Of a DNA stretch of 64,000 bases, positions 1-64,000 are shown one piece after another. The position numbers were made by a program, and so were the translations under genes. This DNA is from a virus (Duplodnaviria > Heunggongvirae > Uroviricota > Caudoviricetes), in IMG/VR virus record IMGVR_UViG_2526164631_000023; one strand, 5' to 3'. The notes under the pieces are model-generated. The model did no database searches and was not told the origin of the DNA. It saw nothing but the letters and a program-made list of their open reading frames with translations. Numbering within the stretch: position 1 is the first letter of the stretch; each line of letters begins with the position of its first letter.

Positions 1-860
1 TCCCAGCCTTCAACGTGCTTGTCGGTCACCAGCAGGTTCAGCTTACGCTTGGACATCACAGTGTATTCCAGATTCAGGCGCGAAAATTCGTACTGGCGCG
101 GGTGAACAGGAATGGTGATGTTGTCCAGTACCCAGTCATACAGACGACGGTTGTCCTGGAACTCAAGCGTACACAGAGAGTGCGTAATACCTTCCAGCGC
201 ATCGCTGATGCAGTGGGTGAAGTCGTACATCGGGTAGATGCACCACTTGTTGCCAGTCTGGTGATGTTCAGCAAACTTAATGCGGTACAGCACCGGGTCG
301 CGCATCACGATAAACGGCGAAGCCATGTCGATTTTCGCACGCAGGCAGGCTTTACCTTCTTCAAAACCACCGGCACGCATTTTTTCGAACAGCGCCAGGT
401 TCTCTTCAACGCTGCGGTCGCGGTACGGGCTGTTTTTACCCGGCTGCGTCAGGGTGCCGCGGTATTCGCGGATCTGTTCCGGCGTCAGTTCGTCAACATA
501 CGCCAGGCCTTTGTTGATCAGTTCAACAGCATAGGCATGGAGTTTGTCAAAATAATCGGAGGAGTAACGGATGTTGCCAGACCAGTGAAAACCTAACCAT
601 TCAACGTCGTTTTTAATCGACTCGACGTACTCGATATCTTCTTTTACCGGGTTAGTGTCGTCGAAACGCAGGTTGCACTGGCCTTTATAGTCCTGGGCGA
701 TCCCGAAGTTCAGGCAGATAGATTTCGCATGACCAATATGCAGATAGCCATTCGGTTCCGGCGGGAAACGGGTATGTACTGTGGTGTGCTTACCACTGGC
801 CAGATCTTCATCGATGATCTGACGAATAAAGTTAGTCGGGCGGGCTTCTGCCTCACTCAT
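1..860 (-). CDS. glnS: Glutaminyl-tRNA synthetase, N-terminal ~286 codons; gene continues beyond window start
   Basis: Reverse-strand translation from ATG (complement of 858-860) reads [47 protein letters not shown]... with class I HIGH motif; recognised from memory as enterobacterial GlnS. Absent from ORF track because there is no stop inside the window. Confidence 0.85.
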
Positions 861-1015
861 TGTGGATTCCTCAAAGCGTAAACAACGTATAACGGCGTAT
901 GATCTTATAAGCAGAATAGGCTGACAACCACTAGTTGGTTAGAAATTACTTTCTATAGTTGTTTCAATAATGAGCTTTTTCATCAAGCCCACTTCTGCTC
1001 ATAAGTAAACCAGTG

Positions 1016-1095
1016 CTAAATGGTACACAATTGGCACCAAAAAGGATGTAAAGGTGCACCAAATCGGTGCTACATTGGTACACCTTTGGTTCAAT
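1016..1095. repeat. Cluster of degenerate GGTRCA / GGYACC hexamer repeats between glnS start and the small partition gene
   Basis: tGGTACAcaattGGCACCaaaaaggatgtaaaGGTGCACCaaatcGGTGCtacattGGTACACCtttGGTTCa; related motifs recur upstream of parA (2086-2260) and at 5026-5046. Confidence 0.3.
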
Positions 1096-1128
1096 AATTT
1101 TTAAGTTCTAAAACCAACCTGAAAGACA

Positions 1129-1413
1129 TTATTTTGCTTCCTCAGACTCCGCTAACATGAGGATTGCATGCCGAATCAAGTTCAATTTGCTGCGGTTCAG
1201 TTTTTTGCTTAAATCATCGAGTACGCCGTACTCATATTCATTAAAGCTCACGCGTATGGATTTAAAGTCACGCGGCGCATCTTTATCTGGAGTTTGAGTT
1301 GCAGCCTCAACGCCCGGCACCAAATCGGCTTTAATGGCGAACTCTTCAATGCGGCGCTCTAGTTCAGGGTCTTTTACAGCTTGTGCATTCACTGGCTCAC
1401 GGCGCTTAATCAC
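1129..1413 (-). CDS. Small partition protein, ParG-like ribbon-helix-helix centromere-binding partner of ParA
   Basis: 94 aa, immediately downstream of and overlapping (4 bp) the ParA gene; C-terminal KSIRVSFNEYEYGVLDDLSKKLNRSKLNLIRHAILMLA resembles RHH fold. Confidence 0.55.
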   Translation of the reverse strand: MIKRREPVNAQAVKDPELERRIEEFAIKADLVPGVEAATQTPDKDAPRDFKSIRVSFNEYEYGVLDDLSKKLNRSKLNLIRHAILMLAESEEAK

Positions 1414-2042
1414 GATAACAACTCCTTAATCAACATCTGGATCTCGCCCTTTGCTTTCCCGTTGTCCATTTCAACAACCCCCTTCCCTTCTGCCATGCAG
1501 TCACGATAAATCTTACGGTCACGGACGACAGTTTTCAGGAGTTCAAGTTGCGGGTATTCAGCAAGATATTCCCTTGCCTCATTGGCTTCGTTAACGACCG
1601 GGTTGGATGGTGCCATAGTCAGCATGGCATACGCCTTAAGTTTAGGGTTGAAATCCATCGCCTCAGCTATAACCTCAACAAGGTGCGGTAGAGTATCCAG
1701 ATCCGGCTGGGAAGGACGGAACGGCACCAGAAGCACATCTGCCGCTGTCATGCCTGTACGCATCTCACGACTGTCGCGACCAGCAGTATCGACGACAACG
1801 TACTCGTAACGTTTATCCAGATCGAGCAGCGTCTCACGAATATTATCGAACTTCTGCACGCAGTGAATGACAGGGGCAACCTCACCTGCATTACGGTCTG
1901 ACGCCCATCGAGCTGCCGTTCCCTGCTTATCAGCATCAATCAAGACGACATCTTTGTTTTTTCGGGCCAGCTCGGCACAAATATTGACGCTGGTGGTTGA
2001 CTTGCCACAGCCTCCCTTTTGACTTGCTACCAGGATAATCAT
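1410..2042 (-). CDS. parA: ParA/ParF-family partition ATPase (small type Ib, 210 aa)
   Basis: N-terminal deviant Walker A MIILVASQKGGCGKSTT; size and operon arrangement typical of type Ib partition ATPases. Confidence 0.85.
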   Translation of the reverse strand: MIILVASQKGGCGKSTTSVNICAELARKNKDVVLIDADKQGTAARWASDRNAGEVAPVIHCVQKFDNIRETLLDLDKRYEYVVVDTAGRDSREMRTGMTAADVLLVPFRPSQPDLDTLPHLVEVIAEAMDFNPKLKAYAMLTMAPSNPVVNEANEAREYLAEYPQLELLKTVVRDRKIYRDCMAEGKGVVEMDNGKAKGEIQMLIKELLS

Positions 2043-2280
2043 GTCCGCACCTCGGCTTTATTACGGCTCTATTTTCACACTAAAACGGTACCGATTTAAC
2101 ACATCAACGGTACAGCAATAGCACCATTCTTAATGCCGGGAGTATAACATCAAATCAGATGGATGCTGGTACACGTTTTGCGCCTGAATAGCACTAAATT
2201 AGTACCAAATATATACCAGTACATTAACAACACCAATTCGGCGTTGTTTTGGTGCCACTTCAACACCATTTTGACACCAA
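2043..2280. promoter_or_regulatory. parA upstream region with repeated GGTAC / TGGTGCC motifs: probable promoter-operator and/or centromere
   Basis: ggtaccg, ggtacag, gctggtacacg, agtaccaaa, ccagtacatt, tggtgccac within 240 bp; type Ib centromeres usually lie upstream of the ATPase gene. Confidence 0.35.
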
Positions 2281-2288
2281 ATTTGAAC

Positions 2289-2313
2289 AAAAAAGGCTGC
2301 AATTTGCAGCCTT
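2289..2313 (-). terminator. Intrinsic terminator downstream of parR
   Basis: Perfect 9-bp stem aaggctgca/tgcagcctt with 3-nt loop; on the minus strand followed by TTTTGTT. Confidence 0.55.
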
Positions 2314-2331
2314 AAGATAGAGTATGAACCG

Positions 2332-2676
2332 TCAATCAGGTAGAGAGTCAGCCAGATTGCGCGCCGACGCGCTTTTGGCAACAACTTGCTCCTTCACTGG
2401 CTCAATGGAGGCAGGTCGCTCTTCAACCGCAGCAGGTAGTTCCAGGAAGGATGCCAGCATTTTTCGGATCAGCTCCGGGTTATTGTCTTCGGTCAGCAGG
2501 GAAGCCAGTAATCCTGGAAGCCTGCTATCGACTTCTCCCAGCGCAAGCCCTGCCAACAATGCAGTTCTTGCCATATCGCTATGTTTTTTTATCTTCTCGC
2601 TCGCCGCCTTTTCATTGGCATAAGCCTCTGGGCGAAGATAAATCATCACTTTCTTACGTTCCTGAGACATGGACAT
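2332..2676 (-). CDS. parR: ParR/StbB-like centromere-binding adaptor of the ParM system
   Basis: 114 aa directly downstream of parM; segment HSDMARTALLAGLALGEVDSRLPGLLASLLT resembles R1 ParR as remembered. Confidence 0.6.
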   Translation of the reverse strand: MSMSQERKKVMIYLRPEAYANEKAASEKIKKHSDMARTALLAGLALGEVDSRLPGLLASLLTEDNNPELIRKMLASFLELPAAVEERPASIEPVKEQVVAKSASARNLADSLPD

Positions 2677-2682
2677 ACCTCG

Positions 2683-3663
2683 TTAACCGATTGCTTTCAG
2701 GCCATGAACAAGAGCAAGTTGCGGGTCATCCGCCACGAAGAAACGGTCATCACGAATATTAACTTGCTCGCGAATTGCATCTGCCACCAGCGGTGCGCCA
2801 CCACCGATCACCATGACATGCGTATATCCTTTAAAGTCGCCAATCACATCAAGAACGCGGGTACGCAGACGGTCAATGCTTGCGGCAATGGCCTTTTTCA
2901 CATCACCAATCGCTGATGGGTCATTGATATTGTCGTTCAGATAATCTTCATCGTGGCGGTTAATAATGAGCTGATCAACATTGTAATTTGACGTTTCGGT
3001 ATTGGCTCTGGCAAGTGCTTGCCTTACTTCCCTGGTAACCAGAGAGACGCCAAGATTCGAATCGCCAAAAACACGGGAAACTGCCGTCATTTGCCCGGCG
3101 ACCATTGAAACATCAAGGGTAGTTCCACCCAAATCGACGATAAGAACAGAATGGGCAGGGTTCAGATTGTCGCACAGGCCAATTCCTGCCGGAATAGACT
3201 CCGGGCGTACCGTAACTTTCTTAATCGTGAACACATTGCCTTTATTCAGCGTGACGGGGCGCATAAGGCTGGCTTTCTTGCGCTCGATGTTATCGAGATT
3301 GTATTGCGCGTCGTCGTCGTAAAACTCCGCCAGAGGCAGCGTGACCACAATTTCTACTTCCTGCGGCTCAATGCCACTTGTCAGCAGGGCATGGTGAACA
3401 GCCAGGACGTTAAGCGGGCTGTATTGCCATTCCACGTTATTCGTCGGCAGAACATCTGGCGAGATCAAATCATACGAATACTTTTCGTCGTCAATGACAT
3501 AGTTAAACGGCTTGCCAGCACAAAATGTTGCTGACCATCCGCGCTTAAAGCTGTTAGGGCTGATGTGAGTGCGAGTTTCCCCGTCGTGCTCCCACAGCAT
3601 TTTGATATTGGTTGAACCATCATCGATAAAAATGCGCATCTTCTTGCTCCACTTCTGAGACAC
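2683..3663 (-). CDS. parM: ParM/StbA actin-like plasmid segregation ATPase (type II partition)
   Basis: MRIFIDDGSTNIK..HISPNSFKR..WQYS..NVLAVHHALLTSG..ESIPAG..DLGGTTLD..YGDSNLGVSLVT..THVMVIGGGA: actin-fold phosphate and adenosine motifs closely matching R1 ParM as remembered. Confidence 0.85.
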   Translation of the reverse strand: MSQKWSKKMRIFIDDGSTNIKMLWEHDGETRTHISPNSFKRGWSATFCAGKPFNYVIDDEKYSYDLISPDVLPTNNVEWQYSPLNVLAVHHALLTSGIEPQEVEIVVTLPLAEFYDDDAQYNLDNIERKKASLMRPVTLNKGNVFTIKKVTVRPESIPAGIGLCDNLNPAHSVLIVDLGGTTLDVSMVAGQMTAVSRVFGDSNLGVSLVTREVRQALARANTETSNYNVDQLIINRHDEDYLNDNINDPSAIGDVKKAIAASIDRLRTRVLDVIGDFKGYTHVMVIGGGAPLVADAIREQVNIRDDRFFVADDPQLALVHGLKAIG

Positions 3664-3825
3664 ATTTGAGAATCAAAATGCAATTTTAAAAGAGAAGCAC
3701 CCAAAAATCCACACCAAAAGAGATAAAAAAGAGTGATTATTGAGTTCATTTTGAGAATATCTTAATCACCCAATGAATGATGGTCTGACAGTGAGATTTA
3801 TTTGAGAATGAATTGAGAATACAAA
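3664..3825. repeat. parC-like centromere: iterated TTGAGAAT repeats upstream of parM
   Basis: TTGAGAAT at 3666, 3751, 3802 and 3813 plus a degenerate copy near 3740, in AT-rich DNA immediately upstream of parM. Confidence 0.45.
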
Positions 3826-3905
3826 AATATTCCGAAATTTAACTCTCAGTTTGAATGACGAAATAACAAAGTGATGACAATAGGAGGATAACCAGGAGGT
3901 GAAGA

Positions 3906-4190
3906 ATGAGCGCAATAGCCACCAGCGACACCCTTTGTTCTGGTCACGGAGGATTTCCGCCGCGACTGGTAGCTGAAACTGTTCCCTGGTTCACCGTTAA
4001 CGGTAAGCCAATTGTTGTAGATGGTGCCATGTTTCCCAGTCACACTGACGGTAACAGTGCACATCCAGGGGCAGCTGTATCGACGCGAGTATGGTTTTCG
4101 ATAGGTGGAAAGGGAGTTGTCTGTGTAGGCGATCCGCTTTCTTGTGGTTCTGTTATCGCCAACGGCGAGGATATTTTTCAGGTTGCATAA
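3906..4190 (+). CDS. PAAR-like domain protein (spike-tip type)
   Basis: 94 aa with CSGHGG, VNGKPIVVDG, IGGKGVVCVGDPLSCGS repeats typical of PAAR domains; good SD aggagg upstream. Confidence 0.5.
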   Translation: MSAIATSDTLCSGHGGFPPRLVAETVPWFTVNGKPIVVDGAMFPSHTDGNSAHPGAAVSTRVWFSIGGKGVVCVGDPLSCGSVIANGEDIFQVA

Positions 4191-4993
4191 TGCTTGATTC
4201 AATAGGTGAAGTTAAAGCCTTCAAAATTCTGTCAGATGCCGGTATCTCTACACCAGAATCTATAACCATAAGCCGGGCAGCGTCTGTAAAAGCCTCATCA
4301 CTCGCCAGCGCCATACAGGGAATAGTTCACGCCGATAAAACCTATCCTGATTCTGTTTCGGCCTGGACTACTCAATTGCTTGGCTTTTCTGAACAGCTAA
4401 ATGAGGCCAGCAAAGCGTCTTCATTACTGGCTGATTCTCTTTCCCCATACACCAAGCCATCAGAGCTGTTACAGATGAAGATTGGCTGGGAATGCTACGT
4501 AAAAGGTAACGAGCTGACCCCCATACCTGCTTTCGCCCTTGTTGAGGGGATGGGGAATGTTTCCATTCCGCAATCTCTAACGGACGCATTGACGGCGCTA
4601 AAACTTGATGCTCTGAAAACCGCCATGAACGCCATTAACGCAAAAATAGAAGCTGCTGGAAGTGCTGGTGGTGATAGCAATGGTGGACAGGGTGGTGCTG
4701 GGGGCGCTCAGGCTCCAGTCATTACTCAGGATGAAATTGAAGCTTTACGGGAAGCAGTGACAGCCGCCGAAGTTTTACTCTCCGAAATTAACTCAGCAAG
4801 TGAGAGTGTCGTAGCCCTTACAGGTCGCATTAAAACGTCAACCACTCAGGCAACCAAAGGTTTAGAGAACGCTGTCGCCATCACGTTAACTGGTTCTCTA
4901 CTGGATGATGCAGTAATGAGTCCGGCAATCAGTTTAATCATGCCACAAGGCGTTATCGATGCGCTCCAAAAGAACACCAAAAAGGAACCATAG
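4190..4993 (+). CDS. Hypothetical protein with Gly-rich linker, translationally coupled to the PAAR gene
   Basis: ATG overlaps the PAAR stop (TAATG at 4188-4192); 267 aa; GSAGGDSNGGQGGAGGAQAP linker; the track start at 4091 is an upstream alternative. Confidence 0.45.
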   Translation: MLDSIGEVKAFKILSDAGISTPESITISRAASVKASSLASAIQGIVHADKTYPDSVSAWTTQLLGFSEQLNEASKASSLLADSLSPYTKPSELLQMKIGWECYVKGNELTPIPAFALVEGMGNVSIPQSLTDALTALKLDALKTAMNAINAKIEAAGSAGGDSNGGQGGAGGAQAPVITQDEIEALREAVTAAEVLLSEINSASESVVALTGRIKTSTTQATKGLENAVAITLTGSLLDDAVMSPAISLIMPQGVIDALQKNTKKEP

Positions 4994-5018
4994 CAACACC
5001 ACTTAGGAACACAAAAGG

Positions 5019-5522
5019 ATGCGAATTGGTACATGTTTAACACCAAAAATGAACCTGGAGAGGATGGTTTTGAAAAAGATAATTTTGATTGTAATTGCGC
5101 TTTTAGCCATTTCTGGAATTTACCGAACAACGACGGCAGTTATCGAACACATCAGGTATGTCCGATCGCTTGAAGACTCAAAATCACAACTGGAAAGCAC
5201 GAACAACACGCTTTCTACCGCATTACAGTTAAGTGAGAACGCTCGCTCAGCCATGCTGACCGAAAACGAAAGAATTAAAGCACTGGAAAAGGAGTACCAG
5301 CGCAAAACAGCAGAACTGAATGCCAACCTAATCAAACAACGAGAGGAAAGCCAGAATGAAATCACTCGCCTTGAAAATGCGTTGCGCCGTGCTGGGATTA
5401 ACGATGTGCGTGTGCCTGATGACGTTATCAGGATGCAGCGGGAACGGGCAAAAGCCATCAACCAGCGTGCCAGTGAAAATTACCGTAGAAGCCACCAGCA
5501 AGCCGCAGGCAAATCTGATTGA
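5019..5522 (+). CDS. i-spanin (Rz-like): N-terminal membrane anchor plus periplasmic coiled coil
   Basis: Hydrophobic KKIILIVIALLAISGIY followed by charged heptad-rich region; true start may be an internal ATG (5049 or 5064). Confidence 0.5.
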   Translation: MRIGTCLTPKMNLERMVLKKIILIVIALLAISGIYRTTTAVIEHIRYVRSLEDSKSQLESTNNTLSTALQLSENARSAMLTENERIKALEKEYQRKTAELNANLIKQREESQNEITRLENALRRAGINDVRVPDDVIRMQRERAKAINQRASENYRRSHQQAAGKSD

Positions 5523-5688
5523 TTACTCCCCTTGTTTAGTGCCAGAAGACACGCCAGTGCTGTTAAACAAGTATCCGACATACGCTGAACAGTTATTCAG
5601 CACGATCGACGAATGCAACCAACGAAACGCACTGAATAACCAAAGAAACAGGGAGATTTGGGAAGGGAAGGGGGATCAAGGCTCCTGA
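5356..5688 (+). CDS. o-spanin (Rz1-like) outer-membrane lipoprotein, out of frame within and beyond the i-spanin 3' end
   Basis: Signal peptide with lipobox LMTLSGC; SD gaggaaag 8 nt upstream of ATG; overlaps 5356-5522 of the i-spanin gene in another frame. Confidence 0.5.
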   Translation: MKSLALKMRCAVLGLTMCVCLMTLSGCSGNGQKPSTSVPVKITVEATSKPQANLIDYSPCLVPEDTPVLLNKYPTYAEQLFSTIDECNQRNALNNQRNREIWEGKGDQGS

Positions 5689-6134
5689 AGCCAGATGTCC
5701 TGGCTGTCAGCTTCTTCGAAACCGTGACAGACGTTAAAGTCACTCAAACGATACTGACGCTGACGGCCCCTATTTCGCTCATGCCAATGCATATATCCAC
5801 CAGCAAATGCCAGCGGACAATCGCTATAGTCTATGTAACCAATACCATTCCCCAAACGTGCTTCGCGCGCACCAGCTTTCCAGGACAGTAGAAAAGAGTC
5901 ACGATCCGCCAGCATAACAACAAAATCGTCCGGATCTCCGATACAGTGAAGAATACCTGCCTTACATAACTGCTTGAGCGCTTTTGACTGGCTCAGGATG
6001 TCTTCTCCGTAATACTGAAAACAATCATCAACAACAGCGGGATAGCCTGTCGGGGGATTCAGGCTGGTTGGTATAGCTGACGCGATCGCCAGCATTAAGC
6101 GATATTGTGTTTTTGATGGGTTGACGTGACTCAT
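5676..6134 (-). CDS. Hypothetical protein (152 aa, Cys/His-rich)
   Basis: ORF only; second gene of a leftward two-gene unit downstream of operator-like site at 6557. Confidence 0.3.
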   Translation of the reverse strand: MSHVNPSKTQYRLMLAIASAIPTSLNPPTGYPAVVDDCFQYYGEDILSQSKALKQLCKAGILHCIGDPDDFVVMLADRDSFLLSWKAGAREARLGNGIGYIDYSDCPLAFAGGYMHWHERNRGRQRQYRLSDFNVCHGFEEADSQDIWLQEP

Positions 6135-6150
6135 TTTGTCCCTTGTTTAC

Positions 6151-6543
6151 TCATTGTCGCCATGCATTTTTTAACTCAGGAATATCTGCCATTTCAATTA
6201 ACTTGCGAAGTCCAGCACTGACTTTCCCATTGCCAACCATAGCAAGCCAATCTCTTACAGCTTTCGGCATGTAGAGCGTTGCAGTTACCGGCTCTTCAAC
6301 CCTGGCAGGACATCCGCATACAGGCCATTTAATTGATTCCATAACTTCGGATGCCGGGGTGAGGGCGGGGACATTGAGTATATCTCTACCAGAAAACTGG
6401 ATAACGATCCGTTCAGCGAGCGAGAGTATCTCACTTTCGGCAAGAATTGATGCCAACTGCGCCTCAACAAGAAAGCGACTTGTTGTGTTCAGAGAGTGGC
6501 TCTTAGCGCCATTTTTATACGAAACAAAGATTCGATACGCCAT
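6151..6543 (-). CDS. Hypothetical protein (130 aa)
   Basis: ORF only; first gene of the leftward unit; operator-like motif just upstream of its start. Confidence 0.3.
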   Translation of the reverse strand: MAYRIFVSYKNGAKSHSLNTTSRFLVEAQLASILAESEILSLAERIVIQFSGRDILNVPALTPASEVMESIKWPVCGCPARVEEPVTATLYMPKAVRDWLAMVGNGKVSAGLRKLIEMADIPELKNAWRQ

Positions 6544-6556
6544 AACTCTAATGATT

Positions 6557-6575
6557 TGTGTTAGAAAACTAAAAT
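6557..6575 (+). promoter_or_regulatory. Operator-like motif copy a (TGTGTTAGAAAACTAAAAT)
   Basis: Member of a dispersed family of asymmetric ~19-bp sites, consensus tGTGTTAGAAA(a/t)(c/t)TAA(a/t)T. Confidence 0.45.
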
Positions 6576-6701
6576 TAAATCACATAACAACATGAGTGTT
6601 AATATATTTTATTTTACTAAACCTATTGACTAAATCACAAAGTAGGTATTGTTAGCCCGTCAAAAGAACCTTCACGCCGCGCCCGAATTTAGGGCTTAAC
6701 C

Positions 6702-8399
6702 GTGAATAAAAACATTCAGCCAGCTCGTGATCGCGAGCGCGAGATTATGAATCGGGCGGCAAGCGTCATGGCTATGACCGTCGATCCGACCACCGATGCA
6801 GCAGGCAACATGATTGCTGACCAGGCAGTAATGATGGAAAACCTGGATAAAGCAATCCAGAAAGTGCCTATGTTTGAAGGCGTAAATCCAGAGGTCGCTC
6901 GTCAGATCACTGGTGGGTGGGCTATGTCTCTGCATGAGTATAAACGTCAACATGGTCATTACCCGGCAAGTGACATCCTGGCGAACGCACACATGGCTCT
7001 TGAGCGCCTGATGACTGAATGTGCCAGTGATACCCATGAAGGCACGGGTAAGGCAATGTTTGAGTCTGTCGCGCAATCAATGCGTAGCTCTGACGGCGTA
7101 ATGAAAGTTGCTCAATATGCTGCTCTAATTCTGCCTGCCTCTCTGGGCGCTGCTACCAGTGATGCCTGTACTTTTGTTCCTTGTGATCGTGACGAGTCAA
7201 ATATTTATGAACTGGTCAACGTAGCAGGCACAAAATTCGGCACCTTCAACCAAGGTGACGAACTGAATATGCAGTCAGCTGGTGTTTATTCTCAAATGAA
7301 GCGCCTGTATGCCCTTTCCACTAAAGGGGATGGCAGCACCAAAACCTTCCAGTTCAACATCCAAAATTTTGAGGGACAATCCTGCCCGCTTCGCGCTGGT
7401 TATAACAAACTGCTGATCAACCGCAAACCGTCCAAAGTTGACGACGGCGATGGCAACCTTTATTTCAATGCTAAAGACAGCAAAGGTAATGCTTTCTCAG
7501 CGACTGCCAAAGTTGCCTATGACACTGGTGTCATTGACATTACATTTACCCAGGCTCCGCCAGAAGGTACTGAAATTGCTGTTCAGGTCGAAATTAACAT
7601 CGAGCGCAATCCAAGCCTGATTCCGGTGATCAACCAGGCTATGCGTAAGTACGAAGTTCGTCCGTCCCAGTACGTACTTGCTTCCGAACACACGGTAATG
7701 TCCGCATCCGATTTAAGCCGTGAGCACGGCCTTGAATTAGCGGCACTTCAGTTCTCCGCGATGCGCAACTGGATCTCCCATGAAACCGACATCATGCGTC
7801 TGCGCACCCTGGTATTCCATACCGTTTATGGTCGTGAATTTGATGTGGCTCTGCCGGAAGCTCAAAACTATGAGTCCTGGGTCGGTCTCCTGCGTCACGT
7901 AGTAAACGCTCTGTCTCAAGAAATGGCAAATCGTACCCTGACAACGGGTATTCGTGGCGGCTTTGCTGGTAGTGACGCCGCGAACTTCCTGCGCTCTCTG
8001 CCTCCACAGCACTTCCAGATCGCACCAGGTTACGTTCAGTCGCCGTATGTACAGTACATCGGCACCCTGTTTGGCACGATTCGTATTTACGAAGTGCCGC
8101 AACCTGTCTGTGAGCAATTCCAGGCACAGGGATATGACTTCGGGCTGGATGACATCTTCTTCTATGGGCGTGGCGAAGGCATCGGTAAAGCCGGTCTGAT
8201 TGCTGGTGATGCAGTCCCAGCAATCCCTTACGTTCACGAAACCAATCCGTCTCTCGTTAACCGTACCACTCTCTGGGGCAGTGCCATCAACGAAGTACAT
8301 CCTCGCAACGGTGAAAACTACTTCACCCGCCTGCGTCTGACTCGTGCCAAAGAAGGTGCTATCGACATGCTGACAGGCAAGGTTAACGAAAAAAAGTGA
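6702..8399 (+). CDS. Virion structural protein, candidate major head protein (565 aa)
   Basis: Large ORF opening the structural block; size close to the P1 major head protein as remembered; assignment by size and context only. Confidence 0.35.
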   Translation: MNKNIQPARDREREIMNRAASVMAMTVDPTTDAAGNMIADQAVMMENLDKAIQKVPMFEGVNPEVARQITGGWAMSLHEYKRQHGHYPASDILANAHMALERLMTECASDTHEGTGKAMFESVAQSMRSSDGVMKVAQYAALILPASLGAATSDACTFVPCDRDESNIYELVNVAGTKFGTFNQGDELNMQSAGVYSQMKRLYALSTKGDGSTKTFQFNIQNFEGQSCPLRAGYNKLLINRKPSKVDDGDGNLYFNAKDSKGNAFSATAKVAYDTGVIDITFTQAPPEGTEIAVQVEINIERNPSLIPVINQAMRKYEVRPSQYVLASEHTVMSASDLSREHGLELAALQFSAMRNWISHETDIMRLRTLVFHTVYGREFDVALPEAQNYESWVGLLRHVVNALSQEMANRTLTTGIRGGFAGSDAANFLRSLPPQHFQIAPGYVQSPYVQYIGTLFGTIRIYEVPQPVCEQFQAQGYDFGLDDIFFYGRGEGIGKAGLIAGDAVPAIPYVHETNPSLVNRTTLWGSAINEVHPRNGENYFTRLRLTRAKEGAIDMLTGKVNEKK

Positions 8400-8544
8400 T
8401 GGTGGCGAACGTGTCGGTATCACCAACGTCACTTGACGTAGATGAAGGTGAAACTATCGCCGCGAACACTTCAAAGGCACAGAAAAAACAAAGCAGAAGT
8501 AAGGCAAAAACACGCCCCTGATTAAGGGGCGTTCAGGAGAAAAA

Positions 8545-8823
8545 ATGGCAAACATTCAAGTAACTATCACGCCATCTGACGCAACAGACAAATCTTTCAC
8601 TGTTGAGTCAGATCACCCTGATATTGTCCGGGTTGATGGCACTACATGTACCGCTCTTAAGGTCGGGCAGGCAGTGCTGACAATCAAAACAAATGACGGC
8701 AATAAAACCGCACAGTGCACAGTCACTGTTAGGGAGGCACATAAAAGCGTAAGCACCGTCAGTGTTGAACCAACTACGAAAGAAGTTACCGTAGGCGATA
8801 ACTTCACGGTAAGCCAATCCTGA
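8545..8823 (+). CDS. Bacterial Ig-like (Big_2-type) domain protein, probable virion decoration
   Basis: 92 aa with beta-rich ITPSDAT..FTV..DIVRVDGTT.TALKVGQAVLTIKT..GNKTAQCTVTV pattern typical of phage Ig-like domains. Confidence 0.5.
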   Translation: MANIQVTITPSDATDKSFTVESDHPDIVRVDGTTCTALKVGQAVLTIKTNDGNKTAQCTVTVREAHKSVSTVSVEPTTKEVTVGDNFTVSQS

Positions 8824-8890
8824 TCAGAGGCTGCCCATTAACCGTGGGTAGCCTTGCCTCGTTCTCTCGCTTTAGAGGATAAGAACCAGC

Positions 8891-10549
8891 ATGAATAAGA
8901 TTAGTTTTTCGGTAGGGCAGGCAGCTGGCGTTGCTGTAATGTCAGTAAATGCTGACGCTACCCTCACCAATACCAGCGGTGGCGCATCCGTCTTTGCTGG
9001 GCTTGTAATATCGCGTCGTGGCGCACCGGGTAAGGTACTGAAAGTTGACGATACGACTTATCAAAGCGTATTAGGTTCACCGATTCACCCTCGCCAGGGC
9101 GCGGCATTTGAACCATATCGCCACGTGGAGCGTGCAGTAAAAGGCGGCTCTGGATATGTCGTTCGAGTTTGCGCTAAAGACATGAAGGTGCCGGGTATTT
9201 CTGTTTCCGTTGTGGGCAAAGCAAAAGCGGCAAAGGCGAGCAAAGAACTTTCCGTTGAACCTACTGAAACCACAGTAAATCCAGGTGACACATTAAGCGT
9301 TGGTGTTGCTTCAACTGCAACGACTCAATCAGTGACCTTCACACCCAAAGAGACGCCCCAGATTAAAGGTGGAGAGAAGGCATTATTCTTCATCAAAGAT
9401 GGTGATGCATCTCAAAATCGCACGTTATCACTAACTCGCGATGATGAAGAAAGCGAACTCTTTACGCTGACGCTGAAAGAAAAACAAACCGATGGGTCCA
9501 TTGAGGTGCTGGAAAGCCACCAAGTGTCTTTCAATCCAGAAGGCACCAACGACATGGGCCAACCAGCATGGATTCCGACACTGCTTGAAAGCCAGTCCTC
9601 TCGCATTGGTGCCGTACTGGCAGATAATGCAGAAGCATCCGCTGCTCAACTCATTTTTGAGGATGTAGCTTTTGAAGGTGGTACTGATGGAAATCTGTCC
9701 GAAATTAACGCTGCAGACTATCTGGAAGCATTAAAGGTTCTCGAAGCTTCAGAGGTTAATTACACCGCATTGCTGTCATTGGGTTGTTATGACGCATCCG
9801 CCTTAGCCGCAATCAAAAAGCTGGCTGAAGATGTTCGCGTAGACATGTTCTATGACCTGAAGGGCAACCAGACACCTGAAAACGCTATTTCAGAAGCGAA
9901 AAGCCATAGTTTTGGCGGCTCACATCAACCAAGCCGTTACTACTTCCCGCTCTCCTGCCGAGATACCTTCACTGGGATGAATGTCGTCTATGGCATTAGT
10001 TGCGACGCATTCGTAGCAAAAGCAAAAGGGGTAGCGCTGGTACCGGATGTTGGTGGTTGGCATTACGCACCGGCAGGTATATCACGCGCGATTATTGATC
10101 GACAGAACATTGCCCGAATTCCAAATATCGGTGCAGTTGATCGTGAAGCGTTCGTTCTTGCGCGCATTAATCCGGTTTCAGTTGCTGCTGATGGGTCCGT
10201 TTACATTGACGACTCTTTAACAACTTACAGCAAAAACAACTATCTGCGATTCCAGCATGTGTCTTCCTTGATGAACGCCATCGCCAGAGATTTCTATGAA
10301 GTAGCTCAGGCGATTAAGCACGAACCGGATGGCATTACCAAAGAAACGCTAATGAAAGCAATGACTGAATTGCTTGACCGTTACGTTGCAGCCGGTGCGC
10401 TGGTTACTCCACGTGACAAGTCCCAGGGTGAAGATCCATACGTTGTTCAGGTTGTCCAAAAGGACATCGATCTGTGGGAAGTGTCCTGGTCTGTTTGTCC
10501 GACCGGTACAGCTCGCCGAATCGTCGGTAAGCCAATTCTGATGCGCTGA
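8891..10549 (+). CDS. Candidate tail sheath protein (552 aa)
   Basis: Size and position beside candidate tube gene; C-terminal ARINPVSV..SVYIDDS segment sheath-like; unverified. Confidence 0.35.
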   Translation: MNKISFSVGQAAGVAVMSVNADATLTNTSGGASVFAGLVISRRGAPGKVLKVDDTTYQSVLGSPIHPRQGAAFEPYRHVERAVKGGSGYVVRVCAKDMKVPGISVSVVGKAKAAKASKELSVEPTETTVNPGDTLSVGVASTATTQSVTFTPKETPQIKGGEKALFFIKDGDASQNRTLSLTRDDEESELFTLTLKEKQTDGSIEVLESHQVSFNPEGTNDMGQPAWIPTLLESQSSRIGAVLADNAEASAAQLIFEDVAFEGGTDGNLSEINAADYLEALKVLEASEVNYTALLSLGCYDASALAAIKKLAEDVRVDMFYDLKGNQTPENAISEAKSHSFGGSHQPSRYYFPLSCRDTFTGMNVVYGISCDAFVAKAKGVALVPDVGGWHYAPAGISRAIIDRQNIARIPNIGAVDREAFVLARINPVSVAADGSVYIDDSLTTYSKNNYLRFQHVSSLMNAIARDFYEVAQAIKHEPDGITKETLMKAMTELLDRYVAAGALVTPRDKSQGEDPYVVQVVQKDIDLWEVSWSVCPTGTARRIVGKPILMR

Positions 10550-10592
10550 TTTATAACCCCCGCTAAATGATGCGGGGGAGAGAGGTTTGAAT

Positions 10593-11327
10593 ATGAAAAA
10601 TTATACTGCTGATCCTTTTATGCGTGCGATTTTCGGTTCTGGCTGCTTTGAAAGCGGTGATAAATCCACGCAGGACAATAATGATAACGCCATGCTGGAA
10701 AGCGCAGGACAGAAAGGAAAGGACACTCAACCAAAGCCCAAAGACGACATTGAAACCGCGATGATGGAAGCGGTTGAATCCCGTGCACAAGGTGATATGC
10801 GCAGCCTGGCAGCTTCCATGCTTGCTGGTTGGGTTGAAGATGGTGATCCGGAGGCTGACTCATTTGATGCATTAGCAATCACTATGGCTGGCCTGGCTGA
10901 TATCGATGAAGACACCGATTTCACCGATGAGCAAATCGATGCTTATAATGATGCACTCGCAGCTCTTGCTGATGCAGCTGTTGCGCTTGGCGCTGATCAG
11001 GATGATGTAACCGAAATGATCGACGATGAAGATGACTCAGCTGCCGAACGTGTTTATGACGCTCTTTCCGAAAGCGACACCGACATGATGGAAACAGCTA
11101 TTGCCATTTACACCGTTGCTGGTGGTGATAGCGCAATGCTGGAAGCGGTACGTAAAAAAGTGGTTCGTGATGGCAAGGTAACCATCATCCGTAAACGCCC
11201 GCGTCCTCGCCGCATGACGTCATTGCAAAAACAGGCGCTGAAAAAAGCACGCCGCAAAGCACATACATCCGTAGCGAATATCAACCGCAAAAAATCAATG
11301 CGCATTCGCAAAAAACGCGGTTTGTAA
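10593..11327 (+). CDS. Strongly acidic protein with a basic C-terminal tail
   Basis: ATG at 10593 with SD ggagagagg; Asp/Glu-rich body and C-terminal RKRPRPRR..KKARRK..RKKSMRIRKKRGL; hairpin cccccgc/gcggggg just upstream. Confidence 0.35.
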   Translation: MKNYTADPFMRAIFGSGCFESGDKSTQDNNDNAMLESAGQKGKDTQPKPKDDIETAMMEAVESRAQGDMRSLAASMLAGWVEDGDPEADSFDALAITMAGLADIDEDTDFTDEQIDAYNDALAALADAAVALGADQDDVTEMIDDEDDSAAERVYDALSESDTDMMETAIAIYTVAGGDSAMLEAVRKKVVRDGKVTIIRKRPRPRRMTSLQKQALKKARRKAHTSVANINRKKSMRIRKKRGL

Positions 11328-11376
11328 GTGACATAGGCCGTCTGCAAAGGTGGCCTCTACCTGGGAGAAATAGCGT

Positions 11377-11967
11377 TTGATTTGCGGCGCGATAATGCCT
11401 GACGGAATAAGTCCGTTAATGAAGGTTTATATCCTCTCTTCAGAGGATATGGTCGTCGGTTATATCGGTGAAGGATCTACCGCAGAACTGTCATCAATGT
11501 GGCAATCACCATTTGAAAACCAGTCAGTAGGAGGTTTGCTTGGTGGTATTAGCGCTGCGGCTGGCTCTCTTGCAGATACGCTTCAGACCGCAACCGGCGT
11601 AACAACAAAAACCCTCTTCAACTCAATGCTTGTTTGGGAAGGTCAGCAACCGCCTGAATTTAATCTGGTAATTGATTTCATGGCGACAACGAACGCGCAA
11701 CTTGAAGTGAACGCAGCCATTACAGCATTGCTGAAGATGGAATCGCCGGAACTGAACAATGTAGCGCCATTCGGTCGTCGCCCGGAGACAGTAACGTTAA
11801 ACATAGGTAGGAACATAGCCCTTACCGACGTTGTTATCAAAAGCGTGAGTTACCAACTGGACGCCCCACGCACACCGGAAGGCTATTTCACTCATAACAC
11901 GGTAACCCTGCAATGCAGCGGAAACACCTCGATTAACCGTAGCAACATATCATCTGTTTTTGTGTAG
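11377..11967 (+). CDS. Hypothetical structural-module protein (start uncertain)
   Basis: ORF in structural block; several possible starts. Confidence 0.3.
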   Translation: MICGAIMPDGISPLMKVYILSSEDMVVGYIGEGSTAELSSMWQSPFENQSVGGLLGGISAAAGSLADTLQTATGVTTKTLFNSMLVWEGQQPPEFNLVIDFMATTNAQLEVNAAITALLKMESPELNNVAPFGRRPETVTLNIGRNIALTDVVIKSVSYQLDAPRTPEGYFTHNTVTLQCSGNTSINRSNISSVFV

Positions 11968-11975
11968 GAGTATTT

Positions 11976-12467
11976 ATGTCCGGTTTTGCAAATACAAAAG
12001 CCGATATCGCTTTTCTGAAATCCCGGTTGAACAAAAACCTGGCAGCGGGCGAAAAACTTATTGGTTCAGAATTCTGGATGACTATTAAAGGTTACGAAAA
12101 ACTATCTGTACTTGTTCGTACCACTCAGTTGCCGGAAATGACTCGCGAAGACGTGGAAGACTATGGTCCTGGCGGCATGAAGATCAACCAGCACGGGCCA
12201 TTGCGTAACTCAGGTGAATTCCAGGTTACCTGCTCTGAAACCATCGAAGGGGATGTTCTGGCCGCCGTAAAACAAATGGTATATGGCAAAGAATATCTGG
12301 AAATTACCTTACAGGCAGCGGCTGAATCCAATAGCGGTAACCATAAAGGTCTGATCCGCACATATTATCACTGCAAAGTGTATTCCGACGCAGTGGACTT
12401 CTCCACCGAAGACGTAACAGCAGTCGTTAAGCCTTCCCTGCGTATTGTTTACAACTGGGTAGAGTGA
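11976..12467 (+). CDS. Candidate tail tube protein (163 aa)
   Basis: Size and position after candidate sheath; SD aggag upstream of ATG. Confidence 0.35.
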   Translation: MSGFANTKADIAFLKSRLNKNLAAGEKLIGSEFWMTIKGYEKLSVLVRTTQLPEMTREDVEDYGPGGMKINQHGPLRNSGEFQVTCSETIEGDVLAAVKQMVYGKEYLEITLQAAAESNSGNHKGLIRTYYHCKVYSDAVDFSTEDVTAVVKPSLRIVYNWVE

Positions 12468-12519
12468 TCTCTTTCCCGCCCTTGTGGCGGGAACTCCTTG
12501 TATTTGAGTTGTAGGTACG

Positions 12520-13071
12520 ATGACACCAACCGAATTATTAGAAAGCGTTAAAGCACGATTTAATCCACTGCTTGTGCGTGAAGAAGAAACGCTGAAAGCC
12601 TTCCTGATCAAAGCTCTGACCACGTATCAGGACAGGGCAGGGGTAGTGAAAACGTTAAAACTTGAAAAAGCTGGTGGTACTGCAATCCCATTACCAGAAG
12701 ATTATCTCTCTCTGGTTCATGTTACCGACAACAATGGCCTGTTGGTCTATTCGGATGAATTATCCGGATTTATTGAATTAGAGCTAACAGGTTCAGAGCG
12801 CTGGCCTTTTCGAATGCTGTATCTGGTTAATCTACACGACAGAAAGCTGGATGAATGGCAAGTGCCTCCTGCAATCATTGGAATGCTGGAGGAATATCTA
12901 GAGGCGCTTATCAATGTAAGAAATGTCGCCCGGCAGCGTAGAGCGTCCATCGACGGGAAATTTGACTACTCCGATCTGCCCGATGAAGCCACGCTATATG
13001 CCCGCGTGCAGGAGATTGAGGAAAAAATGTCCTCAAACCGGGCCATTATTCCGGGGGCTACCATTTTTTAA
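12520..13071 (+). CDS. Hypothetical protein (183 aa)
   Basis: ORF only. Confidence 0.3.
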   Translation: MTPTELLESVKARFNPLLVREEETLKAFLIKALTTYQDRAGVVKTLKLEKAGGTAIPLPEDYLSLVHVTDNNGLLVYSDELSGFIELELTGSERWPFRMLYLVNLHDRKLDEWQVPPAIIGMLEEYLEALINVRNVARQRRASIDGKFDYSDLPDEATLYARVQEIEEKMSSNRAIIPGATIF

Positions 13072-13086
13072 CGCTGGAGGCGCAGA

Positions 13087-13794
13087 GTGAGTATTTTCAG
13101 CAGCGTTGGTAGAACGTTGACCACCGCATTGTCATTTAACACGAAATCATTCACCAGCAACCTCATTAGCGACATTCTTGATAAAGCCATATCAGGCGGC
13201 GGGGTAAGCGGGAATTACAGTAGCGATATTGCCTACGGGAAAAATATTGTTGCTGCCGCTATGCGTATCCGTTACGCCCAGGGGTGGCAGTGGACCGTTG
13301 AAGTGGATGGCCTGAACGGCTTCGATATGTTCGTGAAGGATATCACCTACAGCAGTGGAAACATTGAGACAGAAAGCAAGGTGATCGGCAGCGTAGAATT
13401 CAGCAAGCCAACCTATGTTAGCGCCGGACCGGTCACTATGACCGTGAGGGATACCGAAGATGGCAAGATCATGGACTGGTTCAAAGAGCGTCGTTCTCGT
13501 GTAACAAATCCTGATGGAACAATAAACCTTCCTCCGGAATATCTGATGAAAATCCGTGTCTACCGGGTAACTCAGGACGGCGGAAAAGAACTGGAAGAAG
13601 AAATGCGCGTATTTCCTACACAACTTGGGGAAATCACTCGCTCACGTGATCAGGTGTCAGAGTTCTTGTCATACCCAATCACTTTCCAGAAATACACATC
13701 TGCAGGCTCAGGTGTTTCTGCTTTGGTCAACGGTGCCGCTGGCATGGCTACAAGTGCGTTAAAGGGGGCTATCAGTGGAGTGATCAAATTCTGA
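13087..13794 (+). CDS. Hypothetical protein (235 aa)
   Basis: GTG start with SD ggagg; ORF only. Confidence 0.3.
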   Translation: MSIFSSVGRTLTTALSFNTKSFTSNLISDILDKAISGGGVSGNYSSDIAYGKNIVAAAMRIRYAQGWQWTVEVDGLNGFDMFVKDITYSSGNIETESKVIGSVEFSKPTYVSAGPVTMTVRDTEDGKIMDWFKERRSRVTNPDGTINLPPEYLMKIRVYRVTQDGGKELEEEMRVFPTQLGEITRSRDQVSEFLSYPITFQKYTSAGSGVSALVNGAAGMATSALKGAISGVIKF

Positions 13795-13805
13795 AATGCT
13801 TTAAT

Positions 13806-14028
13806 TATGTGTGCTGTAGGGAAAGGTTTACGTTAAATGTGTGCTGCCGGGAAACCCCATTGCTCAAGATGTGTTGTAGAGGGAATGGTAATGGCAACAT
13901 GTGTGCTGGAGGGGAATTTCGCATGTAAAGAGCGTCATTTATCCCTCCAGCACACATCTGAAATAAGCAATCCTCTGAAATTCCCTCCACCACACATCCA
14001 GACATGAAACTATCCCTTCAGCACACAT
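13806..14028. repeat. incA-like iteron array downstream of repA: ~7 RepA iterons in both orientations
   Basis: ATGTGTGCTG(t/c/g)(a/c)GGGAA copies at 13807, 13836, 13869, 13899 and reverse copies CAGCACACAT at 13948, 13989, 14020. Confidence 0.8.
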
Positions 14029-14892
14029 TTAATCTGTTGGTTTAAGTTTCGGATTCCGAGAGTGAACGATAATGAAGTTTTCACGACCTTGCTTTTCAAT
14101 GGTGCAATCGAGATAACCTATTGTTTTTAACTGGTCTATAGCTTTTTTTATCGTTCTGTTTTGCTCACTTACCGATGACATCAAGGCTAATCTTTCACGT
14201 ATTCTGGCAAATGAAATAGGTATTGGACGTGCCGGGAGGCTTTCTATAAAGGTATATATGGCCTGGGCTGCTTCTTTTTTAGGTAAAGCGCGAAGTGCGT
14301 GTTGCTGTAGAAGCACCCGATAGTCTAGCTGGAAGATTTCCCATAACTTGGAATCAGCCTCCAGTTCAACGACATCTGTTTCAAAGTCAAAATATCCCGT
14401 TTTAAGCAGGCCAGTATTGTAGCTTCCACGAGCACTTTTCCCTCTTTTGAATGAGATGCCTTTGTTGCGTAACCGACCTAAAGAATCGTGGATCGTGTTT
14501 CTTAATTTCCCATCAAGTCGCTTAGATGGAAATCCGCACGCCTTTGCAAATTCTTGAAAAGAAAGGCGAATTGTATTCGATGATAAGCCATACTTGCTAA
14601 ATGAGTAGATTACCCCAATCCAGACTTTGAAATCAGTATCCATGTCCAAGCGAGGGCCAGTGATCTTGATGTTGTCGTAGCCTTCTGCTTGAGCTATTTC
14701 CAATTTGGAAAAAACAGATGATGCATCTATCTCGTTGTTTTCACCCTGTTTTTTAGTTGGTTTAGGGACGAAAACACCAAGCCGCATAAGTGCGACAGGT
14801 TGAACAGTATTGTTCGAATTAACTGTTAATTCTTTAGCCTTGCTTTCAATGTCAGCATAAAGAATATCAGAGATAAATGACTTATCCATCAA
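14029..14892 (-). CDS. repA: Plasmid replication initiator RepA (P1 R-replicon type)
   Basis: 287 aa beginning MMDKSFISDILYADIESKAKELTVNSNNTVQPVALMRLGVFVP, closely matching P1 RepA as remembered; flanked by cognate iterons. Confidence 0.85.
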   Translation of the reverse strand: MMDKSFISDILYADIESKAKELTVNSNNTVQPVALMRLGVFVPKPTKKQGENNEIDASSVFSKLEIAQAEGYDNIKITGPRLDMDTDFKVWIGVIYSFSKYGLSSNTIRLSFQEFAKACGFPSKRLDGKLRNTIHDSLGRLRNKGISFKRGKSARGSYNTGLLKTGYFDFETDVVELEADSKLWEIFQLDYRVLLQQHALRALPKKEAAQAIYTFIESLPARPIPISFARIRERLALMSSVSEQNRTIKKAIDQLKTIGYLDCTIEKQGRENFIIVHSRNPKLKPTD

Positions 14893-14949
14893 TAAGTTAC
14901 CGTCATGTTGTGAATAAAGTTTACGACAGTGGATATCCGGCTTTTTTTC

Positions 14950-15050
14950 CCATCAGCACACATCCTACATCCCGCCAGCACACATGTAAAACCCTCCAGC
15001 ACACATATTTTTCCCGTCAGCACACATCGTTCTCCCTCCAGCACACATCT
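14950..15050. repeat. incC-like iterons: five direct CAGCACACAT-containing repeats at ~21-bp spacing upstream of repA
   Basis: Copies at about 14954, 14976, 14997, 15019 and 15039. Confidence 0.8.
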
Positions 15051-15089
15051 GAATAGTGGTTAAAGCCTTATGTGGCGCGGCCTGAAGAG

Positions 15090-15160
15090 CTACGGGATCT
15101 ATTTGGTACTATATGGATCTAATCAGGATCTATATATTGGATCTATCCTGTGGATAAAAA
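15090..15160. promoter_or_regulatory. oriR core: GATC repeats and a DnaA box
   Basis: gggATCTatttggtactatatgGATCTaatcagGATCTatatattgGATCTatcc then TGTGGATAA (reverse complement TTATCCACA) at 15149-15157. Confidence 0.65.
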
Positions 15161-15243
15161 AGAAGAATTACAAAGCTCCACCCAATTTCACACACTACCT
15201 ATCCTCCAACGAATAAACAGACATCTGCTTATCGGAGGAATAC

Positions 15244-16065
15244 TTGAACATTCCAAAATTCCCATTGCCTTCCCGTCCTGAGACAGAAATTCAGTTCCAC
15301 GCCCCTACCGTGAAGGATGCGCTGAAATATTCTGACCTGAACCCGGCAGAAGATGAGGCAACTACTACAGAGTACCTTAACTCTATGCAGGATGGTGAAA
15401 TTAACGACAGTGCTTACTGGACAGTCCAAGATCGCAGAACTGCCCTTTGGTGGATATTTGTTAATTCGCGCCCCGATGCAGTAATGACCTACTCCTATGA
15501 GTGCAGTCACTGCGGTAATACGCATCATGCAGATATTAACCTGAGCGACCTGGCCCAAACAGTAGAAATACTCACTGTACCTCCTTACGTGAAAACCAAC
15601 GTACCAGTAAATGGAGTACCAACTGACTGGATACTTAAACCATTAACCGGGAAAGGTGTGGAACTCCTTGAACGAATGCGAGCGTCACTTCCTGATATGA
15701 AAAGTCCCGAATACAGTGCTGGCGTAGCACGGATGCGAATTGCTGAACTCGCTTTATGCACGGCGCTTGAAGACGATCCGGAGGACTTCACGCAGGCCGC
15801 TAACCGACGCTTTGACATCATTGAAAGCATGGCGCTTGAAACCGAATTTACTCCGCTTGTGGCTCGCATACAGCTTATGCAAAAAGACCTACGCCACGGC
15901 CTGAAAATGTCTATTGAGAGAGGCTCAAGCCGACTGATCCTGCCTCCGCAACATTGCAAAAACGCTAAGGAGGGTGCAGATGTGACAACCACACTGTACG
16001 TCCCCTTTCTCAATAGAGAGTTTATCCCATCAATTAGATCTGAATGGATGGCTAACCATTATTAA
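15244..16065 (+). CDS. Hypothetical protein with Cys/His cluster (CSHCGNTHH)
   Basis: TTG start 6 nt after strong SD ggagg; 273 aa. Confidence 0.35.
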   Translation: MNIPKFPLPSRPETEIQFHAPTVKDALKYSDLNPAEDEATTTEYLNSMQDGEINDSAYWTVQDRRTALWWIFVNSRPDAVMTYSYECSHCGNTHHADINLSDLAQTVEILTVPPYVKTNVPVNGVPTDWILKPLTGKGVELLERMRASLPDMKSPEYSAGVARMRIAELALCTALEDDPEDFTQAANRRFDIIESMALETEFTPLVARIQLMQKDLRHGLKMSIERGSSRLILPPQHCKNAKEGADVTTTLYVPFLNREFIPSIRSEWMANHY

Positions 16066-16079
16066 CAACCTGACTCTGT

Positions 16080-19000
16080 ATGGATATCAGCCCGTTAGTG
16101 ACGTTGAACAATTGCCACAATGGCGAGCACTCCATATGTCAAAAGCCCTGGAAGAAAAATACAAAGCTCAAGCCGGGAAACGTTGTCGCCGCTGGTAAAA
16201 GAGAGGTTATTTTGAAAGAGAATAAAGACCGTATCGCAATAATTGACGCTATTCAGGGGGCGAGCACAAACGAACTTAAGGCTCTTGCTGAGATCAAAGA
16301 CGCCATTCTCTCTGGTAGAGGGTCTATAACTCAACTTGGTGAAAATCAAGGTAAAGTAAGTCAAAGACTATCCCGTAGACTCATAGCAAGCGAACCCTAT
16401 GTCTCTGGTGATGCCAAGAATACCCAACCTAACCCATATATAAAACGCCTTCCGATGAAAAAAGGGAGGAAGCAGGTCAACAACGGAGAAGAACGTCTCA
16501 TTGTTGCAACCAACACATCAGAGCGCGTTCATTTTGCGTCATCACTCCAGTCCGCCCAAAAGTTGAAAGGTTCTGTGCCAGTAGCCGCTAATTCTGCTCC
16601 TCTTGAACCACAATCCCCCCAAAGCCAAAAAGGACCGCTTCGGGATAGTAATGGACGCTTTGTATCCCAGAAAAACAACGAAGATATAGCCAGAAAAAAA
16701 GAATGGCAGAACGCACGTAAGGCCGACGCCAAACTACAAGAAGGCTTCCTCCGGAAATTAGGCTCCATTATAGGGGTAGATGGCAATCAGTCTTCCAGTG
16801 AAGAGTCTTTAACAGATGCCGCAGGTATCGGCGCTGGTGGTCCGTTGTGGATAGCTGCTCGCGGCATGTACGACATTACTAAAGAGATCACAGGTAAAGC
16901 AGAATCTCTTAAAGAATGGATAGAAAAGGGGAAAGGTGAGGCTTCATCTTCGAAAGCGACATCACCAGCTATCACTTATCCGGCGGTGGTGAATACTCAA
17001 AAAGCAACCTCTGCAACAGCATTTAATAATGCTGTTGAGACAAAATCAGCACAAGCAGTAGAAGAGCAAACAAAAATTCTTCAGACCAATGACAACAAAA
17101 TAATTGATGGTCTGGAAAATGTCTCCGACGAAGTAGTTAAGCTACGCAAATCAGTATCTTCTGGAAATAAGTTCGGCTTAAGTGATCTCTGGAGAAATCG
17201 AGCAAGCAGAAGAAATAAAATCAATATTGGCGATCAGGCTGGTAAAAATAAACGGAACAAACCGAAAAGGAAAGGTCGCAATCTGGGGAAAAAAGCCCTT
17301 TCTGTTGGTGAAAAAGCCGCTGCCGGAAGCGCTGCTGCTGGAGCTGGTGCCGGAGCTGCAAAGACTGTTAAAACAAAGGTTAGTAAAGCCAAAGACATCA
17401 GCACCACAAGCGACGCATCTAAGGGTATTGCTAAAGAAACAAAAAACACAGCAAAGGCAGTTAAGCCAGCAGGTGTTGTTGCCGAAGAGGCCACAATTAA
17501 AACAGGTGAAACTGTTGCAAAGAAAAAAACCGAATCCGTAGCCCTCAAAAGTGCTGCAAAAATAGGTGTTAAATCAGCGGCTTCTACAGCTGCAAGAGCT
17601 ATCCCGATCATCGGATCGCTGGCTATGGCGGGATATGACGCTATAGATGGTTACACTGATACAGATGCGCAAAAGGCAGCCTTTGGATTAAGTGACGATG
17701 ATGCTGTATCCGAACAGCAAAAAACGGCTTACGCAACAGCTAATGTGCTCGATATGGGGGGCTTGGTGTCGGGCACAACGAACTTGATAGGGAAAGGAAT
17801 TTCTGCGCTAGGATTTGAAAGAGCAGGTGAAAAACTTCAGAATTTTGATACCGGAGATATTGCTCGTGGTGTTAACGGCGCGGTAGATATCAACAAATCT
17901 GTTTTTGGTAGCCTTAAGGATACATTTTTATCCACTGACGAAAACACGAAACAAGTAAAAAAAGCTGTTGAAGACGGCACCAAAAAAACTGTCGATGCGA
18001 TTCATTCTCTTGGTGAACAATTACAAGGTGGGCGTAATGGCGAGGATGGAGTTGGTGAGCACGGGTATACTTCTCCAACTGAATTTAGTGCACCTGCCAA
18101 CAACACCATTGCAGCGGATCTGAATATTGGCGGCAGCAACGCTAAAAACCGCAATTACCGAAATAATAATCTCGGCAATCTTGTTTTTGCCAACCAGGAA
18201 GGGGCGACGCTGGAATCGCCAAATGTAAAAGGTGAACAACGTTTTGCGCGATTTAACACACCTGAAGAAGGGATCAGGGCACTGGCAAACCAGGTTTCCA
18301 GCTATTACAACGGCACCAGTGCCGCAGCGGGATATCAGAAGTTACAGACGGTATCCAGCATCATTTCAAAATGGGCACCGCCAAATGAGAACAATACTAA
18401 CCAATATATTGATAACGTCAGTAAATATCTTGGTGTATCGCCTAATGAAAAAATAGATGTCAGCAAACCAGAGGTTATGACGCAATTAGTTCGTGCAATT
18501 GCGACGAAAGAAGGCGGAAATCCGGCAGTTAATAATGAGTTCATTAAGAACGCACTTGGAGCATTTAACACAAACACTGGTCGATGGGAGGGACAATTCT
18601 CTGACGAAACATTGGCGCGGATTAATAAAATTCAGAAAGAAAATGGTGGTCAGCTAATTGCCCGCGATTCGCAATATAGTGTTGGTCGCAAGGTAAAATA
18701 TGCTAATGGAAAATCTCCAGCTCAACCAGTTTTGAATGCCGTTCCGACAGCAACACAACAGCCAATTGAGGTTGCACAACATGCCCAGGCAGTCAAAAAG
18801 CCACAAAAAACAGGTAACCAACCACAACCGATTAATCCAGAGAACGCTGATGTTAATACCGGCTCTCCATCGAGTTTGCTTGAGCGGTTAATCGCAATAA
18901 ATGAAAGCGGAATCAGTGGTGCAAGTAATTTATTTGGCGGCGCGGCTACCAGCCTTGCTGGAACAAGTCTGGACCTGGTAAAGGATTTTGCGTTAGCTAC

Positions 19001-19949
19001 TTCGTTTGGTTCTATATCTTCGCTTTCCGAAAAAGCGAAAGGAATGGATCAGGCTCTTACTGAAAAGATATCCGGCTTAACCGGTAAATCTTTTGGATTT
19101 AAAAAAGCTTCTCAAGTGGCTGATATCGCAACAGCCATACAACAAAAACGCGCTGTTAATCGTGATACAGAAATCATTGATCTACTTCCGGGAGATCAAG
19201 TATCCCCTTCTACTCCGAAAACTCCACAGCAGGAGCAGGCTCTAGCAATCAGCCAGGCTATAGAGGGAGCTGCGCCAGTAGTTGCCTCTGGAAAACGAAC
19301 TATCACGGCACCAAGTGATGTGCAGATTTATGACAACGGCTACAAGGTGGTTACAGGTGAGGATAAGAGCTTCTTTGGTTCGCTATTTGATTCCACGGTG
19401 TCAGGGATTAAACAGACAGGAACCGCAGCAATTCCTGCCGTTGGCGATAACCTTTCACGACTTGTTGGGGGGATTGATAGTACAGGGATATTGAACGATC
19501 TTGTAATGCAGTCTACTGGGCAGAATAGTGCGATTGCGCGAGCTATTAGCCCATTAACAAGAAATGTTGGAGACTGGCTGAATGGGGGGATTCAACAAAC
19601 CGCTAATAGCATTAGGGGAATAGCAACTGGTGCCAATAACGCCATATTTGGCTCTGCTTCAGCTGTGCAAGAACCTTTTCTTGCTATGCCGCCACAACTC
19701 CCTACTGTAACCGATCTCGCACGAAGCGGAATAAGACAACCATTAACTACTGACACTATAAATAACGATCCTGCTATGTTGAAGGCGCTGGATAACATCT
19801 GCTCTATCCTGAACGATCTGCTGAATGTGAGCAAGAACAATACAAAAGGCGATCCGGATAATGTTGTCAAAACATCGCAGCCGCAGCCGCGACCACGTGC
19901 GAGCACAACTATTAATGACCAGTCGCTGGATGCTCTGCTTGAGGATTAA
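16080..19949 (+). CDS. Tail tape-measure / virion injection protein (P1 Sit-like), 1289 aa
   Basis: Very long low-complexity Ala/Gly/Lys-rich protein upstream of baseplate and fibre genes; start uncertain. Confidence 0.5.
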   Translation: MDISPLVTLNNCHNGEHSICQKPWKKNTKLKPGNVVAAGKREVILKENKDRIAIIDAIQGASTNELKALAEIKDAILSGRGSITQLGENQGKVSQRLSRRLIASEPYVSGDAKNTQPNPYIKRLPMKKGRKQVNNGEERLIVATNTSERVHFASSLQSAQKLKGSVPVAANSAPLEPQSPQSQKGPLRDSNGRFVSQKNNEDIARKKEWQNARKADAKLQEGFLRKLGSIIGVDGNQSSSEESLTDAAGIGAGGPLWIAARGMYDITKEITGKAESLKEWIEKGKGEASSSKATSPAITYPAVVNTQKATSATAFNNAVETKSAQAVEEQTKILQTNDNKIIDGLENVSDEVVKLRKSVSSGNKFGLSDLWRNRASRRNKINIGDQAGKNKRNKPKRKGRNLGKKALSVGEKAAAGSAAAGAGAGAAKTVKTKVSKAKDISTTSDASKGIAKETKNTAKAVKPAGVVAEEATIKTGETVAKKKTESVALKSAAKIGVKSAASTAARAIPIIGSLAMAGYDAIDGYTDTDAQKAAFGLSDDDAVSEQQKTAYATANVLDMGGLVSGTTNLIGKGISALGFERAGEKLQNFDTGDIARGVNGAVDINKSVFGSLKDTFLSTDENTKQVKKAVEDGTKKTVDAIHSLGEQLQGGRNGEDGVGEHGYTSPTEFSAPANNTIAADLNIGGSNAKNRNYRNNNLGNLVFANQEGATLESPNVKGEQRFARFNTPEEGIRALANQVSSYYNGTSAAAGYQKLQTVSSIISKWAPPNENNTNQYIDNVSKYLGVSPNEKIDVSKPEVMTQLVRAIATKEGGNPAVNNEFIKNALGAFNTNTGRWEGQFSDETLARINKIQKENGGQLIARDSQYSVGRKVKYANGKSPAQPVLNAVPTATQQPIEVAQHAQAVKKPQKTGNQPQPINPENADVNTGSPSSLLERLIAINESGISGASNLFGGAATSLAGTSLDLVKDFALATSFGSISSLSEKAKGMDQALTEKISGLTGKSFGFKKASQVADIATAIQQKRAVNRDTEIIDLLPGDQVSPSTPKTPQQEQALAISQAIEGAAPVVASGKRTITAPSDVQIYDNGYKVVTGEDKSFFGSLFDSTVSGIKQTGTAAIPAVGDNLSRLVGGIDSTGILNDLVMQSTGQNSAIARAISPLTRNVGDWLNGGIQQTANSIRGIATGANNAIFGSASAVQEPFLAMPPQLPTVTDLARSGIRQPLTTDTINNDPAMLKALDNICSILNDLLNVSKNNTKGDPDNVVKTSQPQPRPRASTTINDQSLDALLED

Positions 19950-19954
19950 TACTG

Positions 19955-20329
19955 ATGCTTTACGAAATAGACGCAAGACTTCAAACGAATGAGAGCGGTG
20001 TCATTATTGCAGAAGGAAGTACCGCAGCATGGATGGCCCGACTTGAGGAGTGGCTACGAACCCCTGAAGGGAGTGTTTATGGTTTACCCTCTTGGGGGAG
20101 TCCAATGGAAGAATTTAAGCATGAACCATTCGGCTCTGAAACTTCGCACATAGTTGAAGTGGCTATTGAAGGGAGAATGATGAAAAAACTACGACAAGAC
20201 TTGCCAGGTTTGGATGTGCAGGGGATTCGTTGCACATCAATTTCTGAAGATTCTTTATTAATTAGTTTTTATGCGAAAGGTGGGAGCATGGATATTGTTA
20301 TGCAGAAATCAAGTGGGGTGGGCGCGTGA
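19955..20329 (+). CDS. Small baseplate protein (gpW/gp25-like size)
   Basis: 124 aa, SD gagga; overlaps next gene by 4 bp. Confidence 0.3.
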   Translation: MLYEIDARLQTNESGVIIAEGSTAAWMARLEEWLRTPEGSVYGLPSWGSPMEEFKHEPFGSETSHIVEVAIEGRMMKKLRQDLPGLDVQGIRCTSISEDSLLISFYAKGGSMDIVMQKSSGVGA

Positions 20330-21756
20330 CGATTACAGAATTACTGGACAAATTTAACGCCAAGTTAAATGAAAACACATGGTGGTCACGATTTGTAAAT
20401 AGTCAGTTTGTGCAGATGCACGCTATATTCGGATCGCAGCTTATTTATATTGCCCGTACATTTGCAAGCCGCGGCCTCACTGAGGGACTTATTTCAACGG
20501 CAACGCGTCGCTCAAGTATTTTAGCGGTTGCTGAAGACCGTAGCTACGTAGGGCGATTTGTTAGTGCTTCATACGGAACAACGTCTATAACCAATAAAAC
20601 TGATCGGGATATTACGTTACCAGCCGGGGCTGAATTGCTTGCCAATGACCAAACACCTTTGGCAATTATTAACAGTGTTGTAATTCCTGCTGGAGGAACT
20701 GTTTCTGGCGTAGAAACTAAACAGCATGAAGCTGTTAGCATTACATTTGATATTGAGAAGGAAACTTTATTTCTGACATTGTTGCTTTCCAGAGAGTTAA
20801 CAAAAGAAGTCTCTAGCCTGGATGTTTATGTTATTACAGATGGAGTAGAAGAAAAATGGACATATAACCCATTATTTAGAATGTCCAGAGACAAGAGTAA
20901 GCACTATTCATTGGCATATAAACCTACAGAACAACTTGGAGTCAAGTTTGGTGATGGTTCTATGGGTATGATGCCTCCAGCAGGCTGTCAGGTTCGAATC
21001 GATGTTATGGCTAGCCTTGGCGACTATACTTTGGCTGAAGGACAAAAGTTAGAACCGGCTGGAAATATCGCTCAATATGTGGAGTCACTAGAGTTTAAAA
21101 CTGATTCGATCATTACCGGTGGTAGTGGTATGGAAACTACAGAAGAAACTCGAAATCGTGCTCAGTATTATGTTGCATACGATGAACAAGTGGTATGGGG
21201 CGGTGATTATCGCCAATTCATTCAGAATGTTGTTCATGGAACTTCATGGTTGAACGTTTGGGGCGAAGCGTTGCAAGAGAAAATAACTGGGTTTGACGTT
21301 CGAAACATAAACAAGATTTTCTTTTGCGGACATAAGCCAGGTGTAAGCCAGGCTCAGCTAAAATCAGAAATACTGAAAGCTCTAGAGAATGTTCCAAATG
21401 AGTTGAACAAGCGGTTTGAGTATGTAGATACAAATGAACAACCATTTACTATAAAATTTACAGGTATTGCACGTAAAAATGTTCTGATAGACGACGCTCA
21501 AAATGCTATTAAAGCAGCGTTGGAAGATAATTTTGGTCGTGATTCGTCATCATTCAGTTTATTACTACAGAGTGATGATGATTCTCAGCAATGTTATGCA
21601 CAGGTAAAAGTTAAAGATATTTGGCGAGTAATAGAGTCGCTGGATATGTTTCTCTCTTATGACATAACAATACAAAATATGAAAGATGCAGTTTACTTTA
21701 ATGACTTCATTTATCTTGACGTGAAATCTTCAACGTTCAGCATTTCTTACCCGTAA
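20326..21756 (+). CDS. Candidate baseplate wedge protein (476 aa)
   Basis: Position and size within baseplate operon. Confidence 0.3.
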   Translation: MTITELLDKFNAKLNENTWWSRFVNSQFVQMHAIFGSQLIYIARTFASRGLTEGLISTATRRSSILAVAEDRSYVGRFVSASYGTTSITNKTDRDITLPAGAELLANDQTPLAIINSVVIPAGGTVSGVETKQHEAVSITFDIEKETLFLTLLLSRELTKEVSSLDVYVITDGVEEKWTYNPLFRMSRDKSKHYSLAYKPTEQLGVKFGDGSMGMMPPAGCQVRIDVMASLGDYTLAEGQKLEPAGNIAQYVESLEFKTDSIITGGSGMETTEETRNRAQYYVAYDEQVVWGGDYRQFIQNVVHGTSWLNVWGEALQEKITGFDVRNINKIFFCGHKPGVSQAQLKSEILKALENVPNELNKRFEYVDTNEQPFTIKFTGIARKNVLIDDAQNAIKAALEDNFGRDSSSFSLLLQSDDDSQQCYAQVKVKDIWRVIESLDMFLSYDITIQNMKDAVYFNDFIYLDVKSSTFSISYP

Positions 21757-21766
21757 TGAGGTTAGC

Positions 21767-22612
21767 ATGAAAGATAATTGGCTTAAGGAACGATTAACTA
21801 AAGTAAAACAGGATTCACATCTCTGGAGTGCATTTATAGACGCTTTACAGGATGTCTGGAATGAGGCAGTAGAACCAATATTAACAAGAATAAGTAACAG
21901 AAAATCCTTCTTCACTATGGACAGTGAGGACATGGATGCCCGCATTGCTGAATACGGGCGTTTTTTCGTTATCACTGAAAAAGATAAGGACCGTAGGCCA
22001 ATGCTGCTGGCGCAACGTTTAGATGAAGTGCACTTTAAAGGCACTATCTTGCCTATTGAGCAGACATTCTGGCGTGAATTCGGTTGTATTCCTGTTAGTT
22101 GGGAACCGCTGTATGCACCTGTAAATATAGAAAAACACCCCTATGGTTCATATTTTGCGACCGAAATAGAAATACCTACGGCACAGGCTCAATTCGGTGA
22201 GTTCTTCCTGACATCAAGGGGGCTGGTCGTTGTTGATCAGAACAAGCTATATCGCTCATATGGAGAGCAGGATAAAGAAGCCGCTGTGCAGAAATTGTTA
22301 TCTGACTTCGAAACAGTAATAGCCCCTTTGTTGCCATTGCATATTGTTTTTGATGGCGTCTCGTTTCGGCTTAGTGCTGTATTCCCTGAAGTGGCAGAAA
22401 TACTAAATTGCTTGTCTACGGATGTTTCGGTAATTGAAGGTGTTTATGTTACTGAGAGTATGGCTGATATGCTATCCCGTAGTGATACCTCCTGCCAGGT
22501 AAACAATATTTCTCTTAACGCCATACCGAACAGAACGGCAGAAAAGCAATTACATCTTGATGTAACCCCACTCGATGCGTGGCCTTTGGATTACCACCTT
22601 CAACCTGTTTAA
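21767..22612 (+). CDS. Candidate baseplate/tail protein (281 aa)
   Basis: Position only; followed by hairpin cttccccc/gggggaag at 22618-22640. Confidence 0.3.
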   Translation: MKDNWLKERLTKVKQDSHLWSAFIDALQDVWNEAVEPILTRISNRKSFFTMDSEDMDARIAEYGRFFVITEKDKDRRPMLLAQRLDEVHFKGTILPIEQTFWREFGCIPVSWEPLYAPVNIEKHPYGSYFATEIEIPTAQAQFGEFFLTSRGLVVVDQNKLYRSYGEQDKEAAVQKLLSDFETVIAPLLPLHIVFDGVSFRLSAVFPEVAEILNCLSTDVSVIEGVYVTESMADMLSRSDTSCQVNNISLNAIPNRTAEKQLHLDVTPLDAWPLDYHLQPV

Positions 22613-22706
22613 TAATTCTTCCCCCAAATGCGGGGGAAGAACAACGGAAATCACAAACTGAGCATACTCTCCTTTGGTTCATTGCTTATGAAGGGGCTAT
22701 GTTCGT

Positions 22707-23153
22707 ATGGCTGAAAATTTAAAGGCAAGAGATGGTAACCGCCTGTATAAGGCGCAATTGCTTTCCTACTATTATTCACGCCGCGCTGAGTCGGCGATCG
22801 GCAAAGGTGCGCGTTTTGTTATCTCTAAGGCGTATTGGTGCAAATCTAGTCTGGTAACTGCTAATGGTGCAGGAGGCTGGAATATAGCGGACATTCCACT
22901 CGATTTTAAATTGAGAAACGCTCAGCAGTTTGCTGTGTCCGATCTGATATTGTCCAGTGTGGATGGGATTATCACTATCAATGCAGCCTTCCCTCAAGAA
23001 AGAATGCCGGATAACACGCCTTACGACTTTAACACGCTTGTGCTTGTTGATGCTGAGGAACAGGCTTTTGCTGTGCTTTGCACCCAGCAAGACACCCTCT
23101 ATAAAGGTAAACGTTACAGTATTCTCATGACAATCGAGCAAGTTGAGGGTTGA
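22707..23153 (+). CDS. Tail-fibre operon protein (R-position), 148 aa
   Basis: Immediately upstream of and overlapping the tail-fibre gene. Confidence 0.35.
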   Translation: MAENLKARDGNRLYKAQLLSYYYSRRAESAIGKGARFVISKAYWCKSSLVTANGAGGWNIADIPLDFKLRNAQQFAVSDLILSSVDGIITINAAFPQERMPDNTPYDFNTLVLVDAEEQAFAVLCTQQDTLYKGKRYSILMTIEQVEG

Positions 23154-26100
23154 TTATGGGTGCTGATAAAACGAACAACATAATGACACTATCCTCTGGT
23201 GTCTCACAGCCGTTGCTTGCTGATGTTCAATATTTCGAACTCTATAGTAGTTCGGCTCTTAACAGAAAACTTAAAAATATTGTTTTGCCGGGCTTTTACT
23301 GTGGATTTGAACCAGTTCCCGGCGCAGGGTTGAGAGTCCGTATAACTTCTGAAAACTCAGAAGGTAAAGGGGCTGCTTCAGTAGATGTAAATAATGTTCA
23401 GATATCCGTTCAGCAAATAGAAGATGTGACTGTCTCGGTAAAGGCTGGGGCTACCAACATTATTGTGCTAGAAGCCAATTTTGAACATGGTGTAAAAACG
23501 ACACAGGTAGAGAGCGCATCTTCTGTCAGTGCTGCAAGAATTTACGCGCGTACGGACAATACTATTGGGCAGAATCAAATTGAATTATGTCGAGTTATCG
23601 TGCCTAACGGCGCAACGGCTGTGACGAAAGAAATGATTGTGCTTAAATACCGGGTTAACCGTGCTGTTGGTGTCGAATTCTCTAATGAAATAAGCAGTAC
23701 AGAAGAAAGAAAAGCGGCTACACCTCTGGCTGTCAAAACTCTCCATGATTTGGTTGATACAAAAGCTCCGCTCGATAGTCCACATCTGTCAGGTACGCCG
23801 ACAGCACCTACGGCCTCACAAGGCACAAATAGCACGCAGATTGCAAATACAGCCTTTGTTAAGGCAGCTATAACTGCACTTATCAACGGTGCACCTGGCA
23901 CACTGGATACGCTGAAAGAAATAGCGGCTGCGATCAATAACGACCCGAATTTCAGCACAACTATCAACAATGCCCTGGCTCTCAAAGCGCCTTTGGCAAG
24001 CCCGGCGTTCACAGGTACGCCGACAGCACCTACGGCCTCACAAGGCACAAATAGCACGCAGATTGCTACGACCGCTTATGTAAGAGCTGCCATATCCGCA
24101 TTGGTTGGTTCATCACCAGAAGCTCTTGATACCCTGAATGAGCTTGCCGCAGCACTTGGTAATGACCCGAACTTTGCGACAACAATGACAAATGCGCTGG
24201 CAGGCAAACAGCCTCTGGATGCAACTTTAACCGCTCTTGCTTCCCTTGCGACTGGTGCAAACAAACTGCCTTATTTCACGGGTAAGGATACGGTAGCTCA
24301 GACTGATTTAACGTCAGTCGGTCGCGATATTCTGGCTAAAACAAGCATACTGGCCGTTATCCAATACCTTGGTTTAAGAGAACTCGGTACCAGCGGTGAA
24401 AAGATCCCCCTGTTAAGCACAGCTAACACATGGAGTGCGCGCCAGACTTTCAACGGCGGGATCACCGGGGCGCTGACAGGGAACGCCGACACCGCGACGA
24501 AATTGAAAACCAAAAGGTCGCTTCAAGTTGACCTCCAAAGTGATAACGCCATCGACTTTGATGGTTCATCAAATGCTCTTCTGGGCATAAAAGGTATTTT
24601 ACCAATTACTCATGGGGGATTAGGTGCATCCAGCGTCTCTGGAGGGCGTACTAATCTTGGATTAGGTGTTGCGGACGTCCCCCAATTTAAGGGTATCAAT
24701 CTTGTTAACTCAACAGACGCTGATTTAGCCGCGTCAGGGATTGTAAGTGGTTATCTGAATAATTCAGCTGGGGTACAGAGGAGTCGTTTCAGAATTTATT
24801 CAGAGATAAGGAGTGGCAACCGCTCATGGCTGACGTTACATCTACAATCTGATACCAACACCAATAAATATGCCGGATTAGACATTGACGGTAACTTTCT
24901 GATTACCGGAGATAGCAAATGCCGAGCATTAGAACCAACTGATGCAGCGTTAACAAGAAAAAATATTGATGTTTACAGCAAAGCCGAAGTAGACCTTAAA
25001 AAAGGGATGAAATTCACCAGAGTCAATGCTCCTTCTGGAGCTGAAGAGGGTAAATTCTATCCTGTAGTCATCAAGAGATCTGCAACGAGCAATGGTGAAC
25101 TTGCTTCTCGGGTTATTATTTCCACTGCGTCGCGCCAAGCTGCACATCGCATGAACAACTGCGAATTCAATGGTTTTGTGATGCCTGCTGGTTGGAGTGA
25201 CAGAGGGCGGTACGCATACGGGATGTTCTGGCAATATCAGGATGCAGAACGGGCGATTCATTCTATTGCGATGAGCAATAAAGACGATGAAGTTAGCTCA
25301 GTTTTTTATATTGAAGGCGGAGCATTTCCAGTATGCGTTCTTGTGGAGGAGGGGCTTTCTGTTGTTGTCCCTACAACGGATTATATTGTTGGACAAACCA
25401 CATACAAATGGGGGGCTACCAACCCTAAAGCTGAATGTATAGCTGCCGACATAATTATTGATTTTAGCAATGGTCGTGGTTTCTATAGCTCTGGAAACCT
25501 CAATGGTAATGCTGCAACAGCAACTAAATTACAGACCGCCAGAACAATCAACGGAGTAACCTTCGATGGCACTACTGATATTTCGTTGACACCAGAGAAC
25601 ATTGGCGCGCTGTCTCTATCCGGAGGCACATTATTAGGAGGTCTGACAGCTCCATTACTTACCACTAAAAGCGATCTTATTTTTAGTAGCCATACAAGCC
25701 GTCATATCCGCTTTACATATACGAAAAATGACGGCACAACACTAACTGATGGGTACATATTTAAAGATGGCGTCGATAACCCTAACAGACGACCAGGCAT
25801 CCGGATAAATTGTGCTGCGCCGAATAAAGAAACCGGCAATGGTACTAATTCAGGTGATTGGATATTCGGTGAAGATGGCATTTTTACCATGCCGGGTGGC
25901 ACTGTTCTTCGGGGAGGAATCAATAGCAATGGCGTGCCGCAAAGTGAGTATAAACATGACATGCTCACGTCAGTTGTTGACGATGCAAAAATGTATCTGC
26001 GACGTTTCCGCTCCAGCACAGGTGCAAGCATATGGCATGAAACAATAGAGAATAATGTTTATCGCTTATGCACAGGAACAACTGACGCTCAGGAAGAGTT

Positions 26101-27475
26101 AGTCTTGAGGACTGGTTCCTATGCGAAATTCGCTGGCGAGATTATTTCCAAATCGGCGAATGGTCTGCGCATTGTCTATGGCAACTATGGATTCTTTATC
26201 CGAAACGATGGTTCAAGCACATACTTCATGTTGACCGATTCGGGTAACAGCCTAGGAACCTATAATAGGTTAAGGCCGCTTATCATTAACAATGCCAATG
26301 GTGCTGTTACGATCGGTAATGGACTCAATGTTACTGGCGGCATCAATGGTAGTTTGAACGGTAATGCTGCAACTGCAACAAAACTGCAAACAGCACGCAC
26401 AATAGGCGGTGTGTCATTCGATGGCTCCGCCAATATCAACCTGCCGGGTGTAAACATTGCTGGTAACCAGAACACAACCGGTAATGCAGCGACAGCGACC
26501 AAGTTGCAGACAGCATGTACTATCAACGGCGTCTCGTTTGATGGTTCTAAAGATATTGAACTTAACCCACGGTCTATAGGCACGATCAACTCCACAACAA
26601 TGTCTTTTAGTGGTGGTGCTGGATGGTTCAAGCTAGCAACTGTAACCATGCCACAGGCCAGTTCCGTGGTTTACATAAGCCTGATTGGTGGTGCAGGGTA
26701 TAACGTTGGCTCCCCGCATCAAGCAGGCATCTCTGAGCTGGTTCTGCGTGCCGGAAATGGAAATCCAAAAGGTATTACTGGTGCATTATGGCGACGGACC
26801 TCGGTTGGATTTACTAATTTTGCATGGGTGAATACATCTGGTGATACCTATGATGTTTATGTTGAAATAGGTAATTACGCCACAGGTGTTAATATTCAGT
26901 GGGATTATACCAGTAACGCCAGCGTAACGATTCATACATCACCAACTTATACAGCGAATAAACCAACAGGCCTGACAGATGGAACTGTATATGTAATTTA
27001 CAGTTCGCACATTAAACCGACTGCTGCTGATGTTGGGGCGTTGTCATTATCTGGAGGTCAATTGAATGGTGCACTGGGCATCGGAACATCCAGTGCTCTT
27101 GGCGGTAACTCGATTGTTTTGGGTGATAATGACACGGGCTTTAAACAAAATGGCGACGGTAATCTGGACGTTTATGCTAATAACGTCCATGTTATGCGCT
27201 TTGTCTCCGGCAGCATTCAAAGTAATAAAACCATAAATATTACAGGGCGTGTTAACCCCTCGGATTACGGTAACTTTGATTCCCGTTATGTGAAAGATGT
27301 TCGCCTGGGTACGCGTGTTGTTCAATTGATGGCGCGTGGTGGTCGTTATGAAAAAGCCGGACACGCAATTACCGGATTAAGAATCATTGGTGAAGTAGAT
27401 GGCGATGATGAAGCCATCTTCAGACCAATACAAAAATACATCAATGGCACATGGTATAACGTCGCACAGGTGTAA
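23150..27475 (+). CDS. Tail fibre protein S: constant N-terminal part fused to the currently expressed variable C-terminal cassette
   Basis: 1441 aa with repeated GNAATATKLQTARTI(N/G)GV(S/T)FDGS motifs and C-terminal ..INGTWYN; shares internal segments with reverse-strand cassette. Confidence 0.8.
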   Translation: MIMGADKTNNIMTLSSGVSQPLLADVQYFELYSSSALNRKLKNIVLPGFYCGFEPVPGAGLRVRITSENSEGKGAASVDVNNVQISVQQIEDVTVSVKAGATNIIVLEANFEHGVKTTQVESASSVSAARIYARTDNTIGQNQIELCRVIVPNGATAVTKEMIVLKYRVNRAVGVEFSNEISSTEERKAATPLAVKTLHDLVDTKAPLDSPHLSGTPTAPTASQGTNSTQIANTAFVKAAITALINGAPGTLDTLKEIAAAINNDPNFSTTINNALALKAPLASPAFTGTPTAPTASQGTNSTQIATTAYVRAAISALVGSSPEALDTLNELAAALGNDPNFATTMTNALAGKQPLDATLTALASLATGANKLPYFTGKDTVAQTDLTSVGRDILAKTSILAVIQYLGLRELGTSGEKIPLLSTANTWSARQTFNGGITGALTGNADTATKLKTKRSLQVDLQSDNAIDFDGSSNALLGIKGILPITHGGLGASSVSGGRTNLGLGVADVPQFKGINLVNSTDADLAASGIVSGYLNNSAGVQRSRFRIYSEIRSGNRSWLTLHLQSDTNTNKYAGLDIDGNFLITGDSKCRALEPTDAALTRKNIDVYSKAEVDLKKGMKFTRVNAPSGAEEGKFYPVVIKRSATSNGELASRVIISTASRQAAHRMNNCEFNGFVMPAGWSDRGRYAYGMFWQYQDAERAIHSIAMSNKDDEVSSVFYIEGGAFPVCVLVEEGLSVVVPTTDYIVGQTTYKWGATNPKAECIAADIIIDFSNGRGFYSSGNLNGNAATATKLQTARTINGVTFDGTTDISLTPENIGALSLSGGTLLGGLTAPLLTTKSDLIFSSHTSRHIRFTYTKNDGTTLTDGYIFKDGVDNPNRRPGIRINCAAPNKETGNGTNSGDWIFGEDGIFTMPGGTVLRGGINSNGVPQSEYKHDMLTSVVDDAKMYLRRFRSSTGASIWHETIENNVYRLCTGTTDAQEELVLRTGSYAKFAGEIISKSANGLRIVYGNYGFFIRNDGSSTYFMLTDSGNSLGTYNRLRPLIINNANGAVTIGNGLNVTGGINGSLNGNAATATKLQTARTIGGVSFDGSANINLPGVNIAGNQNTTGNAATATKLQTACTINGVSFDGSKDIELNPRSIGTINSTTMSFSGGAGWFKLATVTMPQASSVVYISLIGGAGYNVGSPHQAGISELVLRAGNGNPKGITGALWRRTSVGFTNFAWVNTSGDTYDVYVEIGNYATGVNIQWDYTSNASVTIHTSPTYTANKPTGLTDGTVYVIYSSHIKPTAADVGALSLSGGQLNGALGIGTSSALGGNSIVLGDNDTGFKQNGDGNLDVYANNVHVMRFVSGSIQSNKTINITGRVNPSDYGNFDSRYVKDVRLGTRVVQLMARGGRYEKAGHAITGLRIIGEVDGDDEAIFRPIQKYINGTWYNVAQV
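24357..24382. other. gix/cix-like 26-bp recombinase crossover site (site A), in frame inside the fibre gene
   Basis: TTATCCAATACC TT GGTTTAAGAGAA matches remembered Gin-site TTATCCAAAACCTCGGTTTACAGGAA at ~20/26; encodes VIQYLGLRE. Confidence 0.5.
26132..26365. repeat. 234-bp inverted repeat, copy 1 (inside S), ~98% identical to reverse complement of 29167-29400
   Basis: Both copies encode EIISKSANGLRIVYGNYGFFIRNDGSSTYFMLTDSGNSLGTYNRLRPLIINNANGAVTIGNGLNVTGGINGSLNGNA. Confidence 0.8.
26196..26221. other. Candidate crossover site B inside the inverted repeat
   Basis: TTATCCGAAACG AT GGTTCAAGCACA; left half fits Hin-family half-site; inverted copy at 29310-29335. Confidence 0.3.
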
Positions 27476-27478
27476 ATT

Positions 27479-28006
27479 ATGCAGCATTTAAAAAATATTA
27501 AGTCAGGAAATCCAAAAACAAAAGAGCAATATCAGCTAACAAAGAATTTTGATGTTATCTGGTTATATACAGAAGACGGTAAAAACTGGTATGAGGAAGT
27601 AAATAACTTTCAGGACGACACCATAAAGATTGTTTACGATGAAAATAATATTATTGTCGCCATCACCAAAGATGCATCCACGCTTAACCCTGAAGGTTTT
27701 AGCGTCGTTGAGGTTCCCGATATTACAGCCAACCGCCGCGCTGATGATTCAGGAAAGTGGATGTTTAAGGATGGAGCTGTAGTTAAACGGATTTATACGG
27801 CAGACGAGCAACAACAACAGGCCGAATCACAAAAGGCCGCATTGCTTTCCGAAGCTGAATCAGTCATCCAACCGCTGGAACGCGCTGTCAGGCTGAATAT
27901 GGCAACAGACGAGGAACGCACACGACTGGAAGCATGGGAACGCTACAGTGTTCTGGTCAGCCGTGCGGATACGGCAAATCCTGAATGGCCACAAAAACCA
28001 GAGTAA
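27479..28006 (+). CDS. Tail fibre assembly chaperone (U/Tfa) for the current cassette
   Basis: 175 aa; N-terminal half ~70% identical to reverse-strand paralog 28035..28568; starts 4 nt after S stop. Confidence 0.8.
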
Positions 28007-28010
28007 AAAT

Positions 28011-28030
28011 TAAGGCCCGATAGCGGGCCT
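28011..28030. terminator. Bidirectional hairpin between convergent U and U' genes
   Basis: aaggcccgatagcgggcctt: 7-bp stem aggcccg/cgggcct. Confidence 0.45.
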
Positions 28031-28034
28031 TCTC

Positions 28035-28568
28035 TCATTCTGGTTGTTCGGGAAACGTTACTGGCAGGCCGGAAGTGTCTGTAGATTCGACTTTCTGCGC
28101 ATAGAGCATCCACTCGGTTAATTTTTGTTTATTCTCGTCGGAAATGATGCCCAGCCGTAGCTGTGAGTCCCATAGCTGGGTTTTATCCCTGACAAGTTGC
28201 AACAGGCTTTGCTTTTCATTTTCCGCTTGTTGCCTCTGCTCTTCCTCGGTATAAGTTCGCTTTATCACTACGCCATCTTTGAACATCCATTTCCCCGAAA
28301 TATCAGCCCGGCGATTTGCTGTAATATCAGGTAATTCAACGACGCTTGCACCCTCTGGATTAATTGCTGAAACATCCTTTTCAATACAAATAATAACGCC
28401 GTTATGGTCATAGACCATTTTCAAAGTGTCTGGCTGGAAATTCTTTTGTTCCTCATACCAGTTTTTTCCATCATCTGAATAAAGCCATTTGATGTTAAAT
28501 TGCTTTGTTAGCTGGTATTGCTCTTTTGTTTTAGGGTTGCCAGCAGTAATGTTTTTTAAGTGCATCAT
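28035..28568 (-). CDS. Alternative tail fibre assembly chaperone (U')
   Basis: 177 aa paralog of U on the opposite strand, directly downstream of the alternative fibre cassette. Confidence 0.8.
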   Translation of the reverse strand: MMHLKNITAGNPKTKEQYQLTKQFNIKWLYSDDGKNWYEEQKNFQPDTLKMVYDHNGVIICIEKDVSAINPEGASVVELPDITANRRADISGKWMFKDGVVIKRTYTEEEQRQQAENEKQSLLQLVRDKTQLWDSQLRLGIISDENKQKLTEWMLYAQKVESTDTSGLPVTFPEQPE

Positions 28569-28570
28569 CG

Positions 28571-30241
28571 TTAAATACTCCCCGCGTTATACCACGTCCC
28601 ATTAATGCAATACTGAATTGGCCTTGCCTGAGTTGTATCAATTAATTCATCACGGTTTCCGTTAACTGAACCCGTAACGACATAACCTGACCTGTCAGAC
28701 CAGCCGGGACCATTCCATGTCTGAACAGATGACAGACCGCCAAGGCGAATACCTGTAATAAACCTTGAGTTACATTCTGCCTGCGTGTATGCACCAACAT
28801 CTCCCGCAGAGGGTTTGCGGGTCGTGGTGTAAAACTCTGACCAGTCAGCCTCAAATCCATAACCATCACGCGCTGAACGATAAAAGATACCGCCGTTTTT
28901 ATAATTCACGCGGAACTGTACAGCAGGGCAACTCCCCGCATTCATATTAAAGTGGAGGATTAATGTCGATGCGCCACCAATGTTTGCGTTATAGACCCCG
29001 CTATTCCAGTTCCAGCCAACAGCTTTATCATTTGCGACCCTGCTTCCTGTTTGCCCTAGAGCAAACGCACCTACATGACTTGCTTTTAATGTGATATCGG
29101 AGGAACCATCAAAAGCCACGCCACTTATTTTTCTGGCAGTTTGTAACTTTGTAGCCGTAGATGCATTACCGTTCAAACTACCATTGATGCCGCCAGTAAC
29201 ATTGAGTCCATTACCGATCGTAACAGCACCATTGGCATTGTTAATGATAAGCGGCCTTAACCTATTATAGGTTCCTAGGCTGTTACCCGAATCGGTCAAC
29301 ATGAAGTATGTGCTTGAACCATCGTTTCGGATAAAGAATCCATAGTTGCCATAGACAATACGAAGACCATTCGCCGATTTGGAAATAATCTCGCCAGCAG
29401 CAGTTAATCCGCCAGTTAACGCTCCTCCAGATAGTGGTAAAGCTCCGACATCAGCCGCAGTAGGCTTGTTTTTAGTGTTATACGCTCTGCGCCATCCTGG
29501 TGAATAACTTGTGCCATTAGACACATAGATAAATTCAGCATTAGTGAGTGCGCCAGATACACTTGTCATCGTTGCCGTTGTTATTCGAATGGTGTAATTG
29601 TTGGTATTATTGCTGAATACTTCTATCACAGCACCCGCCAGTGGAATAATGCCACAACCAGTTTCACTGTCTGGTATGGATGCACTATTTGCATACGCCC
29701 AAGCACAACGAGCGAACCATGCTTTCGTATTGAATGCCCCGTTATTTTGCAACAAAGTAACTAACTGGGCTGTCGTTATTGACTCACCGTTATTACCTGT
29801 TGTTAACCAACCAGTAGGAGATGCCGGGCAACCAATATTTGCTGGTGACAGTGAAATATTCGCAGAACCGTCAAATGAAACCCCATTAATGGTACGTGCT
29901 GTTTGTAATGTCGTGGCAGACGCCGCATTTCCTGTTGTGTTCTGGTTGCCCGTTGTATTTACGCCCGGTATGGAGTCTTTCGATGTATAGACCTGTGCCC
30001 ACTCAGACCATGCCGCACCTGTGTAATCTCTTCGGGAGCGAATGAAAACTGGCGCATGTGCACCGCTCGTACCACTCCAGCCAATAAGCAACTCGCCCTC
30101 ACCAGCAGCACTCGCACCTTTCATGTGCAATACGTTGCCATACGTGGTCGGGTAGCTATTGTTGTACGCCTCGTACATTTGAATGCCAGCAGCGCCTTGA
30201 GTAGAGCCGCTTAACGCCGTAACTCGGCCACGAGATACCAA
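28571..30241 (-). CDS. Alternative tail fibre C-terminal cassette (Sv'): promoterless, no credible start
   Basis: Track start is TTG without SD and frame closes 15 codons upstream; fibre repeats (GNQNTTGNAASATTLQTARTINGVSFDGS) and C-terminal ..INGTWYNAGSI. Confidence 0.7.
   Translation of the reverse strand: MVSRGRVTALSGSTQGAAGIQMYEAYNNSYPTTYGNVLHMKGASAAGEGELLIGWSGTSGAHAPVFIRSRRDYTGAAWSEWAQVYTSKDSIPGVNTTGNQNTTGNAASATTLQTARTINGVSFDGSANISLSPANIGCPASPTGWLTTGNNGESITTAQLVTLLQNNGAFNTKAWFARCAWAYANSASIPDSETGCGIIPLAGAVIEVFSNNTNNYTIRITTATMTSVSGALTNAEFIYVSNGTSYSPGWRRAYNTKNKPTAADVGALPLSGGALTGGLTAAGEIISKSANGLRIVYGNYGFFIRNDGSSTYFMLTDSGNSLGTYNRLRPLIINNANGAVTIGNGLNVTGGINGSLNGNASTATKLQTARKISGVAFDGSSDITLKASHVGAFALGQTGSRVANDKAVGWNWNSGVYNANIGGASTLILHFNMNAGSCPAVQFRVNYKNGGIFYRSARDGYGFEADWSEFYTTTRKPSAGDVGAYTQAECNSRFITGIRLGGLSSVQTWNGPGWSDRSGYVVTGSVNGNRDELIDTTQARPIQYCINGTWYNAGSI
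29167..29400. repeat. 234-bp inverted repeat, copy 2 (inside Sv')
   Basis: Reverse complement nearly identical to 26132-26365. Confidence 0.8.
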
Positions 30242-30265
30242 TGTATTAATGTTGGTTTAAGAGAA
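30240..30265. other. Second gix/cix-like site (site C), same orientation as site A
   Basis: AATGTATTAATG TT GGTTTAAGAGAA; right half and next ~130 bp identical to site A flank. Confidence 0.4.
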
Positions 30266-30568
30266 CTCGGTACCAGCGGTGAAAAGATCCCCCTGTTGAG
30301 TACGGCTAACACATGGAGTGCACGCCAGACTTTCAACGGCGGGATCACCGGGGCGCTGACAGGGAATGCCGACACCGCGACGAAATTGAAAACAGCACGC
30401 ACGATTGGCGGTGTGGTATTTGATGGCTCGGCCAATATCAACCTTCCAGGTGTAAATACAACAGGTAACCAGAACACCACCGGGAATGCTGCTACCGCGA
30501 CAAAACTTGCGACGGCAAGAAACATCAACGGTGTTAAGTTTGATGGCTCAGGCGATATCAAGGTTTAG
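30252..30568 (+). pseudogene. Third, short tail-fibre 3' cassette (S'') lacking a start codon; possible remnant
   Basis: First 142 bp ~96% identical to 24369-24510; encodes ..GLRELGTSGEKIPLLSTANTWSARQTFNGGITGALTGNADTATKLKTARTIGG..GDIKV; stop overlaps invertase stop. Confidence 0.5.
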
Positions 30569-31125
30569 GATTGAAATGATGACGCCGGAAACTTCTTATA
30601 AAGCGTGGAAACAGCCACATCATAGATGATTGCAACCTGCTTACGGGGGATGCCCTTCTCCAGCAATCGCCGCATTTGCTGCCATGTTTCTTCTTGGTAT
30701 TTAGGCCGACGCCCACCTATACGACCTTCTGCGCGAGCTGCATCAAGTCCAGCGCGTGTACGTTCAACGATAAGCTCGCGTTCCATTTCTGCCAGCGCCC
30801 CCATTACGTGAAAGAAAAAGCGCCCCATTGGTGTACTGGTGTCGATGGAGTCAGTGAGACTCCGGAAGTTAATGCCTTTGTCACGAAGCTCTTCCACCAG
30901 CACAACCAAGTGACGCATGCTGCGCCCAAGACGATCTAACTTCCATACGACTAGGGTGTCACCTCTGGAAAGCATACGGAGAACCTTTTTTAACCCAGGG
31001 CGTTCAGCCTTTTTGCCGCTCGCCTTATCCTCAAAAATTAGCTCACATCCTGCGCTTTCAAGGGCGTTTCGTTGTAAAGCTGTGTTTTGGTCATTAGTTG
31101 ATACGCGAATGTATCCAATAAGCAT
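30565..31125 (-). CDS. Serine DNA invertase, Hin/Gin/Cin/Min family
   Basis: From ATG (complement 31125) MLIGYIRVSTNDQN..GDTLVVWKLDRLGRS..MGALAEMERELIVERT.. with catalytic Ser in the YxRVST motif and C-terminal HTH; SD aagggg upstream; track start 31185 is an in-frame upstream extension. Confidence 0.9.
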   Translation of the reverse strand: MLIGYIRVSTNDQNTALQRNALESAGCELIFEDKASGKKAERPGLKKVLRMLSRGDTLVVWKLDRLGRSMRHLVVLVEELRDKGINFRSLTDSIDTSTPMGRFFFHVMGALAEMERELIVERTRAGLDAARAEGRIGGRRPKYQEETWQQMRRLLEKGIPRKQVAIIYDVAVSTLYKKFPASSFQS

Positions 31126-31229
31126 ATGTCCCCCTTGTATGTTAAGGAGGGAGATTTTAGAAGATGTCCTGTAAGGAAATAACAAACTGACTAAGTTAGT
31201 GGCGCATTAGATGTTATTTCTGGAGGGGT

Positions 31230-31556
31230 ATGTTTGCAGATTATGAAAATCTGGCTGTAGTAGTCATAACATCCCTACTAAGTGGAACCGGCGTATTCCT
31301 TCTCGGAGTTAGAGACGGGCGCATTTCTGCGTCCCTGCTCAATCTTGCGAGTGAATTGTTTACTGCGGTAACAGCCGGGCTTGCGGGGTATGGGGTGGCG
31401 GTTAGCCAAGAATGGCCTGAAGGTATCATTTTCTGCGTTGTTCTGATTGCCAGTAACAACGGTAGTGAAATTTTACAGGGCTTAAAGTCCAGAGCTAGTA
31501 ACGTCTTGAATCTCTTAAGCGTAATAGCGAATGGGGGAAAAGGTGGAGAGAAATAA
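31230..31556 (+). CDS. Holin-like small membrane protein (P1 LydA position)
   Basis: 108 aa with hydrophobic segments; SD ggagggg; first gene of a long rightward operon. Confidence 0.4.
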   Translation: MFADYENLAVVVITSLLSGTGVFLLGVRDGRISASLLNLASELFTAVTAGLAGYGVAVSQEWPEGIIFCVVLIASNNGSEILQGLKSRASNVLNLLSVIANGGKGGEK

Positions 31557-32002
31557 TGGGTAACTTTGGAAATTATTTCATTTTTATCATGGCATTTGTT
31601 GCCATCATTGACCGTTTCATTTTTCGTCGCAAGAGTGTTGAGATTTTGAGTATTGGTGACGCTGTAGTGAAAGAATCCGCTATAGCATTTCCTGTTTCGC
31701 TACGTGTTAAGCGAAGCTGGGTCAGCAATGCTCAAATCGAATATTGGTTGCAAGACCTGAAAAATCCATCTGTGGTTATTTCAGGGAAAACGCGACCAGT
31801 TGACGCCTCAAAACGCGGTGAGAGAGAAGAGTATTTGCTCATCGATACGAAATATCTTGAGCCAACGAAGTGGGATCTGAAAGTCACATTGACTAACGGT
31901 AACTGTCGACTGAATCCGCTTTATCGCATTTTCCCTATCAATGACTGCATAGAGCGCCAGTTTACGATCGAAAAGCGTGAAGGAGACTGGGATGTCAAAT
32001 AA
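31556..32002 (+). CDS. Membrane-anchored protein (P1 LydB position; possible antiholin)
   Basis: 148 aa, N-terminal hydrophobic FIFIMAFVAIIDRFIF; start overlaps previous stop. Confidence 0.35.
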   Translation: MGNFGNYFIFIMAFVAIIDRFIFRRKSVEILSIGDAVVKESAIAFPVSLRVKRSWVSNAQIEYWLQDLKNPSVVISGKTRPVDASKRGEREEYLLIDTKYLEPTKWDLKVTLTNGNCRLNPLYRIFPINDCIERQFTIEKREGDWDVK

Positions 32003-32612
32003 GAATAATTATGTTCTTCTTAATTATGATGAGTTAAACGAAAAGGGGCTGTCAAAACTCGTCAAAGAAATCAGCAAAGGTGGTTACAAGATAGCGAGGG
32101 TGATCCCTGCAAGTAATGGCAGGAAGAAAGATGGGATCATGACGCGCACGTTTACCCTTATTGGTATTGATGAACAGACAATGGAAGTTCAGGTTAACGA
32201 TACCGGTGATATATCTGGGATCAAACTGAATGGTAAAACAGTACCGTTCAAGCCAGTAAAAACAATGTCGGCTTTGGGGCAATCTCTTGCGGCTTTATTT
32301 AATCGCGGAGCAACTTCTTTCCAGAAGTCATTAGCTCGAAAACTTGCTCGTGCAGCAAAAAATATTGATGACGGAAATAAGAAGCGGCAGGGAGTTAAAT
32401 CTAACGCTCAGAAATTAGCTGAAGCGAAAGAATCACGTGATGCACTCCGTGAAGATATCGCTAATGCTAACGACAAACTGTCTAAACTCCAGAGCAAGTC
32501 AGACAAAGTAATGCAAGATACGGGTAATGTTAAAGCTGCCTTGTCTCAGGAAGTAGCTAAGACACGTGCTCTTAAAGAAGAAATCGCGCGCCTGGAGGAT
32601 GAGCATGATTAA
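31992..32612 (+). CDS. Coiled-coil protein (P1 Hdf position)
   Basis: About 206 aa from internal ATG (MSNKNNYVLL); track ORF starts 31977. Confidence 0.3.
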   Translation: MSNKNNYVLLNYDELNEKGLSKLVKEISKGGYKIARVIPASNGRKKDGIMTRTFTLIGIDEQTMEVQVNDTGDISGIKLNGKTVPFKPVKTMSALGQSLAALFNRGATSFQKSLARKLARAAKNIDDGNKKRQGVKSNAQKLAEAKESRDALREDIANANDKLSKLQSKSDKVMQDTGNVKAALSQEVAKTRALKEEIARLEDEHD

Positions 32613-34541
32613 CAATCCTTTACGAATTAATATTCAGTCTACTTTTGCTGATACGATCCCCGGCTATATGCCAAGTCGCTGGTCTTCAGAAGAATTAAGC
32701 GAAGATGACCTGATTTTTGAGGCGGCGACCTTAGAAGATATTGAGCTTGCCTATATGGGCAATGAAATTCTGGTTGTGTCTGACGAAGCTATGTTTGAGT
32801 CCATAACTACAACCAGAATTCGGTTAGCTCAAACAATGCGAGCTTTCGTCCGTGCGCTGAATCGTGGCCTGAATGGTACGAATATTATGGCAGGGACTGA
32901 TGAAGCCGGGACCGATGAAAATGGACGTAATTGTATTGGTGGTGCGATTATCGGTCGTGTACGTCGGGTAGCTAATATCCCTGTTTTGACCGCGCAGATA
33001 CCGCTTACTGACGGGCAGAGTACAAGCATAATTTTCCACTCTCCAACAGCTGACGGGGCAAAAATAAAGAGTAACGACGAGCTTGTTGCATTTCAGTTTT
33101 TACTTAATAAGCGTAACGTAACTCACGTTGTCGCCCCGATTGGTGGGAGAGATGTTTCTTTAAGCCAGGTATGCCAGGCGCTATCTAATTTGATTGAGCG
33201 TAACAGCGAAAAATTTAAGAAGGCAAAAGAGCGCCAGGACAAAATGAAGGCAGATATTGAGAGTTATCTCAATGAAGCAGATAAACTGGCAGAAGAACGG
33301 TCAATAATGATTGATCAGGTGGACGTTGCGCAACGTGGGCTGACTGAAAAGCGTGCTGCTCTTACGGAGATGCAAAAAAACTTGATGCCCAGAAAGCCAT
33401 CAACGAGGAATTACAAGCAAAACGCGATAAATTGTTGTCTGCTAAAGGTGAAAAAACGAAAGAACGAGCGTTTAGCGACCAGCTGCGACATGTAAAACAT
33501 AATCTTGCCATTGACGGAAAAACAGTGCTGGATAATGGCGCTGAAGTTAATTATGTCACGTCCGGCAGTGACAATTTCGTTACGATAGTAGCACCTGAAG
33601 GTAAATTCAGTATTGATGCCAGTGCTGTCAAAGGAGGCAGTTTGGCAGATGCTGCAACCAAATTACTTAAAGCCTACCGAGAGCATAACGCAGATAAATA
33701 TAAAGTTGATGTGTTACCAGGCCAGCAGGAAGACCCCGAACCACCACAGACAGACCCCGAGACGAACCCAGTATCACAACCAGAGAGCCAGGATGTAGGT
33801 AAATACCACTATGCACTTCAATCTCGCCCGGCTGGTGTTGGTGCTGTGCCGGATGGAAATAAAGCCGTGCTTGATCGTCCTGACCAGGCTGATCAGTATT
33901 ACGAATATGCTCGTCACGGTATCATTACGTATGACCGTAAACTGACAGATGAAGAAGTCAGCCAGTACGAGTTGCTCTATCTTCCTGATGAAGATGAGCT
34001 GAAAGATTTTGCAGGCCAATTGGTTGTGTCCAGCATGTCGAAACATATTGATGGCTATGTAGACCTGTTTGGCAGTGACCTGAAAACATTCAAGGCGCAA
34101 GTGAAAATTCTTTTCCGCAAAGCGTTTCCAAACGTGGCGTATCCACTTGGTGATGGGGAGAACCTTTTCATTATGGACGTATATAACGCCCTTCAAAATC
34201 ATTCAAACGAAGTAACGCCAGAGCCTGAATTAGCACCTGTAGTTGAGCCAGAATCACACCCACAAACAGCACCAGAGCAACAGCCAACGCCGGAAGACGC
34301 TGAAGAAGCGGCAACTGAAGCTGATCAGGAAGCAGATAAAGCACTGGAGTACCTAAAATCCGTCCCGGTGCAGTTTACATCTCGCGATCTGACGGTAATC
34401 AGTGCCGAACTTGACCATGTGCAGGAAGCTGCAAACGCTCTTATCAGTGCTGGTCGATACGACGAGAACGAATCAACGGTTGGCGCAGCAGTTGACTACC
34501 TGATCAACATTCTGGCTGAAATTCAGCAGGGAGGTGCTTAA
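32604..34541 (+). pseudogene. darA-like virion antirestriction/head gene split by +1/-2 frameshift in an A7 tract (33374-33380)
   Basis: ORFs 32566..33495 and 33432..34541 overlap in different frames; one extra A gives a continuous ~645-aa protein (..TEMQKKLDAQKAINEELQAKRDKLLSAKGEK..), size close to P1 DarA as remembered. Confidence 0.5.
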
Positions 34542-34915
34542 TGACTATCTCTGTTTTAGACCGTCTGAAATTGGGTAAAGAGCTATCAGATTTAATGCAG
34601 GCGCAGAAAACCGCGCCAGTATTACAACGCGTCGCCATTGGTAAGCAGATTGTTGATCTGATGCTTAAACTGGGGTTGGGTACTGCCGCTCAACCGATGT
34701 CGGAACCGCAACCACAACCACAGTCTGATCCTGTTGCAGATGAAGTTCCTAAGATAGTGACTGACTTCCTGGGCGGCGTGTTCACAAAGTCCACACAAAT
34801 GGAATTTATTGATGCGCTGCGTGGGATCTCAAACTATGTTGGCGAGTTCCTTACGTTGGAGCAGGCTAAAGAACAGACCATAAGCTGGGTGAAAGCCAAC
34901 GGTTATGCCGGGTAA
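34541..34915 (+). CDS. Hypothetical protein (P1 DdrA position), 124 aa
   Basis: ATG overlaps upstream stop; followed by a terminator. Confidence 0.3.
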   Translation: MTISVLDRLKLGKELSDLMQAQKTAPVLQRVAIGKQIVDLMLKLGLGTAAQPMSEPQPQPQSDPVADEVPKIVTDFLGGVFTKSTQMEFIDALRGISNYVGEFLTLEQAKEQTISWVKANGYAG

Positions 34916-34918
34916 TCA

Positions 34919-34941
34919 AAAGGGGGCGAAATGCCCCTTTC
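34919..34941 (+). terminator. Intrinsic terminator after the holin/darA-like operon
   Basis: aagggggc gaaat gccccctt then T-rich tcacttctctgttctc. Confidence 0.5.
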
Positions 34942-34997
34942 ACTTCTCTGTTCTCACATAAATCACACTCTTTTTACACTCACAGCTTTCTCTATAG

Positions 34998-36395
34998 TTG
35001 GAGTGTATTTTGAACAAATCAGTTACTTCTGCGCTTTCCGAGGCCGCAGATATTAACAGCGTCATTGCTCTGGTTTCTTCATTAGAGAGGAAAGAAACAC
35101 GCCTGGGGCGAAGTAGCTACGTAGTCACCAGCAAAGGTGCAGAGGTAAAGACGGCTTTTAAGGTCGTTGATGCCAGCAGTCTGATCATTTCGAACAACCT
35201 TGACGGTATGATTAACCCGGCCTTCCCGGAAGAACTCCAACCACGAGATCGTACCCGGCTATCCAGCAAACTCCAGGTTAACCGTATTGCCTCCAATTTA
35301 CGCCCGGCACAATTAACGGATTCCGGTATGAGCAGCCACGGAGCGCCGATAGTTGGTCCGGACAACGTTGTTGAATCCGGCAACGGAAGGAGTATGGGTA
35401 TCTGGCGTGCCTATGAGCAAGGACAGGCGGATGAGTATCGCCAGTACCTGATCGACCATGCGAAAGAGTTTGGTCTGAATCCTGACGAAATTTCGCAAAT
35501 GTCTATGCCCGTACTAGTGCGAGAAAGACTCACAGATGTAGACCGCGCTCAATTTGCCCGCGATTCAAACATTAGCGATCTGCAAGAGATGGCAGCAAGT
35601 GAAAAAGCGTATGCGGATGCGCAATTTCTCACTGAGAGCGTCATGGCGCTATTTAATCCTTCAGATGATGGAAATCTGCTGGCGCGGTCCAATGATGCGT
35701 TTATTCGTGCGTTTTTGCGCGAAATTGGCGATACAGCGACGGCAGGCTTGCTTACTGCCGATGGGCGTCCCACGAAACAGCTTATCGATCGCATCCAGAA
35801 TGCAATTTTTGCCAAAGCGTACAAGGATGAAAGGCTTGTTCGGCTAGTGTCGGAAGAGCCAGATCCGGAAATGCGTAATATCCTGACCGCATTAAATACG
35901 GCAGCCAGCGATTTTGCGCAAATGCAGTCGCTGTCTGGCGACGCTCACCATGACGCAGTAACAGGCTTAGTGGACGGTATAGAGCAGGTTAATGGCCTGG
36001 ATACACAGGCGATAGCAGCACTCCAGGAAGCAATTAATCTTGTACGTGAAGCCAAAGACAACGGTCAGGCCGTTGAAGAAGTGATCGCCCAAAGGGGGTT
36101 ATTCGGCGACAGTACACCGGAAGCTGAGGCATTGGCGTTATTCATCGTAGCAAATAATCGCAGTGCGAAGCGTATGGGGGCAGCATTCAAAAAAATGGCG
36201 CAAAAAATCAACGACGAGCTGACTCATAAACAACAGGCATTGGGCGATATGTTCGGCGGTGGCGATGTTGATCTGCGTCGTATTTTGTCTGCTGTATCTG
36301 ATGAAATTGAGGGTGAATTTGGCGAAGGGAAAGGTCTGAACTTTGCTATGTTTGAAAATTCTACAGATCTAAATAATTGCCGTACGGAAAACTAA
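34998..36395 (+). CDS. Hypothetical protein, 465 aa (start uncertain)
   Basis: ORF only; upstream AAATCACA late-promoter-like motif. Confidence 0.3.
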   Translation: MECILNKSVTSALSEAADINSVIALVSSLERKETRLGRSSYVVTSKGAEVKTAFKVVDASSLIISNNLDGMINPAFPEELQPRDRTRLSSKLQVNRIASNLRPAQLTDSGMSSHGAPIVGPDNVVESGNGRSMGIWRAYEQGQADEYRQYLIDHAKEFGLNPDEISQMSMPVLVRERLTDVDRAQFARDSNISDLQEMAASEKAYADAQFLTESVMALFNPSDDGNLLARSNDAFIRAFLREIGDTATAGLLTADGRPTKQLIDRIQNAIFAKAYKDERLVRLVSEEPDPEMRNILTALNTAASDFAQMQSLSGDAHHDAVTGLVDGIEQVNGLDTQAIAALQEAINLVREAKDNGQAVEEVIAQRGLFGDSTPEAEALALFIVANNRSAKRMGAAFKKMAQKINDELTHKQQALGDMFGGGDVDLRRILSAVSDEIEGEFGEGKGLNFAMFENSTDLNNCRTEN

Positions 36396-36459
36396 ACCAA
36401 CCGCTGAAATCACATACTGATTATGCTGCCGCAAAACTGGAAACAATTTGCGGTGATTC

Positions 36460-38142
36460 ATGGCAACGAAAGACAAAAACAAAGGCTTTCTGTCAGCATT
36501 GAAGAAAGCCTTCAACGGTGGTGATGTTACGCCCGCCGATCCGGTCGTTTTTACGAGCGGACATAGTGTCGTTGCTCGTTCCGGCCTGTCTGCTTTACGT
36601 CCAGGCATCCTGGGGAGCAATGGCGATGGCATTACGAGTGAAGCAGATTCAATTTCTTTATCCGCTGAACTGCCCGGCGAGCGCCTGCAAAAGTACAACA
36701 TCCTGGAAACGATGGCTAAAAGCCCGACTATCTCGACGGCTTTAAACATTCACATTGCACATGCGCTTGCGCCTTCAAAAAAAACCGGACAAGCATTTAT
36801 CCTTTCGCCAAAGGATGGTTCCGATGCCGAGGCAGTAAGTAGATGTGAAGAGTTAACCGCTGATTTGGGGGCGATGATTAATGACGGACTTCCTTCATGG
36901 GCCATGATTATGGCGATCTTTGGGGTGTCTTATGTCCGACCTTATGCTGAACAGGGCAGGGGGATAACAGGCATTGAGTCCAGTTATTACACTCTGCCAC
37001 ACTTCGTCCAGGAGTTTTATCGTGGTAGCCAGCTGGTAGGTTTCAGTGGTGATTACATTCTGGATACGCATAGTTTGCGCAGAGTAATAACCGAACCGTG
37101 GAATCTGGTTTCCATGAAAAATCCCTATTGGACGCCACAGCATAAAGTTATTCCGGTTAGCTACGGCACAAAAGGGTACTCACTGTTAAGTGATCAGGCT
37201 GATAAGCCGTTAATGGAGACGCAGAATTACGGAACTTCATTCCTGGAATACAGCTATGAACCTTACCTTAATTTATGTGCTTCGCTCGCCGCGCTGAAAT
37301 CAACGCGAAATAATGCAGCCAAAATTGACCGCCTGATTGCTCTTACGACGAACACACTGGACCCGGTTAATGCGGCGAACTATACGCGTGGCGTCAGCCA
37401 GGCATTGAAGCGTCATAGTGACCTGGTGGCGCAAAGGTCGATTAATGCCAACGCTATTCCGACTGTGCTTAACCATCTGATACCTGTTATGGGAGACGGG
37501 AAGAACGGCATCACCATTGATACGCAATCCATACCCGCAGATATCAGTGGTATCGAAGACGTTATGTTTCACCTCCGGCAGCTTGCTGCAAGCCTCGGCA
37601 TTGACGCAACAATGCTTGGCTGGGCTGATCAGATGAGCGGAGGGCTTGGAGAAGGCGGCTGGCAGCAAACTGCTATCCAGGCTGCATTGCGTGCGAACTG
37701 GATCAGACAGGCCGCCCAGCGAACTATTTATCGGCTTCTGGACATTCACCTCGCTTATAAATACGGCAAGGTTTACACCGAAACAAACCGCCCTTATGAC
37801 GTGCAATTCAACTCAATGAACACAGCTATCCAGGAAGAGGAAAACCGAGAACTGGATGCACGCGCCAACTTTGTTGCTGTCATCTCCCAAATTATGGACC
37901 AGATCCAGAACAACCCGAAACTGGCTGGTAGCGACGCGTTTATGCGTTATCTGTTCACTGAGCAGTTGCACATCGACGATGACACTCTCAACACCATGAT
38001 CAAAGAGTTTAAGGCGAATGAATCAGAGCAAAACAACGAGCATGGTATGTACGAATCCGCGCCGTTGTCGTCCGGTGACGATCCGGAAAACTGGACGCCA
38101 GAACAGTTAATAAACTTTGCAAAATTTGTGATGAGCAATTAA
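36460..38142 (+). CDS. Candidate portal protein (560 aa)
   Basis: Size and position immediately upstream of candidate protease/scaffold gene, as in P1 prt-pro; unverified. Confidence 0.4.
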   Translation: MATKDKNKGFLSALKKAFNGGDVTPADPVVFTSGHSVVARSGLSALRPGILGSNGDGITSEADSISLSAELPGERLQKYNILETMAKSPTISTALNIHIAHALAPSKKTGQAFILSPKDGSDAEAVSRCEELTADLGAMINDGLPSWAMIMAIFGVSYVRPYAEQGRGITGIESSYYTLPHFVQEFYRGSQLVGFSGDYILDTHSLRRVITEPWNLVSMKNPYWTPQHKVIPVSYGTKGYSLLSDQADKPLMETQNYGTSFLEYSYEPYLNLCASLAALKSTRNNAAKIDRLIALTTNTLDPVNAANYTRGVSQALKRHSDLVAQRSINANAIPTVLNHLIPVMGDGKNGITIDTQSIPADISGIEDVMFHLRQLAASLGIDATMLGWADQMSGGLGEGGWQQTAIQAALRANWIRQAAQRTIYRLLDIHLAYKYGKVYTETNRPYDVQFNSMNTAIQEEENRELDARANFVAVISQIMDQIQNNPKLAGSDAFMRYLFTEQLHIDDDTLNTMIKEFKANESEQNNEHGMYESAPLSSGDDPENWTPEQLINFAKFVMSN

Positions 38143-38155
38143 CCGGAGGGAAATA

Positions 38156-39154
38156 ATGCAATCACTGAATACTGTTACGGATCGCTTCTCCCTGGTAGAG
38201 AAAATCCGCAAACACACACCGCAGAACAACCGAAATTACGTCATTCAGTCGGTACGAGACACATTCAACTCGCCAGAAACAAAAGAGCGTATCGCGCTGG
38301 GTGAGATGTATGGTTATTACGGTCATGGTCGCCGGGCGATGCACTATAACAAAACGAAAAGCCTGAACTTGCCGGAAGTCTCTGTTGTGATGGTAGATGG
38401 GAAGCCTGTTGTATTGGAGAACGTGCCGTCAAACAGGACTATCGACATTTCGATTGACGACAACGGCATTGTTACTCATACGCAGGAAATACTGAATACA
38501 GACACCGGGCATATTGTTCAGGGCATGATTAATTCTGGTGCTGGTGGTTGGTCGTGGGCTACATCTGGTCCAGATTCATCGGTATCCCTGGTAAAGTCTT
38601 TCCACGGCTTTGATTACGTAACTGTGCCTAACTATATCAGCCTCGACAAGAAAAGCCTGATGCTTGAATCAGCAGAAGAGCGCGATGCGGCTATTCATGC
38701 AGCACTTATCGAACAAGGTTTTACCGATAACGCTGCTACGGATCTGGTTCACCACTTTTCAGCAATGAAAAATCAGCAAGCCATGCTCGAATCTGCACAT
38801 CGTGAAGCCCTGGAATCAGAATTGATGCTCCTTGAAGTGGAAAACATACAGCTTCGAGATAAGCTGCGCGCTCAAACAGCGATGATGGAAAGCCAGGGGG
38901 AAAATGCAAAGCAATGCCGCCGGATTTTGCGTGAAGCTATCCAGGAAATGCCTGTTTTTATCAGCGCAGAACAGCGCCGGGCGCTCTGCCGTATGCAGTC
39001 TGAAGATGATGCCCGCATAGTGGCTGCGATGCTTGAATCTCTTGGGGCAAATGCTACTTATGGCTTACCGGTATCAGGCAAGAAAGAACCAGAGTTATCA
39101 CCGAAGGAGAACAAAAACACTACCCCGTTACTCTTCGTTTCCAGAAGGGGGTAA
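38156..39154 (+). CDS. Candidate prohead protease/scaffold protein (332 aa)
   Basis: Globular N-terminal domain (GYYGHG, GGWSWATSG) plus long C-terminal coiled coil; position after candidate portal. Confidence 0.35.
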   Translation: MQSLNTVTDRFSLVEKIRKHTPQNNRNYVIQSVRDTFNSPETKERIALGEMYGYYGHGRRAMHYNKTKSLNLPEVSVVMVDGKPVVLENVPSNRTIDISIDDNGIVTHTQEILNTDTGHIVQGMINSGAGGWSWATSGPDSSVSLVKSFHGFDYVTVPNYISLDKKSLMLESAEERDAAIHAALIEQGFTDNAATDLVHHFSAMKNQQAMLESAHREALESELMLLEVENIQLRDKLRAQTAMMESQGENAKQCRRILREAIQEMPVFISAEQRRALCRMQSEDDARIVAAMLESLGANATYGLPVSGKKEPELSPKENKNTTPLLFVSRRG

Positions 39155-39164
39155 TCGCCTTGTT

Positions 39165-39184
39165 AAGTTAAATTTCTAACATAG
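39165..39184 (-). promoter_or_regulatory. Operator-like motif copy g (reverse: CTATGTTAGAAATTTAACTT)
   Basis: Matches dispersed operator consensus. Confidence 0.4.
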
Positions 39185-39269
39185 TGTATTTATATACACT
39201 GTTGATCCTGGTGGATGGGATCGAGTAGGATCGCGGTCACTGCTCCGGTAGCGACTGCCAAAAAAGCAA

Positions 39270-39292
39270 AAGCCGCTGAGAAGCGGCTTTTT
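39270..39292 (+). terminator. Intrinsic terminator after candidate protease gene
   Basis: aagccgct gaga agcggctt followed by TTTT. Confidence 0.6.
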
Positions 39293-39354
39293 GGGTGTAT
39301 AAATCCACTGCCATAGATTTATACGGTAGATAGATTTTTTCACGGAACTATCTG

Positions 39355-39843
39355 GTGAGTATTTTAAATTCAGTTTCAGTAACTTTCAACACTTCTGAGT
39401 ATAAAAACAACACTGAATACCACAAAAAAATCAAAGGTCATCAGTTGAGTTTTTTTGCTCGTCATAGCGGTCTTCTTTCCCCTTCACATAGCGCCATTAT
39501 TGCCGAGTTCGCCAACCTGGCAGGGTCTACCGATGAATACATGATCCGTCGCTCATATGCTGATATGTCCGAGATTACAGGACGCAGTATTTCTACTGTG
39601 CGCCGGGCATTTGCTGAAGCGACGAAGTGCGGAATGCTTGTTAAGCAACATCAGGTAGCGAATAACAATGCCCAGGTGTGTAACGTATATCGGTTTACGA
39701 CACAATTTCTCCACTTCATTCATGTAGCAATGGAGATAGGGGGTAAGCAGGGCATCAAATTTGCCAACGCCACAAAACTGGTTAAGCAGTTGATTTCAAA
39801 GGTTCGTTATTTTTTGAAACTGGGACCCCCCTGTTCAAATTGA
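39355..39843 (+). CDS. Helix-turn-helix DNA-binding protein (162 aa)
   Basis: MSEITGRSISTVRRAFAEATKCGML resembles an HTH. Confidence 0.4.
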   Translation: MSILNSVSVTFNTSEYKNNTEYHKKIKGHQLSFFARHSGLLSPSHSAIIAEFANLAGSTDEYMIRRSYADMSEITGRSISTVRRAFAEATKCGMLVKQHQVANNNAQVCNVYRFTTQFLHFIHVAMEIGGKQGIKFANATKLVKQLISKVRYFLKLGPPCSN

Positions 39844-40316
39844 ACAAGTCCCCCCATGTTCAAAATGAACAGCCAATAGAAAATAAGAGTCACTCTATAG
39901 CCAAAAGAAGAGAAAGATCATGCGCGGTTCAGCCAAAGGCTTCACCAGCAGATAGTTCTCAAACGGCTAACGTGGTGCTGGATAAAAAACCAGTAATCAG
40001 GGAAGAACATACCAACCACTGCCTGGCGGCGGCAAAAGCGAGAGCTGCAAAGCGTCGTTCAGACGAGGGGCACGCAAAACGGCAGGCTCTGTATCGTACC
40101 GCTGAAAAGCTGGCAAAAAAATTTGCATGGATACGTAGTGCCGCTACCGCAGTGAATAAGCCTAAACAATCCAGTGCCCTGGATTTCTCAATGGATTATT
40201 CTGGCTCCCAGGGGTGTGCAACCATTGGTGAAGCCTTTGACCTGATGAAACAGCGTGGCTATCGGTCTGAATTTGACCGTGAGGATTGGTCAATCCCGGC
40301 TGGCTTTAGGGGATGA
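39840..40316 (+). CDS. Hypothetical basic protein (158 aa)
   Basis: ORF overlapping previous stop. Confidence 0.3.
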   Translation: MNKSPHVQNEQPIENKSHSIAKRRERSCAVQPKASPADSSQTANVVLDKKPVIREEHTNHCLAAAKARAAKRRSDEGHAKRQALYRTAEKLAKKFAWIRSAATAVNKPKQSSALDFSMDYSGSQGCATIGEAFDLMKQRGYRSEFDREDWSIPAGFRG

Positions 40317-40368
40317 CCTGTGCGTCTACAAAACATCCCAATGATCGGAAAATGCTCGCTCAATAATT

Positions 40369-40387
40369 TGTGTTAGAAAATTAATTT
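40369..40387 (+). promoter_or_regulatory. Operator-like motif copy b (TGTGTTAGAAAATTAATTT)
   Basis: Heads a ~400-bp non-coding leader upstream of the small ORF and Rha-like gene. Confidence 0.45.
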
Positions 40388-40731
40388 GATGTTTCTAAAT
40401 CGGAATGTATGATCTGCATCATCGACTGAAGTCATCCATTGCTGAAATTTTTAGTTGATCTTCCATGTTTTCAGGCTTATATTCATGTCGTCGTAGCAAA
40501 TTCTGCGACCGGGTTTAGCAGCCTGAATACGAATGCGGACAACCGCAGATATCCGATATTGCGGTATTTTTGTGTCCGTAAAACCACGTTACGCCCGAAT
40601 TATGGTGGGGCGTGATGGGGAGGCTTCGGCCTGCTGGTTTCATTCGTGCCAGTCTGCTAACCCCGTCACGTCCTGCCACCCGTTTAGCAGCGGGTGCGCA
40701 GGTTGTTAAACCTACGAATGAGGCCGTAACT

Positions 40732-40956
40732 ATGGTTAATGCCAATCCTTGCTCGCGCCCGGAATTTATCTGGCGTTTCCACTCCCTGCAAAAACACTGC
40801 GATCACTTCGCAATTGCCGCAACTGAAAAAGAAGCCCGTTCTCTGATCCCTGATCAACATGGCGTCCTGACTGGCCGTTTCTCTACTTCATCACAACCAA
40901 ACACTAATCCTTGGTATCGCAATATTACCAATCCCGGAATTGCGGAGGCACACTGA
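40732..40956 (+). CDS. Small ORF (~74 aa) whose stop overlaps the start of the Rha-family gene (P1 icd-like arrangement)
   Basis: ATG at 40732 with SD gagg; TGATG overlap at 40954-40958. Confidence 0.3.
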   Translation: MVNANPCSRPEFIWRFHSLQKHCDHFAIAATEKEARSLIPDQHGVLTGRFSTSSQPNTNPWYRNITNPGIAEAH

Positions 40957-41663
40957 TGGATATCTGCATTCTTGAAAAGCCATCAATGACCAGCATTGAG
41001 ATCGCGGAGCTGGTGGGAAAACGTCATGACAATGTGAAGCGTACCATTGAAACATTAGCCGAATCCGGCGTTATTGTTCGTCCTCAAATTGAGGATGAAC
41101 CAAAAATAGATGTAATGGGGCGTTCTCGATTAATTCAGGTGTTCCGATTTAGCGACGAGCAAGGCAAACGAGACAGTATCATTGTAGTCGCACAGCTTTG
41201 TCCTGAGTTTACTGCCCGGCTGGTGGACCGCTGGCGCGAACTGGAAGAACAAGCACGCCAGCCGTTGACCGAAATAGAGATGATCGCCGCAATGGCTGCA
41301 AATGCAGTTCAGCAGCAAAAGCGGCTTCATGTTGTTGAGTCAAAGGTTAGCCAGGTGGTAGAAACCGTCGAGCAAATCAAGAAGGGCAACATGCCGGAAG
41401 GTTACATTGGCTACCGCCAGCTGGCGGCAAAATGCGGCCTGACCGAAGCCAAATGTCGCAACCTGGTTAACGCTTACCGGATTCCCACCGATACACATGA
41501 GTTTTTAACTCCAGAGGGGGTATTGTCGCGTCGTTCCATCGTGGCCTTATCTCCCTTCATGAATGCTTTTAACCGGATGATGTCGGAGGCTGAACACCGA
41601 GGAAAACGCTGGTATCACCCCAAAATGGGGCAATTCCAGGTGATCGGTTGGGGAGGTGAGTGA
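40956..41663 (+). CDS. Rha-family phage regulatory protein / antirepressor-like
   Basis: N-terminal MTSIEIAELVGKRHDNVKRTIETL typical of Rha domain; ATG at 40956 with SD ggagg. Confidence 0.6.
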   Translation: MDICILEKPSMTSIEIAELVGKRHDNVKRTIETLAESGVIVRPQIEDEPKIDVMGRSRLIQVFRFSDEQGKRDSIIVVAQLCPEFTARLVDRWRELEEQARQPLTEIEMIAAMAANAVQQQKRLHVVESKVSQVVETVEQIKKGNMPEGYIGYRQLAAKCGLTEAKCRNLVNAYRIPTDTHEFLTPEGVLSRRSIVALSPFMNAFNRMMSEAEHRGKRWYHPKMGQFQVIGWGGE

Positions 41664-41860
41664 TGGACATCATGCAGGCGGTAAAAAAAATCAGGGAAGG
41701 ACATGCTGAAGTGTGCCGCCGTAAAGCATGGAGTGTTGGTGTATGGGCCTGGCCTGATAATTACTCTACTACCGGATGGTTTTGTATTAATGGACTCCAG
41801 ATCCGGGAAGTTGATTTATCGACGGCTGATATAGTCGGTAATGATTGGATCGTGACTTGA
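41660..41860 (+). CDS. Small hypothetical protein (66 aa)
   Basis: ORF overlapping previous stop. Confidence 0.25.
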   Translation: MMDIMQAVKKIREGHAEVCRRKAWSVGVWAWPDNYSTTGWFCINGLQIREVDLSTADIVGNDWIVT

Positions 41861-41892
41861 AGCGTGATGCCCCGGCCTGGCCGGGGCTTTTT

Positions 41893-42378
41893 TCATGCCT
41901 CATTAGTTGAGGTTGCTGCGTCTCCGACTGGTAACAGAGCGGTATTGCGTGGTTCGCCAGCAGGCCAGCGATAGCCAGACACTCTTGATGTTGGGAATGC
42001 GCGAATATTAACCGCATCCCCCTGGTTCCCACCCAGGACAAGCAGATCGCCATTGGCGCGGCGTCCGACAACGAAGCCTACGTGCCCACCGCCTACGCGG
42101 GTAAATACAACGATACATCCGTATGCCGGTGTATCTAATTTCTCGCCCCAATCCAGATAGGATTTTGCCGACTCAAATCTTGTTGAGCGGATGCCTACAC
42201 GTTCCAGCATTGCACCGACAAATGCTGCGCACCACGGCGTTTCATCGTCTTTAATTCCGCCGCGCTTGATGTCGCGCCAGAACTGAACGATTTCAGGGTT
42301 GTGTTTAGCGCCTTTTATTTCAGTCAGGCCAATGTGCTTACGGGCTTCAATTAGCCAGCGAGGTTCAATGTTTGCCAT
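41893..42378 (-). CDS. CHAP/NlpC-P60-like Cys-His peptidase domain protein
   Basis: ETPWCAAFV (Cys) and GGHVGFVV (His) spacing typical of CHAP-type hydrolases; divergent from the DarB-like gene. Confidence 0.45.
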   Translation of the reverse strand: MANIEPRWLIEARKHIGLTEIKGAKHNPEIVQFWRDIKRGGIKDDETPWCAAFVGAMLERVGIRSTRFESAKSYLDWGEKLDTPAYGCIVVFTRVGGGHVGFVVGRRANGDLLVLGGNQGDAVNIRAFPTSRVSGYRWPAGEPRNTALLPVGDAATSTNEA

Positions 42379-42453
42379 ATTTTTCTCCCGGTCATGGGTT
42401 AATAAGTAGGCAAACTATGGGGAGTATGTGATTTTGACGGTAGTATCGTCCCC

Positions 42454-45400
42454 GTGAAAATAACATTCTCCATACCCTCTCAACCGTACCGCATAGCGGA
42501 ATTTTTACGGTTTAGAGGGGGAAATCCTTTGGACAAACTACTTCATTCAATCAGTGAAGCCTCCAGCTTAGGCGAACTGATTGAAATTGTTAGTCGGTTG
42601 CATAAATTACGAGCTGTTGCGACCTTTGGCGTCAGGAAAGCCGATGGCGTCAGTATTCAGAAAACACGCCGGGCAGCAAACAATGCCGCAGTAAATCTTC
42701 TTAATTCCCTTCCGCCCGGCTTCGATGGGGCGAAATTAACTGACGAACAACGTCAGATTCTTGCCGGGTATACCGGTGAAGGCGGCCTGACAGATGGTGA
42801 GGGCAGCCAATACGAATACTACACGCCACAGTTTATGGCTGAAGGTATATGGGATCTGTTTGCTGGCTACGGTATTGATGGCGGGCACGTACTGGAACCA
42901 TCAGCGGGCACAGGTATTTTCCAGGAGACAAAACGACAGGGCATGATAATGACCAGCGCCGAACTGTCTCCGATTTCCGGTCGAATAAACCAGCTTTTGC
43001 ACCCGGAAGACGATGTGAATATCGGGGCGTTTGAGGCGCTGGCGGCGAAAGACGCAATGTATGATCACGCTGTTGGTAACGTACCGTTTGGTGAAGGGCG
43101 TTCCGGTGTCGCCGGGCTTGATCCGGCATATGCAAACGAGAAGAACGTTGGCAATTACTTTGTGCTGCGCACGATCGACAAGGTTAAGCCTGGTGGGCTT
43201 ATCGTATTGGTGGTGCCGAATGGCATGACCGATGGTGCGAAATATAAAAAATTGCGCGATAAAGTCAGCCGTAAAGCGGAATTTTTGGGCGCGCATCGTA
43301 TGCCTTCCGGTACGTTCAGTGAATCAGGTACAGATACCGTGGTGGACGTATGGGTATTGCGTAAACACCCGGAAGCCTTCCTGGAGATGATCCCCGATAC
43401 GGATGATTCGACGCTCAAATCGGCAAACGTCCTTTGGGATACCTTCCTCAAAGGAAAATGGTTTACAACCGAAGGGAAGCGATTTGTTTACGGCGACATG
43501 GAACGTACCAGCTTCCGCAATACCCTGGTGGTGAAAAAAGACGGTCGTGTATCCAATGAGTCGATGAAAACCGCGCTATCTCGTCGCTTTGATAGTCGCA
43601 TCAATTGGGATTTGCTCGGCGTAACTACTCAGGCATGGCAGGGCGCGAAAGTGGGCGATAAACGCCTTGTAGGCGGTATCTGGCATGAGTTTGATGGTCT
43701 GAAATGGGTTAAGGACACGACAACCAAATCCTCCGCGCTTGATGTAAGTCGATATGGTGTTTCGACGTTTGGCGATCTGCAGATCGCGTTTCAGTCAACA
43801 AATGGCATTCTGGCTTTGTCATGGGACCAGATATCGGCGATCGCGTCTGACTATCCATCGGTTGTCAGTGATGAAGTGGCAGCAATGATTCGCTTTGCTG
43901 GCAAGCAGCGAGAAAAAGACAGGGAGCGCGTTATGCGCGGTGCACTGATAGGTCAGTTGATCAACAAGGCACTTGATTTGCGTAACCTGGGGGTGAACGT
44001 TGATGACAAACTGGCAGATGCATCCCGCCTGGCGGCAGCAGAAGTTGCGAAGTATGGACCACCGCACGCGATTAAGCTGAATGGGCTTGCTGAAGCTGGC
44101 GCTAAAAACTGGATGACGTTCACTGGCAATGTGAAACAGGATGGTTCCACTTCTGACCTTCTGGCAGGGCGACTTGATGTAACGGATGGTGCTGCCGGTA
44201 TTGACTTTACGCGTCCTGAACAAGTGATAGCACATCTTTTTAGTGATGTAGCCCTTAATCCTATAACGCTGGGCGACTTTCGTGAGGCGTTTGCTGGTGA
44301 ACTGCCAGAGGACGACGACGCGGCCCTTGAATACCTGGCGAAATTTGATGATATCGCTATTGATGGGTATGGCTGTCTGCTGCCGATGGACCGCGCCACC
44401 AGCGGCGATGTTGCAACCAAAACAGCACTGCTGATGGGCTGGCGTGATGCGTCAACAGGTGAGCAGAAAGCGAACTTTGAGCGTCAGTTGGCGAAAATCG
44501 AAGAGAAACGTATTTTCACGCCACTAAATAAAGTCACCGTTAATCTGAATGCCCGCTGGCTGGATCGCCGCTTGATAAAAGAGTTCCTGGCAGAGCAGGG
44601 CTATGACGAGTTTAAGTACACTGAACCTGATCTGAAGGTCGTCGATGGCATTCTGGTATCTCCGGACGATTACGAAGGTAAGGACGGGGTATTTACCGGC
44701 TATCAGCTACGAACCGTAAACGGCAAAAACGGGAATGAGTTCAAGAAGGCCAACAATAAAGACGGCTTCCTGAACCAGTTAGAAAACTACCTGAACGGTG
44801 TTAAACCGCGTGGGCAGAACGCTAACGAGTACCTGGATAAAATTGCTCAACTGGAAGTTAGTTTTAACGACTGGTTACGCACTCACCCGCAGGCTGATCA
44901 GATAGCCCGCGAGTATAACGACGCATTCAATGGTTTCATTCCGTTCACGCATTCTGACGCACCGCTTGGCCTGGAAGGGCTTAGTGGAAAGCGCATTCCT
45001 CTTACTTATCAGAATGAAGAAGTTCGGCGCTTGTCAGAAGATGGGCGCGGCATCATGGGATTTGGTACCGGGCTGGGTAAAACCACGACCGCGCTTGCGC
45101 TTGAGGCGTATAACTTCGAAACAGGTCGCACTAAACGCACGTGTATTGTTGTTCCGAAGGCGGTTTATCAGAACTGGTATCACGAGGCACAGAGTTTCTA
45201 CAGTGCTGATGCCTTCGCCAATATGATGTTTATCGGTTTGGATGAAGTTCGTGATGACAGCGGAAATATTCTGACCGCGCCGGTGCTTGATGAAAATGGC
45301 GAACCACGCCTCGACAGTAACGGGCAGCCTCTTACCAGAAATGTTGTGAAAGAGTCCGCCAGCGCCGTTATCGTTCAGCGTATGAACATGATCCCGTCGT

Positions 45401-48400
45401 CAAATTGGCGAACGGTCATCATGACAAAAGAACAATTCGCGTCTATCCCGCTACGAGAAAAAACCATCGAGGAGAACTCACAGCAAGCTGTCTTTAATGC
45501 TGTGGAAATGGGGCGTCTTGACCTGGCGTCCGGTAAACACCGTGATGCGCAGAAGAAGAACAAGATTAAGGATCAGGCCGCGAATACCGGTACAACGAAG
45601 AAGCAGAATATCCCGTACTTTGAGGATATGAACTTCGATAGCGTGATTGCCGACGAGGGGCATAATTACCGCAACTCCTTTAATGCCGGGCGTGAAGCGG
45701 GACAACTGGCATATTTGCCTAACCCGGCAGTATCCAAGATGGCCCGCGACATGGCTGTAAAAGCTGCGTACATGATGAAACGCAACAACGGGCGTGGTGT
45801 AGTCATGCTGACGGCAACTCCGCTGGTGAACAGTCCGATTGATGCCTTCAACATGCTGTCTACTGTCATTCCGCAGGAAGAGTGGATGCGCATGGGTATT
45901 GTTACGCCGGATGATTTCGTTCGCGTGTTCGGCAAAACAGCCACAGTTCAGGTTCAGAAAATTTCCGGTGAGGTGGAAGAGAAGCAGGGGCTGGTGGGCT
46001 TCCAGAACCTTGATGGTCTGCGTGGTATTTTCCACCGTTGGACCACTCTGAAGACTGCCGCAGATGTCGGAGCGACGGTTAAAATTCCCGATATCATCGA
46101 GAACACCTTGCAGATCCCGATGACAGGGGAGCAGGAGGCTGCTTATGAAGAGCTTCGTAAGCGTGCTCAGGAGTTAAGTCGCAATGATGAGCTGACAGTC
46201 GATGAAAACGGGCATATCACTAACGACAAACCGGATGATTTCATCTTCTCCATCATCCGCGACATGGATAAGGTTGCTATAGATCCGGATCTGTATGCCA
46301 GTGCGATTACATTCCAGTTCCCCGTTGAGCTTGCAGACAAGGTAAAAGCTATTGCTGATGCCCTGCCAAAAGTCGCAGGCGGTAAAGTGGCAGATGATGC
46401 AGACGAGGCCGAAGAAGACGGCGCTGGTGGACTGGTCAGTACGCGTACCAGCAAGGTAGTGAAGACCACCTTTAGTGAACATCCGGCGCATGTTGAAATA
46501 CGCGCCAGCATTGAACTGGAAGCTGAAATACTGAAGGCCATTGCTGCCGCCGGGATTGATCTGCAGCAGGTATCACACCCCATCCCACCGAAGTATGCCG
46601 CGCTGATCGAAAACCTTCGTGAAGGTCTGAAGAACGGTAAACAAATTGTCTTCATTGATGAAAAAGCCCAGCACCAGAAGCTGCGCCGTATTATCGCCAG
46701 TGCACTGCAAATGCCGGAGCAGGAGATAGGCATTATCAATGCGACGACCGTTAGCCAAGCTGGCGGCATCAAGCTGAAGAAGGTGAATAAACCGACTGAA
46801 CCTACTCCGAATAAAAACGGTGAATACAAAGAAGGGGCATGGGAAACCTACTACAGCAAACTTGCCCAATATGAGGATTATCTCTCAGCTAAAAATGATG
46901 CTGGCCTTGAGGGCATGGAAGGTATTGCCGCCGACTATAACGAAGGTCGCACGCGCATCATAATCTGTAACAAGAAGGCTGAAGTAGGTATTAACCTGCA
47001 CATCGGGACAACCGATATCCACCACCTGACACTACCCTGGACACCAGCCAGTATCGACCAACGAAATGGGCGCGGTGCGCGCGTAGGGTCACCGCAAGAG
47101 AAGGTCAATGTTCACTACTATTGTGGCAAAGGCACATTCGATGACTTCCGTCTGGATACGCTTAAACGTAAGAAAGACTGGATCAAGATGGTGATGACCT
47201 CCGACATGTCAGAGATCGCCAATGGTGATGCGGATGATGCTGATGAACGCGCCATTATGCTGGCGGCAAACCCGGAAGAACGCCGCGCAATCATGGCTCG
47301 CCAGGCGCAAGAGCGTGAAGAACGTCTGAAACTGAAAGCACAGCGCGAGGCCAACAATGCTCTCGATATCTACCTGAAAGCGGCAAACGCCGCCGGAAAA
47401 GATATCGGCATGATGGAGACAGAACTGAAAAGCGCGATGGAACAGATAGAGTATTACCAGCGAAATCTTGACGACCTGATAAAAGCGGGTACGAACAGGA
47501 ATGGGCAAAAATACGCGCTTGAGCAGTTGAGTAGCTACAGAAAACGTGCGCGGGTGCTGCGGTTTGCGATCACCAGGGCAAAAGACGCGGATACCATAAT
47601 GAAACGCTCTCGTGGTGATGTGGAGCGCGCTATTAAGTCTGGTGTGCTGGATATCAGTATCGATGTTATTCAGAACCCACAGGAATATATGCGCACTGAC
47701 AAGAATATCCTGTTGCATAAAGGTAGTTATTACCGTGCAGTCATTGATGATCGCGAAACAACAGCGATTGTCCGGGTGGAAAAAATTGACGGTGAAAAAG
47801 CACAATACCTCTGCCGTATCGCCTGGCTGGATAGAGCAAGTCGTTACGCTCGAGCACCGGGGTCAATCATTACATTGCCGTTTGACTCTGTGATTGAAGC
47901 GGTAACTTTTGAAGAGGGGGTAGCTGAATCGCGCGCAACGGCTGCGCGAGGTGTTCAGTGCCACCAGCTATCAACAATACTTACTCGCGATCAGTTCTAT
48001 GATGCTATTCGCAATGGGGTAATGAATGTTATTGCTGGTAAACCTGGTAATGCATGGGGCGGTGGGTCAGCTATTAAATACTGGGCATATCGCACAGATG
48101 ATGGTCAGATCGCGCTGTCATCGGCCTATGATGGCGTGATAGGCCAAAAAATCGGGCGAGCATCGGATATAGCACCTGAGCGATGGATATATCCTGATGG
48201 CAACGACGAGGCGCTGAAGCGTGAAGTGGCAAAAATACAAGCCAGTGATAACCCGCTGAATATCGTGGACGGCGAGGGATTCCTCCAGGCATTGTATGGG
48301 TATGATTACATCCAGGGAATGCAGGCATGGGGCGCACAGGCAACGATGGATGATGTTGCCCAGGAGTTCGAAAACTGGATGGCTGGGCGTGGTCTGTCAG

Positions 48401-49365
48401 GTCGTTCGCTTAATAAAGTCACTTCTGAAGATATTCTTAGCTTGTTCCGCAAACCGTCCGGAGAAGGTCTGGAATCATTCTGGAGGACCGTGCTGGCATA
48501 CCGTTTATTCCAGGGCAGGATGAAAGCCTTTAGCAATATCGATGATATTGAACGGATGTTTAATCAGGTCAAGATCGCGAAAATTAAGGCGAAGATCGAA
48601 AAAACACGTTCTGCGCTGGTGGCCTGGCGCGATGCATTGTTTGAGCAATATAAATCACTCAGTGATGCAGATGGATGGGCGGCATTGGAACAGCTGGCGA
48701 ATAATGGGGTAGATGGAGCGAAACTCGCCATTGTTCAGGCTGATAACCCCCTGGAATCACCGGCAGCACAGTGGATTAAGGTGGGGGCTGTCATCAATGC
48801 ATTTGATGAAAAACACATTAGTAAGGACGATTTTGCTGATGCTGTTTCTGTTAATCGCCTGGTAGAAATGGCTACCCGCCGCGCCCGTGAGTTGAAAGAC
48901 GGCGACTATGTGAATGAGTTGCCGGATACGCTCAAATCGGCAACGTGGCAGGACTATGTATCGCTGAAAAACGGCGGGGCCACTGAATCAGAGATCGCGG
49001 AAAGGCTTGAGCAGGCTGAAAGCAAAAGAGAAGAGCAGGCGGCAGTGGCTGAAGCCAGAGCTGATGAAGCGGCGAATGATGACTATATCATTGTGGTTAA
49101 TGATAAGCCGATTCGCGCTAAGGCGCGTGTTCGCGGGCGCTGGTGGAGCGTCAGCGAGGACGTTGGCGCGGTTTATCTCATTGCCGACCAACCAGGTTCC
49201 TCGACAATACGGAACGCCAAAGACGCGATTAAGAAGATTGGCGGGCGTTTCTGGAATTTTGAAGCAAACCCGGTTGCTGATGTGAACTTTGACCGTCCTG
49301 CATGGATGGTATCTACGCGTTACTCGGTAGATGAACTGCGTAAAATAATCGCCGATGCGGCCTAA
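42454..49365 (+). CDS. darB: DarB-like giant antirestriction protein: N6-adenine methyltransferase plus SF2 helicase (2303 aa)
   Basis: MTase motifs VLEPSAGTGIF and VGNVPFGE; helicase GFGTGLGKTT and DEGHNYRN; size close to P1 DarB as remembered; start uncertain. Confidence 0.75.
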   Translation: MKITFSIPSQPYRIAEFLRFRGGNPLDKLLHSISEASSLGELIEIVSRLHKLRAVATFGVRKADGVSIQKTRRAANNAAVNLLNSLPPGFDGAKLTDEQRQILAGYTGEGGLTDGEGSQYEYYTPQFMAEGIWDLFAGYGIDGGHVLEPSAGTGIFQETKRQGMIMTSAELSPISGRINQLLHPEDDVNIGAFEALAAKDAMYDHAVGNVPFGEGRSGVAGLDPAYANEKNVGNYFVLRTIDKVKPGGLIVLVVPNGMTDGAKYKKLRDKVSRKAEFLGAHRMPSGTFSESGTDTVVDVWVLRKHPEAFLEMIPDTDDSTLKSANVLWDTFLKGKWFTTEGKRFVYGDMERTSFRNTLVVKKDGRVSNESMKTALSRRFDSRINWDLLGVTTQAWQGAKVGDKRLVGGIWHEFDGLKWVKDTTTKSSALDVSRYGVSTFGDLQIAFQSTNGILALSWDQISAIASDYPSVVSDEVAAMIRFAGKQREKDRERVMRGALIGQLINKALDLRNLGVNVDDKLADASRLAAAEVAKYGPPHAIKLNGLAEAGAKNWMTFTGNVKQDGSTSDLLAGRLDVTDGAAGIDFTRPEQVIAHLFSDVALNPITLGDFREAFAGELPEDDDAALEYLAKFDDIAIDGYGCLLPMDRATSGDVATKTALLMGWRDASTGEQKANFERQLAKIEEKRIFTPLNKVTVNLNARWLDRRLIKEFLAEQGYDEFKYTEPDLKVVDGILVSPDDYEGKDGVFTGYQLRTVNGKNGNEFKKANNKDGFLNQLENYLNGVKPRGQNANEYLDKIAQLEVSFNDWLRTHPQADQIAREYNDAFNGFIPFTHSDAPLGLEGLSGKRIPLTYQNEEVRRLSEDGRGIMGFGTGLGKTTTALALEAYNFETGRTKRTCIVVPKAVYQNWYHEAQSFYSADAFANMMFIGLDEVRDDSGNILTAPVLDENGEPRLDSNGQPLTRNVVKESASAVIVQRMNMIPSSNWRTVIMTKEQFASIPLREKTIEENSQQAVFNAVEMGRLDLASGKHRDAQKKNKIKDQAANTGTTKKQNIPYFEDMNFDSVIADEGHNYRNSFNAGREAGQLAYLPNPAVSKMARDMAVKAAYMMKRNNGRGVVMLTATPLVNSPIDAFNMLSTVIPQEEWMRMGIVTPDDFVRVFGKTATVQVQKISGEVEEKQGLVGFQNLDGLRGIFHRWTTLKTAADVGATVKIPDIIENTLQIPMTGEQEAAYEELRKRAQELSRNDELTVDENGHITNDKPDDFIFSIIRDMDKVAIDPDLYASAITFQFPVELADKVKAIADALPKVAGGKVADDADEAEEDGAGGLVSTRTSKVVKTTFSEHPAHVEIRASIELEAEILKAIAAAGIDLQQVSHPIPPKYAALIENLREGLKNGKQIVFIDEKAQHQKLRRIIASALQMPEQEIGIINATTVSQAGGIKLKKVNKPTEPTPNKNGEYKEGAWETYYSKLAQYEDYLSAKNDAGLEGMEGIAADYNEGRTRIIICNKKAEVGINLHIGTTDIHHLTLPWTPASIDQRNGRGARVGSPQEKVNVHYYCGKGTFDDFRLDTLKRKKDWIKMVMTSDMSEIANGDADDADERAIMLAANPEERRAIMARQAQEREERLKLKAQREANNALDIYLKAANAAGKDIGMMETELKSAMEQIEYYQRNLDDLIKAGTNRNGQKYALEQLSSYRKRARVLRFAITRAKDADTIMKRSRGDVERAIKSGVLDISIDVIQNPQEYMRTDKNILLHKGSYYRAVIDDRETTAIVRVEKIDGEKAQYLCRIAWLDRASRYARAPGSIITLPFDSVIEAVTFEEGVAESRATAARGVQCHQLSTILTRDQFYDAIRNGVMNVIAGKPGNAWGGGSAIKYWAYRTDDGQIALSSAYDGVIGQKIGRASDIAPERWIYPDGNDEALKREVAKIQASDNPLNIVDGEGFLQALYGYDYIQGMQAWGAQATMDDVAQEFENWMAGRGLSGRSLNKVTSEDILSLFRKPSGEGLESFWRTVLAYRLFQGRMKAFSNIDDIERMFNQVKIAKIKAKIEKTRSALVAWRDALFEQYKSLSDADGWAALEQLANNGVDGAKLAIVQADNPLESPAAQWIKVGAVINAFDEKHISKDDFADAVSVNRLVEMATRRARELKDGDYVNELPDTLKSATWQDYVSLKNGGATESEIAERLEQAESKREEQAAVAEARADEAANDDYIIVVNDKPIRAKARVRGRWWSVSEDVGAVYLIADQPGSSTIRNAKDAIKKIGGRFWNFEANPVADVNFDRPAWMVSTRYSVDELRKIIADAA

Positions 49366-49401
49366 CAGATAAGGAGCGGCCCCAACCGGGGCCGAATTTG
49401 A

Positions 49402-49836
49402 ATGACGACATTAATTGACACTGTAAAACCGACGGAATCCTACCTTGATGACAATTTGCCGCAGGCGCTCAATGGCAGGAGTGAAGAGGCGTTTCTGGAT
49501 GCATATCTGAATGGCATGGTGGAAAGGCTGAAACGAGATCCACAGCTTTATCACCTTTATGGGCCGTGGTGGCCTGCGCTTAAAACGTTATTGCTGGAGC
49601 GCGGCGACATATCATTTGGACAAGTTGTAGATAGTGATGTGGCAGAGATCTACAAAATGAGTCGCCCGGCGCTTACGGTTTTGGCTGGGCATCTGTATTC
49701 GAGCGATCGCCTGGAAAATGACGCGGTATACAATCCTGTTCATGCTCTGGAAGTCGCACCTTATGCCGATGATACAGAGCCATACGTGTACACAAGTTAC
49801 GACGAGTCTATAGAGAAATATCGAATCATGGGGTAG
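49402..49836 (+). CDS. Hypothetical protein (144 aa)
   Basis: ORF only. Confidence 0.3.
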   Translation: MTTLIDTVKPTESYLDDNLPQALNGRSEEAFLDAYLNGMVERLKRDPQLYHLYGPWWPALKTLLLERGDISFGQVVDSDVAEIYKMSRPALTVLAGHLYSSDRLENDAVYNPVHALEVAPYADDTEPYVYTSYDESIEKYRIMG

Positions 49837-49838
49837 CC

Positions 49839-50099
49839 ATGCGAAAGAATCGTAGGTTTACGGTCGAAGACCTAAAGGAATATTCCATATCGAAGGGGTA
49901 TATCCTTGAGTTCCACCGATACAAGAAGGTTTTTACGCTGCGAAAAGCAGAAAACCCTGCGAACTGGAGCTGGATATACTTTCCTCACACCGATGATAAG
50001 TTGGTAGAACTTGTTGATGATTTAACCTATGAAGGTTGGTTGATCGCAATCGACAAGACAATCAAAGAATTATCCGAACAGGATAAAATAACCCTTTAA
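49839..50099 (+). CDS. Hypothetical protein (86 aa)
   Basis: ORF only. Confidence 0.3.
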   Translation: MRKNRRFTVEDLKEYSISKGYILEFHRYKKVFTLRKAENPANWSWIYFPHTDDKLVELVDDLTYEGWLIAIDKTIKELSEQDKITL

Positions 50100-50270
50100 A
50101 AATAACAGGTTGGGTAAATGCCATGCGATTTACCCTCCTTGTTGATTAAGGTCACTCTTTACTCTAAAAGCAAATCCGACCTGTTGCATATAGACCATCC
50201 TTGAGTAGTATCTCTCTTGTTTTACAAATCTAACGTTGTTGTTATTATTTCGCATATTTACTATCAATGA

Positions 50271-50287
50271 GTGTGTTAGAAAAATAG
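50271..50287 (+). promoter_or_regulatory. Operator-like motif copy c (GTGTGTTAGAAAAATAG)
   Basis: Upstream of the VRR-NUC gene. Confidence 0.4.
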
Positions 50288-50433
50288 CGCGAAAGAGAAG
50301 GCGTCGCAGTGAATATTCTGAAACATCCCCACATGCCGCAGCTCTTAGAGAACTGGAGAAAAACCCAGATCTAATCAAAAGGAACCATGAGCATTACGAG
50401 CAGGTTCGCGTCCTGGACTGGTTGTATCGCAAT

Positions 50434-50730
50434 ATGCGTTATGTGTATGAGCATACTCACGCCACTCCAAACGGTGGTCTGCGAGGCATAAGGACGGCAA
50501 TAAAAATGGTGGCAGAGGGCCAAAAGAAGGTATATCCCGATCTTTCTATAGACCTTGCTTGTGGGGGATACCACGGAATGCGCATTGAGATGAAACATGG
50601 GAGAAATCGCCTGACTCCCGAACAACTCGTCTGGATGACTCGCCTCACTGAAGCCGGTTACTACTGCTTTGAGGCGCGCAGTGCCGCTGAAGCCATAAAA
50701 GCTATCACGGAGTATGTTTGTCTTGATTAA
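50434..50730 (+). CDS. VRR-NUC domain nuclease (PD-(D/E)xK superfamily)
   Basis: YPDLSIDL..GMRIEMKHGRNRLTPEQLVWMTRL matches VRR-NUC pattern; the 5' part of track ORF 50236..50730 covers the operator, so start likely internal. Confidence 0.45.
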   Translation: MRYVYEHTHATPNGGLRGIRTAIKMVAEGQKKVYPDLSIDLACGGYHGMRIEMKHGRNRLTPEQLVWMTRLTEAGYYCFEARSAAEAIKAITEYVCLD

Positions 50731-50744
50731 ACGGAGAAATCGTT

Positions 50745-50945
50745 TTGCGTTTACTTAACGTGGCAGAACTTATCCCTGCAGGAACTAATGCTATCGCTCG
50801 TCGTCGCTCATGGCAGCAGGCTCTATGTATTGAGATCTCGAAACGTATCAATGGAAGTTTTGAAGCTCGCAATATTGTTACTGGCGATAAGGTTCACATA
50901 ACCCCGGAAAGTGCAAGCGCTGATGATTGGGAGTTTGTACATTGA
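50745..50945 (+). CDS. Small hypothetical protein (66 aa)
   Basis: ORF only. Confidence 0.25.
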   Translation: MRLLNVAELIPAGTNAIARRRSWQQALCIEISKRINGSFEARNIVTGDKVHITPESASADDWEFVH

Positions 50946-51241
50946 GCAAAAAATATTATGTGAGTCTGGCGTTCGCTGACGATGCGGGGAGGACGCGGAG
51001 TATCACGTTGAGCACACCGGTTAAGGCTGTGACAGCGCCGTTAATCCGTGAAGCTCTCAGAGAGCTGGAATTGGGGGAAAACTCGGCACTGTTGTCGGTT
51101 AGTTGGTTCGGGAAAATGTCAGAGAAACAATACGTGGATGGAGTTACCCCAATAACAGTAATGAGGCTACTTTCATTGCTGCAATGGGCCATCGTACCTG
51201 TATTTATCGCGTATCTTATTTATCAGGCTGCAACACAGTAA
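50927..51241 (+). CDS. Small membrane protein (104 aa, C-terminal TM)
   Basis: C-terminal VMRLLSLLQWAIVPVFIAYLIY hydrophobic segment. Confidence 0.3.
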   Translation: MGVCTLSKKYYVSLAFADDAGRTRSITLSTPVKAVTAPLIREALRELELGENSALLSVSWFGKMSEKQYVDGVTPITVMRLLSLLQWAIVPVFIAYLIYQAATQ

Positions 51242-51248
51242 TTGCATA

Positions 51249-51275
51249 AAAACCCGCCAATTAGCGGGTTTTTTG
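51249..51275 (+). terminator. Intrinsic terminator
   Basis: aacccgc caatta gcgggtt followed by TTTTGTTT. Confidence 0.7.
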
Positions 51276-51315
51276 TTTATTGCATCTTCCGATACCGTCA
51301 TCAAACTAATAAAAT

Positions 51316-51333
51316 ATGTTAGAAAACTAATTT
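51316..51333 (+). promoter_or_regulatory. Operator-like motif copy d (ATGTTAGAAAACTAATTT)
   Basis: Immediately upstream of gene at 51340. Confidence 0.4.
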
Positions 51334-51339
51334 AAAAAA

Positions 51340-52563
51340 GTGACGGGAACAGCAATGAGTCAACACACTGATACTTCTAATCTGGAAATTATCTCGACAG
51401 CAATTGAAACGCTGCGCACACAAATCGCTCTTATACAGAAACGGAATCCGGGTGATGACCTGTCAAAGCGACTGCACGAGAGTGTCATTGCCACTACAGA
51501 TAACCTGGTGGCGGAAATCAACAAGCTGCTTGATGATGGGGCAGTTGATTACAATAAGCTGGTGGATCAGTTTGAGGAATACCAACAAGCAGTTAATGAT
51601 GGCTTGATCCGTTTTTCACAAGTCACAGGCGTATCAGCGACAGTTGAAAGCCTGGGTGATGCAGTTAATCAATTTGCCGCGAATATGCGTAATGAGATCG
51701 GCAATCTGGAAGCGCGTCTTGAACAGGCAAATACACTGCGTAAATCTGCCGAAGCCGATTTGAACCGTTACAAAAAAGACTATCCGCCAAGCCTGACAAA
51801 GCGGCTGGATGTTGCGGAGAAGGATAACCGCACGCTGAAAAGAGAGCGCCGGGAACTAAAAGAGCGTTTAACCAAGCTCAATCAGCAATGCATTGATTAT
51901 CAAGGCGAAGGCGTCACACTGCGTAAAAAGTTGGCTACAGCGCAGAGCATTATCGAAACATTAAAGCGAGAGTGCTCACAGCTTGGTCACGATCTGAACC
52001 GTGCTTGTGGCATGGGACAAAGACCAGAGACATTTCCACTTATGTATGATGGAAGGGATGCCATTGCCTACATCCATGAGTATCCGCACGGCCTGGTTGC
52101 GGAAACTGGGCAGCGTGGCGAAGCACTGCTGACGGCTAATTACCATCAACAAATCAGAACCAATCGCCTGTTAACGATGGATGTGATCCCATCGGTATGG
52201 GGAACGCCGCTTTACTATCGCCTGCCGGGCTTCGAAAAGGACTGGAATACCGACATAGACGAATGTCTCGCAGATAAAATTATGGCGTACCTGGAGACGG
52301 ATTTTCCGCGCTTATATCGCCGGATTATGGACTCTAAGGATGCGCCAATCGATGAATTAAAAATGCGTCCGGAGACGCTGGAGGCAATCAAGCAGACGGA
52401 GTTTGATACTGTATTCAGTGTGGCCTGCATTCCAAGCTGTTTCCATGAAAGCATCCCGTTCATGCAAGGAGATCGTCGTCAGGAAATCATTGACGCTTGC
52501 CGGGTATGGGCGAACGAATGGGATAAGAAGAATGGGGGTGTAGAAGATCTTTATGGGAAATAA
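51340..52563 (+). CDS. Hypothetical protein, N-terminal coiled coil plus C-terminal globular domain (407 aa)
   Basis: GTG start; alternative ATG at 51355. Confidence 0.3.
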   Translation: MTGTAMSQHTDTSNLEIISTAIETLRTQIALIQKRNPGDDLSKRLHESVIATTDNLVAEINKLLDDGAVDYNKLVDQFEEYQQAVNDGLIRFSQVTGVSATVESLGDAVNQFAANMRNEIGNLEARLEQANTLRKSAEADLNRYKKDYPPSLTKRLDVAEKDNRTLKRERRELKERLTKLNQQCIDYQGEGVTLRKKLATAQSIIETLKRECSQLGHDLNRACGMGQRPETFPLMYDGRDAIAYIHEYPHGLVAETGQRGEALLTANYHQQIRTNRLLTMDVIPSVWGTPLYYRLPGFEKDWNTDIDECLADKIMAYLETDFPRLYRRIMDSKDAPIDELKMRPETLEAIKQTEFDTVFSVACIPSCFHESIPFMQGDRRQEIIDACRVWANEWDKKNGGVEDLYGK

Positions 52564-52564
52564 T

Positions 52565-52582
52565 GTGTTAGAAATCTAAAAT
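52565..52582 (+). promoter_or_regulatory. Operator-like motif copy e (GTGTTAGAAATCTAAAAT)
   Basis: Start of the non-coding region upstream of the tRNA cluster. Confidence 0.4.
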
Positions 52583-52720
52583 CACAATTCGAATGTATTG
52601 ATTGTGAAGATAACTTAACATAGAATTTTCCTTGCTGGTGGGCGGTACCCACGTTTCGCTTGCTGGGCTTGATAGTCACTTATTGGTTATTGTTCGCCCA
52701 CCAGCATTTAACAAATTAAA

Positions 52721-52737
52721 GTGTTAGAAATGTATAG
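52721..52737 (+). promoter_or_regulatory. Operator-like motif copy f (GTGTTAGAAATGTATAG)
   Basis: Second copy in the same non-coding region. Confidence 0.4.
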
Positions 52738-53798
52738 TAATGCAAGAGCACGCTTTGGCACCGTGCAGGCCAAAGTTCAGCAGGTTTAGTGCGGAAAGTG
52801 GTTTCAGAGAGAGCACTTTGCGGAGTAAACGACAATACATGTTGAGCCACGGAAGGTCTTTTTAAGGTGTTCATTGATGATGGTCCGGCAGAGAGTAACG
52901 GTACATGCTGCATCTAATCATCAATGCACATCTTCAACATTAAGGAGGCATAGGGATTTTTGTGGCGGTTACCTTTTGCCCTGAGTCTCCTTAATGTTGC
53001 GGTAATGCACCTATGCGGATGTGGCCTTGCATTGTGTCTTGAAAGAATGGGGTAAGGCCGGGGATATCCCCAGGGGGAGGCACCCCCGCTGCAACGAACA
53101 GCCACAGACGGCAGTCGAGTGATGGAAACGTGTAAAGACTTTAAACCTCGTTACGGCTGGCGTGGCAAACGCGACAACCGAGACAGAGCGGTGACGGGCG
53201 GAGAGAGTGCCGCATCAAGAAAGAAGCCGACTTGTGATCCCTTTCAGCGGGCATTTGAAAGTGAATCCAGCTCAGGCAGTCGGCTTCTTTCTTGTGTGAG
53301 ATGTAGCGTATTTGCCCATCTTCGGGTGGGCTTTTTTAGGGTTTTCGTCATGGTTAGCGACTTTGCGGCGGTTTAGAAACTGACCATTAAAGTAAATGCA
53401 AACGATGATCTGATGATGGTAGCGGCCTAAGAAGCCAGACGCCACGGGGTATGAGTCGTCCCCCGTCAAAAAAATCGACCGCAGAGTGTCCCCGTCTGTG
53501 TATTAGGGAACGGGGAGGCATAACAGGCAAGGGCGCTGGTGTGATTAACCAGATGAATGAGAAGGGTCAGGTCTTTCTGGTCAGCGCCCTTACCTGTTGC
53601 GTCCTTCCCGCGTAACAGCCATTGCTTAATGGCATCCTGGGAGAACTTCTTGTAACGGGTATATCCCGTCATGCTGAAGGCGCTAATCACGCTGGAAGCC
53701 AGGGTTGTGCATCCCCTGTTACCGAATTGCAGCCAGGGCGCGGTGCGCCGAAAAGCATACGGAGGTGGAAGCCCTCGCCGGAGACGTACCCGGCAAGT

Positions 53799-53874
53799 GA
53801 TGGTGTAGCTCAGTAGGATAGAGCAGCAGCCTTCTAAGCTGTCGGTAGGTGGTTCGAATCCACCCACCATCGCC
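53799..53874 (+). tRNA. tRNA-Arg (anticodon TCT)
   Basis: Hand-folded cloverleaf: acceptor gatggtg/caccatc, T-arm ggtggTTCGAATccacc, anticodon loop cTTCTAa, 3' CCA encoded. Confidence 0.65.
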
Positions 53875-53879
53875 AATTT

Positions 53880-53967
53880 AGGGGAGTTAGTCCGTAGGGG
53901 TAGCGGGGTAGACTGTAAATCTACTGTCATTGCGACTCGGGTGGTTCGACTCCATCACTCCCCACCA
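53880..53967 (+). tRNA. tRNA-Tyr (anticodon GTA), long variable arm
   Basis: Acceptor ggggagt/actcccc, anticodon stem-loop gtaga-cTGTAaa-tctac as in E. coli tRNA-Tyr, T-loop TTCGACT, CCA encoded; D-arm irregular. Confidence 0.55.
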
Positions 53968-53971
53968 AATT

Positions 53972-54047
53972 GCCGGTTTAGCTCAGTTGGTAGAGCAGTC
54001 GCTTTGTAAGCGAATGGTCAGCGGTTCGATCCCGTTAACCGGCACCA
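53972..54047 (+). tRNA. tRNA-Thr (anticodon TGT)
   Basis: Acceptor gccggtt/aaccggc, D-arm gctcAGTTGGTAgagc, anticodon loop tTTGTaa, T-loop TTCGATC, CCA. Confidence 0.65.
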
Positions 54048-54501
54048 ACACAACAGGTAAGAGCATTTGTAGAGTTCGACTCTCTACCGTGGGCTTTTTC
54101 CCGCGATGCGAGCCATAAATGCTCTTACCGTTGTGATGAAGTGCAGCTCTTTGAAGCAACCAGAAGATAAGCATCTGGCTTCACAACATAAACCGCAGGA
54201 ACGACCAATAAACGGTAGTCCGTATGGAGAACACCCCGTTGAGGAAGAGGTCTGGCCGGAACCGTAACCGGCACTACAACGTTGAGAACACTGGCGTAAC
54301 GGGGTCATATCCCAATCTACGAATAAATGTTGCGTTGCAGCGTGACAACCAGTGTTCTCAACATTGTGGTGAATGCGCAGGCTGATGCGCGAAAGACATT
54401 GCAGCTATTGCGGAAAAGAGCTGTTCGGCGGGGCAATTAAACGCCCGTGAGAGTCTGAAATAACCGCAAGCCGGAGATCAGCACCGGTCGCCACAATAAC
54501 G

Positions 54502-54588
54502 GGAGAGTAGGGAGCATGGTGCTCAAGCGGTCTTGAAAACCGTCCCATTGCGCAAGCGATGATGGTTCGATTCCATTACTCTCCGCCA
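54502..54588 (+). tRNA. tRNA-Ser (anticodon TGA), long variable arm
   Basis: Acceptor ggagagt/actctcc, anticodon stem-loop gcggt-cTTGAaaa-accgt (as in E. coli serT), T-loop TTCGATT, CCA. Confidence 0.55.
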
Positions 54589-54879
54589 GTGCAACGTTAA
54601 GAGTATTTGGCTAATTAAGCGAATGCCGGAAGCAGAACCGGATCACCAAATGCGTACAGGCGTCATCGCCGCCCAGCCAGCCAAGTGCTCTTACCATTGC
54701 GGTGAATGCGGCTAAGCGCACGCGGAACAGTTAAAACAGTAAAGGTGGTCTTTTTACTGGCGTAACGAGAATCCATAAGTGATCCGGCGTTAATTGTTAA
54801 CTGGTTAACGTCACCGGGAGGCACCCGGCACCGCAACCTAACAGCAATGGCGTTTTGTCTTAAAAGGTGGCTGCAAGTG

Positions 54880-55008
54880 ATGGATTTTTGGGCGTTTGCC
54901 GATAAAAACCCGGAGTGGACATTATTGTTTCTGCTGGTGGTTGCATACGGGGTAGAGCAAGCGGCAAAAGCCTTACGCGGTTCTGGCAAAAAGCGTAAGC
55001 GTAATTAA
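54880..55008 (+). CDS. Candidate small hydrophobic peptide (42 aa) between tRNA-Ser and tRNA-Ile
   Basis: SD aaggtgg 9 nt upstream of ATG; MDFWAFADKNPEWTLLFLLVVAYGVEQAAKALRGSGKKRKRN. Confidence 0.25.
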   Translation: MDFWAFADKNPEWTLLFLLVVAYGVEQAAKALRGSGKKRKRN

Positions 55009-55017
55009 CAGTAATCT

Positions 55018-55093
55018 GGCCCTTTAGCTCAGTGGTTAGAGCGGGCGACTCATAATCGCACGGTCACCGGTTCAAGTCCGGTAGGGGCCACCA
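55018..55093 (+). tRNA. tRNA-Ile2 type (anticodon CAT, ileX-like)
   Basis: ggccctttagctcagtggttagagc..gactCATAAtcgc..ggttcaagtcc..aggggccacca is near-identical in layout to E. coli ileX as remembered. Confidence 0.7.
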
Positions 55094-55545
55094 CATTTGG
55101 TTGTAACACGGCGTATGGCACATGCGTCGTTAGCGGTCTGGTGTAGCTGTTAGGTACCTTTTACTAACACTGCATGGGCACACCAGGTAGCCGGAATGTG
55201 CAAGCCCCGTTCATAGCGTCGGACTGCGGATTCACCATCCTGGCGATTCGGTGTGACAGCCGGAAGAGCACGGCGCACAACAGGAAAAGGCGTTTAATTA
55301 GCGTGAGCGCCGTTTCCGTTGTGGTAATTGCGGCTATGCGCTCGTGACGAAGCCATTTTCATTCACTACGTTCTGATAAGTGACGTCGCCAGGAGTGGCT
55401 AACCTGGCAGGTGGAGGCACCACCGCCACAACTCCTTTCAATTCATCATATAGCCGCTCAGGCTGTACCCCTTAATTAATACGAAGTTACGACATCACTA
55501 CCGGTACTTCCGGGGGATAGTCGCGCGTGTAAAAAAGGAGACGTT

Positions 55546-56121
55546 ATGTTAATGGCGAACGATAACGCATATGCAGAAGAAGATCTCATTTTGAGTGACT
55601 TCATAGGGAAGCGGGAACGCTGGACCAAAAAGCGAGAGGAACTTTACGCCTCATTAGTTCGCAAAGGCGTCAATATCGAAACCGCACAGAGCGGTGATAT
55701 GACAGTGGTAAGCGTGGATTTGCACGGTGTAAGCGTGTCAGCAATCAATCATGAGCCATACGTTGCGTTATCCGAGTCAATGGTAAGGTTAGTTAAGTTC
55801 CTGAAGTACACAGAAGCGAATAATGTAATCATTGGCAAAAAGAATATCCCTTTTTCCTCGGCTTTTTACTGGATGATGAAAGGGCTTGATGCCCGGCGGA
55901 CATCATGGCCTAAAGGGAGCTATATATCGATGTTCCGTGGCAGCATTGGCAGCAAAGAAAAGCTCTTCGAATTCTTGCCGGAAGAGGCATTCGATATTGT
56001 GGAAGGGTGCGATGTGATGGTGATGCCTCGCCTGGTAATGATGAATGGTGATTTACAGGCGCAGACAGACTGGTTTGCAACTGGTGTGGATATTATCGCG
56101 ACTGACTGGGAGGCTTTCTGA
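55546..56121 (+). CDS. Hypothetical protein (191 aa), C-terminal ..ATDWEAF
   Basis: ORF; C-terminus resembles small phage DUF-type domains. Confidence 0.3.
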   Translation: MLMANDNAYAEEDLILSDFIGKRERWTKKREELYASLVRKGVNIETAQSGDMTVVSVDLHGVSVSAINHEPYVALSESMVRLVKFLKYTEANNVIIGKKNIPFSSAFYWMMKGLDARRTSWPKGSYISMFRGSIGSKEKLFEFLPEEAFDIVEGCDVMVMPRLVMMNGDLQAQTDWFATGVDIIATDWEAF

Positions 56122-56513
56122 TGTACGGGACTACCAAATTAAGCACTCAACAGGCCACCAATATGGAGTGGTCTATCGCTAACTGTAAGATCGTGTCATG
56201 CAATGCCACGCGTACTGATGTGGGCCATAAAAGCACTATAACAGGCTATCTAGTAATGACCACCAGGGGGATGAGGGTTAGATTTCGCTGGAAAGCAGAG
56301 CAAGTAACGCCATTCAGAGAGCCATCAATGCCGCTGCAGGTTGAGCAGGATTATCTATGTTTACCAGAAATAGATGGAGGAATGCTGGTGGAGTCTGATG
56401 GTAGTAAGGCTGATTTTGAAGCCAATTTGAAGCTGGCACAGGCCGTAATCAATAGTTATCGCGGACAGTGGATCGCAAAAGTGAAACATGTTGTTCGTTT
56501 GTCTCGCTGGTAG
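56121..56513 (+). CDS. Hypothetical protein (130 aa)
   Basis: ATG overlaps previous stop. Confidence 0.3.
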   Translation: MYGTTKLSTQQATNMEWSIANCKIVSCNATRTDVGHKSTITGYLVMTTRGMRVRFRWKAEQVTPFREPSMPLQVEQDYLCLPEIDGGMLVESDGSKADFEANLKLAQAVINSYRGQWIAKVKHVVRLSRW

Positions 56514-56620
56514 TGTTAGGTATTTAATATTAATTTTCTAATATAATCATCTTTTTACCAGTCTATACAGTTTTAACATTCTCATTATCATCCCCTCGGT
56601 CATTTCCTGCCGGGGGATTA

Positions 56621-57013
56621 ATGGAACAAATCAGCAGCGCAGAAATTGCGGATATCATGATCAGGGCTGACTGCTATCTGACAGTCACTGAAATTACCAC
56701 TCTCGCCAAAGAAAAATACCCTCATCTCCATGTTTCACGAGTAAGTGTAACTAACATCATTCGTCATTTTGTTCGTTCAAGCAGGGCAATCTGTGAGCTT
56801 GATGATCGTGTTTACCCACGAAAATACTGGTTGCATGGCCTGAACGGATATCAGTTCAAGGTGCGTGGGCGAACCCCTGAATACGGCAGTTTACTGGTTA
56901 AAAACTGTAGCAGGAAATCAGTCGAACAGGCGCGAAAAGAGCAACGAGAGCTGGTGGACATGGCGAATAAGCTGTGGAATGCCGCCGTTAAAAAGCGTGG
57001 TGTTGCTTTATGA
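56621..57013 (+). CDS. Hypothetical protein (130 aa), possibly DNA-binding
   Basis: ORF upstream of and overlapping (ATGA) pacA start; degenerate operator-like sequence at 56511-56550. Confidence 0.3.
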   Translation: MEQISSAEIADIMIRADCYLTVTEITTLAKEKYPHLHVSRVSVTNIIRHFVRSSRAICELDDRVYPRKYWLHGLNGYQFKVRGRTPEYGSLLVKNCSRKSVEQARKEQRELVDMANKLWNAAVKKRGVAL

Positions 57014-58374
57014 GTCTGGTTAATTGGGAGGAGCACCGCGCCCGCTTTATAGCGTTGCGTGAAGAAAAAGGGATCACTGTAAAGGAATACTGTGAGGAGC
57101 ATGGCCTTAGCTTCAATACAGCCAGAAAGCATCTCAATATGAAAAAAAATGAGGTGCGGTCGCAGGTAAAGACAACAAAAAAAAGCACCAAATCACCTGA
57201 AAAAAAACGGGCAGGAAGAGCAACAAAAAAGCAGGAAGAGGGTGCAGAAAAAACAAAATTTACAGAAATTGACAATTCGCAGGGCGCAGGTTCTTTCCGA
57301 AGTATGCCGAGAAAGAAAACTTCGGATCATGAAAATAATTTAAATAATAACAATGAGATAAAAGAATCCGTCAGGAGATCATTGCGCGAAAAAATGGCGA
57401 AAATGATCCCCGAAGAAGATAAAAGTGCCCCAAAAATTGAGGGATCTTCTGCAATGATCCCTGACGGTGCTGTGCAGCGTGCCACATTGCCAACTACGAA
57501 TGTGGCTCGCGATATGATGAAGAACGGCGCAGAAGAACACCTGCGGTTAGCAATTCAAATGGCGCAAGAGCGCGCACTTCAGTATCAAAGCATTGTTGAT
57601 CAGGAGGCCGAACGTCTACAGGCGGAAATAGACACCTTGGGCGATAAAGAGCCAGAAGGAATGCACCCTGGGCAGCGCCTTCTCGGTCTAATCAGTGACG
57701 CGGCCTACTACATGAATGATTTTATCAGTAGGTTGGCAGCTATATATCAGTCCGAACAAAAGCTGCGACAGGGGGATGAAAAGCTTCGTCAGAGCGCTCG
57801 CCAGCAAGCATTCAAAGAGGCTGAGGCCAGAGAAAAACTCGAATTAGCACGCCTACAGGCCGAACAGCGTGGCAAAGAGATTGAATATCGCATTGGCGCT
57901 GACGCACGCGCAGCCAGAGTTATCGCCGCCGCTATACGTATGCGTGAGCGCGAGGAACTGGATGATATCGGTGTTGCTGAATACATCGAGCGCCAGGGTG
58001 TCAGCGTCCCGGCTATCCTCGCGGCGCGCGCGGCGAAAGCTATCACTCTTCTCGAACCACCTGTTTCTGACGTCAATGATGTTGATGATGAACAGCTGGA
58101 CAAAGAGGCAAGGGAGTTTGCAACGCTTCAGGCTAACCATCCGCTATGGCTGGCAGAGCGCCGGGCGGATGTGGCAACCATTGTTGAAGAATTGGGTTGC
58201 GGAGATTACGACCGCAATGGCGAGCGTAAAGCTGGAGAATTCGAGGCCAACGACGAAGAGCTGGATATTGACCCTTCGGCAACGGCTGAAATTTACGGTG
58301 ATTATGATGCATCTGATGCAGGGTATGACGCCGGAGATGATGATATCGCGATAGAACCGCCGGAGGATGATTAA
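57010..58374 (+). CDS. pacA: Terminase small subunit, PacA-like (454 aa)
   Basis: Directly upstream of and overlapping the large terminase gene; N-terminal HTH-like region, acidic C-terminus; contains a GATC cluster. Confidence 0.5.
   Translation: MSLVNWEEHRARFIALREEKGITVKEYCEEHGLSFNTARKHLNMKKNEVRSQVKTTKKSTKSPEKKRAGRATKKQEEGAEKTKFTEIDNSQGAGSFRSMPRKKTSDHENNLNNNNEIKESVRRSLREKMAKMIPEEDKSAPKIEGSSAMIPDGAVQRATLPTTNVARDMMKNGAEEHLRLAIQMAQERALQYQSIVDQEAERLQAEIDTLGDKEPEGMHPGQRLLGLISDAAYYMNDFISRLAAIYQSEQKLRQGDEKLRQSARQQAFKEAEAREKLELARLQAEQRGKEIEYRIGADARAARVIAAAIRMREREELDDIGVAEYIERQGVSVPAILAARAAKAITLLEPPVSDVNDVDDEQLDKEAREFATLQANHPLWLAERRADVATIVEELGCGDYDRNGERKAGEFEANDEELDIDPSATAEIYGDYDASDAGYDAGDDDIAIEPPEDD
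57320..57605. other. Candidate pac site: cluster of six GATC-containing repeats inside pacA
   Basis: GGATCATG, AGATCATT, TGATCCCC, GGATCTTC, TGATCCCT, TGATCAGG within ~280 bp. Confidence 0.3.
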
Positions 58375-59882
58375 TGGCTGGCGGGCGCAAGGTTAAATGC
58401 GTCACCAGAGATCCACGCTGGCGCGATATGGTAATCAAATACCGCTACAACTTTACCCAGGCTGTTGTCGATATTTTTGGGATGTTCCCCTCCCACCAGC
58501 AGCAGCAGATCATTCAGTCCGTACAGGAAACGGGGAGTAGGACTACCGTCACGTCCGGACACGGAACGGGGAAGTCGTCCCTTACCGCGATGTTGCTGTT
58601 GATTTTTATGATCCTGTTCCCCGATGCCCGTGTCATCATTGTTGCTAACAAGATAGGCCAGGTAAAAACAGGCGTATTCAAATACGTTAAACAGTATTGG
58701 GCGAATGCAGTTAAGCGTCATGGGTGGTTGCAGACCTATTTTGTCCTCTCTGACACCATGTTTTATGAGCGCTCCCGTAAGGGGATTTGGGAAGTTCTCT
58801 GCAAAGGTTATCGACTCGGCAACGAAGAAGCGCTGGCGGGGGAACACGCGGCACATTTGCTTCTAATTCTGGATGAAGCATCTGGTATATCTGATAAGGC
58901 GATCGGCGTAATGACCGGTGCTCTTACTGAAGAAGATAACCGGATGTTGATGCTATCCCAGCCAACAAGGCCAAGTGGTTATTTCTACGATTCGCACCAT
59001 TCTCGAGCAAAAACCCCAGGCAACCCGAAAGGGATCTGGACAGCAATTGTTCTTAACTCGGAAGAATCACCGTTCGTCACACCACAATTCATCAAGGAGA
59101 AGCTTCTGGAATATGGCGGGCGCGATTCTATTGAGTACATGGTCAAGGTGCTTGGTCAGTTCCCACGAGAAATTAACGGCTATTTGCTTGGTCGTGATGA
59201 ATGCGATCGCGCTGCTCGCCGCAAGGTGTTGTTGGAGAAAAACTGGGGATGGGTGGCAACGGCTGACGTTGGTAATGGGCGAGATAAGTCGGTCCTCAAC
59301 ATCTGCAAGGTATCAGGTCACAGGGATAAGCGGCGCGTTGTTAACTTTAAGGTAATGGAGATGCCTGGCACTATGGACCCATTGGCCTTTGCTGACTTCA
59401 TATATAACGAATGTACGCCGGAAAAATACCCGAATATAACAATCGCGGTTGATGCTGATGGTTTTGGTTCTGATACGTGTGCGCAGTTGGTGCGTCGTGG
59501 TGCGAACCCGGTACGTATTCGGTGGGGAAAACCCATGTTTGCGAACAAAGACAGGGAGCGATTTGTTAATCAGCGTGCCTACGCAAATATTATGGCGCGT
59601 GATGCCATAAAGTCAGGGCGTATGCGGATAGACAGTGACCCTAAAACGGCAGAGCAAGCGTCAAAAATCCCCTTTTTACTGAATGAAGAGGGGAAAATGG
59701 CGATGATGCGCAAAGAGCACATGCGGCAAAAGCTAAACATCAAATCGCCTGACCGATGGGATACCTACTGCTTCACTATGCTGGTGGACTATGTGCCTGC
59801 TAATGAAGATATTGGTGCCGAAATGGCAACTTTCCGAGATCAGGTTCTGGCGGATATCGAAATGCCGGATCTGGATATATAA
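58374..59882 (+). CDS. pacB: Terminase large subunit, PacB-like (502 aa)
   Basis: Walker A TSGHGTGKSS, Walker B LLILDEASGI, C-terminal nuclease region with acidic residues (AVDADGFG). Confidence 0.8.
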   Translation: MAGGRKVKCVTRDPRWRDMVIKYRYNFTQAVVDIFGMFPSHQQQQIIQSVQETGSRTTVTSGHGTGKSSLTAMLLLIFMILFPDARVIIVANKIGQVKTGVFKYVKQYWANAVKRHGWLQTYFVLSDTMFYERSRKGIWEVLCKGYRLGNEEALAGEHAAHLLLILDEASGISDKAIGVMTGALTEEDNRMLMLSQPTRPSGYFYDSHHSRAKTPGNPKGIWTAIVLNSEESPFVTPQFIKEKLLEYGGRDSIEYMVKVLGQFPREINGYLLGRDECDRAARRKVLLEKNWGWVATADVGNGRDKSVLNICKVSGHRDKRRVVNFKVMEMPGTMDPLAFADFIYNECTPEKYPNITIAVDADGFGSDTCAQLVRRGANPVRIRWGKPMFANKDRERFVNQRAYANIMARDAIKSGRMRIDSDPKTAEQASKIPFLLNEEGKMAMMRKEHMRQKLNIKSPDRWDTYCFTMLVDYVPANEDIGAEMATFRDQVLADIEMPDLDI

Positions 59883-59884
59883 AA

Positions 59885-59901
59885 GCCCCGCGGTGCGGGG
59901 C
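59885..59901. terminator. Hairpin between convergent pacB and repressor-position gene
   Basis: gccccgc ggtg cggggc. Confidence 0.4.
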
Positions 59902-59910
59902 CGGTGGTGA

Positions 59911-60948
59911 TTACCAGAGCTTTGCGGCGTGCTGCGTTTGGGGGAATGTGTATCCGTAACGTTCTTCGATTGCTTTGCCGTATTTTTTACGCGCTTCATT
60001 CAGTTTGATGCCGGTCAGGTCGTCTCCAGAGGCCATCATTACGTCTAACAATTCCAGATCCATTTTATCCAGCCTTGCCATTGCTTCACGCGATGTACGA
60101 ATCTTACGTTCAATGATATGGCGAATGGCCGGATCGGCATCCTCCAGCATCTTAGCGGATTTCTGCTTAAGGTTTTCGTTGCGAATATCGATGTTCCTTA
60201 AGATGTACGACTTCGCAACGTAGCTTGGCTGGTGTTTTTCCAGGTCACGAACACGATATAAGTTAAAATCGCCGAGAAGGCTGCAAGGTACCGATTCGAC
60301 GCCAGAATAAATTGTAATGCTCCGGCGTTCACCAACATTATTGACAACGGGGATCGTTGTCTTCGGTAGTCTTGCGAAAACCAATGCGCCATGTGCGCCA
60401 ACTCTAAAGCGAGAAAGGGCATTGCTGCCTTCGATGTTTGTTGTCAGCACAACATCTGTATATGCCTCTTTACGCGCCCGGTAGATCTCGCCTTCAGGCT
60501 CAGCTTCAAAGAAGCGCTGTTCTTCTTCAAGAGCACCTACGATTTGAGAAAAAACCCTATTTTTCAGGCTTTTCTTTATGATTTTGTCGTATTTTTTGAG
60601 CAATTGCTCACGTGTAAATGTACGTGTTGTTGTAGCGCTTTGCACAACAACATGCGTGCTTTGATTGGTGTCCTCAATGATGAATGGGATCGGAGAATAT
60701 ACAGACTCAACAATGTTCGACGCTTTGCCGTCGGCATCGCGACACATGTCAACGAAGGCTTTCCATTCAGCAAGACATTTTTCAGCTTCTTCTAATATGT
60801 TTTGGTCATGCGTTAATGCAACATGGCGGAATTCCTCGCCAGCATAACTGGTATCATGGAAAACAGAGTTTGCGACCACCAGCTCTTTCCACCGTTCAGC
60901 GGTTTGCAGGAACCGTTTGTACTCTTTCTCGATCGACTTCTTACTCAT
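59911..60948 (-). CDS. Protein at the P1 c1 position (345 aa): candidate master repressor
   Basis: Divergent from the recombinase across the rox region; operator-like motif overlaps its upstream region; no sequence-level confirmation. Confidence 0.3.
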   Translation of the reverse strand: MSKKSIEKEYKRFLQTAERWKELVVANSVFHDTSYAGEEFRHVALTHDQNILEEAEKCLAEWKAFVDMCRDADGKASNIVESVYSPIPFIIEDTNQSTHVVVQSATTTRTFTREQLLKKYDKIIKKSLKNRVFSQIVGALEEEQRFFEAEPEGEIYRARKEAYTDVVLTTNIEGSNALSRFRVGAHGALVFARLPKTTIPVVNNVGERRSITIYSGVESVPCSLLGDFNLYRVRDLEKHQPSYVAKSYILRNIDIRNENLKQKSAKMLEDADPAIRHIIERKIRTSREAMARLDKMDLELLDVMMASGDDLTGIKLNEARKKYGKAIEERYGYTFPQTQHAAKLW

Positions 60949-60960
60949 TATTCCTACTCG

Positions 60961-60980
60961 ATTTAGTTTTCTAACATAAA
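60961..60980 (-). promoter_or_regulatory. Operator-like motif copy h (reverse: TTTATGTTAGAAAACTAAAT)
   Basis: 13 bp upstream of the repressor-position gene start. Confidence 0.45.
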
Positions 60981-61157
60981 ATTACTATGACAAATTTATG
61001 TCGAATAACAGAGTGAGTAAAGGATAGAGCTGTGATTTTTTGTCATCAATTTTAGAAAACCAACTGTATAAACCACACTTCGCAAATTAAAGACCATGAA
61101 GGCAACGTGTTACTGGTCAGAATCAATCTGTGATGGATTAAAAAAATCGCCATTTTA

Positions 61158-61189
61158 TAACTTTAAATAATTGGCATTATTTAAAGTTA
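61158..61189. other. rox-type recombination site (Cre/lox-like 14-4-14 palindrome)
   Basis: TAACTTTAAATAAT TGGC ATTATTTAAAGTTA: perfect 14-bp inverted arms around 4-bp spacer; reverse complement of the rox sequence as remembered. Confidence 0.8.
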
Positions 61190-61341
61190 GGCTATAATCA
61201 TGTGTAGATGAACAGTGTTGACATCACTGAAAATACGTGCCTCGAATCAAAGGCTTGTATTTTGAAAATTAACTTATAGCTACCCTGTCATTTTTATATT
61301 TTTCGCGTAGCGTCATCTGTATATAGAGGTCAAATAGTTTC

Positions 61342-62370
61342 ATGAGTGAATTAATTATCTCTGGCAGTTCCGGTGGTTTTCTGCGCAACATTGGCAAAGA
61401 GTACCAGGAAGCCGCAGAAAACTTTATGCGGTTCATGAATGACCAGGGGGCTTATGCGCCGAATACTCTGCGCGACCTCCGGTTGGTGTTTCATTCCTGG
61501 GCGCGCTGGTGTCACGCTCGCCAGCTTGCCTGGTTTCCGATCTCACCAGAAATGGCCCGCGAGTATTTTCTTCAGCTGCATGATGCCGATCTGGCTTCGA
61601 CCACCATTGATAAGCACTACGCCATGCTGAACATGCTGCTTTCGCATTGTGGCCTTCCGCCACTTTCGGATGATAAAAGTGTTTCTCTGGCTATGCGGCG
61701 CATCCGGCGCGAAGCGGCAACTGAAAAAGGCGAACGAACAGGCCAGGCTATACCGCTTCGGTGGGACGATCTGAAACTGCTCGACGTCCTGTTGTCCAGG
61801 TCAGAACGGCTGGTAGACCTGCGCAACCGGGCTTTTCTCTTTGTTGCATACAATACGCTGATGCGTATGTCGGAAATATCGCGTATTCGTGTAGGTGATC
61901 TGGACCAAACAGGTGACACTGTCACGCTACATATTTCACACACGAAGACAATAACGACCGCCGCCGGGCTTGATAAGGTGCTTTCCCGTCGCACTACTGC
62001 TGTGCTGAATGACTGGCTGGATGTTTCCGGGCTTCGTGAACATCCTGACGCGGTGCTGTTCCCGCCGATACACCGTAGCAATAAGGCCAGGATTACGACA
62101 ACGCCCCTTACTGCACCTGCAATGGAGAAAATATTCAGCGACGCCTGGGTGTTGCTGAATAAAAGGGATGCCGCGCCAAACAAAGGGAGATACCGGACGT
62201 GGACCGGGCATAGTGCTCGTGTCGGGGCCGCTATCGATATGGCTGAAAAGCAGGTGTCTATGGTGGAGATCATGCAGGAAGGAACCTGGAAGAAACCGGA
62301 AACACTTATGCGGTATCTGCGCCGTGGCGGTGTGTCTGTGGGGGCTAATAGCCGCTTGATGGATTCGTAA
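61342..62370 (+). CDS. dre: Tyrosine site-specific recombinase of the Cre family (Dre-like)
   Basis: 342 aa with Cre-like blocks VSLAMRRIRRE, AFLFVAYNTLMRMSEISRIRVGDL, WTGHSARVGAAIDMA, LMRYLR (catalytic R..HxxR..Y); adjacent to rox-type site. Confidence 0.85.
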   Translation: MSELIISGSSGGFLRNIGKEYQEAAENFMRFMNDQGAYAPNTLRDLRLVFHSWARWCHARQLAWFPISPEMAREYFLQLHDADLASTTIDKHYAMLNMLLSHCGLPPLSDDKSVSLAMRRIRREAATEKGERTGQAIPLRWDDLKLLDVLLSRSERLVDLRNRAFLFVAYNTLMRMSEISRIRVGDLDQTGDTVTLHISHTKTITTAAGLDKVLSRRTTAVLNDWLDVSGLREHPDAVLFPPIHRSNKARITTTPLTAPAMEKIFSDAWVLLNKRDAAPNKGRYRTWTGHSARVGAAIDMAEKQVSMVEIMQEGTWKKPETLMRYLRRGGVSVGANSRLMDS

Positions 62371-62371
62371 A

Positions 62372-62389
62372 TTAAATTTCTAACACATC
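62372..62389 (-). promoter_or_regulatory. Operator-like motif copy i (reverse: GATGTGTTAGAAATTTAA)
   Basis: Immediately downstream of recombinase stop. Confidence 0.4.
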
Positions 62390-62431
62390 TTTTTAGATTG
62401 ATATCTTTGCTGTAAAGTACCCTCGCCTATT

Positions 62432-62788
62432 TTGGAGGGTGCTTTGCAGAGTCAAATCACGGAATCAAGACGCTTCACGGTGGATGGTTACACCGTAACC
62501 TTCGCCGCTGGTGTTAAGAACAGTCATGCTGTCGTTGTATTCGGCATCATGACCGGGCTTGAGGCCGTCACTGTGTTTACCCTCGAAAAAAACTGGCGAA
62601 ATCTGGAGGAAGCAGAAAGCTACGTCCGGAAAGTAACCATCATTGCCGCCGAAAAACTCCTGGCCCACTATCAGGAAAATTATCGCACTATGGTCGAGAA
62701 GATTAATCTCGCTTTCACTCGCCCCACTACCGGCTTTATTGCACCGGATACTAATGCAGGTCGCTATCCTGCAAGGGGGCGTCGGTGA
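62432..62788 (+). CDS. Hypothetical protein (118 aa)
   Basis: ORF only. Confidence 0.3.
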   Translation: MEGALQSQITESRRFTVDGYTVTFAAGVKNSHAVVVFGIMTGLEAVTVFTLEKNWRNLEEAESYVRKVTIIAAEKLLAHYQENYRTMVEKINLAFTRPTTGFIAPDTNAGRYPARGRR

Positions 62789-63261
62789 AAACTTATTACA
62801 CATCTCTGAATTGTTACCCGTCTTCCTATCCAGAATTGTCCGGGAAGCTGTTAGCTCTATTAGCTAAAGCACCTACGGAATGGTTTAAGCCAGTCATTAT
62901 CAATCCACACTTCCTGGATTACGGATCTGTTCGCACTCGTAACGAACTCAAAAACCTACTGGCGCATGGATTCATTCGACACCGTGCCGGGAAAGGCTAT
63001 CAGTTAGCGATTGCGCCAGAAGAGGCCGTGCGGCTATTCGCATATCGTGACAGCCAGACAAAAGCTCGGGTAATAGCTCAAATACTTCATAACGGCAGCA
63101 CCTATGCCCGCCAGTTTGGCGGCGATACGTCGCAGTTCTTGCGGGCGGTGCGATCGCTGGAGGAGCAAGGGGTTATTGAAAGTTCCTGTCTTCCTGTTCC
63201 TACCGTTCCACATATCAAACGTCGGGTTTACACCTTCACGCAGAGAGCTAAAAAACAATGA
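62785..63261 (+). CDS. Hypothetical protein (158 aa)
   Basis: ORF only. Confidence 0.3.
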   Translation: MKTYYTSLNCYPSSYPELSGKLLALLAKAPTEWFKPVIINPHFLDYGSVRTRNELKNLLAHGFIRHRAGKGYQLAIAPEEAVRLFAYRDSQTKARVIAQILHNGSTYARQFGGDTSQFLRAVRSLEEQGVIESSCLPVPTVPHIKRRVYTFTQRAKKQ

Positions 63262-63752
63262 TTTACGTAAAAGTGAAACGCCTACATCCGGCAGCAAAAC
63301 TTCCAGCTTATGCCACCTCCGGATCGGCGGCGATGGATTTTGAGGCTGTTGAAATAAAACCATGCGTCGATAGCAATGGTGCAATTTCCTCAAGCTGGTG
63401 GGTGTATACCGGACTGGCTATGGAGATCCCGCCCGGCTGGTGTCTGAAACTCTATCCGCGATCCGGATTGGGCTGCAAAAAACATACTCGCCTGGCTAAC
63501 TGCGTAGGAATTATCGACTCCGATTATCGCGGCGAAATCATGGCAAAACTGATTACTGATCCCGGCGGGGAAGGCGTTTGTCTCAAGCCTGGAATGGCTG
63601 TCATGCAAGGAATTTTTGAGCGTGTTGAACAAGTCTCACTAGTCGAGGTTGAGGAACTCAACGAAACGGAACGTGGTGCTGGTGGCTTTGGTAGCACATC
63701 GGAAGGCCACTTTGAAATTAAGCGTTCACCGCTTCAGTACGAAAAGTTATAA
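63258..63752 (+). CDS. dut: dUTP diphosphatase (trimeric dUTPase)
   Basis: Motifs AMDFEAV, PRSGLG, GIIDSDYRGE, RGAGGFGSTS. Confidence 0.8.
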   Translation: MIYVKVKRLHPAAKLPAYATSGSAAMDFEAVEIKPCVDSNGAISSSWWVYTGLAMEIPPGWCLKLYPRSGLGCKKHTRLANCVGIIDSDYRGEIMAKLITDPGGEGVCLKPGMAVMQGIFERVEQVSLVEVEELNETERGAGGFGSTSEGHFEIKRSPLQYEKL

Positions 63753-63765
63753 GCAGAGAAAAGAC

Positions 63766-64000
63766 TATGAATAACATGGCAACGAAAGAGCTTTTTAAGC
63801 TCCTTCCCAAATACAAAGCTCACAAAAACGTTAGTGCATCGAAAATCAAAAATGTTGTTATTTTCGGAGTAACTGATGCCCCACTTTGGGGCAGCATCGA
63901 ACTCGTTGAACCTAAAGGGGCAACAGTTTGTGTTGACGCAATGTTTTTACAAAAACACCGACCAAAAACTGGCGGGTATCTGATCGTTTATGAAAACGGT
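63766..64000 (+). CDS. Hypothetical protein, 5' part (runs off window end)
   Basis: ATG at 63766, open to window end. Confidence 0.25.

Follow-up and report, generated by a model that had tools for sequence, protein, structure and literature searches.

DarA is known as an antirestriction protein from phage P1 only, in which it is packaged into the head, is processed by the prohead protease and protects DNA from type I restriction (PMC12810830). The inner surface of the P1 capsid is lined by 55 DarA-Hdf pairs, located at the penton-hexon junctions, and loss of either DarA or Hdf yields virions without any Dar proteins (PMC12810830). Escherichia phage D6 (NC_050154.1) carries a single annotated darA of 1938 nt encoding 645 amino acids (gp100), in the gene order cin / lydA-lydB-hdf-darA-ddrA-ddrB / portal. 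The closest sequence of all is a finished plasmid of 97,453 bp, pDEC12A-1 (NZ_CP077480.1) from E. coli O111:H2 strain 12A, on which one intact darA (28289..30226, 1938 nt) and an intact repL (963 nt) are annotated.

The 64,000-nucleotide stretch of DNA analysed here (the window) corresponds to positions 1-64000 of contig AIHA01000074.1 (GCA_000250215.2), from the 2012 draft genome of E. coli DEC12A. The AIHA prefix falls within the range of accessions given to the drafts of the DECA collection, published in 2012 (PMC3558956). Judged by its sequence, the window carries a phage-D6-like (P1-related) plasmid prophage. In a megablast comparison, positions 32400-34700 were 99.5% identical to D6, which has one base more, and a base-by-base comparison of darA itself gave ten substitutions and one indel, a tract of seven adenines (A7) in the window standing against A8 in D6.

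In the window, darA is not read as a single frame. Two ORFs on the plus strand, 32566..33495 and 33432..34541, overlap in different frames, and darA as written extends over 1937 nt from an ATG at 32605-32607 to the stop at 34541, against 1938 nt (645 amino acids) for the true gene. The earlier note had drawn attention to this ORF pair, had placed the cause in an A7 tract at 33374-33380 and had proposed that one inserted A would give a continuous protein of about 645 amino acids. The tract is located exactly there, and adding one A to it produced a 1938-nt ORF that is nucleotide-identical (100%) to the darA coding sequence of pDEC12A-1. The gene start given in that note, 32604, was off by one. 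The features of the locus, and of three further tracts considered below, are collected in the table.

Table. Positions in the window of darA as read, its apparent fragments and the four contracted homopolymers.
Feature	Position	Strand	Supporting comparison
darA (antirestriction internal head protein DarA, D6 type)	32605..34541	+	NF052326, DarA_N and DarA_C; match to pDEC12A-1
A7 tract, probably an under-called A8; apparent -1 frameshift site at codon 259	33374..33380	+	A8 in D6, pDEC12A-1, CP066033.1, 13/13 viral and 12/12 metagenome contigs
Apparent N-terminal fragment, 296 aa, annotated as EHX19870.1	32605..33495	+	
Apparent C-terminal fragment	33432..34541	+	TTG starts only, no ribosome-binding site
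A6 tract, probably an under-called A7; intergenic, between the capsid and Ig-like genes	8483..8488	+	A7 in pDEC12A-1
T6 tract, probably an under-called T7; inside repL	39810..39815	+	T7 in pDEC12A-1, CP066033.1, D6 and every other covering locus
A7 tract, probably an under-called A8; intergenic, between the c1-like repressor and cre-like recombinase genes	61140..61146	+	A8 in pDEC12A-1

The identity of the two fragments was examined with the NCBIfam DarA equivalog NF052326 (anti_RE_DarA, 'antirestriction phage head protein DarA'), for which the curated cut-off is 350 bits. The first fragment scored 472.9 bits over profile positions 1-284 and the second 625.7 bits over positions 294-654, so that the profile was matched above its cut-off from end to end; D6 DarA scored 1135.3 bits over positions 1-654. 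The Pfam domains occurred in N-to-C order, with DarA_N (PF18788) on the first fragment (E = 1.2e-40) and DarA_C (PF18789) on the second (E = 3.7e-19), and the same matches bear out the description of the gene as darA-like in the earlier note. As both fragments exceed the DarA cut-off and the two domains are divided between them, the ORFs are judged to be one gene broken at the tract and not a chance pair. The 296-residue product of the first ORF begins with 258 residues of genuine DarA sequence and ends with 38 residues read out of frame up to the stop. For the downstream ORF, an independent start was considered and rejected: the candidates are TTG codons at 33432 and 33435, neither is preceded by a Shine-Dalgarno-like sequence, and no other start candidates were found for this ORF. 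With TTG starts only and no ribosome-binding site, the downstream piece is not an independent gene.

The gene also occupies the position expected of darA in a P1-type late operon (lydA-lydB-hdf-darA-ddrA-ddrB), flanked in the expected order by LydB, Hdf (which is DarA_N-like) and a ddrB-ParB domain protein. The Hdf gene (31977-32612), immediately upstream of darA, itself matches Pfam DarA_N (E = 6.4e-18), which is consistent with Hdf being a paralogue of the DarA N-terminal region that may pair with DarA in the capsid. By homology with P1, D6-type DarA and Hdf would form pairs at the penton-hexon junctions on the inside of the capsid. The role carried over from the P1 work would be packaging of the other Dar proteins and protection of the incoming DNA against certain type I restriction systems.

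The finished plasmid comes from the same strain as the draft, and all 64,000 bases of the window could be aligned with it. The alignment contained 0 mismatches and 4 gaps of 1 base, and all four gaps (at window positions 8488, 33380, 39815 and 61146) are contractions in the window of homopolymers of at least 7 bases. Runs of this length make up 0.27% of the sequence, and four differences placed at random would have a probability of ~5e-11 of all lying within them; 4 of about 23-24 such runs were contracted, and 0 of roughly 300 runs of 5-6 bases. The contraction at 39810..39815 splits repL (lytic replication protein; window 39355-40316) into ORFs 39355..39843 and 39840..40316, which would otherwise resemble a second pseudogene and is judged to be the same artefact as the darA split. 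In D6 the annotated rox half-site lies 28 bp from the position to which the tract at 61140..61146 aligns.

At each of the four sites, the longer allele is present in D6 and in a near-identical plasmid, CP066033.1 (E. coli FDAARGOS_1059). The remaining fetched loci that span the darA and repL tracts have it there as well, with the exception of two records with A7 in darA (CP042632.1 and NZ_CP150992.1). Since the relatives and the finished plasmid share the longer alleles, it is the window that is the outlier. A comparison with D6 only was insufficient for this purpose, because many intergenic homopolymer differences from D6 are real differences between lineages that are also present in CP066033.1; the four changes found in the window alone emerged only from comparison with the near-identical plasmids. 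CP066033.1 was itself rejected as a reference for the same plasmid and is regarded as a sibling, since it has an IS100 in darA and two substitutions derived on its own side. The tract in that record is A8, yet darA is genuinely disrupted by an IS100 of 1954 bp (42589-44542) with a 5-bp target duplication, at a point corresponding to window 34008-34012; darA is therefore dispensable for plasmid maintenance. CP066033.1 and pDEC12A-1 are both exactly 97,453 bp long and near-identical, with IS100 at different sites: in pDEC12A-1 it lies instead in a DUF2829/Tad2-like gene (about 94.1-96.0 kb).

The length of the darA tract among relatives was surveyed with a sequence pattern that allowed A6-A10. 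The tract was A8 in 13/13 viral contigs and 12/12 metagenome contigs (25/25), and the same scan of the genome contigs collection returned no matches. Related plasmid records numbered 95, and 58 of the 60 listed exceeded the window by one base over the tract; for complete E. coli genome records, which numbered 78, the corresponding figure was 59 of the 60 listed. An exact 80-mer containing A7 was present in 2/95 plasmid records and 1/78 E. coli records. The possibility raised in the earlier note that relatives carry two separate genes here, with conserved independent starts, did not hold: no relative had such an arrangement, and the relatives carry a single in-frame coding sequence of 1938 nt.

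These observations indicate that the split darA is a homopolymer sequencing artefact, in which an A8 was read as A7 in the 2012 DEC12A draft, and the probability of this explanation is put at about 0.93. It follows from pDEC12A-1, the finished sequence for the same strain, which has A8 and an intact gene and from which the window differs by four homopolymer contractions and zero substitutions; the disagreement within the strain is confined to homopolymer lengths, and the outgroups side with the finished plasmid. Under this explanation, four long homopolymers (at least 7 bases) on the D6-like plasmid prophage would each have been read one base short in the draft, and in darA the undercalling of A8 as A7 would create an apparent -1 frameshift at codon 259. 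The real plasmid would then carry darA as a single intact gene of 645 amino acids in the lydA-lydB-hdf-darA-ddrA-ddrB operon. The cause was probably platform-specific undercalling of homopolymers in 454 pyrosequencing, an attribution based on the DECA collection presumably having been sequenced largely by that method. Among the three readings that the earlier note had offered without choosing between them, the homopolymer error is thus favoured by the A8 of pDEC12A-1, and neither an inactivating mutation nor phase variation found support.

The observation that runs against an artefact is that the reads of SRR096453 support A7 on independent re-assembly. The Logan re-assembly of this run is 100% identical to the window over 30337-41243, including both contractions located there (A7 in darA and T6 in repL), and it is one of only two contigs that encode the exact 296-residue fragment, the other being AIHA01000074.1, in which the record positions are the window coordinates. 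This result would be expected if A7 were a real -1 replication-slippage mutation in the DEC12A culture used for the draft, with stocks of the strain differing and darA and repL being genuine pseudogenes of a decaying plasmid prophage. Natural loss of darA is moreover seen in CP066033.1, through IS100, and A7 also occurs in the otherwise clean plasmid pCUVET16-559.2. The reproduction of the contractions by an independent assembly places the undercall in the reads and not in the assembler, and a count of A7 against A8 reads in SRR096453 would probably still favour A7. A real mutation would, however, require four independent contractions, all of them deletions, within 64 kb and with zero substitutions relative to the plasmid of the same strain, and two of the four would abolish lytic functions simultaneously. 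In E. coli mutation accumulation, substitutions outnumber indels several-fold, in wild-type and mismatch-repair-deficient strains alike; four indels with no substitutions are very unlikely under such spectra. An origin in a mismatch-repair mutator was rejected, as there are no substitutions on the branch leading to the window. Real inactivation of darA in the culture sequenced around 2010-2012 is accordingly considered very improbable.

It is also conceivable that the A-tract has a function in slippage, either as a phase-variable switch of DarA or with the A7 allele expressed through -1 ribosomal frameshifting on A_AAA_AAC (33375-33381) or through transcriptional slippage. The zero-frame codons of the A7 allele, CAA AAA AAC, contain a canonical X_XXY_YYZ heptamer, on which a -1 slip would yield full-length DarA with the substitution K259N, and A7 is found in two other public records. 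Yet the tract is near-invariant and in frame at A8 (25/25 contigs and at least 117/120 listed records), and a tract longer than A8 occurred neither in the 25 viral and metagenome contigs nor among the matches listed. In-frame and out-of-frame alleles are therefore not both common in the relatives, as they would be at a phase-variable contingency locus, and the relatives do not retain the two-ORF arrangement that would accompany programmed -1 frameshifting. As darA of pDEC12A-1, from the same strain, is in frame, recoding is not needed. Of the two other records with A7, CP042632.1 is moreover plainly full of errors: its assembly shows 20 isolated 1-bp indels within 15 kb, and very few genes are annotated on it. 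A functional tract is accordingly the least credible of the readings. The other A7 record, pCUVET16-559.2 (NZ_CP150992.1), is a complete, otherwise clean plasmid found in a urinary isolate from a cat. Its darA is split (locus 11268-13192), and over 18 kb A7 is its only isolated 1-bp indel relative to D6. Either a real slippage from A8 to A7 or a single polishing error could lie behind it, and in view of this record the change from A8 to A7 may at times occur for real. It remains highly doubtful, though slightly less so than a functional tract, that the A8 of D6-type darA is a genuine slippage hotspot with real A7 subpopulations (in cultures of, for example, DEC12A and CUVET16-559), which would produce virions lacking the whole Dar cargo, or leaky expression of full-length DarA(K259N) by a -1 slip on A_AAA_AAC. 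Were this the case, the hotspot would switch the anti-restriction and head-assembly capacity of a phage-plasmid stochastically and at low frequency. A separate record, XJK24522.1, is a 368-residue C-terminal fragment from another plasmid, of 98.7 kb, and hints at one more split darA.

If the split is a sequencing artefact, as is preferred here, it is not a real feature of the prophage and is of value for quality control, without new biology. The draft DEC12A contig would then contain systematic one-base undercalls at long homopolymers that generate false pseudogenes (darA and repL), and out-of-frame ORF pairs that meet at runs of at least 7 bases in the window are best treated as artefacts. 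The fragments have already spread in protein databases, as EHX19870.1, EHX19871.1 and, for repL, EHX19876.1, all named '[Escherichia coli DEC12A]', and as WP_ records of the same fragment sequences.

Several other features of the prophage were observed. A Cin-invertible tail-fibre segment occupies window 24359-30561, with cix sites near 24359-24510 and 30252-30396; its orientation is that of pDEC12A-1 and is inverted relative to CP066033.1, and internal repeats of ~300 bp (26132-26438 and 29092-29398) are common to the alternative S/S' tail-fibre tips. A gene annotated by RefSeq as a member of the Thoeris anti-defense Tad2 family is located at ~55550-56120 and a tRNA cluster at ~53800-55100. 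In the finished plasmid this cluster comprises tRNAs for Ile, Ser, Thr, Tyr and Arg, and it is unlike the set of three in D6. Immediately outside the window, next to position 1, the plasmid carries a glnS.

Compared with the described systems, the darA of the window differs from that of pDEC12A-1 (WP_151297035.1) solely in the length of the tract, A7 against A8, a difference ascribed to sequencing error. Between the repaired protein and D6 DarA, 5 of the 645 residues are different, and the operon order is common to both. P1 DarA (639 amino acids) belongs to the same NCBIfam equivalog as D6-type DarA and shares its Pfam domains and operon position, although the two have diverged to 38% identity over 94% of their length, and the A8 tract was examined in the D6 lineage only. 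The differences between the window and the finished plasmid also resemble the homopolymer errors of 454-type (flow-based) or long-read sequencing, in that they are likewise one-base contractions only, without substitutions.

Follow-up and report, generated by a model that had tools for sequence, protein, structure and literature searches.

Here we show that, as judged by homology, the untranslated leader ahead of icd in an E. coli plasmid prophage of the D6-like group is part of an immI module like that of P1 and P7, including a c4-type antisense RNA. The immI switch of the window (the whole 64,000-nt stretch of DNA analysed, 99.99% identical to E. coli plasmid NZ_CP066033) is real and ordinary, and is set apart from those of P1, P7, and D6 by its recognition sequences. 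We put at roughly 90% the probability that we have here an immI operon, carried by a D6-like plasmid prophage, that works as immI does in P1 and P7; the switch is probably functional. This account draws on sequence homology, RNA family membership, fold, complementarity, and covariation.

Antisense control by c4 has been a textbook example since 1990, and P1-like and D6-like phage-plasmids commonly carry resistance genes in E. coli and Salmonella. Because the system is long known and has already been reported from D6-like plasmid prophages, the module matters little as a discovery. It accounts for 415 nt between repL and icd that had seemed "empty", in a plasmid whose RefSeq record leaves the c4 RNA unannotated, and its recognition alleles offer a simple sequence-based predictor of immI heteroimmunity among P1- and D6-like phage-plasmids.

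Over 3101 nt covering repL, icd, and ant, the window is 95.6% identical to phage D6, with which it shares the gene order repL, c4 leader, icd, Rha/Roi-type ant, orf17, peptidoglycan hydrolase, and darB. D6 and D6-like prophages (e.g. pYU39_89; PMC6799933) form one element family with the window; their ImmI has been described as holding c4, icd, and antirepressor homologues, and a second c4/icd region exists (PMC6799933). Compared with D6, both recognition alleles of the window differ and ant is just 86% identical. As a separate observation, repL, next to the module, has a 1-nt deletion in the window.

The P1 and P7 records annotate c4, a1, b1, a2, b2, and icd, and the parts of the module were assigned by homology with annotated P1 (Table 1). 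Across 40470-40843, identity to P1, P7, and relatives in their c4-icd region is 86-93%; it is 86-88% to P1/P7 over the P51b-like promoter, a1b1, c4, a2, b2, and the first ~38 icd codons. The window has in common with P1/P7 immI (Oc4/Op51, P51a/b, a1b1, c4, a2b2, icd, ant1/2) its layout, spacing, and c4 fold, the position of b2 on the icd Shine-Dalgarno sequence, and the overlap of icd with the next gene. It differs in that the stretch upstream of P51b is non-homologous and holds another operator motif, Icd diverges towards its C-terminus, the gene under control is of Rha/Roi type and unrelated to Ant1/2, and repL lies upstream instead of downstream, without kilA or sim. A preliminary description made from the nucleotide sequence had proposed an ImmI-like module of c4 type, which is borne out by the Rfam C4 and c4-a1b1 matches, the P1/P7 identity, the Icd homology, the overlap of icd with an antirepressor-family gene, and the covarying pairs.

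Table 1. Features of the immI locus and of the presumed repressor gene, in window coordinates.
Feature	Position	Strand	Remarks
D6-type operator-like motif TGTTAGAAAATTAA	40371-40384	+	extended match 40362-40387
Upstream sigma-70-like promoter	40386-40413	+	TTGATG/16 nt spacer/TATGAT; promoter scan; directly adjoins operator motif
P51b (P1c4)-like promoter	40455-40483	+	-35 TTGATC 40455-40460, 17 nt spacer, -10 TATATT 40478-40483; promoter scan
IsrK/SeqA-like leader element with upstream targets	40490-40571	+	Rfam c4-a1b1 and isrK models; architecture
Hairpins of IsrK-like element	40490-40509; 40510-40525	+	a1 in loop of second
a1 target UUAGCAG	40515-40521	+	hairpin loop
b1 target ACGAAUG	40529-40535	+	single-stranded
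GC-rich hairpin, then U-run	40542-40565; 40567-40571	+	terminator-like
Outer clamp of leader element	40534-40541; 40573-40580	+	the two segments pair
c4 antisense RNA, 77 nt	40604-40680	+	length and both ends predicted from annotated P1 c4
b' UCAUUCGU	40640-40647	+	in c4, loop of hairpin 2
a' CUGCUAA	40654-40660	+	in c4, single-stranded junction
a2 target UUAGCAG	40684-40690	+	icd leader; homologous to annotated P1 a2; 7 bp with a'
b2 target ACGAAUGA	40714-40721	+	to 40723 with Shine-Dalgarno; homologous to annotated P1 b2; 8 bp with b'
icd, 74-aa Icd-like cell-division inhibitor	40732-40956	+	ATG 40732, TGA 40956
Rha/Roi-type putative antirepressor, 235 aa	40956-41663	+	GGAGG 7 nt upstream of start
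Third operon gene, 65 aa, D6 orf17-like	41663-41860	+	TGATG overlap again; PHROG 7385, function unknown
D6-type C1 repressor gene	59911-60948	-	99.4% identity to D6 C1; presumed trans-acting partner of operator motif

The Rfam C4 model (RF01695) matches 40598-40683 on the + strand over its full length (1-87) with 71.9 bits, against a gathering score of 45. The 77 nt are those of P1 c4, both ends included, except for a', b', and one stem position. Structure prediction, proposed as a check in the preliminary description, gives a c4 fold of -46.2 kcal/mol (z = -5.4) in which b' and a' are unpaired, and the c4 helices are 100% paired in 51 sequences. By analogy with P1, the 77-nt RNA would be processed from a longer transcript, with a 5' end made by RNase P, and would repress icd and ant; RNase P makes the c4 5' end in P1 according to work cited in PMC2190699. 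The predicted c4 falls inside the interval 40390-40700, from which a small processed RNA had been anticipated.

Its two unpaired segments, a' and b', are complementary to a2 and b2 in the icd leader, and b2, which ends at 40721, overlaps the icd Shine-Dalgarno GAGG (40720-40723) ahead of the ATG at 40732, as in P1/P7. TTAGCAG occurs twice in the entire 64 kb, both times in the leader, which also has two copies of ACGAATG, one each at b1 and b2; the complementarity of cattcgt and acgaatg is far beyond chance. All strings named in the preliminary description are present in the sequence, with the coordinates of the leader blocks shifted by 1-5 nt: cattcgt, which represents the true b'/b2 recognition pairing, lies at 40641-40647 and not 40640-40646, and the target acgaatgaggccg lies at 40714-40726 and not 40719-40731. 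The second true recognition pair, a'/a2, had been overlooked, as had the duplicate targets a1/b1 upstream of c4. RNAcofold (MFE) of c4 with its target returned no intermolecular pairs (ddG 0), a null that is expected for loop-loop contacts and lends the pairing no support. A possible cis helix joining a2 (40682-40691) and GUUGUUAAAC (40702-40711) reaches 96.6% pairing and accommodates either a allele via G.U; its covariation is not above that of shuffles (132/500).

Following the mechanism known from P1 (P1 annotation; PMC8198154), the constitutive P51b-like promoter would transcribe through the leader, as would a second, upstream promoter that is probably under D6-type C1 via the adjacent operator motif. 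The 77-nt c4 would then be cut out of the leader transcript, exposing b' in the loop of a hairpin and a' in an unpaired junction, and these would pair with b2 and a2 just 5' of icd. Since b2 overlaps the icd Shine-Dalgarno sequence, icd would not be translated, and the overlapping Rha/Roi-type gene, which by translational coupling would depend on icd translation, would stay off, keeping the prophage repressed. The a1/b1 sites, lying in an IsrK/SeqA-like element with a terminator-like end, probably titrate c4 or modulate its amount, and the recognition sequences would set immunity specificity.

The leader extends from the repL stop (40316) to 40731, which agrees with the preliminary description of a leader of ~400 nt without a credible ORF: it measures ~415 nt, and its ORFs are all short, with starts and stops that vary among 52 related leaders. 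Upstream of c4, the full Rfam c4-a1b1 model (RF03163) matches 40477-40529 with 52.2 bits against a gathering score of 46.7. The full isrK model (RF01394) aligns at 40490-40571 with 46.5 bits (E 8e-9), which is below the gathering score of 50, and the likeness of the element to isrK is therefore a resemblance and not family membership. As duplicate targets of the P1/P7 kind, the a1/a' and b1/b' pairs are 100% paired with 8 compensatory pairs. The layout of hairpin, U-run, and clamp recurs in six module types with differing stem sequences, and a single-sequence fold of 40490-40576 (the putative short leader RNA) gave a structure different from that of the family.

The same layout is found in the IsrK/STnc1160/orf45-anrP locus of Salmonella Gifsy-1, where a promoter is followed by a self-terminated sRNA complementary to a downstream processed RNA, and then by a small ORF that shares an AUGA overlap with an antirepressor-like gene (PMC4825925); the small ORF is not Icd, and IsrK supplied in trans was shown experimentally to activate orf45-anrP translation (PMC4825925). 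The immunity system of phage P4 is likewise similar, in that a processed RNA from an untranslated leader pairs with sites up- and downstream (as described in PMC4825925). The outcome in P4 is premature transcription termination of replication genes, whereas in the window the downstream site overlaps the ribosome binding site, as it does in P1.

An alternative reading is that c4 acts mainly like the P4 CI RNA, pairing with a1/b1 and a2/b2 to cause premature termination, for example at 40542-40571, and not by blocking icd translation. We consider this unlikely. IsrK has been described as a structural homologue of P4 SeqA, and CI RNA terminates by pairing with seqA and seqC (PMC4825925); the leader matches the isrK model along its full length, terminator hairpin and U-run included, with the architecture kept across module types. 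However, this match stays under the gathering score and the single-sequence fold departs from the family structure, and the overlap of b2 with the icd Shine-Dalgarno sequence is exactly that of P1, for which the annotation records that icd-ant translation is repressed. Furthermore, c4 lies downstream of the hairpin, so that read-through is needed for any c4 to be made. A termination route could also run alongside the translational block.

Covariation among related loci argues for c4 pairing with both target sets. Of 117 loci parsed, 116 have an a' that is perfectly complementary to both a1 and a2 and a b' that matches b1 and b2 equally well; the exception is a contig (L044) whose b2 does not match its b'. 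Across 51 distinct leaders, the pairs b'-b2, a'-a2, b'-b1, and a'-a1 are 100% paired with 6, 2, 6, and 2 compensatory positions, respectively, while partners slid by 1-3 columns as a control pair in 27-47% of cells only. Differences between the window and D6 amount to 15/42 nt in the six recognition sites versus 10/206 nt elsewhere (p = 2e-7).

The 117 loci hold two a and six b alleles, joined in 11 combinations, and the combination of the window occurs in 12 of them (window included), on D6-type and P1-type backbones. The b allele reads ACGAAUG in the window, GUUAGUG in P1, GAUUGUG in P7, and ACUUACG in D6; the a allele of the window, UUAGCAG, is that of P7 and not that of P1, and D6 has UUGACAG. 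Cognate 8-nt duplexes reach approximately -8.4 to -8.9 kcal/mol, as against -3.4 kcal/mol or weaker for the window allele with those of P1, P7, or D6 in either direction. Given that its b allele differs from all three, the element is predicted to be heteroimmune to P1, P7, and D6 at immI.

Two linked readings, to which we jointly give somewhat worse than even odds, would extend this account. The first is that immI may carry a combinatorial barcode of 2 a and at least 6 b alleles, each present in triplicate (c4, a1b1, a2b2) and shuffled between P1- and D6-like backbones; if so, it would decide which co-resident or superinfecting phage-plasmids cross-repress. The second is that the a1b1 leader may be an IsrK-like small RNA that ends at the 40542-40571 hairpin and U-run and acts as a decoy for c4, which would make immI a three-RNA circuit of a kind common to the Gifsy-1 IsrK and P4 CI/seqA systems. 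To our knowledge, no translation-activating activity such as that of IsrK is known for P1-type a1b1. The literature searched, which did not include the D6 and P1 genome papers, yielded neither a list of these alleles nor a description of the terminator.

The preliminary description had further paired the target with a second leader block, cggcct, so that the 13-nt acgaatgaggccg would be bound by cattcgt (b' loop) together with cggcct (hairpin 1 loop/3' strand) in a duplex across the Shine-Dalgarno sequence. The block lies at 40627-40632, not 40624-40629, and its 6-nt complementarity to aggccg exists (-11.8 kcal/mol for the duplex alone), yet it falls in an invariant, paired hairpin of c4, whose 4-bp stem joins 40620-40623 to 40628-40631 and closes a UUCG loop. 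The two c4 segments are split by the 8-nt 5' strand of hairpin 2 although the target is contiguous, and acgaatgaggccg can instead pair contiguously with c4 40635-40647 through 10 Watson-Crick and 3 G.U pairs (-19.2 kcal/mol). An Icd profile search found 78 proteins, all enterobacterial, and a first scan of their loci gave mostly close relatives; a scan with the Icd of the second module added four paralogous C4/icd module types, which serve as a qualitative test of the hairpin 1 block, being too few for statistics. In these four, the sequence after b2 (GGCUGCC or GGCAGCC) resembles the 5' strand of the module's own hairpin 1, so that 4-5 of its 5 positions can pair with the 3' strand. In a distant relative (L064), by contrast, hairpin 1 is identical and the target reads GGAGCGUCAUU, without a complement, and the P1 annotation gives a and b sites only. 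Because CGGCCT occurs 19 times in the window, is paired within a c4 stem, and is invariant in 51 P1-type leaders and thus offers no covariation, we find no support for it as a recognition element and regard two-segment pairing as improbable.

That the module is an inactive remnant, conserved through recent acquisition and not through function, we consider very improbable. The deletion in neighbouring repL and a public record that does not annotate the c4 RNA would fit such a view; against it, complementarity is kept throughout the six recognition sites, neither promoter is damaged, the Shine-Dalgarno sequence is intact, as are icd, ant, and the ORF after them, loci on both types of backbone share this allele combination, and substitutions relative to D6 are concentrated in recognition sites and compensated. 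The original reading of c4, in which the leader codes for a small repressor protein, can practically be discarded, for although a 58-codon ATG ORF (40533-40709) spans c4 and the old P1 GenBank record X15639 annotates c4 as a CDS, the 52 leaders have ATG, GTG, or no start at all and reach a first stop at codon 15, 27, 37, 54, or 58, or never, leader conservation tracks RNA pairing and not codons, and c4 is an antisense RNA in the P1 genome annotation and in Citron & Schuster 1990, as cited in PMC8198154.

In the immI operon as we read it, the leader is followed by icd, whose product shows 62% identity to P1 Icd over 61 aa, matches PHROG 1426 (E 3e-39), and is named 'host cell division inhibitor Icd-like protein' in RefSeq. 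The stop of icd overlaps the start of the next gene (ATGA) within TGATG at 40954-40958; the 74-codon ORF and this overlap had both been described exactly. The next product had been called a Rha, antirepressor-like protein, in agreement with its match to Pfam Phage_pRha (residues 11-98) and to the broad PHROG 63 'anti-repressor Ant' (E 3e-46). It is 86% identical to D6 orf18, and a BLASTP comparison with P1 Ant1 found no significant similarity (E 0.38). Its antirepressor role is putative, being deduced solely from position, and is unproven because it has no Ant1/2 homology and its N-terminal domain resembles Roi, a DNA-binding protein.

In the alignment with P1, the P51b-like promoter matches the annotated P1c4 (TTGACC/TATAGT) position by position; it lies, as in P1/P7, upstream of a1b1. 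Its predicted transcription start is at ~40490, the position at which the isrK model starts. The 40386-40413 promoter lies in a stretch that is not alignable with P1, and by position only it would be the counterpart of the C1-controlled P2c4/P51a; in P1, Oc4 overlaps the -35 of P2c4 (P1 annotation), whereas in the window the operator motif abuts the upstream promoter.

The operator-like element reported in the preliminary description as copy b is real: TGTTAGAAAATTAA occurs in 8 copies in the window, where 0.07 are expected, and the match at 40362-40387 is repeated in inverted orientation at 39165-39190, upstream of repL. This motif is found 358-360 nt upstream of the icd ATG in 21/21 D6-type loci, while P1-type loci have the P1 C1 operator in the equivalent place, at -329 to -334. 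The P1 C1 operator consensus ATTGCTCTAATAAATTT has no match in the window with up to 3 mismatches allowed, so that C1 control here would depend on a new, putative motif; a P1-like stretch at 40351-40372, AATGCTCGCTCAATAATTTGTG, was dropped as an operator candidate, since it occurs once in the window. The D6-type C1 repressor, distantly related to P1 C1 (21% identity over 240 aa, E 2e-8), is presumed to bind the D6-type motif. One copy of the motif lies directly upstream of the C1 gene itself (60963-60976), and together the copies outline a candidate regulon of this repressor.

The stretch carries a c4-icd module of the immI type of phages P1 and P7. Overall, the window matches E. coli FDAARGOS_1059 plasmid NZ_CP066033 at 99.99% identity, while 39300-42400 is 95.6% identical to phage D6, with which it shares gene order (repL, gap, icd, "anti-repressor", orf17, peptidoglycan hydrolase, darB). 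P1, P7, and many P1-like elements share the module core (40470-40843) at 86-93% identity in their c4-icd region. Two Rfam families match above their gathering scores: C4 antisense RNA at 40598-40683 (71.9 bits against 45), bearing out the c4-type RNA proposed in the preliminary description, and the target element c4-a1b1 at 40477-40529 (52.2 bits against 46.7). The RefSeq annotation of NZ_CP066033 includes icd and a "Rha family transcriptional regulator", with no RNA annotated.

Parts of the leader were placed by aligning the window with D6, P1, and P7 and transferring the P1 annotation. As first described, the leader holds no credible ORF: only short ORFs occur between the repL stop (40316) and 40731, their starts and stops not being conserved among 52 related leaders. 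It is followed by an ORF of 74 codons (ATG 40732 to TGA 40956) whose stop overlaps the next ATG (TGATG, 40954-40958); the third gene (41663-41860) again starts within a TGATG overlap. Structure prediction, suggested earlier as a check, gives c4 a fold of -46.2 kcal/mol (z = -5.4) with a long closing stem and two inner hairpins. Both recognition segments lie outside the stems, b' (UCAUUCGU, 40640-40647) within the loop of hairpin 2 and a' (CUGCUAA, 40654-40660) within the single-stranded junction.

Leader features and copies of the repeated motif in the window
Feature	Position	Basis or location
P51b-like promoter	TTGATC 40455-40460, TATATT 40478-40483	P1 annotation transfer
a1 (TTAGCAG)	40515-40521	P1 annotation transfer
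b1 (ACGAATG)	40529-40535	P1 annotation transfer
c4	40604-40680	P1 annotation transfer
a2	40684-40690	P1 annotation transfer
b2 (ACGAATGA)	40714-40721	P1 annotation transfer
GAGG	40720-40723	
icd ATG	40732	
Motif copies	6559-6572, 51317-51330, 52566-52579, 62372-62385	
Motif copy	39168-39181	upstream of repL
Motif copy	40371-40384	before c4-icd leader
Motif copy	56530-56543	upstream of lpa-like gene
Motif copy	60963-60976	upstream of c1-like gene

Exact matches to the invariant c4 core occur in at least 120 viral contigs and in three genomes, and all six sites could be parsed at 117 loci among the matches listed. At 116 of these 117, a' is exactly complementary to a1 and a2, and b' to b1 and b2; among the matches listed, two a alleles (TTAGCAG, TTGACAG) and six b alleles (GATTGTG, ACTTACG, GTTAGTG, ACGAATG, GTACATG, ACTTGTG) occur in 11 combinations. 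Across 51 distinct leaders, 6/8 pairs of b'-b2 and 2/7 of a'-a2 have changed on both sides with 100% of cells paired, b'-b1 and a'-a1 follow the same pattern, and shifting the partners by 1-3 columns lowers pairing to 27-47%. The window combines a P7-type a allele with b allele ACGAATG, which differs from the b alleles of P1, P7, and D6. This combination is found at 12 of the 117 loci (window included) among the matches listed, the downstream gene being Rha-type in half and P1 Ant1-type in half. Differences between the window and D6 leaders fall disproportionately in recognition sites (15/42 nt vs 10/206 nt elsewhere, p = 2e-7). Cognate 8-nt duplexes come to about -8.4 to -8.9 kcal/mol, whereas pairing the window allele with P1, P7, or D6 alleles, in either direction, yields -3.4 kcal/mol or weaker.

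The sole b2 exception among the 117 loci of the matches listed is L044, a 4.9 kb contig (IMGVR_UViG_2565956613_000015) in which b2 (GTTAGTG) fails to match the b' (CATTCGT) and b1 (ACGAATG) of the same locus; the contig may be an assembly chimera, or recombination may have produced a locus that would be expected to evade its own c4. The a2 region (40682-40691) can also pair in cis with GUUGUUAAAC (40702-40711), just upstream of b2; AG and GA, from the two a alleles, can each bind an invariant UU by A-U and G.U pairs, preserving the helix. Across 51 sequences, 96.6% of this helix is paired, but its covariation is no greater than in shuffles.

The preliminary description had two c4 blocks, cggcct and cattcgt, pairing with one target, acgaatgaggccg. 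All three sequences exist, at 40627-40632, 40641-40647, and 40714-40726, respectively, although the positions first assigned to them were off. The cattcgt block corresponds to the covarying b'-b2 pairing. That cggcct is a second segment pairing with AGGCCG directly after b2 is unsupported, rather than disproved. The two are complementary, and some complementarity also survives in four paralogous module types, which have a different hairpin 1 but keep GGCUGCC or GGCAGCC after b2. However, cggcct belongs to hairpin 1 (4-bp stem, UUCG cap), taking up its 3' strand plus two loop bases, and covariation cannot speak for it because it never varies among P1-type leaders. The two c4 blocks are 8 nt apart, whereas the target is contiguous, and the target 13-mer can instead pair contiguously with c4 40635-40647 (10 Watson-Crick and 3 G.U pairs, -19.2 kcal/mol), an arrangement possible only if hairpin 2 opened. 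The distant relative L064 has an identical hairpin 1, yet its post-b2 sequence is GGAGCGUCAUU; in the related locus L106 it is GGAGCCGCUAA.

Upstream of c4, the full-length isrK model aligns to 40490-40571 (46.5 bits, E 8e-9; below the cut-off of 50), spanning two 5' hairpins, a linker, a GC-rich hairpin, and a U-run. The second 5' hairpin has a1 in its loop, and the linker contains b1. The GC-rich hairpin (40542-40565), U-run (40567-40571), and outer clamp (40534-40541/40573-40580) recur in six module types with differing stem sequences. Gifsy-1 IsrK is a short RNA with partial terminator read-through into a small ORF overlapping an antirepressor-like gene; it shares complementarity with STnc1160, a processed downstream RNA, and is a structural homologue of P4 SeqA (PMC4825925). 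On the strength of the model match, the conserved architecture, and this description, the P1-type a1b1 region looks like an IsrK/SeqA equivalent, which would serve as a decoy for c4 or in read-through control.

The P1 operator consensus was not found in the window, but the motif TGTTAGAAA[AT][TC]TAA occurs eight times (0.07 expected), including one copy just upstream of a pmgS-like gene. The copy at 40371 adjoins the -35 of a second promoter (TTGATG 40386, TATGAT 40408), mirroring P1, where Oc4 overlaps the -35 of P2c4. The motif lies ~359 nt upstream of icd in 21/21 D6-type loci, and the P1 operator ~330 nt upstream in 51/51 P1-type loci. The C1 encoded in the window (59911-60948, minus strand) shares 99.4% identity with D6 C1 and only 21% with P1 C1 (E 2e-8), a divergence that fits a changed operator. 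As putative operators, the eight copies outline a candidate regulon for the D6-type C1 repressor.

Over 61 residues, Icd shares 62% identity with its P1 counterpart. The 40956-41663 gene (Phage_pRha domain; PHROG 63 "anti-repressor Ant") encodes a product with a Roi-like N-terminus and 86% identity to D6 orf18; BLASTP shows no relationship to P1 Ant1 (E 0.38). The c4 precursor is given as an RNase P substrate (Hartmann et al. 1995, as cited in PMC2190699). In P1, the c4-icd-ant operon, which encodes the cell-division inhibitor Icd and the C1-binding protein Ant, is under repression by C1, with c4 RNA also needed to shut ant off fully (PMC8198154). The P1 record labels b2 and a2 as sites for "repression of icd ant translation" and calls icd "apparently required for expression of ant". 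Biere, Citron and Schuster (1992) reportedly found that Rho terminates transcription before ant when icd translation is blocked. Judged by sequence, all prerequisites of the P1 mechanism are present in the window; the expression steps and antirepressor activity of the Rha-type protein are presumed.

The immI c4-icd system is already known, and a D6-like plasmid has been reported to have two ImmI-related regions, with c4, icd, and an antirepressor (PMC6799933). What may be new detail is the D6-type operator motif, the catalogue of alleles, and the IsrK-like terminator element of P1-type leaders; none of the three was found in the literature searched.

Outside the window, NZ_CP066033 carries a second, paralogous module at ~93.0-94.7 kb (L128 43000-44700, minus strand), comprising isrK (62.5 bits) and C4 (76.7 bits) matches, an Icd-like gene, a Rha/KilA-type gene, and recognition sequences particular to it (a = UUGGAAC, b = GCAAAAGG). 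Upstream there is also a third C4-like match, a weak one (40.2 bits), and related modules in two P1-like contigs (L246, L288) sit behind P1-type C1 operators.

In the window, repL (39355-40316) is broken into two ORFs (39355-39843, 39840-40316) by a T6 run at 39810-39815 that is T7 in D6 and NZ_CP066033; either the lytic replication gene is frameshifted, or the homopolymer was misread in sequencing. Two 21-nt direct repeats within repL, 39826-39846 (CCCCCCTGTTCAAATTGAACA) and 39851-39871 (CCCCCATGTTCAAAATGAACA), each with a palindrome, may be part of a lytic origin, like oriL in P1. The IS100 (istA/istB) insertion in the darA-like head gene of NZ_CP066033 is absent from the window (~34008-34012), and the invertible tail-fibre segment (24359-30561) is arranged differently. 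Five tRNA genes (Arg-TCT, Tyr-GTA, Thr-TGT, Ser-TGA, Met-CAT) cluster at 53799-55093, against three tRNAs annotated in the matching part of the D6 record.

Follow-up and report, generated by a model that had tools for sequence, protein, structure and literature searches.

At positions 41,893 to 49,365 of a 64,000-nt stretch of viral DNA (hereafter the window) lies a locus that probably comprises two independent late genes, a homologue of the phage P1 anti-restriction gene darB and, on the opposite strand, a gene for a CHAP-type peptidoglycan hydrolase, with a 150-bp divergent control region common to both. The CHAP protein is most likely the soluble endolysin of the phage and happens to abut darB rather than acting as a partner of DarB; nothing ties its gene functionally to DarB.

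Identity of the element

The window comes from a D6-like phage-plasmid of E. coli, of the P1 family. Over positions 41500-49800 it shares 98.7% identity with phage D6 and 100% with two E. coli plasmids, and this 8.3-kb block is near-complete in 113 PLSDB plasmids. Gene order and orientation are the same in phage D6 (MF356679; Gilcrease & Casjens 2018), pYU39_89 and pDEC12A-1, the DNA of the locus is 98.7-100% identical across D6 and the D6-like plasmids, and the D6 proteins match those of the window at 99.1% identity without gaps for DarB and at 100% for the CHAP protein (tblastn). The window departs from D6 elsewhere, in mosaic tail-fibre, replicon and tRNA regions, and also by a frameshift in darA. 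The locus itself is already known: the GenBank entry for D6 describes orf15 as "similar to P1 darB" and lists orf16 as a "putative peptidoglycan hydrolase".

Start codon and homology of darB

Both open reading frames named in an earlier sequence-only reading of this DNA are real and appear in the ORF list, one of 161 aa from an ATG (41893..42378, minus strand) and one of 2303 aa from a GTG (42454..49365, plus strand). The length of 2303 aa given there stands as that of the longest possible ORF but not as that of the gene product, which starts at TTG 42529 and has 2278 aa (darB homologue, D6 orf15; 42529..49365, plus strand). TTG 42529 is almost certainly the true start, because it lines up with Met1 of P1 DarB, is preceded by a GAGGGGG Shine-Dalgarno sequence and is kept in divergent relatives, and because a conserved promoter-like element lies downstream of GTG 42454. 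GenBank and RefSeq both place the start at this TTG, 25 codons downstream of the GTG, and the RefSeq coding sequence comprises the same 6837 nt.

The suggestion that the giant protein is DarB-like is borne out by end-to-end similarity to P1 DarB at 40% identity (BLASTP, about 2250 aa in about 2370 alignment columns, E = 0), by an identical set of Pfam hits and by the presence of ulx as the next gene. The product also matches phrog_1685 end to end. The two DarB proteins are similar in length (2255 aa in P1 and 2278 aa in the window) and share the methylase and SNF2 helicase architecture with identical catalytic motifs, but they are only 40% identical overall and about 20-25% identical in the C-terminal 680 aa.

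Domains of the predicted DarB protein

Methyltransferase and helicase functions had been read from motifs, and the domain search found both families in the giant protein. Its Pfam matches are SNF2-rel_dom, ResIII, Helicase_C and N6_Mtase/Eco57I, with N6_Mtase at 20.3 bits against a cut-off of 20.4 and Eco57I likewise under its own cut-off; P1 DarB gives the same set. Numbered from TTG 42529, the motifs are LEPSAGTG (motif I) at residue 123, NVPF (motif IV) at 184, the Walker A sequence GLGKT at 848 and DEGH at 1042, and all of those checked (TP, EPSAGTG, NVPF, GLGKT, DEGH, TATP and QRNGRGAR) are identical in P1 DarB. The N6-adenine methyltransferase domain (42808..43458, plus strand; residues ~94-310) is recognized by TP, LEPSAGTG and NVPF together with the sub-cut-off Pfam matches, and this region is 50-55% identical to P1. 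The SNF2-type helicase (44992..47328, plus strand; residues ~822-1600) contains GLGKT, DEGH, TATP and QRNGRGAR and the SNF2-rel_dom, ResIII and Helicase_C matches, and individual 100-aa blocks of it are up to 69% identical to P1.

The N-terminal 94 aa and the inter-domain stretch 298-817 match no Pfam family, even at E<=1. The N-terminus aligns to residues 1-30 of P1 DarB, the capsid-targeting sequence, with about one-third of positions identical, which is a loose similarity. The C-terminal third (47326..49365, plus strand; residues ~1600-2278) consists of a coiled coil, small beta-barrel domains and a helical domain, likewise matches no Pfam family at E<=1 and is 19-26% identical to P1. Among 1.84 billion representative sequences it has 26 relatives, all of them DarB-sized proteins or fragments, and a word-indexed homologue search returned 12 near-identical fragments only. 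An AF2 model of residues 1400-2278 has a pLDDT of ~85 over the C-terminal third; compared with the PDB by Foldseek, it matched nothing at E<=0.001, and small Tudor/KOW/SH3-like barrels appeared only at E>0.1.

A CHAP-type gene at the position of the P1 lysozyme gene

The gene opposite darB (D6 orf16; 41893..42378, minus strand; 161 aa) encodes a TIGR02594/CHAP peptidoglycan hydrolase of the NlpC/P60 superfamily, a probable endolysin. Its assignment as CHAP-like and its placement on the strand opposite to darB were both correct in the sequence-only reading, and the former is upheld by Pfam CHAP (31.4 bits, cut-off 26) and NCBIfam TIGR02594 (143.3 bits, cut-off 70.55). Residues C50, H99 and N118/Q119 are invariant in an alignment of 28 sequences. 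PP101 orf21, SCUT-S3 gp003 and PM-CJR gp062 are 48-66% identical to the CHAP protein, have the same Cys-His-Asn/Gln residues and are of similar size. The AF2 model (pLDDT 86) most closely resembles the NlpC/P60-type folds of MepS, LytE, Tse1 and the endolysin PlyGRCS, with moderate Foldseek TM-scores of 0.4-0.55; the fold is related to that of MepS and to that of Tse1, one of the T6SS NlpC/P60 effectors (Tse1/Tae1). A PDB sequence search gave only a chance GAPDH match (E 0.2), and the protein has no Pfam match to the PF00959 lysozyme domain. It has no hydrophobic N-terminus, signal or SAR segment; the maximum Kyte-Doolittle value for a 19-residue window is 1.42, at residue 87 in the core strands.

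The co-oriented arrangement of darB and a CHAP-like gene that the sequence-only reading gave for P1 is wrong in kind. The upstream neighbour of P1 darB is the portal gene prt, which is itself divergent, and there is no CHAP gene within P1 positions 5609-36000; the co-oriented lysis-enzyme gene nearby is lyz, which encodes a PF00959 lysozyme and lies ~3 kb from darB, beyond pro-prt. With P1 Lyz, LydC, LydD and LydE as queries, tblastn found no homologue, either in the window or in the whole of D6, and the D6 annotation holds no endolysin other than orf16. In the relatives L012 and L013, the CHAP gene is convergent with pro-prt and divergent from darB, a layout that equals the P1 lyz-lydD-lydE/pro/prt block inverted, with the CHAP gene in the place of lyz. 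Since D6-like elements have no Lyz homologue and the CHAP gene sits at this inverted lyz position, we favor an endolysin over a partner of DarB.

An endolysin role has already been suggested for the D6-like Salmonella plasmid pYU39_89 (PMC6799933). Homologues of the CHAP gene occur in holin-endolysin-Rz-Rz1 cassettes of Pseudomonas phage SCUT-S3, Proteus phage PM-CJR and phage ZC01 (PMC5418858). Whereas the TIGR02594-family endolysin genes of Gram-negative phages (PP101 orf21, PM-CJR gp062, SCUT-S3 gp003 and ZC01_075) lie within holin-spanin cassettes, the CHAP gene of the window is solitary, with the ImmI (icd-ant) operon on one side and darB on the other. The window does contain the lydA/lydB holin pair, ~10 kb from the CHAP gene; no spanin genes were identified.

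Divergent control region

The 150-bp spacer between darB and the CHAP gene contains two conserved, back-to-back putative late promoters of the D6 type. That of the CHAP gene (AAATCACATACTCCCCATAGTTT; 42412..42434, minus strand) is assigned by motif class, as its putative function is, and that of darB (AAATAACATTCTCCATACCCT; 42458..42478, plus strand) lies inside the spurious 25-codon N-terminal extension. The darB box is near-identical (AAATAACACACTCCATACCCT) in two divergent relatives with differing flanks. The box upstream of the CHAP gene is conserved in L012 and L013, where the -10-like hexamer is not kept as TAnnnT. Sites of this motif class number seven in the window, against an expectation of 0.23, and each lies upstream of a late operon, although these statistics are partly circular, because the count was made on the very sites that had yielded the motif. 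By comparison, the P1 late-promoter pattern AAGTGAnT-N5-TAnnnT has three matches in the window against 3.6 expected, none of them near late genes, so that the window does not use P1-type boxes. We rejected them for the window and derived a different box instead, AAATCACAnnCT as opposed to AAGTGAyTn in P1. Both the CHAP gene and darB are predicted from their putative promoters to be expressed late.

The darB leader can form a two-tier hairpin (42482..42514, plus strand; strand folding) just 5' of the Shine-Dalgarno sequence. Folding gives this shape for the window and also for L012 and L013, with z-scores of -2.9, -1.2 and -3.3, respectively, although the sequences of the stems differ. At the other end of the CHAP gene, a terminator scan placed the intrinsic terminator of the icd-ant-orf17 operon (41869..41893, plus strand; 8 G-C pairs and T6) directly past the CHAP stop codon.

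Other Dar genes in the window

Downstream of darB is a homologue of ulx (D6 orf14; 49402..49836, plus strand), which encodes a DarB packaging helper; the product is 46% identical to P1 Ulx (E 2e-43) and matches phrog_1629, 'Ulx-like anti-restriction'. An operon of lydA-lydB-hdf-darA-ddrA-ddrB, with a short ddrB, occupies 31230..36395 (plus strand), as found by tblastn with D6 and P1 proteins and by the LydB Pfam family. Identity to P1 is 40% for Hdf, 36-47% for DarA, 33% for DdrA and 64% for DdrB, the last over the N-terminal half only. The Dar system of P1 is arranged likewise, with ulx immediately downstream of darB and with hdf-darA-ddrA-ddrB behind lydA-lydB. The two systems differ in the length of the ddrB product (~460 aa in the window and 995 aa in P1), in the upstream neighbour of darB (the CHAP gene and prt, respectively) and in lxc, which is present in P1 and absent from the window. 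In the window, darA has a 1-nt deletion at ~33374, which shortens A8 to A7 and shifts the reading frame.

Discussion

How might the two products function in the phage? For P1, the packaging order of the Dar proteins, a 30-aa capsid-targeting signal at the N-terminus of DarB and protection against EcoK and EcoB have been described (PMC9024508, PMC12810830, PMC5512222), and protection in cis against EcoK/EcoB type I restriction is known for P1 only (PMC9024508, PMC12810830). The D6-type DarB would consist of an N-terminal capsid-targeting region, an N6-adenine methyltransferase of the EcoKI/TaqI type, a SWI2/SNF2 translocase and, at the C-terminal end, a third that is specific to the lineage. 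Homology predicts that it is synthesized late and is the last to enter the proheads, and its loading would need five further proteins whose genes the window also carries, Hdf, DarA, DdrA, DdrB and Ulx. It may then be ejected with the DNA, to which it would give cis protection from EcoK- or EcoB-like type I restriction. Packaging and anti-restriction activity of the D6-type DarB are in this way predicted by analogy with P1. If it is not a homopolymer sequencing error, the darA frameshift would, to judge from P1, keep DarB and every other Dar protein from being packaged.

The CHAP protein would be a papain-like Cys-His peptidoglycan amidase or endopeptidase that lacks an export signal and would depend for access to the wall on the LydA holin, with LydB as the antagonist of LydA; it would replace the P1 SAR lysozyme Lyz, which is absent from the window. 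Its muralytic activity and holin dependence are predictions from sequence. P1 Lyz (gene 17) would be its counterpart as the lysis enzyme, and the two genes are alike in a 3'-to-3' arrangement with pro, in a late promoter of their own, putative for the CHAP gene, and in being unlinked to lydA/lydB. The two enzymes nevertheless are unrelated in fold and chemistry, Lyz being a PF00959 glycosidase and the CHAP protein an NlpC-P60 cysteine peptidase or amidase. Moreover, Lyz is a SAR endolysin, whereas release of the CHAP protein, which has neither a SAR segment nor a signal, should depend strictly on the holin. The genes lydD and lydE that follow lyz in P1 are also absent from the window.

It is conceivable that the giant protein serves not as a packaged anti-restriction protein but as a host-defence or plasmid-borne methylase-helicase, akin to those of DISARM, Zorya or BREX, with which the lysogen defends itself against incoming phages, and such a role could draw on weak HMM matches to the DrmD, ZorD, DpdE and BrxHII helicase models and on the RefSeq name, which is merely 'SNF2-related protein'. 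The scores to the defence models, however, do not exceed 44 bits, against cut-offs of 500-1100, or 38 bits in PADLOC, and reflect generic helicase motifs only. No partner genes of DISARM, Zorya, Dpd or BREX systems lie nearby, where the neighbours are phage genes, and membership among the defence SNF2 helicases (DrmD, ZorD, DpdE, BrxHII) was rejected on these two grounds. Given also the full-length homology to P1 DarB, the conserved ulx synteny and the late-type promoter box upstream of the gene, a defence function is highly improbable. A different challenge to a working DarB is that the Dar system of this element is decaying, with an intact darB orphaned by a broken darA and on its way to becoming a pseudogene. 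In addition to the A8-to-A7 frameshift, IS100 interrupts darA in NZ_CP066033.1, a plasmid that otherwise matches the window exactly and for this reason is not the same element, and some D6-like Salmonella plasmids lack the whole lysis/anti-restriction block (PMC6799933). Yet darA is intact in D6 and in the sister plasmid pDEC12A-1, loss of one base from a homopolymer is a typical assembly error, and darB is free of defects across 6.8 kb and encodes a protein 99.1% identical to that of D6, such that decay seems rather unlikely.

An alternative for the CHAP protein is that it is a virion-associated, wall-piercing tail lysin, or a Dar partner that is packaged and injected, rather than an endolysin. 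This would account for the position of its gene beside darB, from which it diverges with back-to-back late-type boxes in a common control region, and would agree with the PHROG label 'baseplate hub subunit and tail lysozyme'. In the corresponding PHROG profile the domain occupies positions 987-1146 of 1179, at the C-terminal end of large tail proteins, and many phage records bear the 'baseplate hub' label. That name, however, is a propagated family label and not evidence, and the protein is a stand-alone product of 161 aa in which tail and baseplate domains are lacking. A homologue of Sit is already annotated as the tail injection transglycosylase of the element, and D6 has no other endolysin; stand-alone homologues of the CHAP protein, moreover, occupy holin/spanin cassettes. 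In L013, the CHAP gene is parted from darB by a toxin-antitoxin pair and one further ORF and is still beside pro. We therefore regard a virion-borne role as improbable and retain the soluble endolysin as the preferred reading.

As a discovery the locus carries little weight, since its genes are already annotated and the family is common, and the RefSeq names 'SNF2-related protein' and 'baseplate hub subunit and tail lysozyme' mask the likely functions of the products. Two further, related ideas are of low probability. One is that the C-terminal third of DarB, which occurs solely in DarB proteins of the P1/D6 type and is about 22% identical between P1 and D6, is a specificity module that chooses which restriction or defence systems are countered; the other is that a late-promoter box for Lpa peculiar to the D6 lineage (AAATCACAnnCT) and a structured leader of darB time the synthesis of DarB relative to the endolysin from a single bidirectional control region. 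If the C-terminal third does have such a role, the D6-type DarB would counter different host systems than P1 DarB does. The diverged C-terminus and the Dar set with its half-length DdrB offer a natural comparison for how DarB blocks type I restriction. On the side of lysis, an unrelated, cytoplasmic endolysin of the CHAP type appears to have taken the place that the SAR lysozyme has in P1, at the equivalent position of the D6-like phage-plasmids, which would be a clean non-orthologous replacement while the framework of lysis and its regulation is conserved.

A DarB homologue of the P1 type with a predicted downstream start codon

The open reading frame at 42454-49365 (plus strand, GTG start) does encode a giant methyltransferase-helicase, with Pfam matches to SNF2-rel_dom, ResIII, Helicase_C and N6_Mtase/Eco57I, the N6_Mtase and Eco57I matches both lying slightly under the curated cut-offs; P1 DarB returns the same five matches. 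The DarB-like assignment was borne out by an end-to-end alignment with P1 DarB at 40% identity, in which the catalytic motifs are common to both proteins: TP, motif I (LEPSAGTG) and motif IV (NVPF) in the methylase, and Walker A (GFGTGLGKTT), DEGH, TATP and QRNGRGAR. Measured in 100-residue blocks, identity peaks at 69% in the helicase, is 50-55% from the N-terminus through the methylase and falls to 19-26% in the C-terminal ~680 residues. The archetype of the methylase plus SWI2/SNF2 "dyad" is P1 DarB (PMC5512222) and, judged by sequence, the window DarB is a dyad of this type. Assignment to the defense-system helicases DrmD, ZorD, DpdE or BrxHII was rejected, the matches being confined to motifs (scores no higher than 44 bits, cut-offs at least 500).

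The C-terminal third of DarB matched no family in a Pfam search, and its relatives among 1.84 billion representative proteins numbered only 26, all DarB-sized or fragments. An AlphaFold model from an 11-sequence alignment is fairly confident over this third (pLDDT ~85) and predicts a long coiled coil, beta-barrel modules and a helical domain; a Foldseek comparison of this third with the PDB gave no match at E<=0.001.

The sequence-only reading gave DarB 2303 aa. That frame is present, but 2303 aa is the maximal length, and five lines of evidence point to a predicted start at the TTG at 42529, for a protein of 2278 aa. Met1 of P1 DarB pairs with codon 26 of the maximal frame; GAGGGGG lies just 5' of the TTG; both GenBank and PGAP use this start; the same TTG and Shine-Dalgarno sequence are kept, despite diverged upstream DNA, in two divergent relatives carrying darB and the CHAP gene (L012, from a Raoultella plasmid, and L013); and the stretch from the GTG to the TTG contains a promoter-like conserved element. 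The choice bears on capsid targeting, whose signal has to lie at the N-terminus. Next to the Shine-Dalgarno sequence, the darB leader folds into a two-tier hairpin (42482-42514) of the same shape in the window, L012 and L013, with stem sequences that differ among the three; the hairpin may contribute to mRNA stability or to the control of translation.

A putative endolysin replacement beside darB

The neighboring gene (41893-42378, ATG start) is on the minus strand, opposite to darB as originally described, and the CHAP reading of its 161-aa product holds, with a Pfam CHAP match and an NCBIfam TIGR02594 score of 143 bits (cut-off 70.6). This very large family gave 5672 matches, and Cys50 (PWC), His99 (GGGH) and Asn118/Gln119 (GGNQ) are invariant in a 28-sequence alignment. 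The closest folds to the model (pLDDT 86), at moderate TM-scores, are MepS and LytE, which are NlpC/P60 peptidoglycan endopeptidases, the T6SS amidase Tse1 and the CHAP endolysin PlyGRCS. Past the catalytic domain, the C-terminal ~15 residues (41893-41940) form a tail, LP-x-G-x-A-x-x-S-x-x-E-A, that is kept in the family, with P150 and E160 invariant and a low-confidence structure prediction.

The sequence-only reading contrasted this with a co-oriented arrangement in P1. No CHAP homologue was found in P1 5609-36000, and what lies upstream of P1 darB is prt, the portal gene, transcribed divergently; a co-oriented CHAP gene therefore does not exist in that interval. The co-oriented lysis gene of P1 is lyz, ~3 kb from darB, which encodes a PF00959 lysozyme unrelated to CHAP. 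The P1 order is lyz-lydD-lydE (plus), pro-prt (minus), then darB-ulx-lxc (plus), whereas that of the window is prt-pro-repL-icd-ant-orf17 (plus), CHAP gene (minus), darB-ulx (plus). The CHAP gene stands 3'-to-3' with pro in L013, and only repL separates the two in L012. Read from gene order, the arrangement corresponds to an inversion of the P1 lyz/pro/prt block in which the CHAP gene occupies the lyz position. At 40477-40683, an Rfam C4 antisense RNA (72 bits) and an a1/b1 target element lie upstream of icd-ant; they belong to the ImmI immunity region, the operon of which is closed by a terminator abutting the CHAP gene.

What role might the CHAP gene have? One possibility is that it forms one system with darB; this pairing was unsupported, and nothing was found to connect its function with DarB. 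The best reading of the comparisons is that the CHAP gene would be a non-orthologous replacement of the P1 endolysin. In tblastn, neither the window nor any part of phage D6 matched P1 Lyz, LydC, LydD, LydE or Lxc, and the D6 annotation includes no second endolysin. Stand-alone CHAP homologues occur in holin-endolysin-Rz-Rz1 cassettes of other phages (for one such homologue, see PMC5418858), and the CHAP gene of the D6-like plasmid pYU39_89 has already been suggested as part of the lysis functions (PMC6799933). No N-terminal hydrophobic segment was found in the CHAP protein. A CHAP endolysin would be soluble, unlike P1 Lyz, a SAR enzyme, and hence would depend on a holin, with release through LydA, antagonized by LydB.

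Probable late promoters in the spacer

P1-type late-promoter boxes are not enriched in the window. A composite element that differs from the P1 box (AAGTGAyTn), AAAT(C/A)ACAnnnT followed after 3-5 nt by TAnnnT, occurs in seven copies against 0.23 expected, a count that is partly circular, the pattern having been derived from the same sites. Each of the seven closely precedes a late gene or operon and has its orientation: gene 23 (6632), the R-S tail fibers (22648), lydA-dar (31177), ddrB (34960), prt (36407), the CHAP gene (42434, minus strand) and darB (42458, plus strand). In D6 itself the pattern also fits an eighth site (AAATCACACACTCCCTATCCT), which precedes the pmgB/sit operon; the window copy (AATTTCACACACTACCTATCCT) fits a looser pattern only. 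Within the 150-bp spacer the two boxes are back to back, 23 bp apart, and both are kept in L012 and L013, where the surrounding DNA has diverged. Placement and conservation across species are stronger evidence for the boxes than the count. We infer that the elements are probably Lpa-dependent late promoters of the D6 lineage, a reading that fits both a head-packaged protein (darB) and an endolysin (CHAP gene).

Relation to D6 and prior annotation

The 8.3 kb around the locus is 98.7% identical to D6, a P1-like plasmid prophage, in the GenBank and RefSeq records alike, and 100% identical to the E. coli plasmids NZ_CP066033.1 and pDEC12A-1; the block is nearly complete in 113 PLSDB plasmids (Escherichia, Salmonella, Shigella, Klebsiella). 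Over the window as a whole, D6 is matched in a mosaic fashion (88-98% identity), with a few unmatched segments. Megablast matches are absent or patchy at 13822-15187, 24511-27263 and 29070-30251, in the replicon-proximal region and the tail-fiber C-segment, which are mosaic, host-range-related variable regions. The window has five tRNA genes at 53799-55093 (Arg-TCT, Tyr, Thr, Ser-TGA, Met) versus three in D6 (Ser, Thr, Asn); in the D6 record (MF356679, 7145-7850) ARAGORN places these three on the minus strand and GenBank on the plus strand, probably an error of strand in the record.

GenBank labels D6 orf15 "defense against restriction, similar to P1 gene darB", orf16 "putative peptidoglycan hydrolase" and orf14 "similar to P1 gene ulx". 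The RefSeq names are less helpful, being "DEAD/DEAH box helicase family protein" or "SNF2-related protein" for the darB product and "baseplate hub subunit and tail lysozyme" or "TIGR02594 family protein" for the CHAP product. The locus is already described and hence already known; our additions are modest, comprising the endolysin-replacement argument, the D6-type late-promoter box, the darB start-codon correction and the darA defect.

Predicted DarB packaging and a possible darA defect

Directly after darB lies ulx, whose product is 46% identical to P1 Ulx, and lydA, lydB, hdf, darA, ddrA and a half-length ddrB are also in the window, ordered as in P1. The ddrB homologue (34998-36395, ~455-465 aa) matches the N-terminal half only of the 995-aa P1 DdrB (64% identity); that of L013 is full length (1015 aa). 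In P1, the Dar proteins enter the head one after another, DarB late in the sequence, with DarB entry directed by its N-terminal 30 residues and ~40 copies per virion; protection from EcoK and EcoB needs DarB and Ulx (PMC9024508, PMC12810830). Homology and synteny suggest that D6-type DarB would likewise be packaged in the head and protect against EcoK and EcoB.

The window darA (32605-34541) has lost one A from an A8 run, leaving A7 at ~33374-33380, and the frameshift truncates the protein to ~257 in-frame codons plus a short out-of-frame tail. The A8 run is complete in D6 and pDEC12A-1, where the 645-aa gene is intact. In NZ_CP066033.1, which matches the window at 100% identity throughout the darB region, IS100 (istA/istB) splits darA (18056-21952); this disruption of darA is the second in the D6 lineage and independent of the first. 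The A7 run may reflect an assembly error at a homopolymer, or the scaffold for Dar packaging may truly be inactivated. In P1 without DarA or Hdf, the other Dar proteins are all kept out of the head (PMC12810830); a genuine frameshift would leave this element unable to deliver DarB.

Follow-up and report, generated by a model that had tools for sequence, protein, structure and literature searches.

The six genes between darB and the tRNA cluster of this element form, with a probability that we put at about 80%, a backbone segment that is fixed in D6-type P1-family phage-plasmids and is divided into three expression units. These units would be the end of the darB operon (genes ulx and ORF2), a pmgM-ORF4-pmgR unit ended by a canonical terminator, and pmgS, which has its own putative promoter overlapped by a repressor operator. 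We analyzed a stretch of 64,000 nucleotides (the window), in which six ORFs lie on the same (+) strand between darB, ending at 49365, and the tRNA cluster, starting at 53799, where an earlier note on this DNA had placed them. The locus comprises the following features:

49377-49394, + strand: GC-rich hairpin in the 36-nt darB-ulx spacer (-16.2 kcal/mol, z -3.7)
49402-49836, + strand: ORF1, 144 aa, Ulx homologue (P1 ulx by tblastn, phrog_1629, D6 orf14)
49839-50099, + strand: ORF2, 86 aa (phrog_6844, E 2.9e-52)
50103-50144, + strand: stable hairpin 3' of ORF2 (-17.7 kcal/mol, z -4.1), listed as terminator-like, with a weak or absent U tract
50236-50730, + strand: ORF3, 164 aa, PmgM homologue, standalone VRR-NUC (PD-(D/E)xK) nuclease (P1 PmgM, PF08774, 4QBL)
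50272-50290, + strand: operator-like site GTGTGTTAGAAAAATAGCG over codons 13-19 of ORF3 (exact core match)
50745-50945, + strand: ORF4, 66 aa, possibly a minimal DUF2829/Tad2-like fold
50942-51241, + strand: ORF5, 99 aa, distant PmgR homologue (reciprocal phrog_9115/phrog_3177 cross-hits)
51248-51273, + strand: canonical intrinsic terminator closing the pmgM-ORF4-pmgR unit (10-bp stem, then U run)
51310-51333, + strand: putative pmgS promoter -10 (TAAAAT, 51310-51315), overlapping operator copy 'c' (51315-51333; repeat family D8)
51355-52563, + strand: ORF6, 402 aa, PmgS homologue with an N-terminal coiled coil of ~215 aa and a conserved C-terminal domain (phrog_1660, P1 PmgS, AF2)
52564-52582, + strand: operator copy 'd', part of the downstream tRNA-containing operon and not of the six ORFs (motif match, position)
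52720-52738, + strand: second operator copy, forming a pair with 'd' (motif match, recurrence in relatives)

Judged by its sequence, the source element is a D6-type P1-family phage-plasmid. The locus is 99.3% identical in nucleotide sequence to phage D6 (NC_050154 / MF356679) over its whole length, where the same six genes are orf14-orf9, and 100% identical to the E. coli plasmid NZ_CP066033.1. The window is collinear with D6 throughout, the hdf-darA-ddrA-ddrB operon included; within the six-gene block the two show only point differences, and downstream of it, in the tRNA / tciAB segment, the window diverges. The D6 genome was reportedly described by Gilcrease and Casjens in 2018, and its record already annotates similarity to P1 ulx, pmgM, pmgR and pmgS together with two hypothetical genes. 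All six ORFs are genuine genes. Each has a strong PHROG profile match (E 1e-47 to 1e-146) and stays open, with zero indels, in a 92%-identical relative, against which ORF2-ORF6 have at least as many synonymous as non-synonymous codon changes. An Rfam search of the block returned no RNA family. Because the six genes belong to the D6 genome as a constant part that has been annotated before, the finding is largely ordinary. The earlier note could name no system for any of the products; four of the six have named P1 homologues (ulx, pmgM, pmgR, pmgS).

Gene content and order proved constant wherever the locus was compared. The 5.4-kb stretch is present in one piece and collinear in about 105 plasmids, and the order DarB-Ulx-ORF2-PmgM-ORF4-PmgR-PmgS is the same in six relatives (L006, L009, L011, L013, L014, L015) at 32-99% amino-acid identity, falling to 32-72% at the far end. 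The comparison of the slot across relatives for cargo turnover, which the earlier note had proposed, revealed none. Variable cargo lies instead downstream of pmgS, between pmgS and lpa, where different relatives carry tRNAs, tciAB, a YcaO cluster, or a Tn3 with SIR2/DUF87.

The first unit would be the tail of the darB operon. ulx starts at 49402, directly 3' of darB and in the same order as in P1; ORF1 matches P1 Ulx at 46% identity over 138 aa (tblastn, E 9e-38) and phrog_1629, 'Ulx-like anti-restriction', at E 1.7e-58. By homology, ORF1 is Ulx, a component of the P1-type Dar anti-restriction system and a counter-defence gene. The remaining Dar genes are present at another place in the element, as the D6 Dar operon aligns to window positions 30559-36355 (97.8%), which puts hdf, darA, ddrA and ddrB in the same genome. 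In P1, Ulx is packaged into the capsid, and the DarB-dependent defence of injected DNA from type I restriction by EcoB/EcoK requires it (PMC12810830, PMC9024508); its homologue here would be expected to act in DarB-dependent anti-restriction in the same way. For 'olxA', the RefSeq product name of some Ulx homologues, we found no trace in the literature. The darB-ulx spacer is unchanged in the 92%-identical relative (100% conservation); its hairpin has no U tract and is therefore not a canonical terminator.

ORF2 is specific to the D6 lineage, with only 6 protein clusters found and 52-63% identity in distant relatives. The arrangement resembles the P1 darB-ulx-lxc operon, in that darB and ulx are followed by a same-strand gene of ~82-86 codons: lxc (bof) encodes 82 aa in P1, ORF2 86 aa here, and the corresponding gene 81-85 aa in relatives. 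In contrast to the third gene of the P1 operon, however, ORF2 has no detectable Lxc/Bof similarity. Homology to Lxc/Bof was rejected at the sequence level (hhalign probability 0.2%, shuffle p 0.14-0.2), ORF2 and P1 Lxc fall into different PHROGs, and a search of D6-type plasmids for Lxc gave no match. Profiles of ORF1 and ORF2 matched nothing among PDB sequences.

The second unit would comprise pmgM, ORF4 and pmgR. The VRR-NUC nuclease reported earlier among the ORFs was confirmed in ORF3, which is 57% identical to P1 PmgM, itself annotated as VRR-NUC (E 4e-41), and matches PDB 4QBL 'VRR-NUC' at E 2e-12; with Pfam PF08774 it reaches E 3.4e-4 (21.1 bits, just below the gathering score of 23.8). 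Its catalytic residues are intact, YPD(101-103)...E118-M-K120 aligning with YPD...EIK of 4QBL. Where VRR-Nuc proteins of prokaryotes and viruses stand alone, they are resolvases of Holliday junctions that act as dimers and cleave four-way junctions (PMC4103454). ORF3 resembles 4QBL and its relatives in being single-domain and in the alignment of PD...ExK and the conserved Gln region, and differs from them in a basic N-terminal extension of ~45 residues. PmgM is most likely a dimeric Holliday-junction or branched-DNA resolvase, and would act on replicating or recombining phage DNA. Its TTG start lacks a Shine-Dalgarno sequence; the start codon is uncertain, and the operator-like site lies inside the reading frame.

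ORF5 most likely starts at TTG 50942, a start codon with a GGGAG ribosome-binding site that overlaps the stop of ORF4. BLAST gave no match between ORF5 and P1 PmgR. Their profiles cross-hit reciprocally (ORF5 to phrog_3177, E 2e-6; P1 PmgR to phrog_9115, E 1.8e-3), and both proteins contain the motifs KKY.., ..AF.. and SxxGKM(S/T)E.Q. In P1, pmgR is essential for head completion and the joining of heads and tails (PMC9024508). Residues 76-94 of ORF5 form a membrane-grade hydrophobic segment (Kyte-Doolittle 1.99), and since this C-terminal transmembrane-like helix is absent from P1 PmgR, the role of ORF5 may differ. ORF5 is the only one of the six ORFs with a segment of this grade; of the two ORFs that the earlier note credited with hydrophobic segments, the second has just the LLLLFRIF start of ORF3. 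The terminator after ORF5 is the sole canonical one and is internal, the hairpins at 49377-49394 and 50103-50144 not being canonical, and the description of the block as bounded by terminators did not hold. L009 and L011 carry a terminator of different sequence at the same place.

ORF4 occurs in the D6 lineage only and is the fastest-evolving gene of the block; all homologues found lie between a VRR-NUC gene and a pmgR-like gene. Structure comparison indicated weak fold similarity to Tad2/AcrIIA7. Foldseek against the PDB found no Tad2, a profile search against PDB sequences was negative or insignificant, and hhalign against two Tad2-like proteins gave an insignificant probability of 7%. Long repeat proteins (PKD, FG-GAP repeats) returned by an exhaustive ORF4 search were spurious. 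ORF4 differs from the small anti-defence proteins of the Tad2 / DUF2829 / AcrIIA7 type in that, with E values as high as 10 admitted, Pfam PF11195 matches neither it nor six diverged members of its family, whereas the window's own Tad2-like protein matches at E 1.1e-9, and in that its gene is fixed in a conserved operon and not in a variable locus. It is a tentative and rather unlikely proposal that ORF4 is a minimal DUF2829/Tad2-type protein sequestering an immune signalling nucleotide, or is AcrIIA7-like, and that ORF2, though without sequence similarity to Lxc/Bof, fills the role of this C1 co-repressor in D6-type elements. The possible Tad2-like fold is cheap to test. If the proposal were true, ORF4 would be unusual for its fixed place next to a junction nuclease in a conserved early operon under repressor control, and not in a variable anti-defence locus.

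The third unit would be pmgS, which encodes a coiled-coil protein and is dispensable for P1. ORF6, most likely starting at ATG 51355, matches phrog_1660 over its full length (E 1.4e-146) and P1 PmgS at 21% identity over 415 aa (E 1.4e-11). Of the earlier description as a 407-aa coiled-coil protein, the coiled coil stands, as residues ~9-217 are helical and coiled-coil-like in the AF2 secondary structure; the length is 402 aa. The AF2 model of PmgS is poor (pLDDT 61, pTM 0.28), and the ORF6 profile against PDB sequences returned coiled-coil noise only. At the spot of the putative pmgS promoter, L009 and L011 carry TTTACA/TTTACT-16-TATAAT, followed by the operator motif.

This 19-bp motif, TGTGTTAGAAAWYTAAWWT, has 9 exact core matches and 2 one-mismatch copies in the window, against 0.84 expected. 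Copies lie upstream of c1, just after the cre-like gene, and upstream of repL, icd-ant, lpa (one-mismatch), pmgS and the tRNA operon, at the places of, in this order, the P1 operators Op99, Op2, Op53, Op51, Olpa, Op86 and Op72. Set against the placement of P1-type C1 operators, the motif occurs at the equivalents of the c1, ref/cra, repL, c4-icd-ant, lpa, pmgR-pmgS and ban operon promoters, and these positions are kept in diverged relatives. The copy upstream of pmgS is also reminiscent of OpmgRa/b, the operators that P1 carries upstream of pmgR-pmgS. By this analogy, the motif behaves as a putative repressor operator, in support of the earlier suggestion. The operator sequence is a different one: the D6-type motif TGTGTTAGAAAWYTAA shares 9/14 core bases with the P1 operator and does not match the 17-bp P1 C1 operator consensus ATTGCTCTAATAAATTT. 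A tblastn comparison of the D6 C1 protein with P1 C1 gave no match at 1e-5, so it is by its position that the motif is assigned to C1, as a candidate interaction.

Homologies, synteny and the statistics and positions of the motif are what the analysis observed; the protein that binds the motif, the timing of expression and every biochemical activity we infer. On this reading the motif would serve the D6-type C1 repressor as its operator, and the repressor would silence pmgM-ORF4-pmgR, pmgS and the tRNA operon in the plasmid prophage; induction would then release all three early. A D6-type operator at the regulatory points of the P1 C1 operators would directly supply a map of the early regulon. 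The two copies c and d were said to precede the block. The motif itself is real, but c (51315) precedes ORF6 only and d (52564) comes after the block, with further copies at 50272 and 52720. The 92%-identical relative retains the 50272 site, and L009 and L011 have related ATTAGAAAA / TTTAGAAG sequences upstream of pmgM. The pair at 52564 and 52720 recurs just after pmgS in L006, L009, L011, L013 and L015, and has its P1 analogue in Obanab, which precedes trnA...ban.

In some copies the motif stands directly before a -10-like TAAAAT, and one copy precedes the major capsid gene, with late-promoter-like motifs beside it, as would be expected of a recognition element for the late activator Lpa. 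However, the 7-39 kb structural gene region holds zero copies, the late operons are repeatedly preceded by another motif, AAATCACA-N7-TAnnCT, and the genes with a copy upstream include lpa itself, c1, repL and icd-ant, all early and under C1 control in P1. We regard a late-promoter role as most improbable. The P1 late-promoter element (AACAARTGAYT) showed no enrichment, with 4 matches where 6.5 were expected, and had no match upstream of the six genes. What precedes pmgS is a repressor operator with a sigma-70-type promoter and no late-promoter motif, which argues against all six being virion morphogenesis genes with PmgS as scaffold, as the 'pmg' names and PHROG 'head and packaging' might suggest. 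Although the D6 GenBank record names orf9 'putative prohead scaffolding protein' and phrog_1660 carries a head and packaging label, no separate scaffold is named in the P1 virion study, and PmgS is absent from its main text. P1 PmgR is needed for head completion and Ulx is capsid-internal (PMC9024508, PMC12810830), yet PmgM is a nuclease, and P1 pmgS and pmgM deletions and knock-downs have no plaque defect (PMC10695390, citing PMC9024508). We consider this very improbable. The products are not all replication or morphogenesis proteins, the outcome against which the earlier note had set its reading, given that Ulx is anti-restriction and that P1 pmgM and pmgS are dispensable.

The same note had taken the block for an accessory island or cargo slot. 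ORF2 and ORF4 are indeed lineage-restricted, and ORF4 combines its weak Tad2/AcrIIA7 fold similarity with the fastest evolution, as exchangeable defence or counter-defence cargo under repressor control might; yet content and order are strictly conserved across the plasmids and diverged relatives above, and the true variation lies downstream of pmgS. P1 ulx, pmgM and pmgS are dispensable (PMC10695390) and the operators are genuine, but pmgR, the P1 counterpart of ORF5, is a gene for morphogenesis (PMC9024508). ORF1, as Ulx, is a counter-defence protein (PMC12810830), and this much of the proposed cargo stands; PADLOC defence models gave only low-scoring coiled-coil matches to ORF6 (JetC/LmuB) and one ORF1 hit at E 0.0098, and NCBIfam models only coiled-coil noise. 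An island is improbable and largely refuted by synteny. As backbone and not a defence or counter-defence slot, the stretch is unsuitable for mining as an "island", and the main value of the analysis is to avert that misreading.

Among the closest parallels to the backbone segment is the P1 pmgL-pmgM ... pmgR-pmgS region (C1 operators Op82, Op83, Op86). The two share the order of their pmgM, pmgR and pmgS homologues and the placement of repressor operators, adjacent to pmgM and ahead of pmgS, while the operator sequence and the transmembrane-like tail of the D6-type PmgR set the two apart. P1 has pmgL before pmgM, and pmgN, pmgO, pmgP, ppp and pmgQ between pmgM and pmgR, where the D6-type elements have a single 66-codon gene (ORF4). 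The D6-type pmg block is fused to the darB-ulx operon, whereas in P1 the two lie ~68 kb apart.

The region holding the six ORFs (ORF1-ORF6) shares 99.3% identity with Escherichia phage D6 (NC_050154 / MF356679) and 100% with E. coli plasmid NZ_CP066033.1, and D6 is collinear with the whole window in reverse orientation. Phage D6 is a plasmid prophage of the P1 family. With P1 as reference, its record labels orf14-orf9 as ulx-like, hypothetical, pmgM-like, hypothetical, pmgR-like, and pmgS-like. The segment is conserved D6-type phage-plasmid backbone that has already been annotated, and it consists of the end of the Dar anti-restriction operon, followed by a pmgM-ORF4-pmgR unit and then pmgS, both putatively under C1 control.

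As the earlier note had described, the interval from the darB stop (49365) to the tRNA cluster (start at 53799) contains six same-strand ORFs. All are real genes, matching phage protein families (E 1e-47 to 1e-146) and staying open, with no indels, in a 92%-identical relative. Against the same relative, synonymous codon changes were at least as numerous as non-synonymous ones in ORF2-ORF6 (104 vs 22 in ORF6). The block had been thought to be bounded by terminators; its sole canonical terminator is internal. The starts and hairpins are as follows.

50942 (+), TTG, corrected, most likely start of ORF5; it overlaps the stop codon of ORF4 and has a ribosome-binding site (GGGAG)
51355 (+), ATG, corrected, most likely start of ORF6
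51248-51273, canonical terminator after ORF5
49377-49394 and 50103-50144, stable hairpins lacking U tracts

Homologues of PmgS or ORF4 led to six relatives, in Raoultella and in metagenome assemblies. The order DarB-Ulx-ORF2-VRR_NUC-ORF4-PmgR-PmgS is identical in all six, and a 5.4-kb stretch occurs in one collinear piece in about 105 plasmids at 91-100% identity. In the five diverged relatives, amino acid identity to the window is 61-70% for Ulx, 52-63% for ORF2, 67-72% for PmgM, 32-50% for ORF4, 39-60% for PmgR, and 45-55% for PmgS. Every ORF4 homologue recovered by exhaustive search occupies the same position in the gene order. Variable DNA sits 3' of pmgS: five tRNAs in the window, tRNAs and tciAB in D6, a pentapeptide/ABC/YcaO cluster in one relative (L013, 8032-10201), and Tn3 in another (L009, 10603-13800). 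In a further relative (L012, 1-6308), darB through pmgM gives way to a Tn3-family transposon that carries SIR2 and DUF87 genes. The proposal of an accessory island or cargo slot is unsupported, since the order is conserved and the variation lies downstream of pmgS.

ORF1 is Ulx: it shares 46% identity with its P1 namesake (E 9e-38), and its gene lies directly 3' of darB, the same arrangement as in P1. P1 Ulx is among six capsid-internal Dar proteins and, together with DarB and DdrB, counters type I restriction by EcoB/EcoK (PMC12810830; PMC9024508); P1 ulx, pmgM, and pmgS are non-essential (PMC10695390). The suggestion of counter-defence functions is partly right, in that Ulx is a Dar anti-restriction component; the accessory-island idea is wrong. 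In some records the Ulx homologue is named 'olxA' (L005, a relative, 2503-2937, NZ_CP147095.1; CP057521.1), a product name for which we found no literature. ORF2 (86 aa) holds the position of P1 lxc (82 aa); similarity to P1 Lxc was not detectable, and no Lxc match was found in D6-type plasmids.

The VRR-NUC assignment of ORF3 was borne out, as a prediction from sequence. ORF3 matches the solved VRR-NUC structure 4QBL (E 2e-12), with its YPD...EMK aligned to the catalytic YPD...EIK, while the Pfam VRR-NUC match falls slightly under the gathering score (E 3.4e-4). ORF3 is PmgM, 57% identical to its P1 homologue. Standalone VRR-Nuc proteins, viral and bacterial, are dimeric Holliday-junction resolvases (PMC4103454). 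The pmgM start and transcript are uncertain, because, within 50221-50290, a good sigma-70-like promoter, TTTACA-16-TGTATTAT, overlaps the sole available in-frame starts of ORF3 (TTG 50236/50239, lacking a Shine-Dalgarno sequence) and an operator-like site lies inside codons 13-19. Reciprocal PHROG cross-hits support ORF5 as a distant PmgR. Loss of pmgR in P1, where the gene is essential, leaves heads and tails unjoined (PMC9024508). Two ORFs had been credited with hydrophobic segments; a membrane-grade segment is present in ORF5 only (residues 76-94). ORF6 is assigned as PmgS by homology (phrog_1660, E 1e-146; 21% identity to P1 PmgS, E 1e-11). Described earlier as a 407-aa coiled-coil protein, it is indeed helical over residues 9-217, but its corrected length is 402 residues.

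ORF4 carries ARRxSW and C-terminal DWEFV motifs reminiscent of DUF2829/Tad2. No member of its family matches Pfam, and Tad2 was not among the matches of a Foldseek search against PDB. Its best BFVD match, a 66-aa DUF2829 protein, is weak (E 0.05), as is its similarity to the window's own Tad2-like protein (BLAST E 0.003; hhalign probability 7%). The latter is a 191-aa protein (55546-56121, +) whose C-terminal domain is clearly Tad2-like (Thoeris anti-defence 2, PF11195; E 1.1e-9). Its gene sits between the tRNA region and lpa, a location conserved in relatives L011 and L015. D6 encodes a second Tad2-like protein, orf114 (E 7.7e-23). As counter-defence candidates, both rank above the six ORFs.

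The four operator copies noted earlier almost certainly belong to repeat family D8 (6557, 40369, 51315 (c), and 52564 (d)). The motif core, TGTTAGAAAWNTA, has nine exact and two one-mismatch matches vs 0.84 expected. A copy within darB is probably due to chance; the others are listed here.

16-28 nt upstream of the c1 start
just 3' of the cre-like gene
5' of repL
5' of icd-ant
about 85 nt upstream of lpa (one mismatch)
50272, 5' end of pmgM
51315 (c), upstream of pmgS
52564 (d) and its partner 52720, both 5' of the tRNA operon
upstream of the major capsid gene, with no P1 C1-operator counterpart

The P1 record places C1 operators Op82/83, Op86, and Op72 at the equivalents of the pmgM, pmgS, and tRNA-operon copies; Op99, Op2, Op53, Op51, and Olpa, whose places in P1 are established, correspond to the c1, cre-like, repL, icd-ant, and lpa copies. 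Of the 14 core bases, nine agree with the P1 operator. Motif positions are kept in relatives despite diverged flanking DNA, and in those relatives the pmgS copy lies directly 3' of a TTTACA-16-TATAAT promoter. Given this copy number, positional equivalence, core likeness, and persistence, we accept the motif as the putative operator of a C1 repressor of D6 type; that C1 is the binding protein is our inference, since tblastn gives D6 C1 no match to P1 C1 at 1e-5. The earlier idea of repressor control is partly right. Copy c would control pmgS alone; d and its partner belong to the next operon. The window's 345-aa 'C1' repressor (59911-60948, -) matches only D6, and neither P1 nor P7 C1, by tblastn against the phage collection at E 1e-5; its counterpart in one relative has a precomputed Phage_P7_repressor_C1 Pfam match.

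From 53311 onward, the leader of that next operon matches the leader of the P1 ban operon at 89% identity. The non-coding stretch 53311-53877 (P1 counterpart 68855-69425) matches about 480 P1-type plasmids and opens with a terminator-like hairpin (53314-53331); DNA to its left is D6-specific, giving a sharp mosaic boundary.

53799-55093 (+), five tRNAs (Arg-TCT, Tyr-GTA, Thr-TGT, Ser-TGA, Met/Ile-CAT; ARAGORN and Rfam), on the same strand as neighbouring genes
54698-54835 (+), sub-threshold match to Rfam sRNA STnc100 (40.8 bits vs gathering score 47; E 2e-6), between tRNA-Ser and tRNA-Met

The D6 record (NC_050154, 7145-7850) has three tRNAs, for Asn, Thr, and Ser; they are placed on the opposite strand and differ in part in identity, which is likely an annotation discrepancy. 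The D6 tRNA-Ser/tciA/tciB segment gave no alignment of at least 400 bases in the window.

A candidate D6-type late-promoter element, AAATCACA-N7-TAnnCT, which differs from that of P1, occurs nine times vs 3.3 expected.

5181, 6577, 6632, 22648, 34960, 36407, 52579 (+), candidate late-promoter elements
42427, 61031 (-), candidate late-promoter elements

Copies precede the major capsid, R, ddrB, and portal genes; one lies directly 3' of operator d, and one, inverted, about 95 nt upstream of darB. Near a repA-like gene (13939-15053), at least eight clustered direct repeats of about 21-24 bp with a TCCCTCCAGCACACAT core are probably plasmid replication iterons.
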